A stretch of 64,000 nucleotides of DNA from Balanoglossus misakiensis (taxonomy: Eukaryota; Animalia; Hemichordata): contig CM082590.2 in the NCBI GenBank assembly GCA_040954595.2, positions 7,192,001 through 7,256,000 of the forward strand, in the 5' to 3' direction. Each line of letters begins with the position of its first letter. Positions within the stretch are counted from its first letter, which is position 1. This document shows, one piece after another, positions 1-64,000 of this stretch. The notes below the pieces were generated by a model. The model was not told the origin of the DNA and did not search any database. It saw only the letters and a list, made by a program, of their open reading frames with translations. The translations under genes and the position numbers were made by a program.

Positions 1-2752
1 CCAAAATCACCAAAGGTCGTAAAATCACGAATTTTTCAGCTTTCACCATTTTCATGAGCTATAACCCATGAAAATCGTCAAAAAATGCCAAAATCACCAA
101 AGTTCGTAAAATCACGAATTTTTCACTTTTCACCATTTTCATGAGCTATAACCCATGAAAATCGTCAAACGATGCCAAAATCACCAAAGTTCGTAAAATC
201 ACGAATTTTTCACTTTTCACCATTTTCATGAGCTATAACCCATGAAAATCGTCAAAAAGTGCCAAAATCACCAAAGTTCGTAAAATCACGAATTTTTCAG
301 CTTTCACCATTTTCATGAGCTATAACCCATGAAAATCGTCAAAAAGTGCCAAAATCACCAAAGTTCGTAAAATCACGAATTTTTCAGTTTTCACCATTTT
401 CATGAGCTATAACCCATGAAAATCGTCAAAAAGTGCCAAAATCACCAAAGTTCGTAAAATCACGAAATTTTCAGCTATCACCATTTTCATGAGCTATAAC
501 CCATGAAAATCGTCCAAAAGTGCCAAAATCACCAAAGTTCGTAAAATCACGAATTTTTCAGTTTTCACCATTTTCATGAGCTATAACCCATGAAAATCGT
601 CAAAAAGTGCCAAAATCACCAAAGTTCGTAAAATCACGAATTTTTCAGTTTTCACCATTTTCATGAGCTATAACCCATGAAAATCGTCAAAAAGTGCCAA
701 AATCACCAAAGTTCGTAAAATCACGAATTTTTCAGCTATCACCATTTTCATGAGCTATAACCCATGAAAATCGTCAAAAAGTGCCAAAATCACCAAAAGT
801 CGTAAAATCACGAATTTTTCACTTTTCACCATTTTCATGAGCTATAACCAATGAAAATCGTCAAAAAATGCCAAAATCACCAAAGTTCGTAAAATCACGA
901 ATTTTTCAGCTTTCACAATTTTCATGAGCTATAACCCATGAAAATCGTCAAAAAATGCCAAAATCACCAAAGTTCGTAAAATCACGAATTTTTCACTTTT
1001 CACCATTTTCATGAGCTATAACCCATGAAAATCGTCAAAAAGTGCCAAAATCACCAAAGTTCGTAAAATCACGAATTTTTCAGTTTTCACCATTTTCATG
1101 AGCTATAACCCATGAAAATCGTCAAAAAGTGCCAAAATCACCAAAGTTCGTAAAATCACGAATTTTTCAGCTTTCACAATTTTCATGAGCTATAACCAAT
1201 GAAAATCGTCAAAAAATGCCGAAATCACCAAAGTTCGTGAAAATGGTGAAAGCTGAAAAATTCTTGATTTCACGAAATTTGGTGATTTCGGCAGTTTTTG
1301 ACGATTTTCATGGGTTATAGCTCATGAAAATGGTGAAAGCTGAAAAATTCGTGATTTTAGGAACTTTGGTGATTTCGGCATTTTTTGACGATTTTCATGG
1401 GTTATAGCTCATGAAAATTGTGAAAACTTAAAAATTCGGGATTTTATGAACTTTGGTGATTTCGGCATTTTTTGACGATTTTCATGGGTTATAGCTCATG
1501 AAAATGGTGAAAGCTGAAAAATTCTTGATTTTACGAAATTTGGTGATTTCGGTATTATTTGACGATTTTCATGGGTTATAGCTCATGAAAATGGTGGAAA
1601 CTGAAAAATTCGTGATTTTACGAACTTTGGTGATTTCGGCAGTTTTTGACGACTTTCATGGGTTATAGCTCATGAAAATGGTGAAAGCTGAAAAATTCGT
1701 GATTTTACGAACTTTGGTGATTTTGGCATTTTTTGACGATTTTCATGGGTTATAGCTCATGAAAATGGTGATAGCTGAAAAATTCGTGATTTTACGAACT
1801 TTGATGATTTCGGCTTTTTTTGACGATTTTCATGGGTTATAGCTCATGAAAATGATGAAAACTGAAAAATTCGTGATTTTAGGAACTTTGGTGATTTCGG
1901 CATTTTTGAGGATTTTCATGGGTTATAGCTCATGAAAATGGTGAAAGCTGAAAAATTCGTGATTTTAGGAACTTTGGTGATTTCGGCATTTTTTGACGAT
2001 TTTCATGGGTTATATAGCTCATGAAAATGGTGAAAGCTGAAAAATTCGTGATTTTACGAACTTTGGTGATTTTGGCACTTTTTGACGATTTTCATGGGTT
2101 ATAGCTCATGAAAATGGTGAAAGCTGAAAAATTCGTGATTTTACGAAATTTGGTGATTTCGGCACTTTTTGACGATTTTCATGGGTTATAGCTCATGAAA
2201 ATGGTGAAAACTGAAAAATTCGTGATTTTACGAAATTTGGTGATTTTGGCACTTTTTGACGATTTTCATGGGTTATTGCTCATGAAAATGGTGAAAGCTG
2301 AAAAATTCGTGATTTTACGAGCTTTGGTGATTTTGGCATTTTTTGACGATTTTCATGGGTTATAGCTCATGAAAATGGTGAAAGCTGAAAAATTCTTGAT
2401 TTTACGAAATTTGGTGATTTCGGCATTTTTTGACGATTTTCATGTTTTATAGCTCATGAAAATGGTGAAAGCTGAAAAATTCGTGACTTTACGAACTTTG
2501 GTGATTTCGGCATTTTTTGACGATTTTCATGGGTTATAGCTCATGAAAATGGTGAAAGCTGAAAAATTTCGGACTTTACGAACTTTGGTGATTTCGGCAT
2601 TTTTTGACGATTTTCATGGGTTATAGCTCATGAAAATGGTGAAAACTGAAAAATTCGTGATTTTACGAACTTTGGTGATTTCGACATTTTTCGACGATTT
2701 TCATGGGTTATAGCTCATGAAAATGGTGAAAGCTGAAAAATTCGTGATTTCG
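1..2752. repeat. 87-bp tandem satellite array with an internal orientation switch at ~1238
   Basis: The unit ccaaaatcaccaaagttcgtaaaatcacgaatttttcagctttcaccattttcatgagctataacccatgaaaatcgtcaaaaaatg starts at 1, 88, 175 and so on. From ~1239 to ~2752 the same unit runs as its reverse complement. Confidence 0.97.
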
Positions 2753-2807
2753 GCAAATCTGTCTTTTTTACAATTTATTGTATATCAATGTTCCATTTAG
2801 AATTTTT

Positions 2808-5800
2808 TTAGATGGGCATGAAATCAAACTGCGGAACTTCGATGATCTTCATGGGATCGGTATGCATCACTACACACACCATACCATTCATCTCCTCTTT
2901 AGACCATGAGCCAGTAGGGGTTTACCTCCCCCCCCCCCCCGGGGGAATTTTTGAGACAATGTTTTTCTGAAAGCCTATCATATACTGAGTAAAATTCACT
3001 TTGTTTGCCATCTGGGCACCGGGGCGTTTTCGAGTTATTGGCTTCTAAATTATATTGGGTAACGTATGTAGAAAAGCCTAAAAGTGCATATAAATTGACG
3101 TAGGGGGGTAAATTAGTCTTGTAAAATACTGTCTCTCTGAATGTATACCTAGAACAACAGGGAAGTATTTGGTATCAAAAGAAAGCTTAATAAACAAGCT
3201 TTCCATTAATTACAAAATTAAAGTGATATGACAAATCATGACATCATAGTGACGTCATAAGTCAAAATACCCTTACGAAAATGGTGTTCTGTTCACCTAT
3301 AATTTGTATAAATGTGAGGTTTTGCAAAACACGTCTCTGAGCAATTGTACTGATGAAAACTGTGATGTGTTTGGTATCAACAGAAAGCTGATTGAGTAAA
3401 GTATCTAATTATTGCAAAATATTGATATAATAATCAATTACGTCATCATTACGTCATACTTCCAAGTACCCTTACCAATTAGTGACTATGATGACAAGTT
3501 ATTACCCTAGGAGATAGGTGCCTTTAAATAAAAAAATTGGTAAGGAAGGTTTGTGAAGTCCATTCTATGTAAAAAATGGTGCTGATTCCAAAAAAGGCAG
3601 TCTTATTGACCCCACCCAAGACAAAATTGCCATTTTGGCACTTTTTAACCCAAAAAAGGTCATTTTTAGAAAACACTAAAAACACACTGTTTTCATCACA
3701 TTCGAAGATCTGATGACATATGATATGCCTATTCTATGTAAAATTTGGTTGATATTACGAAAAAAGCAGTCTGACTGACCCCAAACGAGACAGAATTGCC
3801 TTTTTGACCATTTTTTGCCCAAAAACGTCATTTTTAGACAAAACTTAAAACACACTCTTCTCTTCATATTGATTGATTTGATGATATATGGAAAGTCAAT
3901 TCTATGTGTAAATTGGTGAATATAAAACATAAAGCAGTCTTTTTGACCCCAATCAATACAAAAATGCCATTTTTGGCCACATTTTTGAGGTCAAATAAGG
4001 TCATTTTTACAAAAAAACTAAAAACAAACTGTTTTCTTCATATTCAGACATCATGTGATATAATATAATTTCTGATTTTGTATTCAGAACGAAGAGGATA
4101 AATGTTAACAATCTATCCGGAGCTGGTATAGATGTACTTAAAAAAATTATACCATGTATAACCGACTTATAGTATACAGTGTGAATACATGGATCGTCTC
4201 GTTTTATTGTTGAGTTCCATTTTAGGCTTAATGTGCCTTTCAATATCATCAATTCAACTGATATCATATGGTATGACATTTTAAATATGCAAATATAACA
4301 TCAAAACTCAAAAGGCAAAAAACACCAATTATTTTGTTTTCTGAAAAAGACAATTGTTGACTAGAAGATGGCTTAGTGGCAATTTTGTATTGAGTGGGGT
4401 CTTAATAAGACTGTTGTGTTGGTATCAGCATATTTTTTGCAAAAAATGGACTTTCCATTCATAATCAAACATTTAAATACGAAGAAAACAGCTTGTTTTC
4501 ATTTTTTCTTGAAATGACCTTTTCGACCAAAAATGGCCAAAATGACAATTTTGTAGGGCTGAAAAGAATTTTTTTTTTGGAATTGGCTCCCATTCAACAA
4601 AAATGGACCTTCTCCGTACATCATAAGATCTGAAAATAAAGAAAGAAGTTTTCAAACAGTTACCTTTTTTAAGCAAAGTGGCCAAAATGGCATTTTTTCC
4701 CTCTGTGGAGTCAGTAAGAGTGCTTTTTTGGAAAAATCGCTACTTTTAAGATAGAATGGACTTTTATTTATTATTAGATCACCAAAGGGAAACAAATAGC
4801 ATGTTTTTAGTATTTTCTAAAAATGACCCTTTTTGGGCAAAAAGTATTTTCATCTTCATTGAGATCAATAAGATTGCTTTTTCTAGAGTCAACAGCAATT
4901 TTTCAATAAATGGACTTTTCATACATGATCAAATTTCCAAATATAAAGAAAAACGTTTGCTTATTTCTTAAAATGGCCTTTTTGGGCAAAAACTTGCAAA
5001 AATACGCACTTTAATCTTGAGTGGCGCCAATAAACCTACTTTTTTGAATACCTACCAAATTTTACACAAGGTGGGTATACAATACATTATCAGATCTCCG
5101 AAAGTGAAGAAAATATATAAGTTTTGAGTGTTTTCTAAAAATGACATTTTTGGGGCAAAAAGTGGCAAAAATGGCACATTTGCCTTGAGTGGGGGTTAAT
5201 AAGGCTGCTATTTCTGGAATCAGAACTATTTTACACAGCATAAACTTTTCATATATCACATGATCTCTGAATATGAAGAAAACAGTTTGTTTTTAGTTTT
5301 TCTGTAAAAATGACCTTTTTTGACCTCAAAAATATGGCCAAAAATGGCATTTTTGTATTGATTGGGGTCAAAAAGACTGCTTTATGTTTTATAGTCACCA
5401 TTTTACGCATAGAATTGACTTTCCATATATCATCAAATCAATCAATATGAAGAGAAGAGTGTGTTTTAAGTTTTGTCTAAAAATGACGTTTTTGGGCAAA
5501 AAATGGTCAAAAAGGCAATTTTGTCTCGTTTGGGGTCAGTCAGACTGCTTTTTTCGTAATATCAACCAAACTTTACATAGAATAGGCATATCATATGTCA
5601 TCAGATCTTCGAATGTGACGAAAACAGTTTGTTTTTGTTGTTTTCTAAAAATGACCTTTTTTGGGTTAAAAAGTGCCAAAACGGCAATTTTGTCTTAGGT
5701 GGGGTCAGTCAGACTGCTTTTTTCGTAATATCAACCAAACTTTACATAGAATAGGCATATCATATGTCATCAGATCTTCGAATGTGACGAAAACAGTGTG

Positions 5801-8800
5801 TTTTTAGTGTTTTCTAAAAATGACCTTTTTTGGGTTAAAAAGTGCCAAAATGGCAATTTTGTCTTGGGTGGGGTCAATAAGACTGCCTTTTTTGGAATCA
5901 GCACCATTTTTTACATAGAATGGACTTCACAAACCTTCCTTACCAATTGTTTTATTTAAAGGCACCTATCTCCTAGGGTAATAACTTGTCATCATAGTCA
6001 CTAATTGGTAAGGGTACTTGGAAGTATGACGTAATGATGACGTAATTGATTATTATATCAATATTTTGCAATAATTAGATACTTTACTCAATCAGCTTTC
6101 TGTTGATACCAAACACATCACAGTTTTCATCAGTACAATTGCTCAGAGACGTGTTTTGCAAAACCTCACATTTATACAAATTATAGGTGAACAGAACACC
6201 ATTTTCGTAAGGGTATTTTGACTTATGACGTCACTATGATGTCATGATTTGTCATATCACTTTAATTTTGTAATTAATGGAAAGCTTGTTTGTTAAGCTT
6301 TCTTTTGATACCAAATACTTCCCTGTTGTTCTAGGTATACATTCAGAGAGACAGTATTTTACAAGACTAATTTACCCCCCTACGTCAATTTATATGCACT
6401 TTTAGGCTTTTCTACATACGTTACCCAATATAATTTAGAAGCCAATAACTCGAAAACGCCCCGGTGCCCAGATGGCAAACAAAGTGAATTTTACTCAGTA
6501 TATGATAGGCTTTCAGAAAAACATTGTCTCAAAAATTCCCCCGGGGGGGGGGGGGGAGGTAAACCCCTACTGGCTCATGGTCTACTTGGTTCGAAATCAA
6601 TTTCATGACAGTGTCTGTGATATAGGTCATCCTAGAACATAAAAGAAAGACACCATAAGATGTTATAGACAACACAGGACACCCATCTTCCCTGGGAGCG
6701 CTACCAACGTGCACAGTGTTCACATTATAATTTTCACGTGGCGCCATTCAAATTAATTCATCCACAAACAGAAAGTGCTCATCCCACGCTAAAAGGTGTT
6801 AAATGTCAGTTAAAGTAGCCTGTTAGGTTTTAATATTCTTTACAATATTCTAGGTCGAAGTAATACTTCAACCCAGTGGAAAGTTCTTTCTATGAATGTT
6901 GTTTCTAAGTCACTAATTTTGCTTTCACCCGTTATTGTTGTTGTTGTTGTTGTTGTTGATTTTCCCTCATTATAGTCACCAACATTACATAATGTTTAAA
7001 CCTCCACTTCTAGTGAAAATAACTGAACACTGAGGTACTTACGGTGTAAAAAGCACAGTATTATTCATAGCATTGAAGTCGTCCATATAACGACAGTAAA
7101 CTTTATTTTGTATAGGTGTATCGATTCTGGCGGGACATATAGCAGCTACGTTGATTTTATTTTCACGAAATCTTTGTTCACCCTAAGGTCATAAACATGA
7201 AAACACACATTAATTATAAAAAGAATGTCTGTCTGTCTGTCTGTCTGTCTGTGTATGTATGTATGTATGTATGTATGTATGTATTCGTCCACACTCGCTG
7301 ATTAAGTCAATATACACATTTTCCTTGATTGTCGTATGCAAAATGTCCAATTTGAGCAAGTGAAAACCTACGGCAACACTTCGAGTATGCGCAAGGATTC
7401 CAGTCTTCGTAACAGCATATATTGGAATGAGAGGCGATGGGATTAAACCTAAAAGAAGGAAAGTGCAAAGATATAAAGCACCCTTGTCTACAAGTGTACT
7501 GCTTTATTTGTATTCTCAAAATACAGGCTATCACACCCAAGGCACTTAAACCTATAAACAGTATACTCTGGTAGCCTGTTGGTTAGACTCTCTCACAGCC
7601 CACGGTTCACTACAACAAGGCTCTTCACTGACGCGCCCTCAACCGTTTGGCAAGGGAGAAACACCGTTTGGTGTTGTGTAGCGAATCTCTCGCCGGGCAC
7701 ACATGCAATCAGACCATAAGCCTGCATGGACGGCGAGAGGGGCTGTGAGAGAGTCTACCTGTTGGTGTGATTGAAAGATATTTTGTTATAAGTTTGCAAT
7801 TGGTTTCATTCAAATTATCGACTTACCCCAACATGAGGCTGTATTGATGATCATTCCGCCATTTCCACCATTTTGTATTCCCATGAAATCCATTGCCAGC
7901 TCTGTACCAGACACAACGGCGCCCTAGTTGTAAGACAATGTAGCAAAATGCATGTTTATAATAGGTAACAGAAGGGCATACAACACACCACTGTTGGCTA
8001 TATACTAATAAGCATGAATACTAATGAGCATGAATATTAATGAGTAACCAGCACTCAAGTCAAGCTGGCTGGAACCCTGCATTACCATATTTGGCAATGC
8101 CGTTGGTGTGGTCGTCACCATGAGCATTCAAAAATAACCATGTAATATGGCTGGCACCAGTTGCACATACCAGATTGACGGCCATTGTTCTCTGCCAGTT
8201 GAATTCATCCATTATAGCGGCGTTGTTGAACAGCAGATCAATACTTCCATATTTAGTCTTTGTCTGCTGAAAAGCATCTGCAAGATTACTAGTTGTTATA
8301 ATCGTGTACTACTACTTCAAGATGATTCTGTTGAAATTGTCATTTTTCTCTTATTTTGTTCTTGGGCCTGGTAATTAGCTGACCTTGAATGATATTTATT
8401 ATTGGACCTGATTTGATGTCTTGTTCATGCATTTGTTGGCAAATGAATTCTTGTTCAGCCTAGAATACAAATTCTGCACAGTAACAATGCTGACTAAATA
8501 CACATAGGTTGTGCTAATAAACTGTCATCTTTTTCAGGGATTTGAACAGTAGATACACACACAAAACATACTGAAATAAGAGCGAAAAGTTACAGCTAAT
8601 GGAGCTTATACTGACCAAAACTTCACAACATATTACTGACCTTTCAGTTCAACATCTGAAGACACGTCGCATTGGATATAGAGAACCTTTTCTTCGCCAT
8701 ACTTTCCAACAAACTTCTTGTAACTGTCGCTTTTGGATTTGTCAGCAATGTCTACGAGTGCAACTCCCTTCAGATTGAACAGACGGGAAGGCAAATATCA

Positions 8801-9501
8801 AAACGAATTACATATTACTGATTTTAAGCAAACATTTAGGACAAGGGCAATGGGGTGACTAATACCGTTACTCCACCAAGGGCAATGCGGTGACTAAAAC
8901 CGTTACTCGGCCAAGGCAATGGGGTGACCAATACCATTACACAAACATATCAACAAATCGTAATTGCAAACAAACACTACGGAGGCAGAATTCATTGGAA
9001 CACTGTATTTCAGGTGTGTAGCTGGGAGGCGATATGGTATGGTGCCCCTTAACTCGTTGTTGCCATATATAGGATATTTGCAATGATCAACTATCTGGCT
9101 GGTTTCCGCCGTATTTTCGGCGCATTTCTCTAGAATTTGGGTTTTTATTTAACCCCTGAATACCCAAAGTGATTGTTTTAGGTCGTTTACTTGATGAAAT
9201 GGCTCGTTTCAGCCGGTTTATGGTCGTTTGGCCCGTTTGGGTCGTTTCAACATTTATCATATGCCAATATATATTTAGAATTGTTCTTTGTTGTGGGCGT
9301 TCCCAGGCCGCACAGTCACCGGTCTACATGTACTCCACTATGAACGATTATAACTCGGTTTCTTATGGGTTATTCATCTGAGATGTACCCTCAAAATTGT
9401 AAAGGTTTGCTTACCTTTGCCCCCTCTTCCAACAGCTTTTCGGCGATAGCACTTCCAATACCGCTGGCACCACCTGTTACAATCGCTGTCTTTGCCGCCA
9501 T
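2808..9501 (-). CDS. HPGD: 15-hydroxyprostaglandin dehydrogenase-like NAD-dependent short-chain dehydrogenase/reductase; last exon interrupted by a transposon
   Basis: Minus-strand exons with GT-AG ends: 9501-9415, 8767-8641, 8277-8171, 7923-7827, 7448-7372, 7182-7043, and 6631-6585 joined to 2896-2808. Motifs: TGGASGIG, VDI, CDVS, NNAA, INTAS, YAVTK, ICPA. Removing the insertion restores ~256 aa ending ...MKLISNQEEMNGMVCVVMHTDPMKIIEVPQFDFMPI*. An AATAAA lies ~30 nt past the stop. Orthology to HPGD is family-level only. Confidence 0.85.
2900..6584. mobile_element. Non-autonomous foldback DNA transposon, Academ-like (TAG...CTA termini, 3-bp TSD)
   Basis: Termini are tagaccatgagccagtagggg... 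and ...cccctactggctcatggtcta. Inverted arms span ~2900-4060 and ~5250-6584. CTT is duplicated at 2897-2899 and 6585-6587. The interior is made of diverged ~178-bp subrepeats with no transposase ORF. Confidence 0.88.
7584..7757. mobile_element. 174-bp MITE, AcademH-like (TAG termini, 9-bp TSD), in an HPGD-like intron
   Basis: TIRs tagactctctcacagccc / gggctgtgagagagtcta; TSD cctgttggt at 7575-7583 and 7758-7766. A related copy starts at 47388. Confidence 0.85.
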
Positions 9502-10852
9502 TACTCTGTGGCCTGTTGAGATGGGGTTATGATATGAACGTTATTGCAGGCAGGAATGAGGTCAAAACAGTCAACGTGACATGGCTCCAGGTTGCCTGCT
9601 AGGCAACTTGATGCCATTGTAGGCAAATCATTGAAAACTTGCCATTGACTTATCGCCATGATTAACACGGAGGTCAGAAAAAGGTCACGTCTCGGTCAAC
9701 ATATTTTAGAACTGATTTATTTTGGGGGCGAGTTGTTGTTTTGTCTGAATCGGGGCTCATGTTGATTTGTGTTGCAGATAATACTGGTCCCCAGGCTGAT
9801 AAGCATAACGCGTACGTGAGTTGGCAAGTCATGCGAGTGTTTTATGTAAATCAATTTTACAAACAGCCAACCAGTGTTGCTCAGACGGCTCGACGTCACA
9901 GATAGACATGCAAATTTTCTGCGTTTAACTTGTGTTACCTATAAGTTATGACCCATTTACAGTGGTCAACTGCAAAGACCAATAGACAGTGTTGACTCCC
10001 CATCGAAATATCTCAACTCAACACTTGAGTTTAACCTGTAACCTGCATCGAAGGTAGGACATTGACATTGTTTCAGTGTTTGCAAGGTGTCTGTTCGCGA
10101 CGACACGTTTAACCAACGAGGCGTAGTATCACATGACGATCTGAGTTTCTCAGGTTCTGGAGGTTGAGGCTTAAACGCAATGTTTTTTTTGTGTGACCAT
10201 GAGAAGACCATTCAAGGCACTTCATTGAAAATACCAACTGCAGCAGAGTAACACATACAATCAGTCAATGACTACGCATAGTACGACAGTACTTGAAGGT
10301 CTGGAGTTGTTTGCTCTCACGAATTGAGGTCAGCCAGTCCTGCAAAAGGTCACCCCAGGGGTGCGCTGCTATAGTTTGACCTTCCACACACTACTTATTT
10401 GCAAAACATAACCCTACCCAGGGATAGTAAATTTTGATATAGGTACAGTAACTTCACATATCATGGACAATTTACACCTAATTACATAATTCTTTCCAAC
10501 TTGACAATATTGCTAAAGACTTTTTCACCTAGGCCTATATTAACATACAGAGACAACTGGTCAACAATACTTGTCTACATACACCTGCTTAGGGAGACCC
10601 TGGCAACCAATACATGTTATGTCAAAGCAACGATGAAATGTGAAAAAAAAACGACAACATTGATTGCAATGATGTAAATAATAGCAGTTTAAGTTTTGAA
10701 CTTACTTTGACTTAAATTGCTAGACCAATGCCCGCAGTCGCAGATGGGGCGACAATAACTCTTTAACTATACCGACGAATAACGAATTGATTCATTTTTA
10801 TTAATTTTCAGAAAGTTGACCAGTAGTAAGCAATACCTCATCAAAGCAAGAA

Positions 10853-13800
10853 ATGATGGCAGGTAGGAGCACCATGGCAAATATACAGCCTAACACTACC
10901 CTATATACACCCTTTTCCATGCATACCCGACAAGGTTCTTTAATAGATAGGCGTTTCCATGCATGGCCGACGAGGTTCTTAGATAGACATTTTCTTACTA
11001 ACTTACCCTTACATGACCAAGGCCATGGGGTGACTAACACCCTTACACGACCACGTCGAGGTTCTTAGATAGGGATTTCCATGCATAACCGCCGTGGTTC
11101 TTACATAGGGATTTCAATGCATAACCGTCGAGGTTCTTAGATAGGGGTTTCCATGCATAGCCGCCGTTGTTCTTAGATAAGCATTTTCTAAGATGGAGAC
11201 TTTTTTATGTTCAATGTAACATGATTTCCTTAACTTACAGTTTACCACAAGTACATTATCATTGGGGCAGGCCCAGCTGGCCTCCAGATGGGGTACTTCA
11301 TGGAGAAAGATGACGTAGACTATCTGATTTTAGAAGGATCAGATAAACCAGGGAATTTCTTCACCACGCAGCCGCGGCATCGCACCCTGATTTCAATCAA
11401 CAAGATCCACAACCCATTCCCGGAGAAAGAGTTCAACATGCGCCACGACTGGAACTCGCTTCTCTCCGACGACGATGCCTTGCGGTTCACCAAATACACG
11501 AAGGATCTCTTCCCCCGTGCAGAGGTCCTGGTGGAGTATCTGAGAGACTTCGCTGACAAGAACAAGCTGAGGATAACCTTCAAGACGTGGATCGAGAACG
11601 TGGACAAGGTCTGTATCACCCCAATATATTACATATAGGGTTAACTAATAACGTTTTTTTCATGTAGAATTAACGTTCATTTCATGTAGAATTCAAGTTT
11701 ATAACATGTAGGGTTAACGTTTATTATATATGCAGTTAGCTGATAACGTTTATTACATGTAGAATTAAAGTTTATTACATATTGGGTTAGTGTTACATAT
11801 TGGGTTAAGTGTTATTACATATTGGGTTAGTGTTACATATTGGGTTAAGGTGTTATTACATATTGGGTTAGTGTTACATATTGGGTTAAGTGTTATTACA
11901 TATTGGGTTAGTGTTACATATTGGGTTAAGTGTTATTACATATTGGGTTAGTATTTCATATAGGGTTAAGTGTCATTACATATTGGGTTAGTGATACATA
12001 TTGGGTTAAGGTGTTATTACATATTGGGTTAGTGTTATACATATTGGGTTAAGTGTTATTACATATTGGGTTAGTATTACATATAGGGTTAATTATTACA
12101 TATTGGGGTGATACAAAGGTCAAGTGCGCGGAGTCTGGAGAAGACAGGTTTAGACTGCGAAGCAGAGACGGGAATGTCTACGAGTGCGGCGTGTTGCTGG
12201 TTGCCACCGGAGCGAGGAAGGATATCGTCCCGGAGATTCCGGGCATCGAGTTGGCAGACACCTACTCCGAGCACAGCACTGACGTGAATGACTACACTGG
12301 GAAGTTTGTCGCCATATTTGGACGAGGAAACAGCGCCTTCGAAGTCGCCAACCACCTGTCTGCCGATGCTGCGGTCATTCACATATTTGGACAAGAGGCA
12401 CCTAAGTTTGCCTGGGACACTCACTTCGTCGGTAAGTGTCGCCAAGCCAAGCTCATTCCAATCTGAATAGACTATATTCCGCACTACTATACGAGACCGT
12501 ATTGCTTGGCTAGCAACCTGTTGCCCTGGTAGTTAACCAAGTCTCGCGACATCTCGCAATGATCTGAAATACATATACTGAGACAGTATTGCTTGTTTGC
12601 AATCTCATCATTTCTGGAAGTGTTAAAACCACCATTTGCATTTTGATACAACCAGCCTTTCTTATCATTTAAGGGAATTGGTCATACTTATTCCAAACAG
12701 GCATTGGTAAACATTGGTGATGGAATCATATTCGTTGTCGACAGAAGAAATAAGATGTAGGCCTACCATTTTCCCTGATATAGTATCTGTATCATTGTAC
12801 CCACATATGTATACCGTATGTCTATCCACCATTCTTTTCCATAGGTGATCTACGAGCTGTCAACAACAACGTCCTTGACATGTACCAACTGAAGAGTCTT
12901 AACTCCTACACACATTTTGATCCACGAGCTCTGAGGAAGCTGGAAAATGGGAAAATCGAGATCGACATCCAAACCCCTGGTTTGCACTGGGATCCTCCCG
13001 TCATGATCAATACAGCATTTGACTTCGATAAAGTGATCTGCTGTACCGGTTTCAGCTACGTAGATCCTGACATTTTCAGCGATAATTGTAAACCTGGTAA
13101 GTTGTCATGACAAAATACTGTACTTAAAGGCTTATTAACAAGGTGCCAGTTTTTGCAAAGTTTAAAGGTATACGGTCACCTCTAATTTACATGTCTCAAC
13201 TATAAAGCTTTTTCGGCTGCACTTTGTTGTCTGGATGTCACACTATGTGTTTTCCATGTGCTTTACTTGTGTTTCGGAGGCTCTACACATAATTTCTATG
13301 GAGGGCCTGACACCTAGAGCCTGAGAAACTTAGCACACCATGCGGGCGAGTTCACACGACACACACATCAGAATGTAGAGATCTTTGGCAACGGCGTATA
13401 TGGCTGTGTCAGCATGCTTTTGCACTTACCCTAACCCTAACCCAAGATATAACCGGAACTTTTCGGTAGGTTATTGTCCAGGGGGTAACCGTGACGTCAT
13501 GTCTTGTTAACAACAGGCGATGGTGAACACAAATATGATGAGCTCTCAGGTCAACCCTGTTACACACTGCAAGACATACATGTTCTTTCACCATCTACAG
13601 TTTTAGTTTGAAAATTGTAGTGCCATAAATAAATGGTAAACACCGATTATTCATTTTGACGAGTTTTTCACCCTCGTGTCTACAAGTTGGATGGAAGTTG
13701 TGTGTGGTTGAACGTTGATTCACTATATATACACATGTAGAATAATATAAACGGTGTCTTGTATCAAATATAATTAATGGAAAAAGGGCAGCGAGAGAGA

Positions 13801-15200
13801 GACTTTGTCCCTTTGAGGAAATCTTATCGTCTGACTATACTGTCCACAGCCACCAAGAAAGACGGCAAGTACCCGGATCTGAAGAACAATTGGGAGACAG
13901 AGAATGTAGCAGACATGTTCTACATGGGGACAGCGATGCAGGCAGTGGACAGAAAAGCTGCTTCCGGTTTCATCCATGGCTTCAGATACAACATCCGGAC
14001 GCTGTACCACTTATTGAAGGAACGGTACCACGACATTCCCTACCCATCTACGGAGCTGGAAAGAGATGCCATGACGATGAGCGAGTTCGTCGTCAGTAAG
14101 TATTAAGCTTGTAGAATATCCTTGTAGAATTACATAAATAGTGTCTTGTATCAAACAGAATTAATGGAAAAAGGGCAGCGAGAGAGAGACTTTGTCCCTT
14201 TAATGCACAGCAAGCGATGACAGTATGTAAATGTACATGGTATGTCATTGCAAATATAATCATATTCTCATTGGCAGATATTTTGTATTTTTAATACCAA
14301 CTCACACAAAATGCATAGCGAGTGTCTGTACACATACATAACTGCATATACAGAATCCTGCATATCATATGTCTTGTCTCACAACAGGTGCGTGTCAAAG
14401 TATATTCAAGTATGTAAATGTTTCACTCGCATCTTATCAACAGAGAGAGTATCGATTACAGACAGTTTGTATCAGATGTACGGCTTCCTGTGTGACGTAC
14501 TCATTGTACCGGAAGCAGGCGACCGGAAGCCGGTCTATTTCAAGGATCTCCCCGTGGATTATGTTTTCAGCAAGGAGTACTTCACTAATCAGAAGCACAT
14601 GTTTACAATCATTCTCAACTACACGTTTGAGAGGTAATGTCGGTGTGGTCGTCACTTTCCTCGATCCCCTGTTATCTCATCATTTCCTTAGTTGCCTTAA
14701 AGGGGGGCGGACGTTCCTTTTGCGCATGTGCGACGTTTCTATGTGAAAGTCTTCAACAGTGCTGTTGTCACAAGCTTAGATTCGTTTATAATGAGGTCGT
14801 GGTTCTCTTTATCTGTCACTGGTTGGAAGGTTCAAAGCCCTTTCAATTGAATTAATTGAACTAATGAAGCTTAATTTTATTCCTTCTAATGCGTGTTTTG
14901 TATCTGTTCCATCTTGTAGGCATGGACGTTTTGGTGCAATAGCAACAAGGTTCGGCACCATTCCGAACTTGGAACGAACCGACTGCCAAGCATTTCTGCG
15001 CCCGATTGTTTCCTATTACAACAAGGGAAAATATGTCGGTGAAGAAACCTGCAACGAGTCACTCATCCTTCGCTACGACATCAGAAACTTCAAAGGGATC
15101 AATGAAAGGTTAAACTTCAACAGGATTGCAAACTTCTTCAATAAATATGTAAGATTTCAAAGTCCATGCTACCAAACATGGCTAATATCATGTATGTATA

Positions 15201-15236
<36 letters not shown>

Positions 15237-15300
15237 TGTATGTATGTATGTATGTATGTATGTATGTATGTATGTATGTATGTATGTATGTATGTATGTA

Positions 15301-15335
<35 letters not shown>

Positions 15336-15370
15336 ATGTATGTATGTATGTATGTATGTATGTATCTATG

Positions 15371-15415
<45 letters not shown>

Positions 15416-15638
15416 GCATTTTTACCTACTTTTATCATGTTTATTACATGCATTTCAGACCGATGTTTCTCCTGGTGTCCATTATGATGTTCATATATGT
15501 GTTAGCGAAGAAGCCTACAAGAAGACGTTCGTGCCTCTCACAGAAGATCAGAAGAAGAGATTACCTTCAGAGTACTATGAGATGCCTGACTGCAAGACAG
15601 CTATCATGCATCTGACAAAAGATGGCGCTGAGAAGTGA
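10853..15638 (+). CDS. FOXRED2: FOXRED2-like FAD-dependent (pyridine nucleotide-disulfide family) oxidoreductase, ~595 aa
   Basis: Exons 10853-10862, 11241-11608, 12119-12431, 12845-13096, 13850-14095, 14444-14633, 14920-15148 and 15459-15638 join in frame. Motifs: IIGAGPAGLQMGYF, PRHRTLISINK, EFNMRHDWNSLL, VATG, GRGNSAFE, WDTHFVGDLRAVNN, CCTGF, SGFIHGFRY, LYQMYG. AATAAA at ~15724. The short first coding exon is the least certain part. Confidence 0.88.
10915..11185. repeat. Intronic minisatellite, ~38-40-bp unit
   Basis: ccgtcgaggttcttagatagggatttccatgcataa and variants recur through the interval. Confidence 0.75.
11612..12115. mobile_element. 504-bp TIR element forming an entire spliceosomal intron (Introner-like), with internal ~20-bp minisatellite
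   Basis: Perfect 16-bp TIRs tgtatcaccccaatat (11612-11627) and atattggggtgataca (12100-12115). AAGGTC is duplicated at 11606-11611 and 12116-12121. The GT-AG intron is 11609-12118. Confidence 0.85.
15192..15415. repeat. Compound microsatellite (TATG)n/(TG)n/(TATC)n in the last FOXRED2-like intron
   Basis: Directly visible in the sequence. Confidence 0.95.
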
Positions 15639-17688
15639 AGAGTTCGCAATTGAGGGCGGGCGTTTCCGGCTGTGTCAAAAGATCTCACTAAGAATCGTGT
15701 GGTGCATCGCTATTTTCTACCAAAATAAATAATCAGTGATTGAATGATTTACTCTGTATATCCAGGGCATATTTCAAACTTTAGTTTAAACTGAAAAGTA
15801 AAGAAATTCAAAATTTCAACACGAACCTAAGTTTAGTGTTTTTTGAATGTTTAAACTGTAAACGTGAACGTAAGCTAATACGTCATTTAGTGACGTCAAC
15901 TTCAAATGTCGTCACGATATCCAACATTTTCTTGAAAAATGGGTTTGTGATTGTACGAACCTCTGAATCTTATTTCACAAAGGTCTAGGCGTACCCCTGG
16001 ACTACCTACCTACCGTAAATTTCCGGCACCATATTTTATTAACATATACATTGCCTGCTAGAATATTAGGGCGCAAATTATTAAAGATCCGTGCTTTGTT
16101 TTGTATATAGGGTTAATAAATGGCTGATAGTAGTCAGTAGGTACATCTCGATGTTTTTTGACGCAAGAACAACGTACAGCATCATTAATTCGTGTGATAA
16201 CGTATTTTTCAGTGATTGTAAATATTTTAATCGAAATTGTAGTATTTTTTACGAAAACCAATAAATACACTAAATATCCTGTCATATCACGTGCTACTAT
16301 ACTGCACTGTAACGAGATCTCGTAGATTTAAAAATGGCGGCCAAGTTTGAATCCCCGATAGAAATATCGTCGATTTATAGCAGGAAGAATACTTTGGAGC
16401 AAGATTCAAGTGTCGGACGTTGTACTTTCTTGGATGGGATCAGGGGATGGACTTATTTTACAAGAGGTAAGGTTCAAACTCCATCGTTAGCTGATTCAAA
16501 TCGCATCAGAATGTTGAGTGTGAGTGTAGGTATATACTATAGGGGGGGGGGGGGCACTCGGCCAGTGAAGTACACAGCGCCATCATACGACTGAAGCAAC
16601 GTCGATACAACGAAAAGAAGTTATTGTCCTCTGTAAATGTTATCAAACCCATATTTGGGATACACGAAATATAAAGGCGAGAATTTAGCTGTAAATGATA
16701 AAATGCTAAGTAAGCATTTTTCCATAAATTTTCTCTGGGCAAAACCTTTCATGAATTTTATCTCAAATTGGAACTTCTATTTACTTCTTTTGACTGAGTT
16801 ATGTGTAAAAGTTGACAATGAATTGAAGTTGTTGTTTTTTCAGTCAGTCTCATGTAACGATATATATTCTAGCTTATGATATGTACTATGCACATATACT
16901 GTTGGTGGGAACATTGATGGTCCATACATGAAACTCATTGCTCTCAAAACAAACATAATCTCACAACACTGTCTCTTGTGCAAACAATGCATATTTATTT
17001 GACCTGTGACCTCATAGGCAAATTTTGTATTTTGCATAACATGTACAACACAGTCATTTCTCTAGAACTGATCATCACATCATTTGCATGCACTAATTTA
17101 TTCATACCCCAAAAACTACAAAATTAACAACCATTGATTTAAATTGCACTCATTTTAAAAAGGTTTTTTTTACAATTTGTAAATTTATTTCATTTATTTC
17201 ATTACCCAGGCAATACTTATATGGACTGTTATTCACATTAGTATTTTGCAATTTGAAAGGCAACAGTGAAAAAAAATACCCCCCCCCCCCCCAGTGGCAA
17301 ATGGTTTGACTGATCCCTACACATGTAACATAGGGTTTAAACCTTAATTTCATTTCTTTTTCCATTGCAATTTTCCATTTACACTGGTTTACACAATATT
17401 AGGAAACGACTTCCAATTTAGCATGTATGATACAACAGAAAAATATCAATAACTACTCAAATGAAACAAAAGTCAAACAATATCAACAGAAAACAACTCT
17501 GTCTCCTGAAACAATATGGCTGCCATGGTTGCTCAGCAACCATCACAACACAGAAATGACATCAATGTAAATACAAACACAGTTTATAGCCAACATTTAC
17601 AAATACTGAGTCAACCCACAAACTATCAAGGTTGCACTACAGCTGTGATATGAAACAAAAGGTCAACATAACAGTTTGCAACATTCTA

Positions 17689-17976
17689 ATTCTTCAATAT
17701 CAAATGACGTCAGACGCGCTCAGGCAGCAGTTACATTGGCATTCAAATTTCCAGATGACGGGCAACTTCAGCAACGTGGTGCAGACAAAGACTGTGCAGA
17801 CGAAACTCCATGGGGCTGATGAGGCACCATACCTGATACATGTTACGTGTCTGGCAGTTCGTAAAAACATACTCCGGAAAAACTTTTACTGGATGCCGAA
17901 ATATTGCTTGTCCGTCACCTGGAAATGACAACGCTGTGAGTCACATGGCCAGATCACGTGATTGATAGTCAAGAAT
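17689..17976. mobile_element. Dispersed ~290-bp repeat, probably a MITE with imperfect TIRs
   Basis: Related copies lie at ~38495-38793 (inverted), ~52445-52722 (inverted) and ~40255-40445. Ends attcttcaatatcaaatgacg and cgtgattgatagtcaagaat are imperfectly inverted. Confidence 0.65.
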
Positions 17977-19350
17977 ACAAAAACTGTAACTAATGGTGAA
18001 ATTATAGCAACAAAATATATGAAATATTCCAACAATGTGACAAATACAACACAAATGTGTCAAACCCATGTCAGTTTGACACAAGGTAGCAGAAATAGAA
18101 CAAAAAATATATGAACTAAACAAGTACGTACATGTACCTTGAAACTCGTAATCCTTTATGGCTGACAAGCTGATAAAAATTTAACAAGGCTACTACACAA
18201 CACATTGTCACCAGAAATTTATTTCTGATAATTTTTTTACATGTTACTTTTCAAATACTGGCAACATGTGGACGATCAAGGTGTTATTAAATTTGGAAGA
18301 CCTGAAAAATTTCAGAAAGTTTACCTTGCACTGATTTTAAAAATGTACTTTTGGAGATGAATTTGGTCAGCCTTGTACACTATCAGAATTTGAATTGTTA
18401 TACTTCATTAGTTATGACGGTAAATGGTTTCTCAATTTCTTTGGTGAAGACCAATGTTTAAAATTTCATTTTGATTCATGATTACCTATAAATAAATTTG
18501 ACATCTGTACATCACAATTTCTCAGCCAGTTTGTCTTTCTCTATGAAACAGAGAACCCCGTTCAGCCTTTGTGCACACGCAGACTTTCACCTGTGGTGCA
18601 AATATCAGATTCTACTTGTATGTCCTCTGTAATACGTTCTCAAGTTCATGTACATGTGTGTTCCCTAACAGAGAACAATTACATTTCTCCCTGTAAGGTT
18701 TGACTTGCAAAACTATTCTGATTACACTAGATATAAAGTATCCATTCAGTTGCTACTAAGACAGAAACATTTGATTGAAAATCTATCCAACCTGTACATA
18801 CTGGTTTCTTGATAAGATTTGTGTCAGTGAGGACAGATTTCAGCACATTTGTCACTACGAAAAACACATAGATCAGGAATTATATCCTGAAAATCATACA
18901 CTAATAGTTTGCATACCAATAATTTGAATCAGTATGGCCTTAATCCATACGTGAAAGTCTCTTCAAAATTACAAAAAAAATCATGTAAATAATGTCACAT
19001 TTGCTGTGGAGACTGTAAAGTTATTAATCAATCATCTGTTGACCACTTTCATGGGAGATCATCCATTAACCCTTTCACCACATGGTTCAGTCCAAACCCC
19101 ATTGTTTGCAATGGTAAGGTTGGACCTCTAAAGAGGGAACTGGGGGTGGAAGGGTTACCCTTTCAACACCATGGTTCAGTCCAAACCCATTGTTTGCTAT
19201 GGTAAGGTTGGATCACTAAAGAGTTAAACGGGGGTGATGGTCCCTCCAGCTCCTGGTGTCCAGCACACTGGAGTTAGTCACAACAGGAAGACCTTTCCTA
19301 ATCATCTCCCATTCCCACTATTCCGGGATATTGGACACTTTTCCATGGAT

Positions 19351-22300
19351 TCAGTTTGACGGTCCCTGGCATGTTGGGCAGTCGGCCATGACGGCAGGCT
19401 GGAAGTTTTCCACTTGTATTGTCGTGTGGTATATTCCGTACTTATGCCGCATCTTCCTGGTTGCTAGCCGCAGAATCTTCTGGTTGTCGACGCTGGGATC
19501 TTAGAGAAATAAACAAAAAAATCTTTCTTTATTCTCTCTGATAAAAAAAATCACTGAGTACTGCCTCAGTTTGTCAGTCTATATGTTATTGCATCTGTCT
19601 CAGTTATATCTCCACGTTTCAGAGTAAAAAATTAGCAATCTTTTCCAGTCTTTCAATTTCTCCTCTCTTTGTGTGTGTCTCTCGCTCCCTCTCACCTCAT
19701 CCCCCTTTCACTATCCCCTTCCTGCCTAATGCTCTGACCCTCTTATAACCTATCCCCCCGACAAACACACAGAAATACCCACCGCCAGTTCTGTCCCACC
19801 CTCCCTAGCTCTGTATGTGTGAGTCAACCCCCTCTGACCCATCATCTCCCCCTACACACACACACACAAATACCCACCTCCAGTTAAAGTTCTGTCCCTC
19901 CCTCTTTCTGTATCTCTGTCTCAACCCCCTCTGACCCATCATCTCCCCCGACACCCACAAATATCTCCCTCTCTCTCCCTCCCCTTTATTTCCCCACTAT
20001 CCCCCTTTCCATCTAACACTCTAACCTACCCCAAAACAAACCCATACCACCCCTTACACTCACCTATAGCTAGATGAACAGCCATTGCTGGTTTATGTGT
20101 CGTCAGCGACCATAGATGTAAACTATGAGCCATCTGTACACCTGGGATGGACACCAAATCTTCTTTCAAAGTATTATAATCTATATCCTTAGGAGCTCCT
20201 GAAATAGCAATGAAAATTCAGTATTACAACCACATTATTTGCAATGATGTACAGTGTACTACAAAGTAACAATGCATTGTTTGTAATGATGTACAGTGTA
20301 CTACAAAGTAACAACCATTGTTTGCAATAATGTACAATGCAATACAAAGTAACAACATTGTTTGCAATGATGTACAATGTAATACAAAGTAACAACCACA
20401 CTGTTTGCAATGATATACAGTGTGATACAAAGTAACAATCACATTGTTTGCAATGATGATGTACAGTGTACTACAAAGTAACAATGCATTGTTTGTAATG
20501 ATGTACAATGTAATACAAAGTAACAACCACAGTGTTGGCAATGATGTGCAATGTAATACAAAATAACTACATTGTTTGTAATGATGTACAGTGTGATACA
20601 AAGTAACAACCAAATTATTTGCAATGATGTACACTGTAGCAATAACACATGACCTACTTTGACTGTGTCATATAGAACCCATACCCACAGCCTACGACAG
20701 GATTGATACCCAACCTTTAAATTTAAGTATTTAAAAAATTCAGTAGAATTGATCAACTCACCTTCCATAAGTACATGCATGGCATCTTTTAAAATACTCA
20801 GTGTTGTAAAAAGCACCAGAATAGAAAACAAAAACGTACAGATTGGATCCACTATTTTAGCCTCAGGCTGTAATAAAAAAAAAAAAATACGTATTAACAT
20901 AAATTTACCCTTTTACCACTATGGTCCAGTCCAAATCCATTGTTTTCTATGGTAAGGTTGGACCTCTAAAGAGGGAACTGGGGGTGAAAGGGTTAATGAT
21001 GAAAGTGCCATAAAGAGCTTGACTTTGCATTCAAATCGGTAGCCGAATCTGAATAAACAAATATAATAAAAAAGGCTGATTATGACCATGCTATTATGAT
21101 CTGTACAGGTACGTACCTTATATTTAATTATATAAGCTGCTATAAGGACACCTATACTCTGTATAAGATCTCCCAGAACGTGAATAAACGCCGCCCGAAC
21201 GTTTATATTTGTCTTCTCTGGTAGTCGCTGGGGCTCCGCTGATTGGCCACTGCAACTGTCAATCATTCGTGTATCGCTTGGGTTTATGGAGTTGGCGCTT
21301 GTGAATGACGGCTCTATGTCGATGTGACTGATTGAGACGGGGTGGGAGGTCTGTCCACCGTTGTGTTGGGTGCGGTTGTGCGATTCGGGATGGTTTGACT
21401 GGTGGCTATGACTATGAGAACTTCCAAGTCCATGGCTGTGATTGTGCCCTGTCTGGTGTAGAACTAAACCAAGTCTACAATGCAAGAGGAAGAAAATGTA
21501 TATAAGACTCAAAAATATGAAGGGGACTCTTGTCGGAACATTAAAGGGACAAAGTCTCTCTCTCGCTGCCTTTTTTCCATTAATTAGGTTTGATACAAGC
21601 CACCGTTTATATTATGCTACTTGTGGATATATAGTGGCTCAACGTTCAACCACACACAACTTCCATCCCACTTGTAGACACGATAGTGAAAAACTCACCA
21701 AAATGAATAATCGGTGTTTACCATTTATTCTTTTTGGGCGAGTTTTTACTCTCATATCCTACAAACGGGATGGAAGTTGTGTGGGGTTGAACACTCATTC
21801 ACTACATATACGCATGTACATTGACATAAACGGTGTCTTGTATCAAACATAATTAATGGAAAAAGGGCAGCGAGAGAGAGACTTTGTCCCTTTAATGACC
21901 CTTTAACCCTTTCACCACCATGGTTTGGCCCAAACCCGTTGTTTTCTATGGTAAAGTTGGACCTCTAAAGAGGCAAGTGGGTGTGAAAGGGTTAAGTAAA
22001 ATTCAACCACACTAATCATGGGTCCAATACTCACATTAAATTCAATGCAACACCACAGGCTGCTGTAATAAGCATGACATCAGCATTAATTTCATAAGAC
22101 TGGTCCAGGCATCTCTCCACTGCCAGATACACCAGCACACCAGTTAGAATCCAGATTATGAGCACACTGACTACAGCACCGATAACCTCTGGCAAAAAAG
22201 TAAACAAACAAACATTTATAATAGAAATATTTAGAAATGGAAATATTAAGAGCATATACATTCAATACATTCATAGCTGGCATATATGTACACACACAAA

Positions 22301-23564
22301 TACATACATACATACATACATACACACATATTACAGAAATACATAAGAAACAATTTCAAATATTTCAATATTTCAATAGCTTAAGTGATTTGTTTTACAG
22401 TATTTAATTGGTTTCTTAAAATCGACACTGTTCGAAACATGTTCTTTAATCCTCAAAAAATAGAATAATTATTAGGGCTTTATAATAGAAAACCTAAAAT
22501 CCTGGTGTCATGTGTGTCAGCAGGCCAGAGTAAAAATAATCTCTGTTATGCCGAAGGGGGAGGTTACATATTAATTATTCTATTTGGACCAAACCATTTT
22601 GTGAAAGTGTTTAATGTTCAGAGTGACACCATTTTCACAACTTGGGACATGAGCTTACCTGCTCTGTAAAAACCGAAGGACATTTTCCTCGTGGCCGGTC
22701 GCTTAGCAACCCAAAGGGCAAAGAGACTGATGAGGAAACTGGCGAAGTCGCTGAGAAGATGGGCAGCGTCCGTCATTATAGCCAGACTGTTAGCAATGTA
22801 TCCACCTGTGCATAAAAACAAGAAAAACAGAAATAATTCTATGTATTTTAACTAAAACCTCCACCCACTCCAGAAATAAAATGGTTCTTCCCTACCGGAT
22901 GTGTTGGTTACTTCCGGTCACCAGCGATCTGTGTCGTTTTCGGGTTTCCAAATGCACATTGCGATACTGAACACCATCGAAACTGTGCATGTTCGAAATC
23001 GCGTCAAGATCTTGGTAAATAAACGCTTAAAAACTCAGGCAAGGTGACCTTGAACCCCAAAACATGGCAGTCTACTGCGCACAAATGTTTGTAACAATCG
23101 CCTGTTCATTTCTACGGCCACCAACTTGTCAAGTCTCAACTTGAGTCAATTACTGCGCAGAGAAATCCAATCGCACACTCACCTACGATTTCAGCCACCA
23201 TGAAAACCAGGACTAAACAACAAGCGCAGATCAGCTGATTGCGAGCTTTGTCTGACATGCTCGGCGCCTGTCCGGTGTGGCAATGGTGGTCCTTCGCTCG
23301 CAGTAAATTGACCAGCGTGTCGTCGCTGTCCGACGGGCAGATCAGCGGCGCGTCGTCGTCGTCCCCGTCGCTGATCTCCTCGTCCCCGTCGTCCCTCAGC
23401 TGCAGTCGCGGGGAGTCCCGGCGGCTCATGTTGCCCCGTGAGATCGTGAACACCGGCGGATCGTCGTCGTCGTCGTCGTTCAGCAGGGCCCCGTAGTGGT
23501 TGCCGCGAAAATCTCCCAGCTCGCTTCTTACAACAAACAACTCCTGAGCGTTCGCGTTCGCCAT
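19351..23564 (-). CDS. SLC30A2: Zinc transporter, SLC30/CDF family, ZnT2/3/4/8 subfamily
   Basis: Exons 23564-23183, 22805-22659, 22188-22035, 21474-21117, 20867-20762, 20198-20064 and 19499-19351. Motifs: HHCH, SLAIMTDAAHLLSD, FGFYRAEVIGA, a His-rich loop, NINVRAAFIHVLGDLIQS, DPICTFLFS, LMEGAP, LHLWSLT, TTIQVE and a C-terminal CxxC. The exact vertebrate orthologue is uncertain. Confidence 0.92.
20222..20640. repeat. Intronic minisatellite, ~40-43-bp unit
   Basis: ttgtttgcaatgatgtacagtgtaatacaaagtaacaaccaca and variants are tandemly repeated. Confidence 0.9.
21545..21891. mobile_element. Kolobok-like MITE family 1 (TTAA TSD, AGGGACAAAG termini)
   Basis: Structure ttaa-agggacaaagtctctctctcgctgcc...ggcagcgagagagagactttgtccct-ttaa. 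Other full or partial copies are near 13630-13815, 14140-14203, 25480-25730, 26935-27148, 34964, 38925-39628 and 42940. Confidence 0.8.
21907..21991. mobile_element. Tiny (~85-bp) piggyBac-like MITE
   Basis: Structure ttaa-ccctttcac...gtgaaaggg-ttaa. Related copies are at ~19067-19230, 20905-20996, 56205-56372 and 59535-59624. Confidence 0.7.
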
Positions 23565-26424
23565 AATAATGAGCGCGCGCGCGTGTCGTGTGCAAAGTTC
23601 TGACACACTTTTCCGCTCTGAGTGTGAAAAAAAAATCCCCCTGACCCCCAATCAGGACGAAAGGAAAAGTTGAAGGTCGCCAAACAACGATTGTCTCATC
23701 GAAATCCCGAAATGAGTTATAATAAGAGCCCGATCATGTTTCAGGGACTCTGGTCAGAAATTCTCGTCTGTTGCCGCCCCTGATTTTGTCTTGGCAGCTG
23801 TGTCCATATGCTTCGGCCTACCTCATACCATACCACAGTACGGTGCTCAAGACAACTGCAGTAAATTCAGCGCACTGGGCTGCAGGCCGGCCGGGCAGTT
23901 CGCTTGGCTGGTACCTGAACAAACAGCTACTTCCCCTGTTAAAATTAAGCGCAATACCCGTTGACTGACAACTAACTTTCCAGGCGGTCAGCTGCTTCTC
24001 CTGTAATGGGTACTAGAGTTAGTATGTCCCATATCTGCCCTGTGCATCGGTCTGTAAACATTAGAATTGACGCAAGTTTACTGTTTGGTCGCGATAAGCG
24101 CCTAGCAGTAGCGATATAGATCTTTGTTTGATTAAATTTAGGAGCAGTAAATTCCTGAAAACTTGAGATGAAATCGTAAAACGCCCCCTACAGTAGTGGA
24201 TCAAAATTATAGACGTAAGAAATGCATTATACTTAGCAACTGGGCCTAGTCGGTTTCAAGGCTAGACGCGCGTTCGTTATGTCGGTTTTAAAGGTATACG
24301 GCCAGTCACCCATGCAAATTTAGCCACAGTTACCATGGTAAATTGAGATCTAGCCAATCACTGATATTCAGTGGGTGGCACACGCGAAATAAAGAGCGCC
24401 GCCATATGTTCTTTAGAACACTCAAATACAGATGTACGCCATTTCAGCCCTATGTGGGCATATGTACATTGGAGGTGACTGTATATCTGATCGATTTCAA
24501 TACGCTGTATATACAGTTGTAGGCCTAACTTTTGATATTTTTTCCCGGTAATTTTGCTGTAACTTATATAATTGATCGCATTAATTTTATTTTACAGCCA
24601 GCTAAATACCTAGTAAGCTACTATAGGCCTATAGGGTGCTCGCTTAATGTATAAGGGGTGGACCATTTGATTTCAGGGCTGGCTGGAGGATTTTTGAGAG
24701 AAAAAATCGTCGAAAGCCTTTTGCCGGGGAAAAACTTGTTTGCTGGGTAAAAAGATGCTTCCAACAAGACTTTCCAAAAGAATATTGCAAGTAGTGGGTA
24801 TGAGAAAGTTCATTGTAAATAACGACAAGGCAAGGCAAAAAATATAAGACGCACATTATAAAAGGGTTATGGTCTACGTACTCTTTTCGAAACACCTGGC
24901 ATTGCTTACAGAGTTTCATATATCTTTTCTTGACGGACTTAGCTTTACAAACCCAGCACTAAAATGGAATTGGAAAGATCCGCACAGAATTAAAAAAAAA
25001 ACAGTATAAAATGCCCCTTCATAACATGGGAATTGACGTCACCCATAATCTACCTGCAGCTGTGCTGTGTAATGGTCGGTTGCTTCTTGGTATTGAAGTG
25101 CGCGTGCGCATAGTCCTGAGTCGGTGCCGAACAGGCCAGCTGTTGACATAATACACGGTGTACGTGAGGTCGACACCTCCTCTGTTGGGAATCACACAGT
25201 GTGTGTTTCTGGGATAACTTCCCTCCAGAAACCAAAAAAAAACCAGGAAAACTTGGCCCTGTTGTGATTCGAAGCACACGCAGGACCGGAACCTGGTTAA
25301 AACGATTGGAAGTCGTCATCTATCTGGTAAGCAGATGAACATGAGAATTTACAATCCCGGTGTCAACATAGCCACCCACTGAAAATCTGTGACAGGCTAG
25401 ATCTCAATTTGCCATGGTAACAGTAGCTAAATTTCCATAGGTGATCGTATAACTTTAACTAACAGTTTTCAAAGCGGACATGAGGGTAAAAATCTCGACT
25501 AAATGAATAAATGGTAAAGACTGATTGACTGATTATTCATTTTGGTGAGTTTTTCACTCTCGTGTCTACAAACGGGATGGAAGTTGTGTGTGGTCGAACG
25601 TTGATTCACTATATATCCACATGTAGAATAACATAAACGGTGTCTTGTATCCAACATAAGTAATGGAAAAAGGCAGCGAGAGAGAGAGAGACTTCGTCCC
25701 TTTAATAAGAGAGAGACTTCGTCCCTTTAATACCAACAGAGGCCCATATGTCGCGAATTGTACCCAAAGCTCGCCTAGTGCTTTATGTATTTTTTGTGTA
25801 ACAGCTGGTTCAAATCTCTTAATCCAATGTATTACATGTATTGCATATGTAATACTGTTTTCTAAGTGGTCCTAGCAATTATAATTCTGGGGTATTTTTG
25901 CAAGCTCATATGCAAATGAGCATCCAGAATAATAAGATCCCCCATTTCCCCCTCGAACGATCGTATATTTCAATGTTTATCCCCCGTGCTGTTACATGAT
26001 CATTTGTAGTTTATATAAACCTCCGGAGAATTATCAATATTTTTAATTTTATTCGCAAAAAGGCGATTGTTGTTAATAGTTGTGCGCGCGACAAATGGTA
26101 TTTTACAACCCATACGCAAATTAGTAAAAAACAACCCGGACTACGTTCTGTTTGTGAATATTGAACGCCGTCGGCAGAGCTGGGTTATAACGTGGGGGAA
26201 CTTTCAACATTCAGGGACGTCATTGTCTTTTCCTTTTCCCAACTATTGTCAGAATAACAAAACACCAAGTTGTCAGTATATGTTTTGGAACCTCGAAAAT
26301 GACGAAAATCTCTCTCGTTATCGCCAGTGTTTTCAAATATTATCGATGCGTTGGTGAGCATTATATATATAAGTTTTCTTCATTGAAAAAAATATTTTTA
26401 CAGGACGAACATGTGCGTTTGGAA

Positions 26425-28912
26425 ATGATGGAGTTGACATCTGCCAAGAAGGTGATGGTTTTATTGGTGGCGATAATGGTGCTTATTGTTGTTCTGATTG
26501 AGTACAAAGGCCAGCTAAGTGTAACACAATTAAGACCCGTGAGTGATATGGACCTACAAGCTCAGATTCCAAGAAGGTGAGTTTGTTACCACTGCGAGGT
26601 AAATACACCCTTTTCATAAGTCTACCGCCCTCACACAGCCATCGCGAATTTGAACTCAAAGCAAGGCTAATGGGAAATCCCGATTGGTCAGCTTTCCTCA
26701 TTGGCCTCGCTTGTGACATCATACACGGTATTTACATAAATTTGCATGTGGCTGAAAATGTTTTCTTCTGTTGTTCATAGCTCACCTGAACCAAGTAGTA
26801 CTCAATCACATTCAGAGGTGGCATATCTACCAGAAGACCCAAGGAATGCGACGAGCTTGGCTGAGCTAAAGTAAGTTTCTTGCGGATGGACAGAGTCCGA
26901 CCTAACTACCTACCTACCTACCGACTTAACCATTTAAAGGGACAACTCCCGTCAAAATGAATAAACAGTAAATACCGATTATTCATTTTGGCGAGTGTTT
27001 CACTCTCGTGTCTACAAGTGGGATGGAAGTTGTGTGTGGTCAAACGTTCATTCATGATATATCCACATGTAGAATAACATAAATGGTGTCTTGTATCAAA
27101 CACAATTAATGGAAAAAGGGCAGCGAGAGAGAGACTTTGCCCCTTTAACTAACGAACGAACGAAGGTACAAACTGACTAATTCGCTCACCCACTCACTCA
27201 CTAACTAATTCCATTTCACATTTTCTATGAATCAGATTCTCTTTGTGAAGTTGATATAAATTGCAGAAAATTAATTAATTAATTAAATATTTTTATTGTT
27301 TTATTTTATTTATTTACTTATTTATTTTCAGTCATTTAATTTCTTTATACTAGTACATTTTTTGCTTTCGTGTTTCCTGTCTAGGAACATCATCTCTAAA
27401 AACTTAACTTTGGAAAACTCGTTAGCAATATTTCGCTCCAACGCTGCCTTGGATTTAGTTCTCAATAAAGGATTCCCCCAGGATGCCACAGAACCGGATG
27501 CCCCTCTTTCTAGTCGCGCCCGGATACTCTATGATATCCTATTCTCCACCCTGAAACAACAGAAGTCGTGCGCATTGGTGGGAAACGGTGGTATTCTCAA
27601 AGACAGCGACTGTGGACGTGAGATAGACAGTCATGATTTTGTGATGAGAGTAAATTTACCTAAATTAATTGGATTTGAAAAGGATGTTGGAAAGAAAACT
27701 GACTTACAAGCTTTCAACCAATATGTAGGCATCGATTTGGCTAAAGCCGTCGGCCAGACGACAAAGTCAAAAAGAAAGAAAAAACAGAATTTACCAGATA
27801 TCTTGGAGAGGCTTGCCAACCTACACAACTCAACTGTTTGGTTTCCCTATAAGTTGTCAGGATGGAACGGTACACTCAACAATTCAATCGTTATGATGCA
27901 GAACATATTGAGACAAACCAAGTTGGGGGTGATAGCTATGGACTACAGCGTTGCATACTCTCCGGTACCATTATGGCCGGATATAATGAACAGGTACGTG
28001 ACTTCACACAAACAAACACAAACATAGTCTCGGTTACCCAGAGCCCTCTGCTTCTTCCGTTGGGCACTCCAGAAAGAAGGTCTGGGGAAACCCCATAGAC
28101 AAATCTCAGGGCAAAGATGGCCGACTCGGGACAGAAGTGGTGCATGATGGTTGCAGACTCGAACATTAAAAATACATTCTGAGACGTGCTGGACCTGCTG
28201 AAACTGTCTACAAATTGAAAAGAGAAAGAGAAGTTTGGTAAATGGTTTTCTAATATCGTCATATCATAATATCGTATGTCATAAATGTTGTCCGTCATGC
28301 ATCGCTTTTGTCCCGACTCAGCCATCTTTGCCCTGAGAATTGTCTATGGGGTTTCCCCAGACCCTCTTTCTGGAGTGCCCAACGGAAGAAGCAGAGGGCT
28401 CTGGGTAACCGAGACTAACACAAACAAAGAAAAAATGGCAGAGACAAACAAACAGACAGAGACAGACAGACAGACACATGGACACACAAAATGACCCACA
28501 ACCACACGATAAATTGTAGAACGTAGGATCTGCTAATGAAAATGTAAGGCCGAATTATGACTAATAAACGGAGAATTCAAATAATATTTTGATGACGAAA
28601 ATACAGTTCGCATCCCAAGCTACCAACGTAAAATTAAACGTTATATTTTTCAGAATATGGAACAAAATCAAAAACAGCGAAGGTTTTACACTGTTTACCA
28701 TGTCGACGCTTTTCTGCGAGAAACTGACTCTCTATGGATTTTGGCCCTTTTCTGAGGACTCGAGAGGGCGCAAGTTGAATCATCACTACTACGAGAATTT
28801 CATCTACAATGCCAGCACAAATAACGCCATGCCTCCGGAGTTTGAAATTTTGAAAAAATTCAATCGCTCAAATGTCATAAGTCTCGTTACAGAGAAATGT
28901 ACTAAGCACTAA
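26425..28912 (+). CDS. ST8SIA: ST8Sia-like (alpha-2,8-sialyltransferase type, GT29) type II membrane protein, paralogue A
   Basis: Exons 26425-26576, 26781-26870, 27385-27993 and 28654-28912. N-terminal signal anchor; sialylmotif [32 protein letters not shown]; motif S SEGF...[14 protein letters not shown]; motif III HHYYE; VS-like NAMPPEF; C-terminal Cys as in ST8Sia enzymes. Confidence 0.88.
28025..28417. mobile_element. AcademH-like MITE (TAGTCTCGGTTACCCAG family), 9-bp TSD
   Basis: Long TIRs tagtctcggttacccagagccc... / ...gggctctgggtaaccgagacta; TSD acacaaaca at 28016-28024 and 28418-28426. Confidence 0.88.
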
Positions 28913-30106
28913 GTAATACCGTTTTCAACACCCATTTCGAAGTTCTGGTTTGGCACATGCGTAGACGATCGTTGCCCTTTAAAGGCAATAGATCGTCTCA
29001 CGCGCATGCGCGTAACTTCCATTCAAATAGTGGACTTCCAGCCTTATTACATGCGCACCGCATAAGTAGATTCTGGTTTTGTCCCTCCTTTTCACCCAAG
29101 CTGGTGTCTTTTCCCGATCTCCGACACAGATTATGGTCGCCGCCATCTTCTCTGTTGTTAGGACAGAGCACTGCCTTATGGGATTGACTGTTCACTATTA
29201 AGGCATATGATAAATGTTGAAACGACCCAAAACGGGCCAAAACTAGCCCAATGACCATAAACCGACTGAAACTGCATTAGAGTGCCGCTGCCCATGGCCA
29301 TAGTGTACAGACAATACACTCGTAAGAATTGAACGATTTCACGTGTTAGATGTTACCGACAGCAATGAATATCATTCAAATTGAAGTATCCAAATGTGAC
29401 ACCACCATCGTCGCAAACCACGGCCCTTTTACGGAAGCGCTCTGCTCCCCGCAAAAAGGCCGTGGTATAATACGGCCATGTATTCAGTATTTGGTCTAGG
29501 CGCTTTCATAGTACATCCAACAACCAATCAGATTGCTTGTTATATCCCATTCACGCATCTCATTACATCTCATTCTAAACAACATGGCGGCTTCCAGTGG
29601 CAGTGCTCTGAGTCTGAGTGAGAGCGAAGAGACGGGCTTTGATTGGCCAGATTATAATGATGTCATCTCATGAATATGCATTACCAATATGTTCAAATAC
29701 CAGCGCGGTACTCCATTTTAACCAGAGTACGTGATTTCGATAGTGAAACGAAAGAAATCCGTAGTCTGGTGGGGCGAGAATGGACACCACAGAAGTTCAA
29801 GAAACTGTCATGTCTCCCAATTAATTGTGGGGTAGAACACGTTCTCGGGTGAGGGTGATGGTGATTGATGAAGAGACGGGCACACGTGCGGAGTGTAAAT
29901 TTAAACGCCGATGACTTTATTTAGAAAGGCCAGCCGTGGACACACACAGGACAAGCCTGCAGTCCCGGCTGGACCAGCGAAACGACCGCACTCCTAGAAT
30001 TCTCCAACTGAAATCCTATACCAAGATACAGAATCATTTTTAAACACATCAAACTGCCCGCGTGGGGTCTATACAAAACACTATTGTTCTTCGCCTAAGC
30101 TGTGAA

Positions 30107-31557
30107 CACAGGGATTTATTCAGGGAACGTTTAAGTAAGAATTATATGATATAAACTGAATAAATTTGTTGTCGGTCAACTCTTCTGTCTTTGTCTTACC
30201 GATACGGTTCTAACCGGAACACTAAGGCTTCACTGCTCATACACTACACATTATAAACAATGGATGATAAAATGTGCCCTCTTTTGGTGAACTCTGCCTA
30301 CCGCCTGACCTTCTACCTAGCTATGTCTAGTATAGTCTCGGTTACCCAGACGCCTTTGCTTCTTCCGATGCTCTCCAGAAAAGGGTCTGGGGAAATGCTA
30401 TTGAAAGCTTGCCTCTCAAGAGGGCGCCCTCAATGACCTTTGGCTTTTCAGAGACGCGGTCAAGAGGTCTCTCCAAATCCGTTTCATTCAACCAATGAGA
30501 GCGCTGAAGTGGCGTTCGATTTAGGGGAAGGTAACTGATTCGTCAATGGCGTTCCACCGGAAGTATCACCATGGTTGCCTACTTACTTCACGATTTCATT
30601 TTTATAGATCGATCGCCAAAAATTGAGATAATCGGAATTATTTTACACGTAATCATAATTTACGAGTACAAGTGTCGTTTGTTGTTCTGAACGTCTGTTC
30701 TACACGTATGCCACGTCACGTGACAAGGACGTTACGCGTACTGATCGAACGTGCACGCGATCCATGCACGCGATGGAACTTCTGTCTGGCATATTAGCCA
30801 ATCATATGAAGCAACATCTTGCATGGTACTAGCCAATCACAGCACGAGCTCAAACGGATTTGGAGAGACATCTTGCACCGCGTCTCTGAAAAGCCAAAGG
30901 TCATTGACGGCGCCCTCTGGAAAGGCAAATTGAAAGCTTTGTAAAACAAAATGGCCGATGTTAGGATTTTGATCATCGCCTGATTGGCTGAGCTGTCAGT
31001 ATGACCCGGGTCACTGCAATAGTTTCGACAATCGTCTACCAAAGATATTTCATATAATTTCTCCAACAATGCTAACAGAGGACGCCTTTTGCCTTTCGCA
31101 TCCATTAACAAGTACCGGTCTCTTGATATGAAGATACGACAAATAATCACACATTGTCGAGAGTCAGTGACCCGGGTCATACTGACAGCTCAACCAATCA
31201 GGCGATGATCAAAATCCTGACATCGGCCATTTTGTTTTACAAAGCTTTCAATAGCATTTCCCCAGACCCTTTTCTGGAGAGCATCGGAAGAAGCAAAGGC
31301 GTCTGGGTAACCGAGACTATGTCTAGTAAGGCATTTAGGCGGTCAGCTGGAGGGGTCAGGCGGTAGGAAGAGTTCACCAAAAGAGGGCGCATTTTATCAT
31401 CCATTGTTTATAATGTGTAGTGTATGAGCAGAGAAGCCTCAGTGTTCCGGTTAGAACCGTATCGGTAAGACAAAGACAGAAGAGTTGACAGACAACAAAT
31501 TTATTCAGTTTATATCATATAATTCTTACTTAAACGTTCCCTGAATAAATCCCTGTG
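30107..31557. mobile_element. Palindromic MITE with CACAGGG termini and 7-bp TSD (P-superfamily-like), carrying a nested insertion
   Basis: ~200-bp inverted arms cacagggatttattcagggaacg... / ...cgttccctgaataaatccctgtg; TSD ctgtgaa at 30100-30106 and 31558-31564. Confidence 0.8.
30333..31319. mobile_element. AcademH-like non-autonomous element (TAGTCTCGGTTACCCAG family), nested in the 30107-31557 element
   Basis: TIRs tagtctcggttacccagacgcc / ggcgtctgggtaaccgagacta; 9-bp TSD tgtctagta at 30324-30332 and 31320-31328. Confidence 0.88.
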
Positions 31558-34164
31558 CTGTGAACGCCGGTAGTCAAAATGTAAATTAGTTACAGCTAGC
31601 CACCAGTACGTAAAATTCTTTATGTGAGTGTGAATTGGTGATTTCGGAAGGAATTTCTGGCGTCCCCGCAGCCCCTAACAACGTCATATTGATGTCATGA
31701 CAAAACAATCTGCTTTGATTTAGTGCCTCCTCGCCCGCCTTCCCCAAAGAAAACTCCAACAGTACGGTGTGCGTGATATATAGTACCACACAATGGTGTG
31801 TACATTGTATATGGGTCACAGTCCTAATCTCTTGATGGACTGTGTGTCTAGGTGAAGCGTGAAGACTCTATGCACATATTTGCAAACTTTTACATGACTG
31901 CAATTTTGCAGCGACAACGCATAGCGGTTCCACACTTGAGGTTTTCGGGACAGCGAAATTGGCAATGCAATGGTGAATTTTCACAAAGACGATGAACCTT
32001 TGGCCCAGCAAACCACGGTTTCAACCTTGACTGGGTCACCTCATGGCATCTCTCACGTAGCTACTACATGTATTATAATGGCAACTCATTTACATGTAGA
32101 ATCCTTTTCTTCAGAGGCGATCCCCTCCATTCGTTATGGTTGAAGTGAACAGGGGTCATATTTCACTATTCAATCATTTTTCTTGGAAGGTGAATAACGA
32201 TTACCCTATACTAGGTATTTGTTGTTGAATAAAAAAAAACACACGCAACGGGGAAATATTGTTGGTTTTCAAATGTTGGTAAATTGTCTCCAATTCGAAA
32301 TTTCAAAACGACCGCCATTCTATGTGGTAGTCTAAGGAGGAAATTTGATGCAGTGATTTTCATGAAAACAAGATATTGAACACCTAGCGTTCTTTTTTTG
32401 CAAAAAGACTCCCCTATATTGCTTAATATAGCAAATATTATATTATACCAGTATATTGATGGTGTAAATCACGCTATTTTATTGGTCGAGACACGACACG
32501 TGACTGTGATATATTCGTCACATACCACAGTCATATATCATAGTCAAAGAACATGCCTTTTTAAAATGTTTTATGCAAAGTTTCAATATACTGGCATAAT
32601 ATAATAGCAATAAAACACCCCCAGCCATGGTATACCACTCGATTTTGACCAGTTCAGTTCTTTACATAGCTCTGTATCAACATGTCCTGTTGCCCTTCTC
32701 AGTGTACACATGTGTTTTAGACATGTTCGAAGCAGGACACCCCCCAGAGTGTGTTGATACAGAACTGCTCTAATCAGTTCTAATTATATTGGAGTTCTTA
32801 TCAGTGTTTCGAGACGCTTAAATGATACCCGTTGTAAATACTTTAAGTGGAACACTGTGACCGTTGTGAGGTCATGTCTGAGACAGTGATGAATGTTACT
32901 CCTTCGCCTTGAAGTGCGCTTGCGCAGAGCAGGTGTGTTCAGTGGTGTTCCGCCACATCCACACAGGTCTGTCGTTGACATCACGCGGACTTTCATATAT
33001 CTTTTCTTGACGGACTTAGCTTTACAAACCCAGCACTAAAATGGAATTGGAAAGATCCGCACAGAATTAAAAAAAAGAGTATAAAATACCCCTTCATAAC
33101 ATTTGAATTGACGTCACCCACAATCTACCTGTGCTGTGTAATGTGACCGACACGGGTCGGTTGCTTCTTGGTATTGAAGTGCGCGTGCGCATAGTCCGGA
33201 ATCGGTGCCGAACAGGCCGGTCGTTGACAATACATAGTGTACAGTGAGGTCTACACCGCCTCTGTTGGAAAATTACTCAGTGTGTACAGTGTTTCTAGGA
33301 TAACTTCCCACCAGAAACCAACAAACCCAGGAAAACTTGCCCTGCTGTGATTTGAAGTATACGCACGAGGGGACAGGACAACCTGTTTTAAACGAAGCAT
33401 GTCGACATATCTGGTAAGTCGATGAGAATAAGAATTTGCAATCCTTGTACTCATGGATTAAAGGTATACGGTCACCGATGCACATTTAGCTACAGTTACC
33501 ATGGCAAACTGAGATCTAGCCAATCACAGAATTTCAGTGGGTGGCACACGCGAAAAAAAGAGCGTCACCATATGTTCTTTAGAACGCTCAAATACGCCAT
33601 TTCAGCCATATATGGGCGTATGTAAATTAGGAGTGACCGTGTACTTTTCACAATTGCACTATATGCTTCATCTAAGGGATTTGGCCAGTTGTCGCACACA
33701 TCAAGATATCGGCCCCTTCAAATCATGTTGCGATAAATGGGAAACTACAGTACACAAGGAAAGGCTAGGTTTTCACTCCTTAGCATGTGAACCTTTCCTT
33801 CAAACCAGATGGTATTTTCAGAATGCGAAATGAAATGTCCCAAATGAATCTTTTAAGCCAAAAAAAGCCCGACTTCAAAATGGATTGTTATACAATGTAT
33901 ATGCAATCTGTATAAACGCAGCCGACCACGGTATGAATGCAAATGGGGTTTAGAGGTTGCTTCTCTTTGCATAGCTATGTACAATGCGCTGAGACGTATG
34001 CGTAGCGCATTTTAAACAATTCTTAATAATAGTGCGATCGTACTGGGCTTTGACTGAGCCACCATGCCAAACAAAGTCTTTCATGCGTTAAACAGTGCGT
34101 CACGAAGAGGGTCTTTGCAAAAATATTGTCCTTGAATGCGTAGCAACTGGTTCAAATCTCTTAA

Positions 34165-34959
34165 GATGGGTCCCTCGTATCTTTTTGCTCGTTGCTATGG
34201 GCCTTTATAGGACACTACACTCAATTTTGATCGAAACCGTTATGAACGTCCGACAAGGGGCTTGTAACTAGTTAAAAATACACACGATTGTGTGCACACC
34301 CCCTGTCCGAGTATGTTTACGGCAGCTACCGCCCGGCCATAGGCCGCCACGCTAATACGGCAAAGCAGCGGTCAGCGATAGCGTGCGCGTCCTGTAACCA
34401 CAGTAACTGGATCGAACGCTAAAAATCCAATGTTTTGTACACAGAGATTTTGTACCGTTCACGAAAATCCCTAAGGCTTTTTTCATAGGCCACGTACGCC
34501 AGTCAAATTTGACCTGCTTGTTGAGAACGCACTTCCACACAGTGTGACGGATCGTTTTTTCGGTTTTCGTCGTGCTAAGAAGCGATACCGGTGGAAGAGT
34601 GCGTCCAAAAACACCCAAAATCGATGACTTTTTCAGGTGTGGTACTGGTATGCTGAAATCGTAGGATACAACGATAATATTCGAAAACAAAATCCGTCAC
34701 GATCTTCCCTGGTTCAAGCAACTAATGAATACGTATCAAGTTCGTTTTTCAGGTCACGGAATAAAAAGCCTTAGGCTTTTGAAATTTGACCTAGCTAATT
34801 TGCATATCAATGGCGTCAGGGGGCGCGCGCTCACAATCGTGCAGATTTTCAACTAGTTACCAGCCCCTTGTTAGACTCTGAAAACGGCTTAGTCCAAATC
34901 GGGGTGTAATGTCCTGCAAAGGCCCATAGCAACGGGCAAAAAGATCCGGGGGACCCATC
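34165..34959. mobile_element. TTAA-flanked non-autonomous element (Kolobok-like)
   Basis: Structure ttaa-gatgggtccc...gggacccatc-ttaa. The same left flank (ctggttcaaatctcttaa) occurs without the element at 25805-25822. A related inverted copy lies at ~60310-60657. Confidence 0.75.
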
Positions 34960-35515
34960 TTAAAGGGACAAAGTCTCTCTCTCGCTGCCCCTTTTCCATT
35001 AATTATGTTTGATAGGGATGTACGTTCAGTAAAATTGAAAGTATTAATTGTGGATTTTTGGGTTCTCCTTTGTATGTATAATGAAAATCCGTAGTAAAAT
35101 ATAGGGGTCACCGCGCTTGTTTTTGAAATACACAGCCATGAATTTAGTCGATAATAGAAGAAAACTGATGACTCAGCATTTTTCACCAATGGTTTGTCTA
35201 TGGGCAAAATTTTTAATGCAATTTATGTCGACCACTATTTTTTATTTGACCAATGAATTTATATTTACTGGACTGAGCTATGTGTAAAATTTCGTGAAAA
35301 TGACAATAGTAGAAGTTTGTTTTCTAGCAATTATCAATGTAATCCTATGGGGAAAAGACGGGTGCGCACAGTTTCCGGTTTATGTTCTGCGCGTACATCC
35401 TTAAGAAAAGTGCAAATTTGGTGATCATCATATATGATTTCATCTTGGAGAAATATATTTTTACAGGACTAACATCGATGTAATTGCCTGTGTACCAAGT
35501 GTGTGCGTCCTTTAC

Positions 35516-37843
35516 ATGATGGGGATGACGTCTGTCCAAAAGGTCTTGTTTCTACTGGCGGCCATCTTGGTTGTTATGTTTGTACTCGTGGAGTACAAAG
35601 GCTTGCTAAACTACAAACAACTGAGGCCTATTGGAAGTAAGAACGTACAAGCTCAGATTCCAAGAAGGTGAGTTTGTCTTGGGACCCCCATGGTAGATTA
35701 CAACCTTATAGGGGTCTCTACCCCTTATTGAGTATGTAAACATTTCTTTTTATTCAGGAGAAAATCGAATTCTTGATCAATCATGTTGATCGCATAAATA
35801 CGTTATTTACATAAATTTGCATGCTAATGATGACTTGGAATGAACCATATGGTCTCCTTTTCTCGATAGCTCACCTGAAGCAAATGGTACCCAACATCTT
35901 TTGCAGGTGAAACATCTACCAGAAGACCCAAGGAATGCGACGAGCTTGGTCGAGCTAAGGTAAATGCCTTATTCGTCAGTGCCTACCCTAATCCACAGCT
36001 TGGAAACTGTTTAGCATAGTCACTGATGATCAAAAACATGTGAACGTCGAAGTTTTCAAGGGACATGTACACTGTACATGTATACAAGTCTAGCGCCCTC
36101 ACGACGTCATAACTGAGGTTTAATGCCCATAACTATTTCACAAAATTAAAGTTTGTGAGGATATAAAAATTGTGGACTATTGCACACTTGCAACCGGTAC
36201 AGTTTGTATTCAGATTTAATTTATAAGGCATCACACCCTTCCAAACGATATGGCAATGAAATAGAACATGATAATTTGGTAAGAGTTTTTACACTAGGTT
36301 CTTTGCCTGATGACAGGAACATACTACATGTATATGGGCACATCCGAAAATATGAAAATATGCCAAATATTCATTCATTCATTCATTCATTCATTCATTC
36401 ATTCATTCATTCATTCATTCATTCATTCATTCATTCATTCATTCATTCATTCATTCAGTCAGTCAGTCAGTCAGTCAGTCATTCATTCATTCATTCATGC
36501 ATTCATTACTTCATTCATTCATTCAGTCAGTCAGTCAGTCATTCATTCATTCATTCATTCCTTACTTCATTCATTCATTCATTCAGTCAGTCAGTCAGTC
36601 AGTCTGTGTTTATTTATTTGTTTTTTAATTGTCAATCATTTGATTTCTCCACATTTGTTTTCTGTCTAGGAACATCATCTCAAAAAAGGTCACACTGGAA
36701 AACTCGTTTGCAATATTTCGCTCCAACGCGGCCTTGGATTTAGTTCTCAATAAAGGATTCCCCCAGGATGCCACAGAACCGGGTGCCCCTCTTTCTAGCA
36801 GCGCCCGGATACTCTATGATATCCTATTCTCCACCCTGAAACAACAGAAGTCATGCGCATTGGTGGGAAACGGTGGTATTCTCAAAGACAGCGACTGTGG
36901 ACGCGAGATAGACAGTCATGATTTTGTGATGAGAGTAAATTTACCTAAATTAATTGGATTTGAAAAGGATGTCGGAACGAAAACTGACTTACAAGCGATC
37001 AACCAAATTGTGAGCATCTACTTGTATGAAGCTTTGAATCCGGAAGAAAATTCCACAAGAAAGTCCGAAGGAAAGAAAGGTCAGGATTTGTCAGATATCT
37101 TGGAGAGGCTGGCCAACTTACACAACGCAACTGTTTGGTTTCCATATAGGTTGTCAGGATGGAACGGCAAACTGAACGAATCAAAACTGATGATGCAAAA
37201 TGTGCTCAGACAGACGAAGTTTGGATTGAAAGCTATGGATTTCAGAGTTGCATACTCTCCGGTGCCTATATGGCCGGGAACGATGAGAAGGTGAGTTGAT
37301 TCATTCATTCACTCATTCATTTGTTCGTTCGTTCCTCCATCCATTCCTTCCTTCGTTCATTCATTCATTCATTTCCCACATTCATTCATTCATTCATTCA
37401 TTCATTCATCCATCCATTCTATTATCCATCCACCCACCCATTCATTTATTCATTCGTTCATTCATTCATCATTTCATTCGTTCATTTGTTCATTATGAAT
37501 TTCTAAACAGGGAATTTTTAAATAATAATTTGATGACGAAAAGACTAAATGGTCGAAATGTACTTTAACAACTTAACTCTACACCTTATATTTTTTCAGG
37601 TTATGGAACAAAAGCAGCAGCGAGGGTTTTATACTTTTTACAATGTCGACACTTTTCTGCGAGAAACTGACTCTCTATGGATTTTGGCCCTTTTCTAAGG
37701 ACTCGAGAGGGCGCAAATTGAATCATCACTACTACGAGGATTTGAGGTACAATGTCAACTCAAAAAACATCATACCTCCGGAATTTGAAATTTTTCAAGA
37801 CTTTAATCGCTCTGACGTCATAAGGCTTGTCTCGGAGTGCTAG
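35516..37843 (+). CDS. ST8SIA: ST8Sia-like GT29 protein, paralogue B
   Basis: Exons 35516-35667, 35870-35959, 36670-37290 and 37600-37843 join in frame. Same sialylmotifs as paralogue A; VS-like NIIPPEF. Confidence 0.88.
36369..36604. repeat. (ATTC)n/(AGTC)n microsatellite
   Basis: Directly visible; related degenerate tracts are at 37298-37495 and, inverted, 45895-46073. Confidence 0.95.
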
Positions 37844-38924
37844 GCAATAAATGATACGAACGGCATGTCTCATTTCGAAGTTCTTCCATCTTTGTTTAGT
37901 GGAAGTCAATACATCCTTTGATAAGGGCAGTCTGTTGTACACGATGTTGACTGTATAGATCGGAAACTTCACAGTTGTAGAGAAAACTCGTGAATATTTT
38001 CGCGACACATATTGTCTTGTATTTTCCTGAAACATTTATACAAAGTTCCTGACGAAATTTCAAGGTCATTGACCTCGGTTGACCTTTCAAGATATAGAAA
38101 TGAGAAAACATGTGGCTTCTTTTCTATGAAAGTGTACTTTTTATTATTTTTGTATTATCATAAAAGCTCTATGTAGGTGTACGCTGATTGAAATACAGTA
38201 TTGTGATGTTTATTCAAGAGTTTATATTCATATTTCAGCATGAGTGGTAAAAATCAAAACACTCTATTGTTAAAAAAAATCTCCATAACAATAAACTTGA
38301 TTCATTATAGCGTTTGTTGCAGTTGTCTGATATTTAAGGGGCACGACCACCTAAAATTTACATATTTCCATTTATGGCAAAATTGGCGTATCTGTAGTTA
38401 CAATGGCAAATTGAGATCCAGCCAATCACAGATTTTCAGTGAGTGGCCCACGAGAAAAAAGAGCGCCTCCATCTGTTCTTTGGAACGCCCAAATTCTTTA
38501 CTATCAATCACGTGATCTGGCAATGTTCCCCATGGCGCAGTCATTTCCAGATGACGGGCAAGCAATATTTCGGCATCCAGTAAAAGTTTTTCCGAGTATG
38601 TTTTTACTTTAGAACCGCCAAACACGTAACATGTATCAGGTATGGTATCTCATCAGCCTCGTTGCATTTCATCTGCACAGTCTTTGTCTGCACCACGTAA
38701 GTCCACGTTGCTGAAGTTGCCCGTCATCTGGAAATTTGAATGCGCACGTAACTGCCGCCTGAGCGCGTCTGACGTCATTTGATAGCGAAGAATACCCCAT
38801 TTCGGCTATATTTGGGCGCGTGTAAATTGCTCGCTGAACAGTCTCTGTGCTTCTTTATTTTTCGAGTTACCCCCACCTGTCTTATCAGCTGCTAATCCAG
38901 AATACAAACTATCGAAATTTCCAT

Positions 38925-39628
38925 TAAAGAGACAAAGTCTCTCGCTGCCCTTTCCATGAATTATGTTTGATACAAGACACGTACCGTTTATGTTATTCTA
39001 CATGTCGATATATAGTAAATTAATGTTCAACCACACACAACTTCCATCCCGTTTGTAGGATATGAGAGTGAAAATCTCACCAAAATGAATAATCGGTGTT
39101 TAACATTTATTCATTTTGGCGAGATTTTTATTCTCATATCCTACAAACGGAATGAAAGTTGTGTGTGGTTGAACGTTGATTCACTATCCACATGTAGAAT
39201 AACATAAACGGTGTCTTGTATCAAATATAAGTAATGGAAAAAAAGGGCAGCGAGAGAGAGACTTTGTCCTGGGAGGTGTGTGTGGTTGAACGTTGATTCA
39301 CTATCCACATGTAGAATAACATAAACGGTGTCTTGTATCAAATATAAGTAATGGAAAAAAGGGCAGCGAGAGAGAGACTTTGTCCTGGGAGGTGTGTGTG
39401 GTTGAACGTTGATTCACTATATATCCACATGTAGAATAACATAAATGGTGTCTTGTATCAAACATAATTAATGGAAAAAGGGCAGCGAGAGAGAGACTTT
39501 GTCCTGGGAGGTGTGTGTGGTTGAACGTTGATTCACTATATATCCACATGTAGAATAACATAAACGGTGTCTTGTATCAAACACAATTAATGGGAAAGGG
39601 GCAGCGAGAGAGAGACTTTGTCCCTTTA
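38925..39628. mobile_element. Kolobok-like MITE family 1 copy with its right end tandemly amplified (~118-bp units)
   Basis: The block gtgtgtggttgaacgttgattc...gagagactttgtcc occurs four times, joined by tgggag. The array is bounded by ttaaagagacaaag and gtccctttaa. Confidence 0.8.
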
Positions 39629-40533
39629 AGCACCTGCTAGTAAATAGTAAATATTGAATGCCTCGGAATATTCCGCCATTTCGAAGAATGAGTGAATATA
39701 GAACAACGGGGTGCATGCATGCCGTTTCGTTGCAATCAAGTAATGGAGAGCGCCCTCAGCGTCACTGTTGAGAAACCAAGATGGCAGCCTCCAACAAGTT
39801 CCCAACGGCTTTGTAAGCGAACTCTTATTTTGGGGGTCTTTGTGGGGTCATTTACGTGTTTGATGGTCGTGTTTGGGTCGTTCGGGTTCCTTTTGGCTCG
39901 TTTCATAATGTAGCAATGCCCAGCTAAAGTATCGTTCAGACGTCCCAGCTAGTATTCTAAAGTAGTCTTTGTAATATTCAGTCATGGCGGAGAGAACACA
40001 CTTTATTACCAAGTGTACTGCGCATGCGTATGGATGACATCATGCACATAAACAACATCCCATTGTGTTACAGTCTTTGCGGGGAGAATGAGAATTTTTT
40101 TACTGCCAAAAGTAGACCATAAGGGACTAATCGTGAGGAGAATGTAAAACATATTCCACAGACTTATGTTGAATTCTTCGAGGCAATCTTGACATGTTCA
40201 CATATGACCCACGGCATTCTCTCATTTCCAAGGGTCCGGCAAACAACATGGCGGCTACCAGTAAAATGTCAGAATAAGTTTATACTTTAGACTCGCCAGA
40301 CACGTGACATGTATCTGGCATGACGCCTCATCAGCGCCCTCAGCGGCATGGCGTTTCATCTGCACATCTGCACAGTCATCCTCGCACCGCGTTGCAAAGC
40401 ACTGGAAATTTGACCACGTGACTGCGTCTGACGTCATTTGATACCACGGGATAGTATAGTGACTGGTTATTCTGTGTACAAGGCCGTCAATCAGCTTGGG
40501 AACCATCGAAAGGCGTGTTGCAGTTCGTATTAT

Positions 40534-43379
40534 TCAGCGATAGACACATGTCTCCGAGACAAGCTTTATGACGTCAGAGCGATTAAAGTCTTGGAAGATT
40601 TCAAATTCCCGAGGCATGATATTTTTTGAGGTGACATTGTACCTCACATCCTCGTAGTAGTGATGATTCAACTTGCGCCCTCTCGAGTCCTCAGAAAAGG
40701 GCCAAAATCCATAGAGAGTCAGTTTCTCGCAGAAAAGTGTCGACATTGTAAATAGTACAAATCCCTCGCTGCTGTTGGCTTTGTTCCATATACTGAAAAA
40801 TAACAAGTGTAATTTTACGTTGATTATGTAGTTTACGACCATTTATGTTTATTCCCCCTCCCCAAATTATTGTTTAACGCTTTAAAGGGACAAATTCATA
40901 CATGGCTTTGTCTCTTTAATCACCAAGATTCAGTCGTTTGGGCAGATCTAACGTATTTAACAAATGATTGGTGGTTGGCTAGTTTGTCCGTTTGTCTGTC
41001 TGTCTGTTTGGCTGTTAGTTTGTTTATGAAAGAGAAAGCACGTACCTCCTGATAGGTCTCGGCCATATTGGTACCGGAGAGTATGCAACTCTGAAATCCA
41101 TAGCTTTCAATCCAAACTTCGTCTGTCTGAGCACATTTTGCATCATCAGTTTTGATTCGTTCAGTTTACCGTTCCATCCTGACAACGTATATGGAAACCA
41201 AACAGTTGCGTTGTGTAAGTTGGCCAGCCTCTCCAAGATATCTGACAAATCCTGACCTTTCTTTCCTTCAGACTTTCTTGTGGAATTTTCTTCCGGATTC
41301 AAAGCTTCATACAAGTAGATGCTCACAATTTGGTTGATCGCTTGTAAGTCAGTTTTCTTTCCAACGTCCTTTTCAAATCCAATTAATTTAGGTAAATTTA
41401 CTCTCATCACAAAATCATGACTGTCTATCTCACGTCCACAGTCGCTGTCTTTGAGAATACCACCGTTTCCCACCAATGCGCATGACTTCTGTTGTTTCAG
41501 GGTGGAGAATAGGATATCATAGAGTATCCGGGCGCTACTAGAAAGAGGGGCATCCGGTTCTGTGGCATCCTGGGGGAATCCTTTATTGAGAACTAAATCC
41601 AAGGCCGCATTGGAGCGAAATATTGCAAACGAGTTTTCCAGTGTGACCTTTTTTGAGATAATGTTCCTGCACGAAAAACAAGACCGAGGCAAGTGTGATG
41701 AAATGAAAAAAGAATACATTTCATCAAAAAAAAAATGATAATAGCTAGTTAATTTCCAAAAACGATTAATAACACAATATTACATTCAGTCTGACCTATC
41801 TTTTGTTAAAACACCTTTTTAATTATGAACAGTACACTCAACATGATATCTTTTCGCTTTTTTTTGCAGTTGATATAAAACCAATTTATTAAATTATTTA
41901 GGACTCTGACGAATTTGGCTGGTACCCTGCCTCGGTGACAAACACCAACGAGGCTAGTCTCGGTTACCCAGAGCCCTCTGCTTCTTCCGTTAGGCACTCC
42001 AGAAAGAGGGTCTGGGGAAACCCGGTAGACATATCGCCAGGCGGAATCGGGACAGCTGCGATGCATGACGGGAGATTAATATTCCAAAATGGCGACGTCC
42101 TGCGCGCGAACCCACGGCCGACATGTATGACATACGATAAAGAAAACATGCTGAGAAGTGCTAGACCTGCTAAAACTGTATACAAATTGAAAAGAGAGAG
42201 AGAAGTTTGGTAAATAGTTTTCTAATATCGTCATATCATAATATCGTATCGAATATTAATCTCCCGTCATGCATCGCAGCTGTCCCGATTCCGCCTGGCG
42301 ATTTGTCTACCGGGTTTCCCCAGACCCTCTTTCTGGAGTGCCTAACGGAAGAAGCAGAGGGCTCTGGGTAACCGAGACTACAAAGAGGCAGGTAAACACA
42401 AACCGCCATATTTAGAATTGTGGAATCTGATTGGCTAAAAAATGAACGTTCAATAACTTCCGGGCTAGATTCAATCTGTCGCGTTTCTTGACATTCATTT
42501 GTACTCTTCCCGAATGTCATATTTTTAAAAAACCAACAGTTTATGATGGAAGTTATACTAAAATCAATTCAACTACTAACACAAATGTACGTAAGTTTTA
42601 CAACAGACATGCGCATTAGCCCACTTCCGGAGTGTCAAAAAACTAACATATTACAAAATGGCGGTCGGCCTTTATCTGCGTCTATCTTCGTGACGCGTTA
42701 TTTTGCCTAGTGACGTGAGACGCAGTGTTCAGCGAACTGACGAATACGGGAACTTACCTTAGCTCGACCAAGCTCGTCGCATTCCTTGGGTCTTCTGGTA
42801 GATGTTCCACCTTCAAAAGATGTTGGGTTCTATTTGCTTCAGGTGAGCTATCGAGAAGATATGGTTCATTCCAGATCATTTGCATGCTAATTTATGTAAA
42901 TAATGTGTATGGTGACCCCCCCTACCCACACACACATATTAAAGGGACAAAGTCTCTCTCTCGCTGCCCCTTTTCCATTAATTTTATTTGATACGAGACA
43001 CCGCTTATGTTATGTTATATATTTGCGCCAAAGAATTTTTTATTTATCTGGTTAAAACTTGCATATGCAATCATACCCGGAATTAATAGTACTGGTGCAT
43101 ACATCTGTATACGCTAATAGTAGTATAGTTTGGAAAGTAATTTCATGATAATTTCTCAAAAGTTGCAGCTGTAATCAAAGGGCTTTGTAAAATTATTTTA
43201 TTGCAATACACAGATTTAAACACTCACCTTCTTGGAGTCTGAGCTTGTAGGTACCTATTTCTCTTGGGTCTCAACTCTGTTAGGTTTAGTTGGCCTATGT
43301 ACTCCATAACTACAAAAATAACAACCATTATGGCCACCAGTGAAACCATAACATTCTGGGCAGACGTTAGCCCCTTCAT
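40534..43379 (-). CDS. ST8SIA: ST8Sia-like GT29 protein, paralogue C
   Basis: Exons 43379-43228, 42847-42758, 41666-41046 and 40792-40534. Same sialylmotifs; VS-like NIMPREF. Confidence 0.88.
41955..42380. mobile_element. AcademH-like MITE (TAGTCTCGGTTACCCAG family)
   Basis: TIRs match those at 28025. The flanks caacgaggc and caaagaggc form a 9-bp TSD with one mismatch. Confidence 0.85.
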
Positions 43380-45530
43380 ATCCAAACCGTCAGGATTGGT
43401 GCAGATGTAATTCCTGAAAACAGAAACATTTTCTTCGAGAATGAAAATATATATGGCGCTCAGCAAACGCTAGATTTGTTTTCAACAACAAAAGACAAGA
43501 TGTTTAGCCCTACTTTCGACTCAGAGATTTTCAGATCATAGACTTTTATCCATCTGTTTGTCCATCTATCAACACGTGGGATAAGCGACTAAAAGGATAA
43601 ATTCTCTGTGTTCAAGTCACAAAAGTGTGACCGTGGTATTATATATAGATACCTAATGTGAAGATGGTGAGCCCTACAGACTATTGTAGTACACTATTGA
43701 TCAGATAAGACTTTAAGACGTAAGACGTAGCCGCAAATTTACATATCTGTTGTTTTGGCTAACCGACCGTAATAAAAACTATGCAAATCTACCATGGAGA
43801 TCTGACCTTCCCATTTGCTTATTTAACAATCCATTTTGAGACTTCGTCAGCATAAAAACACCTCGTTTTAATAACACATGGTTAATTTTGGATATCTCAT
43901 TTCCCTGTCTATTTTAATATCCGTCCGAAGCAGAGCTATATGTAGTTGGAAATATCTTGGATTTCGTTAACTAGTGTAGTTCCTTATTCACTGTTAAAAA
44001 TTGAACAGTTGAGTTACACAGTGATGTAAATACGGTCGATACCTCGATGTTGACAACTGAAAAAACATTAGACAAATCTTAGACCACAACACATGTGAAA
44101 CGATAAACAACTTTTGTTAATTCTCGTTTGCATTTACTTACCTGCTATATGTCGACTTGCTTCGTTTTTACTTGTGTGGTCGTGTCCCCTCTCGTGAATA
44201 CGTGCACTGCAAATGGCAACTAGGGAATGTTTTGCGGGTTGGTTGGTTTTTGGGGAGGGATGTTGTCCTACAAACACGCACTGAGTTAGTAGTTGGTAGG
44301 CCGTTGGTACAGACATGGAGGTACTAAAGAGACACTGTACATCGTGTGAAGTCCTACAGGTACTAGGTAGGCCTGTTGGTCGAGTGTTCAGTAGACCCAG
44401 AGTGTGGTGTGAGGGAACACCGTGATATTCAGGGAAGAACCTGTTGATATCTGAGGGGGGGGGGGGGTCGGGGTTTTAAGTACAATGTCATTTAAATGCG
44501 GTTGTTTTCAGCCTCTGTTACAGCAAATTTATTTGCGAATGCCAGCCCTCCTTTTTCCTCAAGGTACTGCAGAAGCAATATGTTTTCCTCGGCACCACTG
44601 CCAACAAACATTCCCCCTCCAAGAATACTCCTCCCCCCCCAAAATTAAATGGTTCTCCCCTTATGCCCGTTTCCCCCCCCCCCACTCTGACCACCTCATA
44701 AACCCAATCAACGCCTATTGTTATTTCAGTTATACCAGTCTAACGTGAGATTAATTACGCAACAGGCACAATTAAGGTTTATAACGTCCCTTTTTGTTGT
44801 ATTCGGTTGATTAAATGACCTCATATGCATTTTCTCTCCTTTTGAAGACTTCAGTATTTACATAAGTGGGGCACAGTCTTAGCTGCAAAGATTTTGTTCA
44901 CAGTACTACCTACAGTAGTGTACCTGGTTGTGTTCGAACAACAACGTCGACCTGGGAGCCCCCGGTACATACAATCACAGTCCCTCAAATAAAGTGCCTC
45001 TTTCTTGAGGGACTGTGATACAATACACGGTCAACTCGAATTTACATACGCCCAAATATGGCCGAAATAGCGTATTTGAGTGTGGTGGCGCTCTTTTTTT
45101 CGCGTGAGCCACTCACTGAAAATCTGTGATTGGTTTGATCTAAATCTGAAATATTATTATAAACTCTTGAATAGACATTCAAATACTGTATTTCAATCAG
45201 CGTACACCATAGAGCTTTTATGATAATACAAAAATAATAAAAAGTACACTTTCATAGAAAAGAAGCCACATATTTTCTAATTTCTATATCTTGAAAGGTC
45301 AACCGAGGTCAATGACCTTGAAAATTCGTCAAGAACTTTGGATAAATGTTTCAGGAAAATACAAGTCAATATGTGTCGCGGAAATATTCACGAGTTTTCT
45401 CTACAACTGTGAAGTTTCCGATCTATACAGTCAACATCGTCTACAACAGACTGTCCTTATCAAAGGATGTATTGACTTCCACTAAACAAAGATGGAAGAA
45501 CTTCGAAATGAGACTTGCCGTTCGTATCAT

Positions 45531-47255
45531 TTAGTGCCTAGCACATTTCTCCGAGACAAGCCTTATGACGTCAGAGCGATTAAAGTCTTGAAAAATTTGA
45601 AATTCCCGAGGCATGGTGTTTTTTACGGTAACATTGTATCTCACATCCTCGTAGTAGTGATGATTCAACTTGCGCCCTCTCGAGTCCTCAGAAAAGGGCC
45701 AAAATCCATAGAGAGTCAGTTTCTCGCAGAAAAGTGTCGACATTGTAAAAAGTATAAAACCCTCGCTGCTTCTATTGTTCCATAACCTGAAAAATATAAG
45801 GTGTAGAGTTACGGTGTTAAAGTACATTTCGACCATTTAGTCTTTTCGTCATCAAATTATTATTTAAAAATTCCCTGTTTAGAAATTCATAATGAACAAA
45901 TGAACGAATGAATGGATGAATGAATGAACGAATAAACAAACGAACGAATGAATAAATGAATAGGTGGATGGATAATAGCATGAATGGACGAACGAACGAA
46001 CGATTGAATGAATGGATGAATGAATGAATTAATTGATGGATGGATGGATGGATGAAAGAATGAATGAATGAATCATCTCACCTTCTCATTGTTCCCGGCC
46101 ATATAGGCACCGGAGAGTATGCAACGCTGTAGTCCATAGCTTTCAATCCAAACTTCGTCTGTCTGAGCACATTTTGCATCATCAGTTTTGATTCGTTCAG
46201 TTTGCCGTTCCATCCTGACAACGTATATGGAAACCAAACAGTTGCGTTGTGTAAGTTGGCCAGCCTCTCCAAAATATCTGACAAATCCTGACCTTTCTTT
46301 CTTTTGGATTTTTCTTCTGGATTCAAAGCTTCATACAAGTAGATGCTCACAAATTGGTTGATCGCTTGTAAGTCAGTTTTCTTTCCAACATCCTTTTCAA
46401 ATCCAATTAATTTAGGTAAATTTACTCTCATCACAAAATCATGACTGTCTATCTCACGTCCACAGTCGCTGTCTTTGAGAATACCACCGTTTCCCACCAA
46501 TGCGCATGACTTCTGTTGTTTCAGGGTGGAGAATAGGATATCATAGAGTATCCGGGCGCTACTAGAAAGAGGGGCACCCGGTTCTGTGGCATCCTGGGGG
46601 AATCCTTTATTGAGAACTAAATCCAAGGCCGCGTTGGAGCGAAATATTGCAACAGTATTTTCCAGGGTTATCCTTTTGGAGATGATGTTCCTGTAAAGAA
46701 AATGTGAATGAGACAAGTGTGATGAAATGCAAAACGATAAAAAGTTTACTCTGTTACCTTCTGGCCTCGTTTTCACGTGTCGTCTGCTTGTACATGACGC
46801 TATGTTTGGAAGGGCGCCCTCTTTATAAATAAAAAATATACGAGCATGGAACTTTACCTCAGCTCTGACAAGCTCGTCGCATTCCTTGGATCTTCTGGTA
46901 GATGTTTCACCTTCAAAAGATGTTGGGTACTGTTTGGTTCTGGTGCAGAGCTAATGAGATTGGAAGATGTGATTCTTTGTAATTTATTTGTGTTACCCCG
47001 GCAACCATTCCATCGAGATAGTACACAAAGCAGCACTTGCTTGAAGAGCTCAGAATACACCATTTCGGCCATTTATAACTTTAATGAGTAAGGTAGTTGG
47101 TCTATAAGTTGAAAAACCCACCTTCTTGGACTCTGTGCTTGGAGATACGTACTTCTCATAGTCAGCTGGCCTTTGTACTCAATTAATATCAAAATAACAA
47201 CCATAATGGCCACCAATAAAACCATAACCTTCTGCACAATACTCAGCCCCTTCAT
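45531..47255 (-). CDS. ST8SIA: ST8Sia-like GT29 protein, paralogue D
   Basis: Exons 47255-47122, 46950-46858, 46690-46082 and 45786-45531. Same sialylmotifs; VS-like NTMPREF. Confidence 0.88.
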
Positions 47256-47387
47256 ATCCAAACGCACAGAATTGGTGCATTTGCAACTACGTCGATGTTT
47301 AGGACTGAAAATAAGAACATTTTCTTCGAGAATGAAAACATACGGCGCTCACCAAACGCTAGATGTTTTTGCAGCAATAAAAACCCA

Positions 47388-47548
47388 TAGACTCTCTCAC
47401 AGCCCACGGTTCGCTTCAGTAAGGCTCTTCACCGAGGCGCCCTCAACCGTTTGGCAAGGGAGAGAGTCTATGGGTTTTTATTGCGGACCGGCACACATGC
47501 AATCAGTCCATAAGCCTGCATGGACGACGAGAGGGGCTGTGAGAGTCT
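47388..47548. mobile_element. Rearranged copy of the 7584-7757 MITE
   Basis: Shares tagactctctcacagcccacggttc... and ...gaggggctgtgagagtct with the 7584 copy. The centre is replaced by an inverted copy of its own left junction. Confidence 0.8.
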
Positions 47549-48688
47549 GCAACAAAACCCAAATCTTAGACTGGCTGTCCATCCTTCCTTCCATCAACAG
47601 TTGACTTCTTCTCAAAAACCGTTCGTCATCATACATCTTAACTTAAACATTGGGTAATGATACAGGTCCCTGAAGGTGATTTTATTCAGATGTATTCAAA
47701 TTCTGCAGTAATAACGGGAAAATTTTCCTTATTTTTAAATCTTCGAAAATCTTCACAGAATTCCGCTTGCTTTGTATACAGTCACCGTTTAGTCTGCATC
47801 ATACGTATTTGACATGACATTTTTTCACGGACACCCCGCCCTTTCTAAAAATATCTCGTTCTAAGCAAAAGCTGGTTAGAGGCGATTATATAACCTTGTG
47901 TTATCGACTGTGTTTACTTATTGACAGTAGAGATAAATAATTGCGTATTTGAGTGTTCTAAAGAACATATGGTGGCGCTCTTTTTTTCGCGTGTGCCATC
48001 CACTGAAAATCCGTGATTGGCGAGATATCAAGTTTACCATGGTAACTGTAGCTAAATTTCCATAGGTGACCGTATACCTTTAATCACAGAAACATGATGA
48101 AGATGAAGCTTAGATCATAGTATATTTCAGAACCAGTACTGTACATTCTTATTTTGATCTGCTTACCATAATATGACCACTTGCTCCGTTATAACATGTG
48201 TTGTCCTGTCCCATCACGAATGCACGTAGACTGAAAATCGAAACAGGCGAGGTTTGCAGATTGGTTGGTTTTGGCAGCGCTGTTTAACCTACAAACACGA
48301 CGCGCACTCAGAAATGGCGGTTGTGCAGACAATGATTTGCATCTAGGGTTGAACGTGGGCCCGGTTGGCGTACACGACAGTCGATCTAATACAAGTTACA
48401 TACTGTAGTAGGAAATGTCGGTAAAACACCAATTGTTCTAACGTTCCGAAGACTGGTACAGTTTAAAACAGCGCGCACCGATTTCTGAAATGACGTGACA
48501 TATACAACGCGCGCAACAACATATAGAACGCGCGCGTGATTTAATAGCGTCCCCTTTGCTCACAGTGGCCCCTCGCGTCATGATATCCGAGACGCGCTGT
48601 CTGACGAACGCGCTTGATGACGCACGACCTTCCGCGAGACCCCAGCATACTAACGAATTTAGTCTTATGAATTTCAGTCTCACTTTAA

Positions 48689-48882
48689 AGGTATACGGTC
48701 ACCTATAGAAAATTAGCTATAGTTACCATGGCAAATTGAGATCTAGCCAATCACAGATTTTCAGTGGGTGGCACACGCGAAAAAAGAGCGCCACCATATG
48801 TTCTTTAGAACACTCAGATACGCCATTTCAGCCATATATGGGCGTATGCATGTACACTACAATTATAGGTGACTGTATACCT
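48689..48882. mobile_element. Kolobok-like MITE family 2 (TTAA TSD, AGGTATACGGTCACC termini)
   Basis: Structure ttaa-aggtatacggtcacc...ggtgactgtatacct-ttaa. Relatives are at ~24290-24485, 25375-25458, 33460-33640, 38335-38490, 45030-45140 and 47945-48083. Confidence 0.8.
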
Positions 48883-49027
48883 TTAAGCACTGTGGCTTAG
48901 ATGAGCTCATAAATGGTTGTCTGCATGACATAATTGCGTCTATATTGATAATTAATATTTTTCCTTTTGGTTTGTAAGATCAGAATGATCTATATCACAG
49001 TTGCGCCTATTCTGCCATTCAGATATA

Positions 49028-50816
49028 CAGACCCGCCAATAAGTATTTACGCACCTTGAAAATGTACGTTTGACATGAAAAATTATTCACAAAATCGATC
49101 GACTGTAACTTATTTCCGAAAATAAATAACCTACGGAAGGTTTAACCCATTTTAGTCAACACAGATGTGTTGCCGCGCCGAATTTGACTGTATACGCGGC
49201 GAGTTTTCCGGCCAGTGAAAATTCCTATGGTTATTGCAATGGCGGTATACTCATTAACATATCATTTGCATCTCATTAACTTTTCGCGCCATTGTTTCCG
49301 TGGCTAATTTCCCTCTATTCATATTTAAATCTCCACCAATCAGAGCTTTTAAATATAATTACGATTACATTTGGGGGCGGGAAAATCTGCCAGACTTGCT
49401 TATGAATATTCTGATCGAGGTCGTCGGAGGTTGCTGCATAATTTTTGTTTGTAAACATTGGATCAATGAAACCATGCCCAAAGTTCGCGAACTTCCTGAA
49501 TTTGTGAAAGGTCAAATTGAGGCACTGCATAGGCAAGGTTTGAGAAACCGAGAAATCGCAAGGCAGCTTGGAATCACCGAAGGCAGAGTCAGGTACAACA
49601 TTCGGAAACTTGTTCAAAATGGTAGCATGGACAATTTACACTGATCTGGACGGCCAAGGCGAACAACGGAACGGGAAGACCGAATGTTGATTAGATCAAG
49701 CCTGACGGACAGGTTTAAGACGGCCCGTGACCTCCGCGCTAAGTTTCATGAGGACACCGGGAAACTTTTGAGTATGAGCACAATCAAATCCCGATTGTAT
49801 AGAGGAGCCAGACTCCGTGGATGTGTGGCCAAGAAAAAGCCGAAATTACAACCCAGGCACATCGCAGCGCGACTACGTTACGCCTGGCGTTACGTCAACT
49901 GGACACCTGTTCAGTGGTCCCGGGTTGTTTGGTCAGACGAGTCTAAGTTCACCGTGTATAGGAGCTGGGGGAGAGTTTTCGTTAGACGGCGACCCGGCGA
50001 GGAGTACGAAATTGACTGTATCAGTCCCACAGTGAAGTTTGGTGGTGGTAGTGTTATGGTTTGGGGGTGTTTCTCGGCTGCAGGGGTTGGTTCGCTCGTT
50101 CGAGTCGAGAACACCATAAATCGCTGGAAGTACCTAGACATTCTACAAAACGAAATGCTACCATCGGCTTTGAGACTCGTCGGGCCCGATTTTGTGTTCC
50201 AGCAGGATAATGCCCCTGTACATACTGCCTTGGCTGTGAAATCATTTCTACAAAATCCCCAGGATTACGGCTATCCGTTTGACAATTTTACATCGTTGGA
50301 GTGACCAGCCTAGTCTCCTGATTTGAGCCCCATCGAGAACCTGTGGGAGTTAATCGACTTGGACGTTCATTCCCGTCCAATTCACAGCATCGACGACCTG
50401 TTTGACCGCATTGTAACATCTTGGGAACAATTCCAGCAAAATATGTGTCGGAAACTCGTCGACACTATGCCCAAGCGCCTGCGAGAGGTCGTCAGGAGAA
50501 GGGGTGGACATACCCATTATTGACAGTTGTTACGTTCGATTTCACCTCATGAATATTCATGACGTTCTTTGCATTGTTGTTCCCATAGAGAATGGAACGT
50601 TTCGCCGACTCCGTTGCATATCTATATTTACGTCAATATTTCTCGCTCAAATTTAATCGCACATGAAAGATTTTCGCTGTACAACTGTTGTTTCTCGTGA
50701 ATTCATTAAATATTTTTGAATTTTCGCTAAAAACTGTCTGCAAGGTGTGTTATTTCATGTTTCTGAAACGTTTTGACTGCAGAACGTGGGTGCGTAAATA
50801 CTTATTGGCGGGTCTG
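49028..50816 (+). mobile_element. Full-length Tc1-family DNA transposon
   Basis: 28-bp TIR cagacccgccaataagtatttacgcacc at both ends; TA TSD at 49026-49027 and 50817-50818; contains a transposase reading frame. Confidence 0.95.
49474..50523 (+). pseudogene. Tc1 transposase with three in-frame nonsense codons
   Basis: A single frame gives an HTH N-terminus, SGRPR, WSDES, KFGGGSVMVWGCF, FQQDNAPVH, SPDLSPIENLW and GGHTHY. Stops fall at 49642-49644, 50302-50304 and 50311-50313, at positions where R, W and Q are expected. Confidence 0.92.
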
Positions 50817-53653
50817 TATATTGGTGTTTATAATATTATAAAATGATATTTCCCCCCGAGAGGTCTTGTTTATTTGAAGACTTTAGTATTTACTTTAGTA
50901 TTTAGAAAGAAGTCGCGGTCACCGCGAGGTCCTAAAACAAGAATCTTTGGTGAAAATATTTGTTCACCTATATATTTGTTCACCTATTTGGCCTATTTAT
51001 ATCTGCGGCGATCTGTTCTTACATATGCGTTTCGAAAACCATGTCAACGTTTATAGAACCACACGTCACACGTGTTTCTTTACTTTCATGTATATGTACT
51101 TCGATACGAAAATTCGTTTATTTTGTTGTAGTTGTTGTTGTTTGCATTCTGAATTCATAGTTTCAACGGAAAACTAAATAGCGTCGTTTGCGATCGGAAA
51201 GTCGCATCTACAGGCCTATCTTTAGCCTACGGAAAAAACCCCCCAGAAATTTCCATTGCGACTTTTCATTGACAACTCTAGAATCTTGATACGCCAGTAG
51301 AATGTGTCTGTCATTACGTTTTAATTCATATTTCAATTGGAATAAAAATTCATTGCTTTCGGAAATATATAACTCTTGTTCGTATCTGTAGATGACTGGG
51401 CATAGCAACTGACGGATATTGGTACTGTGAATGTGTACACTACTTCTCCTCGTATTTACTAATGTTATAAACAGTTTGGGCGTGGTGCCCATCCCAGGCG
51501 AGTTATATTCATAGCTAGATGACAGGAAATACCCATTTGTGAAATATGATGGTACAAACCGCAAGGATACATTGTTAACACCAATGTAGGCATTTCTATC
51601 TAGCAGACGACCATCACGTACACGAGTTACAGCGCGGAAGTGAGCCCAACATTCGTAGATAGACTAAATTCGTGTGCATTTCGAGCTCGGTGATTTTTTG
51701 CCACGCTGTGTATCACTGCTATTTGGGTAAAATTATCACCATATGGTGACCGCGCTGTCCTCCTAACTACTCTTAATGCTTTTCTGAGGTGCTGGTTGTC
51801 AGCCACTGACTGAAATGGTGTTCATTCTCCTTATTATTTTCACAATTTTCTGCAGACTTACCGAGATCCATCAGTTCAGGCGGGCAAAAATCAAAGTCAG
51901 TCCGCAAGCTCATCTTTTGGCAAGACACGAAGTTAGCCAGCATATAGCAGTAGGTAAAAGTTTGCATAAATTCTCAGGCTCGAAACCTTTCCATGACGTT
52001 TATACGTCTTGCTTATTTTAACGTACTACGGTTAGAAAATGTTGTTGTTCATATACATTGTTGCAAGCTGTGTGGACCGAAAAAAAAAATCGTCGTTCGA
52101 TCCGTTCCTTTCAATTCACCGCATCGCGAACTATTTTCATGATAGAAAAAAATCATCTCAAATTTGCGTGCATTGTCTCACCTCTCGAAAGATCACTTCT
52201 TGCTGTTTATAATGATGGTGGTAGTGAACAGAGATGATACGTATCTACTACAGCTAGTCGACAACAGATTGGTACGCTACCTTGCTGTGTTCGTATACCC
52301 CGGGGGAAACACTCCCAATATTTTCACACGGGGGTGTGCGGCCTAAGTACGAAACATCAACACAATGTATGCTCCAAAACTTGACCAATTTCTAGTCCAA
52401 ATCTAGTCCATTAACTGTTGTTCTCTTGCATGTTGATGTTCTATTCTTTACTATCGATCACATGATCTGGCTGTGTGTCCCATGGCGATGTCATTTCCAG
52501 GTGACGGGCAAGCAATATTTCGGCATCAAGTAAAAGTTTTTCCGAGTATGTTTTTACTTCAGAACCGCCAGACATGTAACATGTATCAGATATGGTGCCT
52601 TATCAGTTTTGTCTGCACAGTCTTTGTCTGCACCACGTTGCTGAAGTTGCCCGTCATCTGGAAATTTGAATGCCAACGCAACTGCCGCCTGAGCGTGTCT
52701 GACGTCATTTGATATCGAAGAGTTCTCATATATCAATGTATTACTTTTTAGGCATAACTATTGGTAAGAAAGGACCATATTAACAGACTTCGAAATGGGC
52801 CCCAGAACATGTATTTTAACTCACCAGAACCACTCACATACTCAACAGAGGGACATTCACAACAGTAAGTTTCATGTAACATTGTCACTCATGTTTAATT
52901 TGTCCATATTAAAATGTACAGCCATAGTCAGAAATTGATAATATGGTTGTGAATACCTATCAGCTAGCTCATTTTAATGGATCATTCTAATTTTGTAAAA
53001 AAAAATGAAAATAATGCAAAAAATGACAGCTATTTATTGTCTCCACTATCAAAACCTGTTGAAATACATATTATTTCCTGGTGATTTCCAAGACTATAAA
53101 ATCCTTTAAAATCCATAAGTGAAATATTGCTTCATACATTACAAATAGTTATTTCCCTCCAAACAAAAACAATCACAGGAGCAAATAATTGGGATATATT
53201 TACAAAATCTAGTCACATATAGACAATGGTCTTTGTATGAATGAGTATTATGTTTTAATATCACACACAGGATAAAATGAGTTTACAGACAAAACCTTAT
53301 TATTATTCTTAAAATATAAATGTTCATTTAATTCCATTTAATTTTGAAAAGCAAAATGCCTTGACTGTGAACTCCATGTTTATAGAAGCTCCCATCATAA
53401 AAATGATTGAAACACTCAAAATGAGAAAATGCGATAAAAATAAGGGAATATTGCATTATACAAGGATTAGGGGTGTGGTGTGATCTCACTGACTAGCAAA
53501 AATTGCACGACAATGCGTATTGTTCAAAGCATTGACATGTTGGAGATATTACATTCCCCCCTTGCCAGAGTGGAATCCCCCCCCCAAATATTCTTGCAAA
53601 GGGGGACATACCCCCCCCCCCCCTGCTAATACCATCCTGAATGAAACACTGAG

Positions 53654-53941
53654 TAAAACCACTGTAGGGACTGTGATAAAACAACGTAAAATGGGTATAG
53701 GACACGTACGTGATCAATTCTACTGCTGCTCCACTGGAGCTTGGACTGTACCATTCTCTTGTGGGGAGGGCCAAGGTCGAGTCACCTGGGTACCCTTACT
53801 AAAACCACTGTAGGGACTGTGATAAAACTACGTAAAATGGGTATAGGACACCTACGTGATCAATTCTACTGCTGCTCCACTGGAGCTTGGACTGTACCAT
53901 TCTCTTGTGGGGAGGGCCAAGGTCGAGTCACCTGGGTACCC
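53654..53941. repeat. 146-bp direct tandem duplication
   Basis: taaaaccactgtagggactgtg...gtcacctgggtaccc starts at 53654 and again at 53800, nearly identical. Confidence 0.9.
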
Positions 53942-54125
53942 CTACATTACTCAGACCTAAAATGTTTGCTTTCCATTTACAGGAAGAAAAATCCATGTAC
54001 AGTGCACCAGCTCTGTTGAAATATGACAATGACAGGACACTTATCATACAGTAAGTTTATACATCATCAGGAGTTTTGTAATGATTCAGTATTTGTTCAT
54101 ACCTTTATCAAGAAGCCAGAACATA

Positions 54126-54334
54126 CTGTAAAACATGTTATTTTTGCGAGCAATAAATTTTCGCCAACTACGCGAGAGCCAAAATAGCGTGAAAATAAAA
54201 AGTCGCGTAAATTGTTTTTGAAGATAACGATGCAGTGAATGAAATACGAGAACGCGAAAATTAATACTCGCGAAACAGGGGCCTCTCTCGATATCGCGAA
54301 AATTTTCAACTGGCGAAAATAAAGTGTTTTACAG
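54126..54334. mobile_element. TA-flanked MITE
   Basis: Structure ta-ctgtaaaaca...tgttttacag-ta with imperfect internal inverted repeats. Confidence 0.7.
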
Positions 54335-54446
54335 TATCTGCGTCATATGCAGATAGTTTGATTGACAAAAAACTTGCCAGAAGTGTTTTTATAGCTGTCC
54401 TGCAGCAAGTCTATTCCAATCTGCATGAAACACTGTATGTCTCTGT

Positions 54447-57400
54447 TCACCAATGATCGTGCTGTATGGCGCTCAGTGCGTCGATCGCGCTCTGTATGGC
54501 TAGCGGCTCGACGTACATACGCTCCGCTTCCGGGCGCAACTGTGGAGGTTGGTGGACGGGTACGGTGACGCGTGGCTGTTCCGGTCGCGGCGGTGGGACG
54601 TGCGTGTGACTCGCGTTTCCCGTGGTTTCCGCGGCGACCGGTGACGTTTTTGGTTTCTTCGACGACGCTTGTCCGTCGTCTTTGCGGTGCACCTTCATGT
54701 GCGTGCGCAGGTTGTCGGCGCGGTTCACCTTCTTGCCGCACACGGGGCACTGGAAGGGCTTCTCGCCCGAGTGCACGGCCATGTGGCGCTTGAGGTGGCC
54801 GCTCTTGAAGAAGGCGCCGCCGCACAGCCGGCACTTGTAGCGCTTGTCGCCCGTGTGGTGGCGCTTGTGGTCCACCATCTGCTGGCTCTTGACGAAGCGC
54901 TTGCCGCACACCTCGCACTGGAAGGGCCGCTCGCCCGTGTGGCGCCGGAAGTGCGCCTTCAGGTCGTCGGCGCGCACGAACGCGTACTCGCACACGGTGC
55001 ACTTGAAGGGCTTCTGGCCCGTGTGGATGAACTTGTGCGAGCGCAGACTCGACGGCTGGCTGAAGGTCCGCCCGCACTGATCGCACTGGTAAGGCTTCTC
55101 GCCGGTGTGACACCGAATGTGAACGACGAGATTTGATTTCTGCGGGAATTTCCGCCCGCACGTCTCGCACGCGTAGATCTTCTCCCGGTGGTGCATGCGC
55201 ACGTGGGCCTTCAGCGTCGTCGTGTGCGTGAACCTCTTCCCGCACTTGTCGCACTGCAGCGTCTTCTCCTCCTCGGTGGCGTGGATCTCCCGGTGCATGG
55301 TCAGGTGCGTCGCCGACGTAAACGTCTTCTCGCAGGCATCGCAGCGGAACGGTCGCTCCTTCTTGTGCACCGCCCGCACGTGCTGCTGGAGATTCGAATA
55401 CCCGCCGAGTGTCTTCCCGCACTCCTTACACGTGAGTTTCTCCTTCGCGTGTTTCTTCCTATGCCGTTTCAAATCCATGGCTTTCTTAAAAGTCTCTCCA
55501 CAGACTTCGCAGACACTGGACGTTTCCTCGCCCGGAGATACGACTCGTCGAGGTTTACGCGTGATAAACGTATATTTCCTTTTCGTTTGCGGTTGACCTT
55601 TCGGTTCATAATCCTTATCATTTTCATCATCACCGTCGTCGCCATCATCATCATCATCTTCTGCATCACTCTTCTCTAAATCGCGCTCACCGTCACCCCG
55701 CAGCGCGTCTTGGGATACTTCGACTGCCGGTGGTTGTTTATTTGTTTTTCGATTTCCCGTTGGCCGTCCGCGTTTCCGCTTGACGGGACCGACAGCGGGT
55801 TCAATCGCTCTCTTAGGAGACGGCTGTTTCCTACGACGTGTTCTCCTTAACGGCACGGCGACAATCTCCGTATCAACATCCCCTGTCTGCGTTTCCTGAT
55901 CAGCATACTCAACACGGCCGTCTTTTCCGATATTTCCATCAGACACTGCAGTCTTTACTGTCCCTATAAATAAATAAAATAAAATAAAAGTAACAGTTAT
56001 AAAATGTTATTCAGCAATCATCAGTGGATTCAGTTACACATCAGATGTTCAATAAACACCAAATATCATGGTGATACACGCAGCGGTTTTCAAGTTTTTG
56101 ATGTGGACGGACATACACACATCCATACATACAGACGCAACCGATATCATAAGGTCCCATGGTATATCTATACATAAACCATATGGGACCTAAAAATTGC
56201 ATTTAACCCATTGACCACCATGGTTTGGTCCAAATGCATTGTTTTCTATGTTAATATTGAACCTGTATTGAGTAACTGGGTACATTAGAGATCCCCATTT
56301 CCATGTGAAGAGGTCCAACCTTACCATAGAAAACAATGGATTTGGACTGAACCATGGTGGGGAAAGGGGTAAAATTTCCCACCAACCTCCTTTCATGGCT
56401 TCCATCTTCTTCTTCAGTTTTGCCTCCGTGTCAGAGTCCACACCAATGAAGACATCCTTGTGGTCAGCCGTGAGTCCCGTGTCAAAGTACTTCTCCAGAA
56501 ACTCCTCTGTCCCGTAGACTAATGAACTACTCTCTGAGCCAACCATTTTAAGAAACACCTCACATCCGAAAGATGTCACTAAATCGTGGACCTGAAAAAT
56601 AAGGAGAAAGATATTATTCTAGACACAGTCAGGCTGATCGCCACAAAAAAATTTAAAATCAATGTTGACATGTTCAGATTTTATTTTACTTAGTAAATAT
56701 GACAATACAGTGGCCAATCCTAACATAGAATGTAGATGAGGTATATTACAATCATCTATATTTTGTGCTATAATATACAATATTTTGATTTTCAAGACAT
56801 TGTATAATAGACCATGTTGACGATCAAATTACTGGGCTGTTAATAGAGAAAGTCACTCAGAAATGTAAAAAAATCACTGTAACAAAGTGGCCACTATATA
56901 GAGGTGGCCACTAACACAGGTTTGACTGTACATGTGAATTGCACAGGGACTGTAACAAAGTGGCCACTATATAGAGGTGGCCACTAACACAGGTTTGACT
57001 GTACATGTGAATTGCACAGGGACTGTAACAAAGTGGCCACTATATAGAGGTGGCCACTAACACAGGTTTGACTGTACATGTGAATTGCACAGGGACTGTA
57101 ACAAAGTGGCCACTATATAGAGGTGGCCACTAAGGCTGCATTCACAAACACCTCTGGAGGGGGGGGCGGGAGAATTGAGGGGGGGGATTTGAAAAAATTG
57201 AGGGTATGTAAGGGGGGGGATTTGAAATAATTTAGGGACTGAAAGGGGGGGACTTGAAAAATTTTAACGACTAAATATTTATTTTGAGTCCACAAAAATG
57301 CAGTTTCGCGCCCTTTATTTTACAAAATTTTCTAATGTGGGAGGGGGACACCCCCTCCCACACCCACCCCCTCCATTCATCAACACCTTTCAATCATTGA

Positions 57401-59432
57401 CTGGTTTATCTAGTGTCCCAGGTCAGGGGACTTGCCCCACCCCATGATAACTTTGAGCGGCGACGGTTAAATTTGTCCTCCCCAACATACCGGTAGTTGA
57501 GTTAATTTGCTTTTGCCGGGTTCATTAAAATGCAGCTTTGAGCTCTGTATTTTAGAAAATTTTCTTACGTGGGAGGGGGACACCCCCTCCCAAACCCACC
57601 CCCTTCAATTCTCGGTTTACAATGTCTCCCAACACAGAATACAAATATATCTACTTAAAAAATAAAAACAATGTTCAGTTTTAATACCCACTGATGAGGG
57701 GAAACATCAGTTTCAAATTCTTTTCATGGGAGCGCTGTTTTTCTTTTTACAAGATAGATAGGTGATGTGTTTTGCTCTGTGAAAGAAAATGGGGGGGGGG
57801 GATTTCAAAATTTTGGCAGTTCGGAAGGGGGGGATTTGAAAATATTGGCAGTTCGGAAGGGGGGCATGTGAAAATTAGCGGTAAAAAAAATTGAATTCTC
57901 CCGCCCCCCCCTCCAGAGGTGTTTGTGAATGCAGCCTAACACAGGTTTGACTGTACATGTAAATTGCACAGGGACTGTAACAAAGTGGCCACTATATAGA
58001 GGTGGCCACTAACACTAGGTTTGACTGTACATGTAAATTGCACAGGGACTGTAACAAAGTGGCCACTAACACAGGTTTGACTGTACATGTAAATTGCACA
58101 GGGACTGTAACAAAGTGGCCACTATATAGAGGTGGTCACTAACATAGGTTTGACTGTACATGTAAATTGCACAGGGACTGTAACAAAGTGGCCACTATAT
58201 AGAGGTGGTCACTAACATAGGTTTGACTGTACATGTAAATTGCACAGGGACTGTAACAAAGTGGCCACTAACACAGGTTTGACTGTACATGTAAATTGCA
58301 CAGGGACTGTAACAAAGTGGCCACTATATAGAGGTGGTCACTAACATAGGTTTGACTGTACATGTAAATTGCACAGGGACTGTAACAAAGTGGCCACTAT
58401 ATAGAGGTGGCCATTATTAACACAGGTTGGACTGTACATGTAAATTACACAGGGACTGTAACAAAGTGACCACTATATAGAGGTGGCCACTATACAGAGG
58501 TGGCCACTAACAGTAGATTAGACTGTACATACCTTTTGGAAAACACACTCCATCAGCTGTTCCTTTGGGTCACTTTTCACCTCCCTGGGACATTCCGGTC
58601 TATCTGTGACCAGCTCCGGTCTTCTCCCGGATGATTCCGTCCTGCCTGTGGAACCACTGTGTCCGCTTCCTTCGGTGATCAATGTATCCATTGCATGTGC
58701 GTTGTCTTGTGTATTCCTTGATCTTTCTGATTCTTCCATGACGAATCCAGCTTTGTCAACACTAGACTCGTGTCTATACTCCCCACCAGACCTCTGTTGT
58801 CTATTTTCTTGTAGATCTGGGAAATGCTCCTGCCTGTCTACTCTATACTCCAGTCTATTCTGGAGCGTCTCCGGTCTATCCGCTCGACCGCTCAAATCAA
58901 GGCCCGGTCTACTCTCCCCCTGCTCTAATCTATTCACTATAGACTCAGACTTATCAGAGGAATACTCTAGTCTATTCGGTGGCGCGTCCGGTCTACTTCC
59001 AGTATCTTGTGTCTGGCTCATGGAATAGTCTTGTACTTCCTGGGACACTGCAGTATATCCTGTTCTATTCAGTACGTGATCCGATCTATTCCCAAGTATT
59101 TCTTGTCTACTCTGTGAGTATTCCTGTCTACTCAAGGACTGTTCTGGTCTATTCAAAACTATATCTTCTCTCCTCATCAAATGTTCTTGTCTAGCCACGT
59201 GCTCCGGTCTGCTTGTATACTCTGGTCTATGCTGGGTTTGTTCTGATCTATTCACACTATACTCCGGTCTATCAACTATATACTCGTCTGCATGGAGTGG
59301 TCTGCTGACTGAATACTCTGGTCTGGCTGTAGTATATTCTGGTCTATCAGCCCCATGTTCTTGTCTATCAGGTATATATTCCTGCCTATTCATCATGTGC
59401 TGTCTATTCGTTTGATAGTTTGAAGGATCCAT
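54447..59432 (-). CDS. C2H2 (Kruppel-type) zinc-finger protein: 10 fingers, an AT-hook-like motif and a repetitive N-terminus
   Basis: Exons 59432-58533, 56591-56387 and 55963-54447 join in frame. Ten CxxC...HxxxH fingers with HTGEKP-type linkers; KRKRGRP; an acidic tract. An acceptor near 59495 implies a further upstream exon, probably non-coding. Confidence 0.88.
56877..58529. repeat. 73-bp intronic tandem array interrupted by a MITE
   Basis: The unit ctgtaacaaagtggccactatatagaggtggccactaacacaggtttgactgtacatgtgaattgcacaggga starts at 56877, 56950 and onward. Confidence 0.92.
57134..57936. mobile_element. PIF/Harbinger-like MITE
   Basis: TIR ggctgcattcacaaacacctctggagggggggggcgggagaatt with its reverse complement at the other end; TAA TSD at 57131-57133 and 57937-57939. 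Confidence 0.85.
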
Positions 59433-61258
59433 GATGATGTTTCATTTAAACCAGAGATGTGTTGAGACTTACAAGTTCAATCTGCTTGTTGTATCTGGAA
59501 AGAGGAGATAAATAAACATGAGTTGCTTTATTCTAACCCCTTTGCCACAATGGTTTGGTCCAAATCCATTGTTTTCTATGGTGTTTTGGACCTCTATAGA
59601 GGGAACTGGGGGTGAAAGGTTTAAGTTGGAATGGCACCCCACTTCTACTATTTTTTAATTGATAAAATCTTCTCCTTAACCTTAGTCGAAAAATTACACT
59701 ATTTCGATTTTGGAGAGAGTTTCATTATCCATGACATGCGTATTCTTGCAACGGGCAGCCGACGGGTGAATGACCTGTTTATTATTTAACTTGTTTATAT
59801 TTACATGTACAGCCACAATCAAAGGTCGACAATATGTTTATGTATAATAGTAATACCCATCAGTTAGCTCAGCGACCAAATTGCCCTATGTTGCTATTTT
59901 ATCGAAAGCATTCCTCAAAACAACAACCGATAGCAATTTAATAACGCAAACCACACACCCACTGGATCTCGGTGTTGTAAAGCACAATGTTTTGCAAAAA
60001 TCAGGGGTCGCCAAAAATGTCCTCACTCAGCGAGTAATCAAATTTCAATAACTATTACCGAAACCTTACCTTTAATCGGTAGATCCCCCGAATACCGATA
60101 TTTCTCGGAGCGATTAAATAGTAAAATAGTGTCCGATTGTTTGAGATATTGCGGAAAAATTCGTGAAAATGTAAAACGTTTTGCGACGGTGTAGGAAACG
60201 CTGGGGTCATCTAGGGTTTTGGTGTTTACTTCCGGGTTAGGACCAAACCCAACGATGGGGGCGCTCAACTAGACGTTTCTTTTGTTTTTATGTATACAGC
60301 CTTTGCATGACCTGTCAACAGGTCAAATTTGACTGGCGTACGTGGTCTATGAAAAAAAGCCTTAGGGATTTTTGTGAGCGGTACAAAATCTCAGTGTACA
60401 AAACATTGGATTTTGAGCGTTCGATCCAGTTACTGTGGTTACTTGACGCGCACCCTATCGCTGACCGTATTAGCGTTGCAGCCGTAACGTACCATACTCG
60501 GACAAGGGGGTGTGCACACAATCGTGCGTATTTTCAACTAGTTACAAAGGACGTTCATAACGGTTTCGTTCAAAATTGAGTGTAGGCCCATAGCAACGGG
60601 CATAGCAAAATAAAGGCCCATAGCAACGGGCAAAAAGATACGGATGCCCCAACTTAACACGGTCCCTAGATCTGTATCTAACATACGTGCCAGCGGTCTA
60701 CCAGAGAAATAAACGTCGATATGAACGAATTTGACACAAAATCGTCCCACCCAAAAATATTTCGTGACATCTACTCGCTTCAAGTAGTTGTTTATTTCTT
60801 ATTTTTTTCTTTGATAAACTTCTGGGAATTCGATTAACCTTTTTTGTTCCTTAAGTAAATGATACTTGCTTTGTGGGGATAATTTACGTGAGAACACTAT
60901 TAAACATTATGAAATATTGCAAAGTGCCGAGTTACTGGCTCTTCTGGTCTTTGGCGTGCCTCCCACTGTAGTTCTCACGATCTTAGACCCAAGCATCGCC
61001 GGCTCATAAATTTGAAATCTCAGACGACGTTTCAAAACAGTGTTGTTGGCAATATGGCTGTTAAAACAAGCTGATCATAAATCTTGGGCGTTAATGATGA
61101 CGAAGTAGAATCCTGGCGGTGGTCCCTTTTCGCTTCGGCCGCTGAAAACGAAAGTATCTGTGGGGGTCTGTTTTATGGCGGCGCGTTACCCAATACCATA
61201 CGGCAAAATAAGACACCACTGGGGGCGCTTTCCATAAAAGAGAACACACATGCGTTAA

Positions 61259-61647
61259 GGATGTACGTTCAGTAAAATAGTAATTGTGGATTTTTAGATT
61301 CTCCTTTGTATGTATAATGAAAATCCGTAATAAAATATAGGGGTGCTTGTTTTTGAAATACATATCCATGAATATAGTCGATAATAGAAGAAAACTGCCG
61401 ACTCAGTATTTTTCACCAATGGTTTGTCTATGGGCAAATTTTTTAACGCAATTTATCGCAAAATAGAGCGCGGTGACCCCTATATTTTATTTGACCAATG
61501 AATTTATATTTGCTGGACTGAGCTATGTGTAAAATTTCGTGAAAATGACAATAGTAGAAGTTTGTTTTCTAGCGATTATCAATGTAATCCTATGGGGAAA
61601 AAGACGGGTGCGCGCAGTTTTCCGGTTTATGTTCTGCGCGTACATTC
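61259..61647. mobile_element. TTAA-flanked MITE family 3 (GGATGTACG termini, Kolobok-like)
   Basis: Structure ttaa-ggatgtacgttcag...ctgcgcgtacattc-ttaa; a near-identical copy lies at ~35016-35404. Confidence 0.75.
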
Positions 61648-64000
61648 TTAAGTGTTGAGCAGTTCATACAACTACCCAGGGATATTTTTCAAACGTTCCC
61701 TTGGGGGTGAAAATAAAATGCGGGCGTGTCGTGGGGTGGTTGTTACAATGGGAACAGACGCACCCCTACTTACGCCTGAAATGATAAAATCCATATGGCT
61801 GGCATCTACTACAATAGAATCAAAACACCGTCGCATTTTGCAGGTCGTTGACCTCTGAACGCTAACGAGTGGCGGCAGATTTTATCTGTCTGTGGTTTAA
61901 TGTACCACAGTGAGCGCTAGTCGACCGATGTGCTTGCAGCATTGCTAAAACAGAATATGACTGCTGAATCATTCATATAGGGCCTACTTTTGTATCAAGG
62001 CACTGTGCTTTGGTGATGGAAAATTAAAGCCCCTATAGCTGCCAAATTTCCACGTAAAATACGTCAAATATATTCCCTATCCTCTAAAATCTTCACCATT
62101 AATTAAGCCATATTACTTGCATTTGCATCAGTTTGTCATCTCTTGGCGACGGATACCATGATAACTGCGTACTGTTTGTATGGAGGCTGATTAAATCGGT
62201 GTGGCACCCGTTTAATATATAGCGTGTTCAAATTGCAACATGACAGAGACTGGGAGACACTGAGGTAGATAGACAGGCAGACAGACAGACTAATAGAGAT
62301 ACACAGGCACGAAGACAGACAGACAGACAGACAGATATAATACATTCCTATCGTTCAATAACGTCGATGTATTTATCATGAAGTAAATTTCCCTCCAGGT
62401 CAGAAGAAACGCCTGTGAACACACCATGTCGACTTCTGTTCTTAATGATGAGTCATGTGATCCGGGTGTAAGTGGTATTTACGAGGAAGGTCAAAGGTTA
62501 AGGAACCCCGAGGGGATGAGAAGCGTCCACGCTCATCTTGTTATCGCGACGACCACGTGGTGATATCAAACGTGAAAATGTTGGTGGCAGGTCCCGGGTA
62601 CACCTTCGACGGCGCCAATCAGGTGTTTCAAGAGTACGCAAGACCGAACTACGTCACGATTTCACACGGTAGGTACTTGTCAATATCTCTATATGTCTGT
62701 CACTGTCAATCTCTCTCTCCCCTCCCCCAGGCCTACACGCACTATAAACCATGTTGCAGTGCACGTCTTTCGAAAATAACAGTAGAGATATGAATTGCTC
62801 TCCTGAAATTTGCCAGGTGAGTGGTAGGGAGAGTGATTCAACAAAATACCTGTAATAAATGTGAGTGTCACCTGAGTGGAAAATCACTCTCTTGAATTTC
62901 GGTTTGCGCGAGTTGTAGGCGAGTGGAGTGATCACTCTCCTCAAAAGGCATGGCCTGAAGTTGTGTGTCGTCCTTTATTTCCTATCAATTTGTTTGGTTT
63001 ACATACAATAATGTCTACAGAATCACACCAAGGTCAGGGAAGACAAACTCCCTGTGTCTACCCTGTAGTTTTTGTCCACCACGGTAATACTCGCGCACCA
63101 TAATTACATCTTCGCCCGCCAAGGTCTTTGCTCTCTGAAAACAGAGAGACTATAGTCAAGCTCACGACCAGTGCGAGCAGACGATGAGACAGAACCTGCT
63201 TCTAGGGTATGCTACTGAAGCCATGGAGGGAAAATAATCTCTATGCTGAGTCATCGAAAGAAATTAAACCTCAATAAAATAGTCTGGTGCATTGAATCGA
63301 CACTTTTAAAGAGATTGTTCAACTTTCCCGGGACAGATGATATCTGGTGATATTACGTACAGATGAAAGTCGTGTTCCATCCAATGTTGATTTTTTTTAT
63401 TTTCTGAGAGTGAATCTTTCGCTGTGTCAATCATTCCAACGACGCCCCGTTAAAGCGAACGACTACCGATGCTTAACCACGTTAAAACAACCACTGCCAG
63501 TGGGGTTGACGACATCAGGTGTATTGGCTGCCCAATCCTGCCAAACATATGAAGATTTTATACACAAATACAAATACCTGTACGCAGGGCTTAACAGAAG
63601 GTACAGATGTATAAACTAACTTGACAGATTTTTTTCTTCGACTGGGTTTCCTCGAGTTATTGCCCTTGCTGCGACGGTCCGAAGGTTAACAAGATTGCTT
63701 TGAGAAAAGGCATGACCCCCGCTGATTATGAACCCGATCGATTTCACTAGAGAGCAGACGACACTTTTCCCGCCGTTTCTGTGACGCAGAAAACCGAGAA
63801 AGAAAAGACAAAAATCTTACTTTCTTGAAAATTCTGGCTCAAATTGTTAAGTTACAACTTCAGCGGAATTTTTCATCCCGGAGATTAAAAGCTTACCACA
63901 AAACATTGCAACTTAAAAATAAACATATGCATGGAAGTACGTGGTCTTGCCTGCAGACATTACACGCTAATAGAAACCAGAGTTTATCTGTCTTGAGTGA

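Follow-up and report, generated by a model that had tools for sequence, protein, structure and literature searches.

A short inverted-repeat transposon that likely forms an entire intron of a FOXRED2-like gene in an acorn worm

A 504-bp element within an exon of a FOXRED2-like gene

The window (the whole stretch of DNA that we analyzed, 64 kb from the hemichordate Balanoglossus misakiensis) contains a FOXRED2-like gene, and a 504-bp element lies inside a coding exon of this gene. The relevant parts of the gene are as follows.

10853 to 15638, plus strand: host gene, a FOXRED2-like FAD-dependent oxidoreductase with eight predicted coding exons, 595 amino acids and no internal stop
11241 to 11608, plus strand: upstream coding exon of the FOXRED2-like gene
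12119 to 12431, plus strand: downstream coding exon of the FOXRED2-like gene

The best protein matches were FOXRED2-like proteins from Ptychodera flava (80 to 81%) and Glandiceps talaboti (77%), and a match to Pfam PF13738 runs across the interruption, with positions 1 to 109 on the left exon and 108 to 203 on the right. There is no stop or frameshift in the 1,788 coding bases of the eight-exon model, and the length of the predicted protein compares with 593 to 597 residues in the four closest homologues. We aligned it with 15 of the 120 homologues listed, namely the closest hemichordate proteins plus five other animal proteins, and found that all 76 columns invariant across these 15 chosen homologues were kept in the host protein. 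The exon junction falls in a variable loop, where there is no length difference from the closest homologues. Of nine relative-rate comparisons, two were significant, both of them against one homologue (P0003) and with the host protein evolving faster, while the other seven were not; the host branch, at 0.27, slightly exceeds those of its sisters in length.

To compare the window with other DNA, we used public assembled contigs from X1 and X2, which carry the same sample code, and from X3 and X5, which represent a related second organism (organism B). X1 may be the source sample of the window. X3 is labeled "RNA?" but behaves like DNA, its repeat depth and loose ends paralleling those of X5; as its homologues also have no coverage near the junction, X3 is silent on splicing. 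Close paralogues of the host gene number three in P. flava and one in the X1 and X2 contigs, and since the gene belongs to an expanded family, its loss could be tolerated. The 120 proteins listed (P0001 to P0120) indicate a large expansion of FOXRED2-like genes in hemichordates, and they include many matches of bacterial or metagenomic origin (55 to 66%) that score as well in the first exon as those from other animals. A homologue in the X1, X2, X3 and X5 contigs joins the exons around the next intron, 12432 to 12844 (joint from 12430 to 12844, loose end at 12844). Because this joint occurs in apparent DNA, it points to a paralogue without that intron, and hence to either a second gain in the gene or a loss in the paralogue.

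Anatomy of the insertion

The element and its flanking repeats were resolved into the following features, all within the interrupted exon.

11612 to 12115, no strand assigned: non-autonomous terminal inverted repeat (TIR) element, MITE-like, 504 bp, without coding capacity, recognized by its TIR and duplication anatomy and by X1 depth
11606 to 11611, plus strand: left AAGGTC copy of the 6-bp target-site duplication; donor AAG/GT, cut after 11608 (from sequence)
12116 to 12121, plus strand: right AAGGTC copy of the duplication; AG acceptor, cut after 12118 (from sequence)
11612 to 11627, plus strand: 16-bp left TIR, whose first five bases occupy intron positions +4 to +8 and agree with the donor consensus at +5 to +8
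12100 to 12115, minus strand: 16-bp right TIR with the family terminus at 12115, where contigs of other loci end
11630 to 12115, plus strand: 23 head-to-tail units of 18 to 29 bp, with a core common to the TIR

The TIRs are perfect for exactly 16 bp and no further, and they end in TGT...ACA (terminal five bases, TGTAT). Both AAGGTC copies lie flush with the element ends, and the repeat cannot be extended. At 29%, the GC content of the element is far from that of the flanking exons (51% and 56%). No open reading frame of 110 amino acids is present within the 504 bp, which are short and noncoding. None of 300 block shuffles of the window gave a structure with a 16-bp TIR and a 6-bp duplication. 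The initial annotation had described a 504-bp element with perfect 16-bp TIRs and 6-bp AAGGTC repeats, and this description matched the sequence exactly; the repeated units of the interior are an addition to it.

Both junctions of the element are present on independent assembled contigs of X1 and X2, and on this basis we rejected an assembly artifact. At 11587, the X1 junction contig, which ends at 11646, reads G, while the X2 junction contig reads A (a synonymous difference); the latter also has T at 11647 and extends into the element for 65 bases. The difference at 11587 places the element on two haplotypes. No joint skipping the 510 bases, as expected of an empty site, was present in X1 or X2, whose contigs show the presence of alleles and not their absence. 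One organism B contig spans both exon sides (11457 to 12307), in a single piece, with the repeat not matched between them.

Copies at other loci

In X1, summed contig depth exceeded 2,400 in 17 of 20 bins across the element, compared to 23.5 to 30.9 in its flanks, and the high depth ended at the element ends; summed depth is not a copy number, and we read it only as "many." Contigs of other loci also stop at the right terminus. Among the rows listed, four X1 contigs end at 12115; X2 contigs end at 12115, 12116 and 12117 (two, three and one, respectively); and ends at 12115 and 12116 number 19 and 10 in X3 and 19 and 9 in X5, with a further 10 and 8 ends at 12113 in these two organism B sets. 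A right terminus at 12115 followed by mixed flanks in X1, X2, X3 and X5 indicates dispersed copies in two organisms, as anticipated by the initial annotation, which had proposed a possible family of such elements. At the left terminus (11612 to 11624), no other contig was matched in X1 or X2. Opposite-strand joints in the organism B contigs suggest that elements with longer inverted arms exist, from one of which the present copy may derive by deletion.

We found no second copy in the 64-kb window. Searches farther afield were likewise negative: a 20-mer of the right end had no match in metagenomes, an 18-mer had 18 matches there, each a single unit without a second TIR, and a 16-mer had 23 matches in viral sequences, none of which extended; we attribute the 18-mer and 16-mer matches to chance. 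Taken together, the TIRs flush with the duplication and the dispersed, multicopy family in the contigs uphold the original reading of the insertion as a TIR transposon, and the element is best read as a non-autonomous, MITE-like DNA transposon of a many-copy family.

Affinities of the transposon

The initial annotation had linked the TGT...ACA termini to Ginger-type elements. Such ends are indeed common to Ginger1, Ginger2/Tdd and the present element. However, published Ginger elements have TGTNR ends, TIRs of about 40 to 270 bp and duplications of 4 bp (Ginger1) or 4 to 5 bp (Ginger2/Tdd) (Bao et al. 2010, PMC2836005), and the present copy departs from all three features, with its TGTAT end, 16-bp TIRs and 6-bp duplication. 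We therefore rejected Ginger1 and Ginger2, while noting that full copies may have longer TIRs than this one and that the Ginger2 duplication is given as 6 bp in one source (PMC6839031) and as 4 to 5 bp in two others (PMC2836005, PMC10045372).

IS3EU/GingerRoot elements fit better than Ginger, and we regard them as the candidate class. They occur in animals, make 6-bp duplications and favor GC-rich targets (PMC6839031, PMC10045372). The present element shares the 6-bp duplication (in the one copy seen here) and the TG...CA end, a minority form found in 5 of 77 GingerRoot elements in these reports. In contrast, the ends of this class are mostly TA...TA, and GingerRoot TIRs measure 100 to 150 bp against the 16 bp of the present element. 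None of the 49 long open reading frames of the window encodes an integrase-like transposase. A Tc1-type transposase remnant (PF01498), split by a stop, was the only transposase among them, at 49258 to 50304; it is an implausible partner for the element, as Tc1 makes a TA duplication (PMC10045372).

Other repeats and genes lie elsewhere in the window. Four other TIR elements have 9-bp duplications and TIRs of 18 to 78 bp (7584 to 7757, 28025 to 28417, 30108 to 31556 and 30333 to 31319); the last is nested within the third and has a TIR in common with the second. A foldback-like element at 2899 to 6585 has arms that are 98% complementary and exceed 900 bp; it also contains internal tandem repeats of 169 bp and is apparently flanked by a 3-bp duplication. 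An 87-bp satellite at 1 to 2750 switches orientation near 1240 and near 2000. A young tandem expansion comprises four nearly identical exons of sialyltransferase (GT29) type, which lie in both orientations at 27287 to 28027, 36644 to 37294, 41024 to 41779 and 46078 to 46950. On the minus strand are a C2H2 zinc-finger gene below 9512, a zinc-transporter-like gene at 17700 to 23570 and a short-chain dehydrogenase-like gene at 54447 to 56006, the latter two named by eye from their translations.

Splice signals of the predicted intron

Two further features, both predictions, concern splicing.

11609 to 12118, plus strand: predicted phase-0 intron, 510 nt, GT...AG, called from sequence
12088 to 12099, plus strand: candidate branch-point region, with T-N-A-Y motifs at a distance of 21 to 27 nt from the 3' end; the surrounding 30-nt stretch contains no AG

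The predicted intron consists only of the element and three bases of each duplication copy, and the similarity does not extend into the exons. Its excision leaves GAC AAG GTC AAG (D-K-V-K) in frame. The proposal that the left repeat copy supplies the GT donor and the right copy the AG acceptor, and that removal of 11609 to 12118 restores both D-K-V-K and the frame, was thus borne out by the sequence. Retention, on the other hand, would bring in a stop 9 codons later.

The donor matched 8 of 11 consensus bases, compared to 6 to 8 in the other six introns of the gene. No acceptor in the gene is weaker than this one: only 6 of the 16 bases at -19 to -4 are pyrimidines, compared to 10 to 13 of 16 in the other six introns, in agreement with the earlier remark that it lacks their pyrimidine-rich tract, and its triplet is AAG where all six others have YAG. 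The AG at 12117 to 12118 is, however, the first after the AG-free stretch that holds the branch-like motifs, and the next two AGs beyond 12118 are also in frame, both within the variable loop of the protein.

Pairing of the TIRs had been put forward as a means of bringing the two splice sites together. A TIR hairpin is indeed predicted, with pairing of 0.83 to 1.0 for 15 of the 16 pairs, and it spans donor positions +4 to +19 and acceptor positions -19 to -4. That it helps splicing is doubtful, as it covers the sites that U1 and U2AF must bind; a hairpin over donor and acceptor could hinder splicing as well as help it.

Only 15 of the 1,783 six-mers of the host coding sequence contain AGGT. 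We infer splicing because such targets are rare and because the gene is intact with the element on two haplotypes. On these grounds, the element is likely excised as a 510-nt intron, leaving the protein unchanged.

Alternative explanations

The insertion might instead have knocked out or crippled a redundant paralogue, in which case the AG/GT would be coincidental and the gene a young pseudogene. The purine-rich acceptor, masked by the predicted hairpin, the stop that follows upon retention, the many paralogues and the slightly long protein branch are all what one would expect of a dead gene. We nevertheless consider this unlikely, since the coding bases are free of stops and frameshifts and all 76 invariant columns are kept despite the presence of the element on two diverged haplotypes, and since a random target would be expected to hold AGGT in just the 15 of 1,783 six-mers noted above. 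More improbable still is that the left inverted end arose by local repair or template switching of a one-ended, satellite-like repeat, or that the element is a solo LTR (TG...CA). Such an origin would fit the interior, where tandem units with a core common to the TIR all run in one direction, and also the fact that no other contig was matched at the left terminus. Against it, the left end matches exactly, in reverse complement, the family terminus set by other loci, and it is flush with a perfect 6-bp duplication. Inverted arms are also suggested in other copies by the organism B joints, and this copy is then more simply an internal deletion derivative. Finally, we give hardly any credence to an older intron that occupied this site before the element overwrote or filled it. 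The orthologues were compared as proteins, which carry no readable intron positions, and this leaves some room for such a history; the bases that accompany the element in the intron, three per duplication copy, are nevertheless coding on the other side, and no remnant of an earlier intron is left.

A different question is whether the element belongs to a true Introner family, one that prefers AG/GT or is repeatedly retained there and has given rise to at least four introns in unrelated genes. In favor of this, there are many copies in the contigs, the first bases of the TIR complete a donor next to a NAGGTN duplication whichever way the element is oriented, and the listed flank consensus rows are G/C-rich at their first two bases, a weak hint of a bias that could direct insertion to exons. 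But there is one copy in 64 kb, and in either orientation the end that would serve as acceptor is rich in purines. No flank beginning with AAG was found among the listed right-end rows of other copies, and C was the second base of every multi-contig flank consensus at 12115 or 12116 in those rows (consensus sequences, not single flanks). In addition, the unique contig over the right junction extends without a break from 12088 to 12602, which, judged from contig branching and assuming 31-letter words, would mean that no other copy has the same last 27 bases followed by AAG. We found no second intron made by the family in the 64-kb window, and the listed flanks of other copies gave no sign of AG/GT targets. 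The notion of an intron-generating family that targets AG/GT, raised in the initial annotation, is therefore unsupported, and we rate it as improbable. While the element works like an Introner, it is best understood as one lucky event and not as a member of an intron-making family.

Discussion

Our preferred explanation, which we hold to be probable, is that a transposon landed on AG/GT by chance and is spliced out. A DDE transposase acting in trans would have cut the AAGGTC site with a 6-bp stagger, the target holding AG/GT by chance. The left duplication copy would then supply GT, with the element's own first bases completing a good donor, while the right copy would supply AG, and use of this weak acceptor would depend on a branch point some 25 nt upstream and on choice of the first AG. 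Because it was spliced, the insertion would have been allowed by selection to persist.

Clean recent intron gains are rare in animals. With its full insertion scar and unusually poor acceptor, the present intron would offer a test of how little the animal spliceosome needs for a new intron and of whether TIR pairing helps or hinders. A more ambitious proposal, which we think improbable, is that the TGT...ACA family with its 6-bp duplication is the first hemichordate Introner, its donor completed on NAGGTN and its GC-rich bias directing it toward exons, and that it has made several acorn worm introns. If this were true, spliced and unspliced sister copies would be available for direct comparison.

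Known intron-gain mechanisms are left unchanged by the present case. The mechanism is the textbook AGGT-insertion model, in which a transposon enters AGGT and the duplication gives AG/GT and AG/G without changing the coding sequence; 35 such events are tabulated in Oryza, Drosophila, Oikopleura and Zea (Yenerall and Zhou 2012, PMC3443670). It is also catalogued in a sea urchin and a tunicate, and single transposon-derived introns occur in many eukaryotes (reviewed in PMC11282704). That Introners take their splice sites from bases of the TIR or the duplication, as the initial annotation stated, has already been described (PMC9860276, PMC12130899). In the 2025 survey, Saccoglossus is entered with zero Introner families, and Ptychodera was not found in a search of 12 of its 14 supplementary files (PMC12130899). 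Within the parts covered, the literature on hemichordate transposons, Ptychodera MITEs and transposon-derived introns held no publication on the present element. The insertion is likely a clean, transposon-made intron, predicted from sequence to be spliced, in a group without a catalogued example.

Among known systems, the Introners of Florenciella co-opt both splice sites (Gozashti et al. 2022, PMC9860276), as do fam1 of Strongylocentrotus purpuratus, which is classed as non-LTR, and fam1 of Styela clava, a hAT family with an 8-bp duplication (Gozashti et al. 2025, PMC12130899). These Introners resemble the present case in that a non-autonomous element takes both splice sites from its insertion site, and they include deuterostome examples. 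The present element also spans the whole intron, as Introners do. In the 2025 survey, however, an Introner family comprises at least four similar introns in non-paralogous genes, and the Florenciella, urchin and tunicate families have at least four introns with RNA support, whereas here there is one intron, with TGT...ACA ends and a 6-bp duplication. The AGGT model of Yenerall and Zhou describes exactly the present case, from which their published events differ in that the host here is a hemichordate, the duplication is 6 bp and splicing is predicted.

Follow-up and report, generated by a model that had tools for sequence, protein, structure and literature searches.

The 64,000-nucleotide stretch of the Balanoglossus misakiensis genome that we analysed (hereafter the window) carries four intact GT29 genes resembling ST8Sia sialyltransferases, all of which have lost the histidine of sialylmotif VS and carry a glutamate in motif S. 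These genes belong to a clade of acorn-worm proteins whose intact members all lack this histidine and share the glutamate, and we tentatively favor the reading that they may be Golgi transferases in which the motif S Glu serves as the base. To our knowledge, the VS His is taken to be the catalytic base, without exception, in animal sialyltransferases. A clade at least 370 My old that has dropped this His, kept the acid His and fixed a Glu would mean that GT29 either switched its mechanism in nature or gave rise to a natural lectin or pseudoenzyme family, the first in GT29 that we found described.

Gene structure and altered sialylmotifs

Each of the genes A-D (Table 1) has four exons with GT-AG introns, exon 2 being 90-93 bp, and encodes a protein of 363-373 aa; as the preliminary description had claimed, every frame is open, and all four splice into open frames. 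The proteins have a hydrophobic N-terminal anchor, 7-9 N-glycan sequons and exactly four cysteines each, and contain sialylmotifs L, S and III along with the Cys pair of the L-S disulfide. All seven exons scanned, which for gene C means exon 4, matched PF00777 at 43-87 bits, above its gathering score of 23. The genes are recent paralogues, 75-88% identical, and hence do not represent four independent cases; a tblastn search found no fifth copy within the window.

Table 1. Genes and active-site residues in the window
Feature	Position	Strand	Details
Gene A	26425..28912	+	369 aa; exons 26425-26576, 26781-26870, 27385-27993, 28654-28912; splicing, open frame
Gene A, PF00777			exons 3 and 4; Pfam scan
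Gene A, motif S Glu293	28679..28681	+	ST8SiaIII Thr301 position
Gene A, motif III His328	28784..28786	+	acid/phosphate His, kept
Gene A, Asn341	28823..28825	+	VS catalytic-His position, ST8SiaIII His354
Gene B	35516..37843	+	368 aa; exons 35516-35667, 35870-35959, 36670-37290, 37600-37843
Gene B, Glu296	37622-37624	+	
Gene B, Asn344	37766-37768	+	
Gene C	40534..43379	-	373 aa; exons 43379-43228, 42847-42758, 41666-41046, 40792-40534; Pfam match on exon 4
Gene C, Glu297	40767-40765	-	
Gene C, Asn345	40623-40621	-	
Gene D	45531..47255	-	363 aa; exons 47255-47122, 46950-46858, 46690-46082, 45786-45531
Gene D, Glu287	45764-45762	-	
Gene D, Asn335	45620-45618	-	

Asn replaces the VS His in all four proteins, the motif reading NAMPPE (A), NIIPPE (B), NIMPRE (C) and NTMPRE (D). 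In a phmmer search against the PDB, HQLPAE of ST8SiaIII paired with NAMPPE and STG paired with SEG, so that splicing, frames and alignment all agree with the earlier account of four intact genes having Asn at the VS His and Glu in motif S. That account had allowed that alignment might place another His at the catalytic position; in all four genes the segment from motif III to the VS Glu is free of His, and we rejected the extra His of HHYY as a catalytic replacement, as it also occurs in 29 His-retaining outgroup rows. The canonical VS arrangement, H-x4-E with His as general base, is absent from all four window genes and from all 15 intact clade members, and judged by that base the window genes are not canonical competent GT29 enzymes.

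We regard it as scarcely credible that relaxed selection is letting these duplicates decay. Within the clade, P0063, P0060 and P0107 are degenerate or truncated, and the dN/dS values are moderate, with exon 4 of the B-D pair reaching 0.72 on few changes; however, dN/dS for the genes was 0.34-0.46 and below 1 in six of six pairs (Fisher p ≤ 4.1e-4), 48 of 283 columns show no change among three genera, and every frame and splice site is intact. The dN/dS values and the column invariance largely refute decay, and neutral evolution, named beforehand as an outcome that would count against an altered but functional subfamily, was not what we saw.

A clade without the VS histidine

The window genes fall in one clade (FastTree support 1.0) that also has members in Ptychodera flava, Glandiceps talaboti and Saccoglossus kowalevskii, three further enteropneust genera, making it older and wider than the window alone could reveal; with several genera represented, its age is at least ~370 My. 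In a quick tree the window genes joined the ST8Sia-like rows and stood apart from ST6GalNAc and ST3Gal (SH-aLRT 98); the sister given there is a long-branch sea cucumber row whose placement is unsure, and the sister grouping in the FastTree analysis has a support of 0.40. The ESM Atlas returned generic GT29 clusters only, exon 4 used by itself as the query gave no homolog among 8 candidates, and in the literature we found no description of a His-less, Glu-bearing GT29 clade from acorn worms.

We counted invariance over 15 intact clade members (tree length 7.9 substitutions per site), the intact proteins including seven from P. flava, three from G. talaboti and the four of the window. The motif S Glu was present in 15 of 15 and was never Asp, Ser or Thr. 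Equally invariant were the motif III His, the equivalents of S300, G302 and W322, the VS Glu and the four cysteines, while the N190-equivalent was kept in 14; of the marks of a canonical GT29 enzyme, the acid His and the Asn, Trp and Gly contacts to CMP are present. The other invariant acids (D162, D165, E179 and E346 in gene A numbering) occupy ordinary motif L and VS positions, and the Glu is the one ionisable residue of the pocket that is both new and invariant, which we count for a Glu base. The old base position carries eight different residues among the same 15 proteins and evolves fast (rate 1.79, 82nd percentile), Asn being confined there to the window genes and two proteins of P. flava, with F, T, I, K, A, G or Q in the others. 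With eight residues at this site we rejected Asn as the defining residue; the clade signature is the loss of His and fixation of Glu rather than a His-to-Asn change. The proposal of a subfamily with a rewired active site therefore stands in that the altered site is real and selected, but Asn is not its defining change.

Our survey of GT29 for the Glu looked at 150 of 4395 matches. Among the relatives compared, His was kept in 160 of 166 scoreable ones without the Glu, because of which we do not attribute the His loss in the window to chance, and Glu was found in none of the 160 that retain the His; its frequency at the motif S position was 0.00 in 157 outgroup rows. The covariation of His and Glu that had been proposed as a check is thus perfect but confined to one clade, which makes it a single evolutionary event and no demonstration of co-evolution. 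That single event weighs against a Glu base, as does the loss of His without Glu in other relatives (P0098, H>Q; P0172, H>D). The motif L Asn, present in 7 of the 15 at a site that varies among N, S, A and G, might also be held against it, though it varies likewise in His-retaining relatives; being common there, its loss was dropped as a sign of decay. P0063 and P0060, the two clade members that have no Glu, are also without motif III, and we count this pairing as suggestive of an active enzyme.

Catalytic role of the motif S glutamate

An AlphaFold2 model of the P. flava protein P0002, which is ~45% identical to the window genes, had a pLDDT of 87.6, and its best Foldseek match was ST8SiaIII (E-value 1.6e-19, TM 0.74 by target). 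The predicted fold of P0002 is accordingly that of a GT-A variant 2, ST8SiaIII-type protein, and its apparent intactness would speak for an active enzyme. Helix 307-315 of this model begins with the Glu. Glu is favored at the start of helices for capping alone, and capping may be all that it does here, which would tell against a catalytic base.

In the mechanism we favor, CMP-sialic acid or a related CMP-ulosonate would bind as usual, the motif III His would stabilise the leaving CMP, and the Glu would deprotonate an acceptor hydroxyl coming from a shifted angle. The outcome would be inverting transfer with an acceptor or linkage unlike vertebrate alpha2,8-polysialylation; a Glu general base would be the milder version of carboxylate catalysis in GT29. 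The part of the active site that handles the leaving group is retained, which we count for an active enzyme; in hST3Gal1 the motif III His is the catalytic acid, and Thr269, the equivalent of the Glu position, contacts the donor Neu5Ac (PMC6884586). Repeated expansion would also be expected of enzymes that diversify, more than of a dedicated chaperone. Against a Glu base, the VS His is essential in every tested GT29 enzyme of which we found an account, H316A of hST3Gal1 and H331K of ST8SiaIV both being inactive. The Thr that Glu replaces presumably binds the carboxylate of the donor sugar, and since that Thr contacts the sugar, the Glu may repel or exclude CMP-Sia. Canonical inverting GT-A enzymes have the Asp/Glu base of their xED motif at the start of helix F; we discarded this resemblance, an analogy only, as evidence for a Glu base because GT29 cannot be aligned to the remaining GT-A families (PMC7185993).

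Alternatively, and we think this possible though doubtful, the proteins are pseudoenzymes that bind glycans or CMP in the Golgi or at the surface, or that partner active sialyltransferases, with the Glu capping its helix, as its place at the helix N-terminus in the P0002 model would allow, and plugging the donor site. GT29 enzymes become inactive when the base His is lost, the site that held it is here under no constraint, and gene A diverges most from the other genes between motifs L and S, as would lectins that diversify their ligands. Porcine ST3Gal1 becomes a specific lectin through a single His mutation, and its residues S271-T272 affect sialoglycan binding (PMC12274613). However, the His removed from that engineered lectin was precisely the motif III acid His (PMC12274613), which in the clade has stayed invariant together with the CMP-side residues for at least 370 My, and the strict invariance of the Glu would seem to exceed the needs of helix capping.

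It is improbable, in our estimation, that the proteins are active on a changed donor or in a base-free reaction, the Glu binding a sugar that lacks the C1-carboxylate or the acceptor being already anionic (phosphate, carboxylate or sulfate). The Glu does stand where a residue normally contacts the donor sugar (PMC6884586), inverting GT-A enzymes can do without a base when the acceptor is a phosphate (PMC7185993), CMP-Kdo has been proposed for plant GT29 proteins (PMC3522684, PMC5811610), and the titles of ST8SiaIII crystal entries name bound CDP and CTP; however, the window has no candidate donor or pathway gene, and motif L is otherwise the standard CMP-Sia motif.

Much less probable still is a retaining double displacement, in which the Glu would attack C2 of the donor to form a covalent sialyl-enzyme, yielding a beta-linked product or trans-sialylation. 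An invariant carboxylate near the donor sugar and a kept acid His would suit it, and WbbB (GT99) offers a precedent with Asp232 as nucleophile and His265 as acid (PMC9587256), but WbbB needs a second invariant carboxylate, Glu158, as base, the other invariant acids here are the ordinary ones listed above, and GT29 is an inverting family. If true, a Glu nucleophile would be the first carboxylate catalysis in GT29 in its most radical form, with retention as in bacterial beta-Kdo transferases, which is not known for animals. No animal glycan with a beta-sialoside is known to us.

Comparison with known systems

Carboxylate catalysis on CMP-ulosonate donors with a His acid is found in bacterial GT38 MhPST (Glu153 base) and GT80 PmST1 (Asp141 base) (PMC5517516) as well as in GT99 WbbB, and by analogy the window proteins, with a Glu base, may work like these enzymes. 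All three have GT-B folds and no homology to the GT29 proteins of the window, and this difference counts against the Glu base.

The best sequence and fold match in the PDB is human ST8SiaIII (CAZy GT29, PF00777; PDB 5BO6-5BO9). The window proteins share with it and with vertebrate ST8Sia the type II anchor, motifs L, S and III, the VS Glu, YGFWPF and two disulfide pairs, one of them involving the C-terminal Cys; they differ from ST8SiaIII in overall sequence (~23-24% identity), in the loss of His354 and in the change of Thr301 to Glu. They thus show two features of the ST8Sia family, a second disulfide that ties in the C-terminal Cys and the grouping in the tree. Unlike the comparison ST8Sia rows, they lack an Arg/Lys-rich loop before motif S: the net charge of the preceding 32 residues is +2 to +5, versus +7 to +8 in three ST8Sia rows. 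With no basic PSTD (the ST8SiaII/IV-like row has +8) and a separate branch, they do not have the marks of ST8SiaII/IV polysialyltransferases.

Among the closest known proteins are those of other acorn worms, including P. flava XP_070564087, XP_070564083, XP_070569919 and others, G. talaboti XP_077997352, XP_077997347 and XP_077995071, and S. kowalevskii XP_006815932, all in the same clade with SEG and loss of the VS His; the six relatives compared were 36-47% identical to the window proteins, and VS Asn occurs only in the two nearest. RefSeq gives these predicted proteins automatic sialyltransferase names, and some are named after the polysialyltransferases ST8SiaII/IV. As the clade shows, the "ST8Sia-like" label now attached to these hemichordate genes should not be relied on.

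The clade nests in a large ST8Sia-like set of non-vertebrate type, apart from ST8SiaIII-, II/IV- and mono-ST8Sia-like rows, and differs from the neighboring rows, which keep the VS His. We infer that it belongs to ST8Sia EX, most of the rows being unnamed. This group of invertebrate deuterostome sequences (Harduin-Lepers 2008) has tandem expansions, like the window clade, lacks a PSTD and was proposed to make unusual linkages (PMC2564942); the study drew on sequences from amphioxus and sea urchin, and the words "histidine" and "Saccoglossus" are absent from its text. The acorn-worm clade supplies candidate enzymes for unusual sialyl linkages of deuterostomes that still await theirs (PMC2564942, PMC9630641).

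Gene models and active-site residues

The four ST8Sia-like genes (A-D) lie in eukaryotic, intron-rich surroundings, and each, when spliced by coordinates, has four exons, GT-AG introns and an open frame. PF00777 scored above its cut-off in all seven exons scanned, and phmmer against the PDB aligned gene A exon 4 with human ST8SiaIII ungapped at the motifs, pairing the human STG with SEG (motif S) and HQLPAE with NAMPPE (sialylmotif VS). Counted along this alignment with His354 taken as the ST8SiaIII base (PMC8433944), Thr301 corresponds to the gene A motif S Glu, and His337 to the second of the two His in HHYYE. The codon positions given in the preliminary description agree with ours. In the stretch that separates motif III from the VS Glu, none of the four genes encodes a His. 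No fifth copy was present within the window. Genes B and D share a 1.6-kb match at 91% identity in inverted orientation that takes in intron 3 and the 3' flank; from its sequence, this is a recent inverted duplication or conversion.

Features of the window
Feature	Coordinates	Strand	Details
87-bp satellite array	1-2750		orientation flips at ~1240; 14.3 copies in one orientation and 17.4 in the other; matches 94-96%
168-169-bp array family	3562-5925		follows the 87-bp satellite
Short-chain dehydrogenase exon	8063-8308	-	adh_short
Flavin oxidoreductase, multi-exon	11234-15640	+	Pfam Pyr_redox_3; presumably FOXRED2-like
Cation-efflux (SLC30/ZnT-like) gene	20700-23500	-	His-rich loop
Gene A		+	369 aa
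Gene B		+	368 aa
Gene C		-	373 aa
Gene D		-	363 aa
MITE-like element, gene A intron 3	28025-28417		related to the next; inverted arms of the pair 126-130 nt, 94% and 99% complementary
MITE-like element, gene C intron 2	41955-42380
Inverted B/D match	36658-38238 vs 45146-46702
Tc1/mariner-type transposase	49258-50301	+	HTH_Tnp_Tc3_2; a stop splits it into two same-frame ORFs
C2H2 zinc-finger gene	54450-56618	-	~10 fingers
Repetitive ORF	58521-59441	-	307 aa; no Pfam match; may be an upstream exon of the C2H2 gene

Relatives and phylogeny

The closest database proteins come from the enteropneust hemichordates Ptychodera flava, Glandiceps talaboti and Saccoglossus kowalevskii, with 36-47% identity to the six that we compared. 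An acorn worm is therefore the probable source of the window. Searching 1.84 billion representatives with HMMER gave 4395 matches at E <= 0.001; among the best 150 of these, which we examined, members of the enteropneust clade came first, with scores of at least 281 bits, followed by a row at 211. Our survey of the two sites held 189 rows (the four window genes plus 185 of 198 collected proteins, 13 duplicates, isoforms or fragments being dropped) and spans the ST8Sia-like neighbourhood rather than all of GT29. Both sites could be scored in 180 rows. A Glu preceded the motif S Gly in 14, every one without the VS His, and all 10 database rows among them carry enteropneust names. Where the Glu was absent, the VS His was kept in 160 of 166 rows; four of the six that had lost it have C-termini that look unrelated. 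P0098 of S. kowalevskii (XP_006811325.2; H>Q) and P0172 of Branchiostoma (XP_078702537; H>D), the latter clustering with two more Branchiostoma members, look like genuine independent losses without the Glu.

The Glu-bearing rows formed one clade in a quick IQ-TREE analysis of 36 rows (SH-aLRT 98) and in a FastTree of 180 rows (support 1.0, two degenerate members included), the latter giving its sister grouping a support of 0.40. The covariation of His and Glu raised in the preliminary description is perfect among scoreable rows, but because all Glu rows fall in one clade it represents a single event rather than demonstrated co-evolution. Since harrimaniid and ptychoderid enteropneusts split ~373 Ma ago (PMC4729200), the clade is at least that old. 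An AlphaFold2 model of the P. flava member P0002 (142-row alignment; mean pLDDT 87.6, pTM 0.81) had ST8SiaIII chains as its top PDB matches (E 1.6e-19, TM 0.74 by target). Genes A-D are GT29 and ST8Sia-like by ancestry and predicted fold, and their probable origin lies in the expansion of the invertebrate ST8Sia EX group (PMC2564942).

Conservation and selection

Conservation was scored in 15 intact members (four from the window, seven from P. flava, three from G. talaboti and one from S. kowalevskii; tree length 7.9), after a near-duplicate and three members that are degenerate or truncated had been excluded. Of 283 columns 48 were invariant, among them the Glu with its adjoining Ser and Gly, the FWPF Trp, the two HHYY His residues, four Cys and the VS Glu; the N190 equivalent was retained in 14 of 15. 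The Glu had a frequency of 0.00 in the outgroup (157 rows). The old base site evolves relatively fast (rate 1.79, 82nd percentile) and holds N in six members, K in two, G in two, and F, T, I, A and Q once each. The replacement of His by Asn described earlier is true of genes A-D, but elsewhere in the clade only two P. flava proteins have Asn, and the clade signature, with an invariant Glu and a variable base site, is "His lost, Glu fixed". Within the window genes and those two proteins the Asn may be constrained. Two clade members lack the Glu, P0063 of S. kowalevskii (GDA) and P0060 of G. talaboti (SQG); these and P0107 of P. flava are degenerate or truncated, have no motif III, and may be pseudogenes or gene-model errors.

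Whole-gene dN/dS (Nei-Gojobori), proposed earlier as a check, was 0.34-0.46 in all six pairs of genes A-D (Fisher p 4.1e-4 to 6.8e-9), with noisier sub-regions reaching 0.76 (B-C exons 1-2) and 0.72 (B-D exon 4); decay of these genes is extremely improbable. Codons ~105-195, the motif L region, were 97-100% identical in DNA among all four, and identity in the flanking windows dropped to 61-85% for gene A. This suggests gene conversion across motif L, so the four genes are not independent witnesses. Their altered active-site signature is real, selected and ancient.

Possible mechanism

hST3Gal1 has H299 of motif III as acid and the VS H316 as base, S268/T269 make polar contacts to the donor Neu5Ac, and H316A abolishes activity (PMC6884586), as does H331K in ST8SiaIV (PMC12682141). 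By these roles the clade proteins retain the acid half, drop the base and put a carboxylate at the donor-sugar contact. We tentatively favor an active inverting transferase in which the motif S Glu would replace the VS His as base, for two reasons: a protein that only binds would be expected to lose its leaving-group residues, and GT38 and GT80 sialyltransferases work with Glu/Asp bases (PMC5517516). The strongest counter-argument is a pseudoenzyme, somewhat unlikely in our judgment, whose Glu would mimic or repel the donor carboxylate and cap a helix; in the predicted P0002 model, helix 307-315 starts with this Glu (307). The Thr position that it replaces presumably contacts that carboxylate. 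A single His change turns porcine ST3Gal1 into a lectin (PMC12274613). Besides a Glu base, an altered donor or base-free transfer (PMC7185993, PMC3522684, PMC5811610) seems improbable, and a Glu acting as nucleophile, as in WbbB (PMC9587256), very doubtful.

Comparison with known sialyltransferases

Targeted literature searches, which covered listings and the starts of abstracts, yielded no description of a His-less hemichordate GT29 clade, and the supplements of the hemichordate genome paper give only a family count. Within the literature covered, the signature of genes A-D is new for the known GT29 family; the mechanism set out above is a proposal. Genes A-D differ from canonical active GT29 enzymes in lacking H-x4-E (PMC10225777, PMC8433944), and from polysialyltransferases by the PSTD test.
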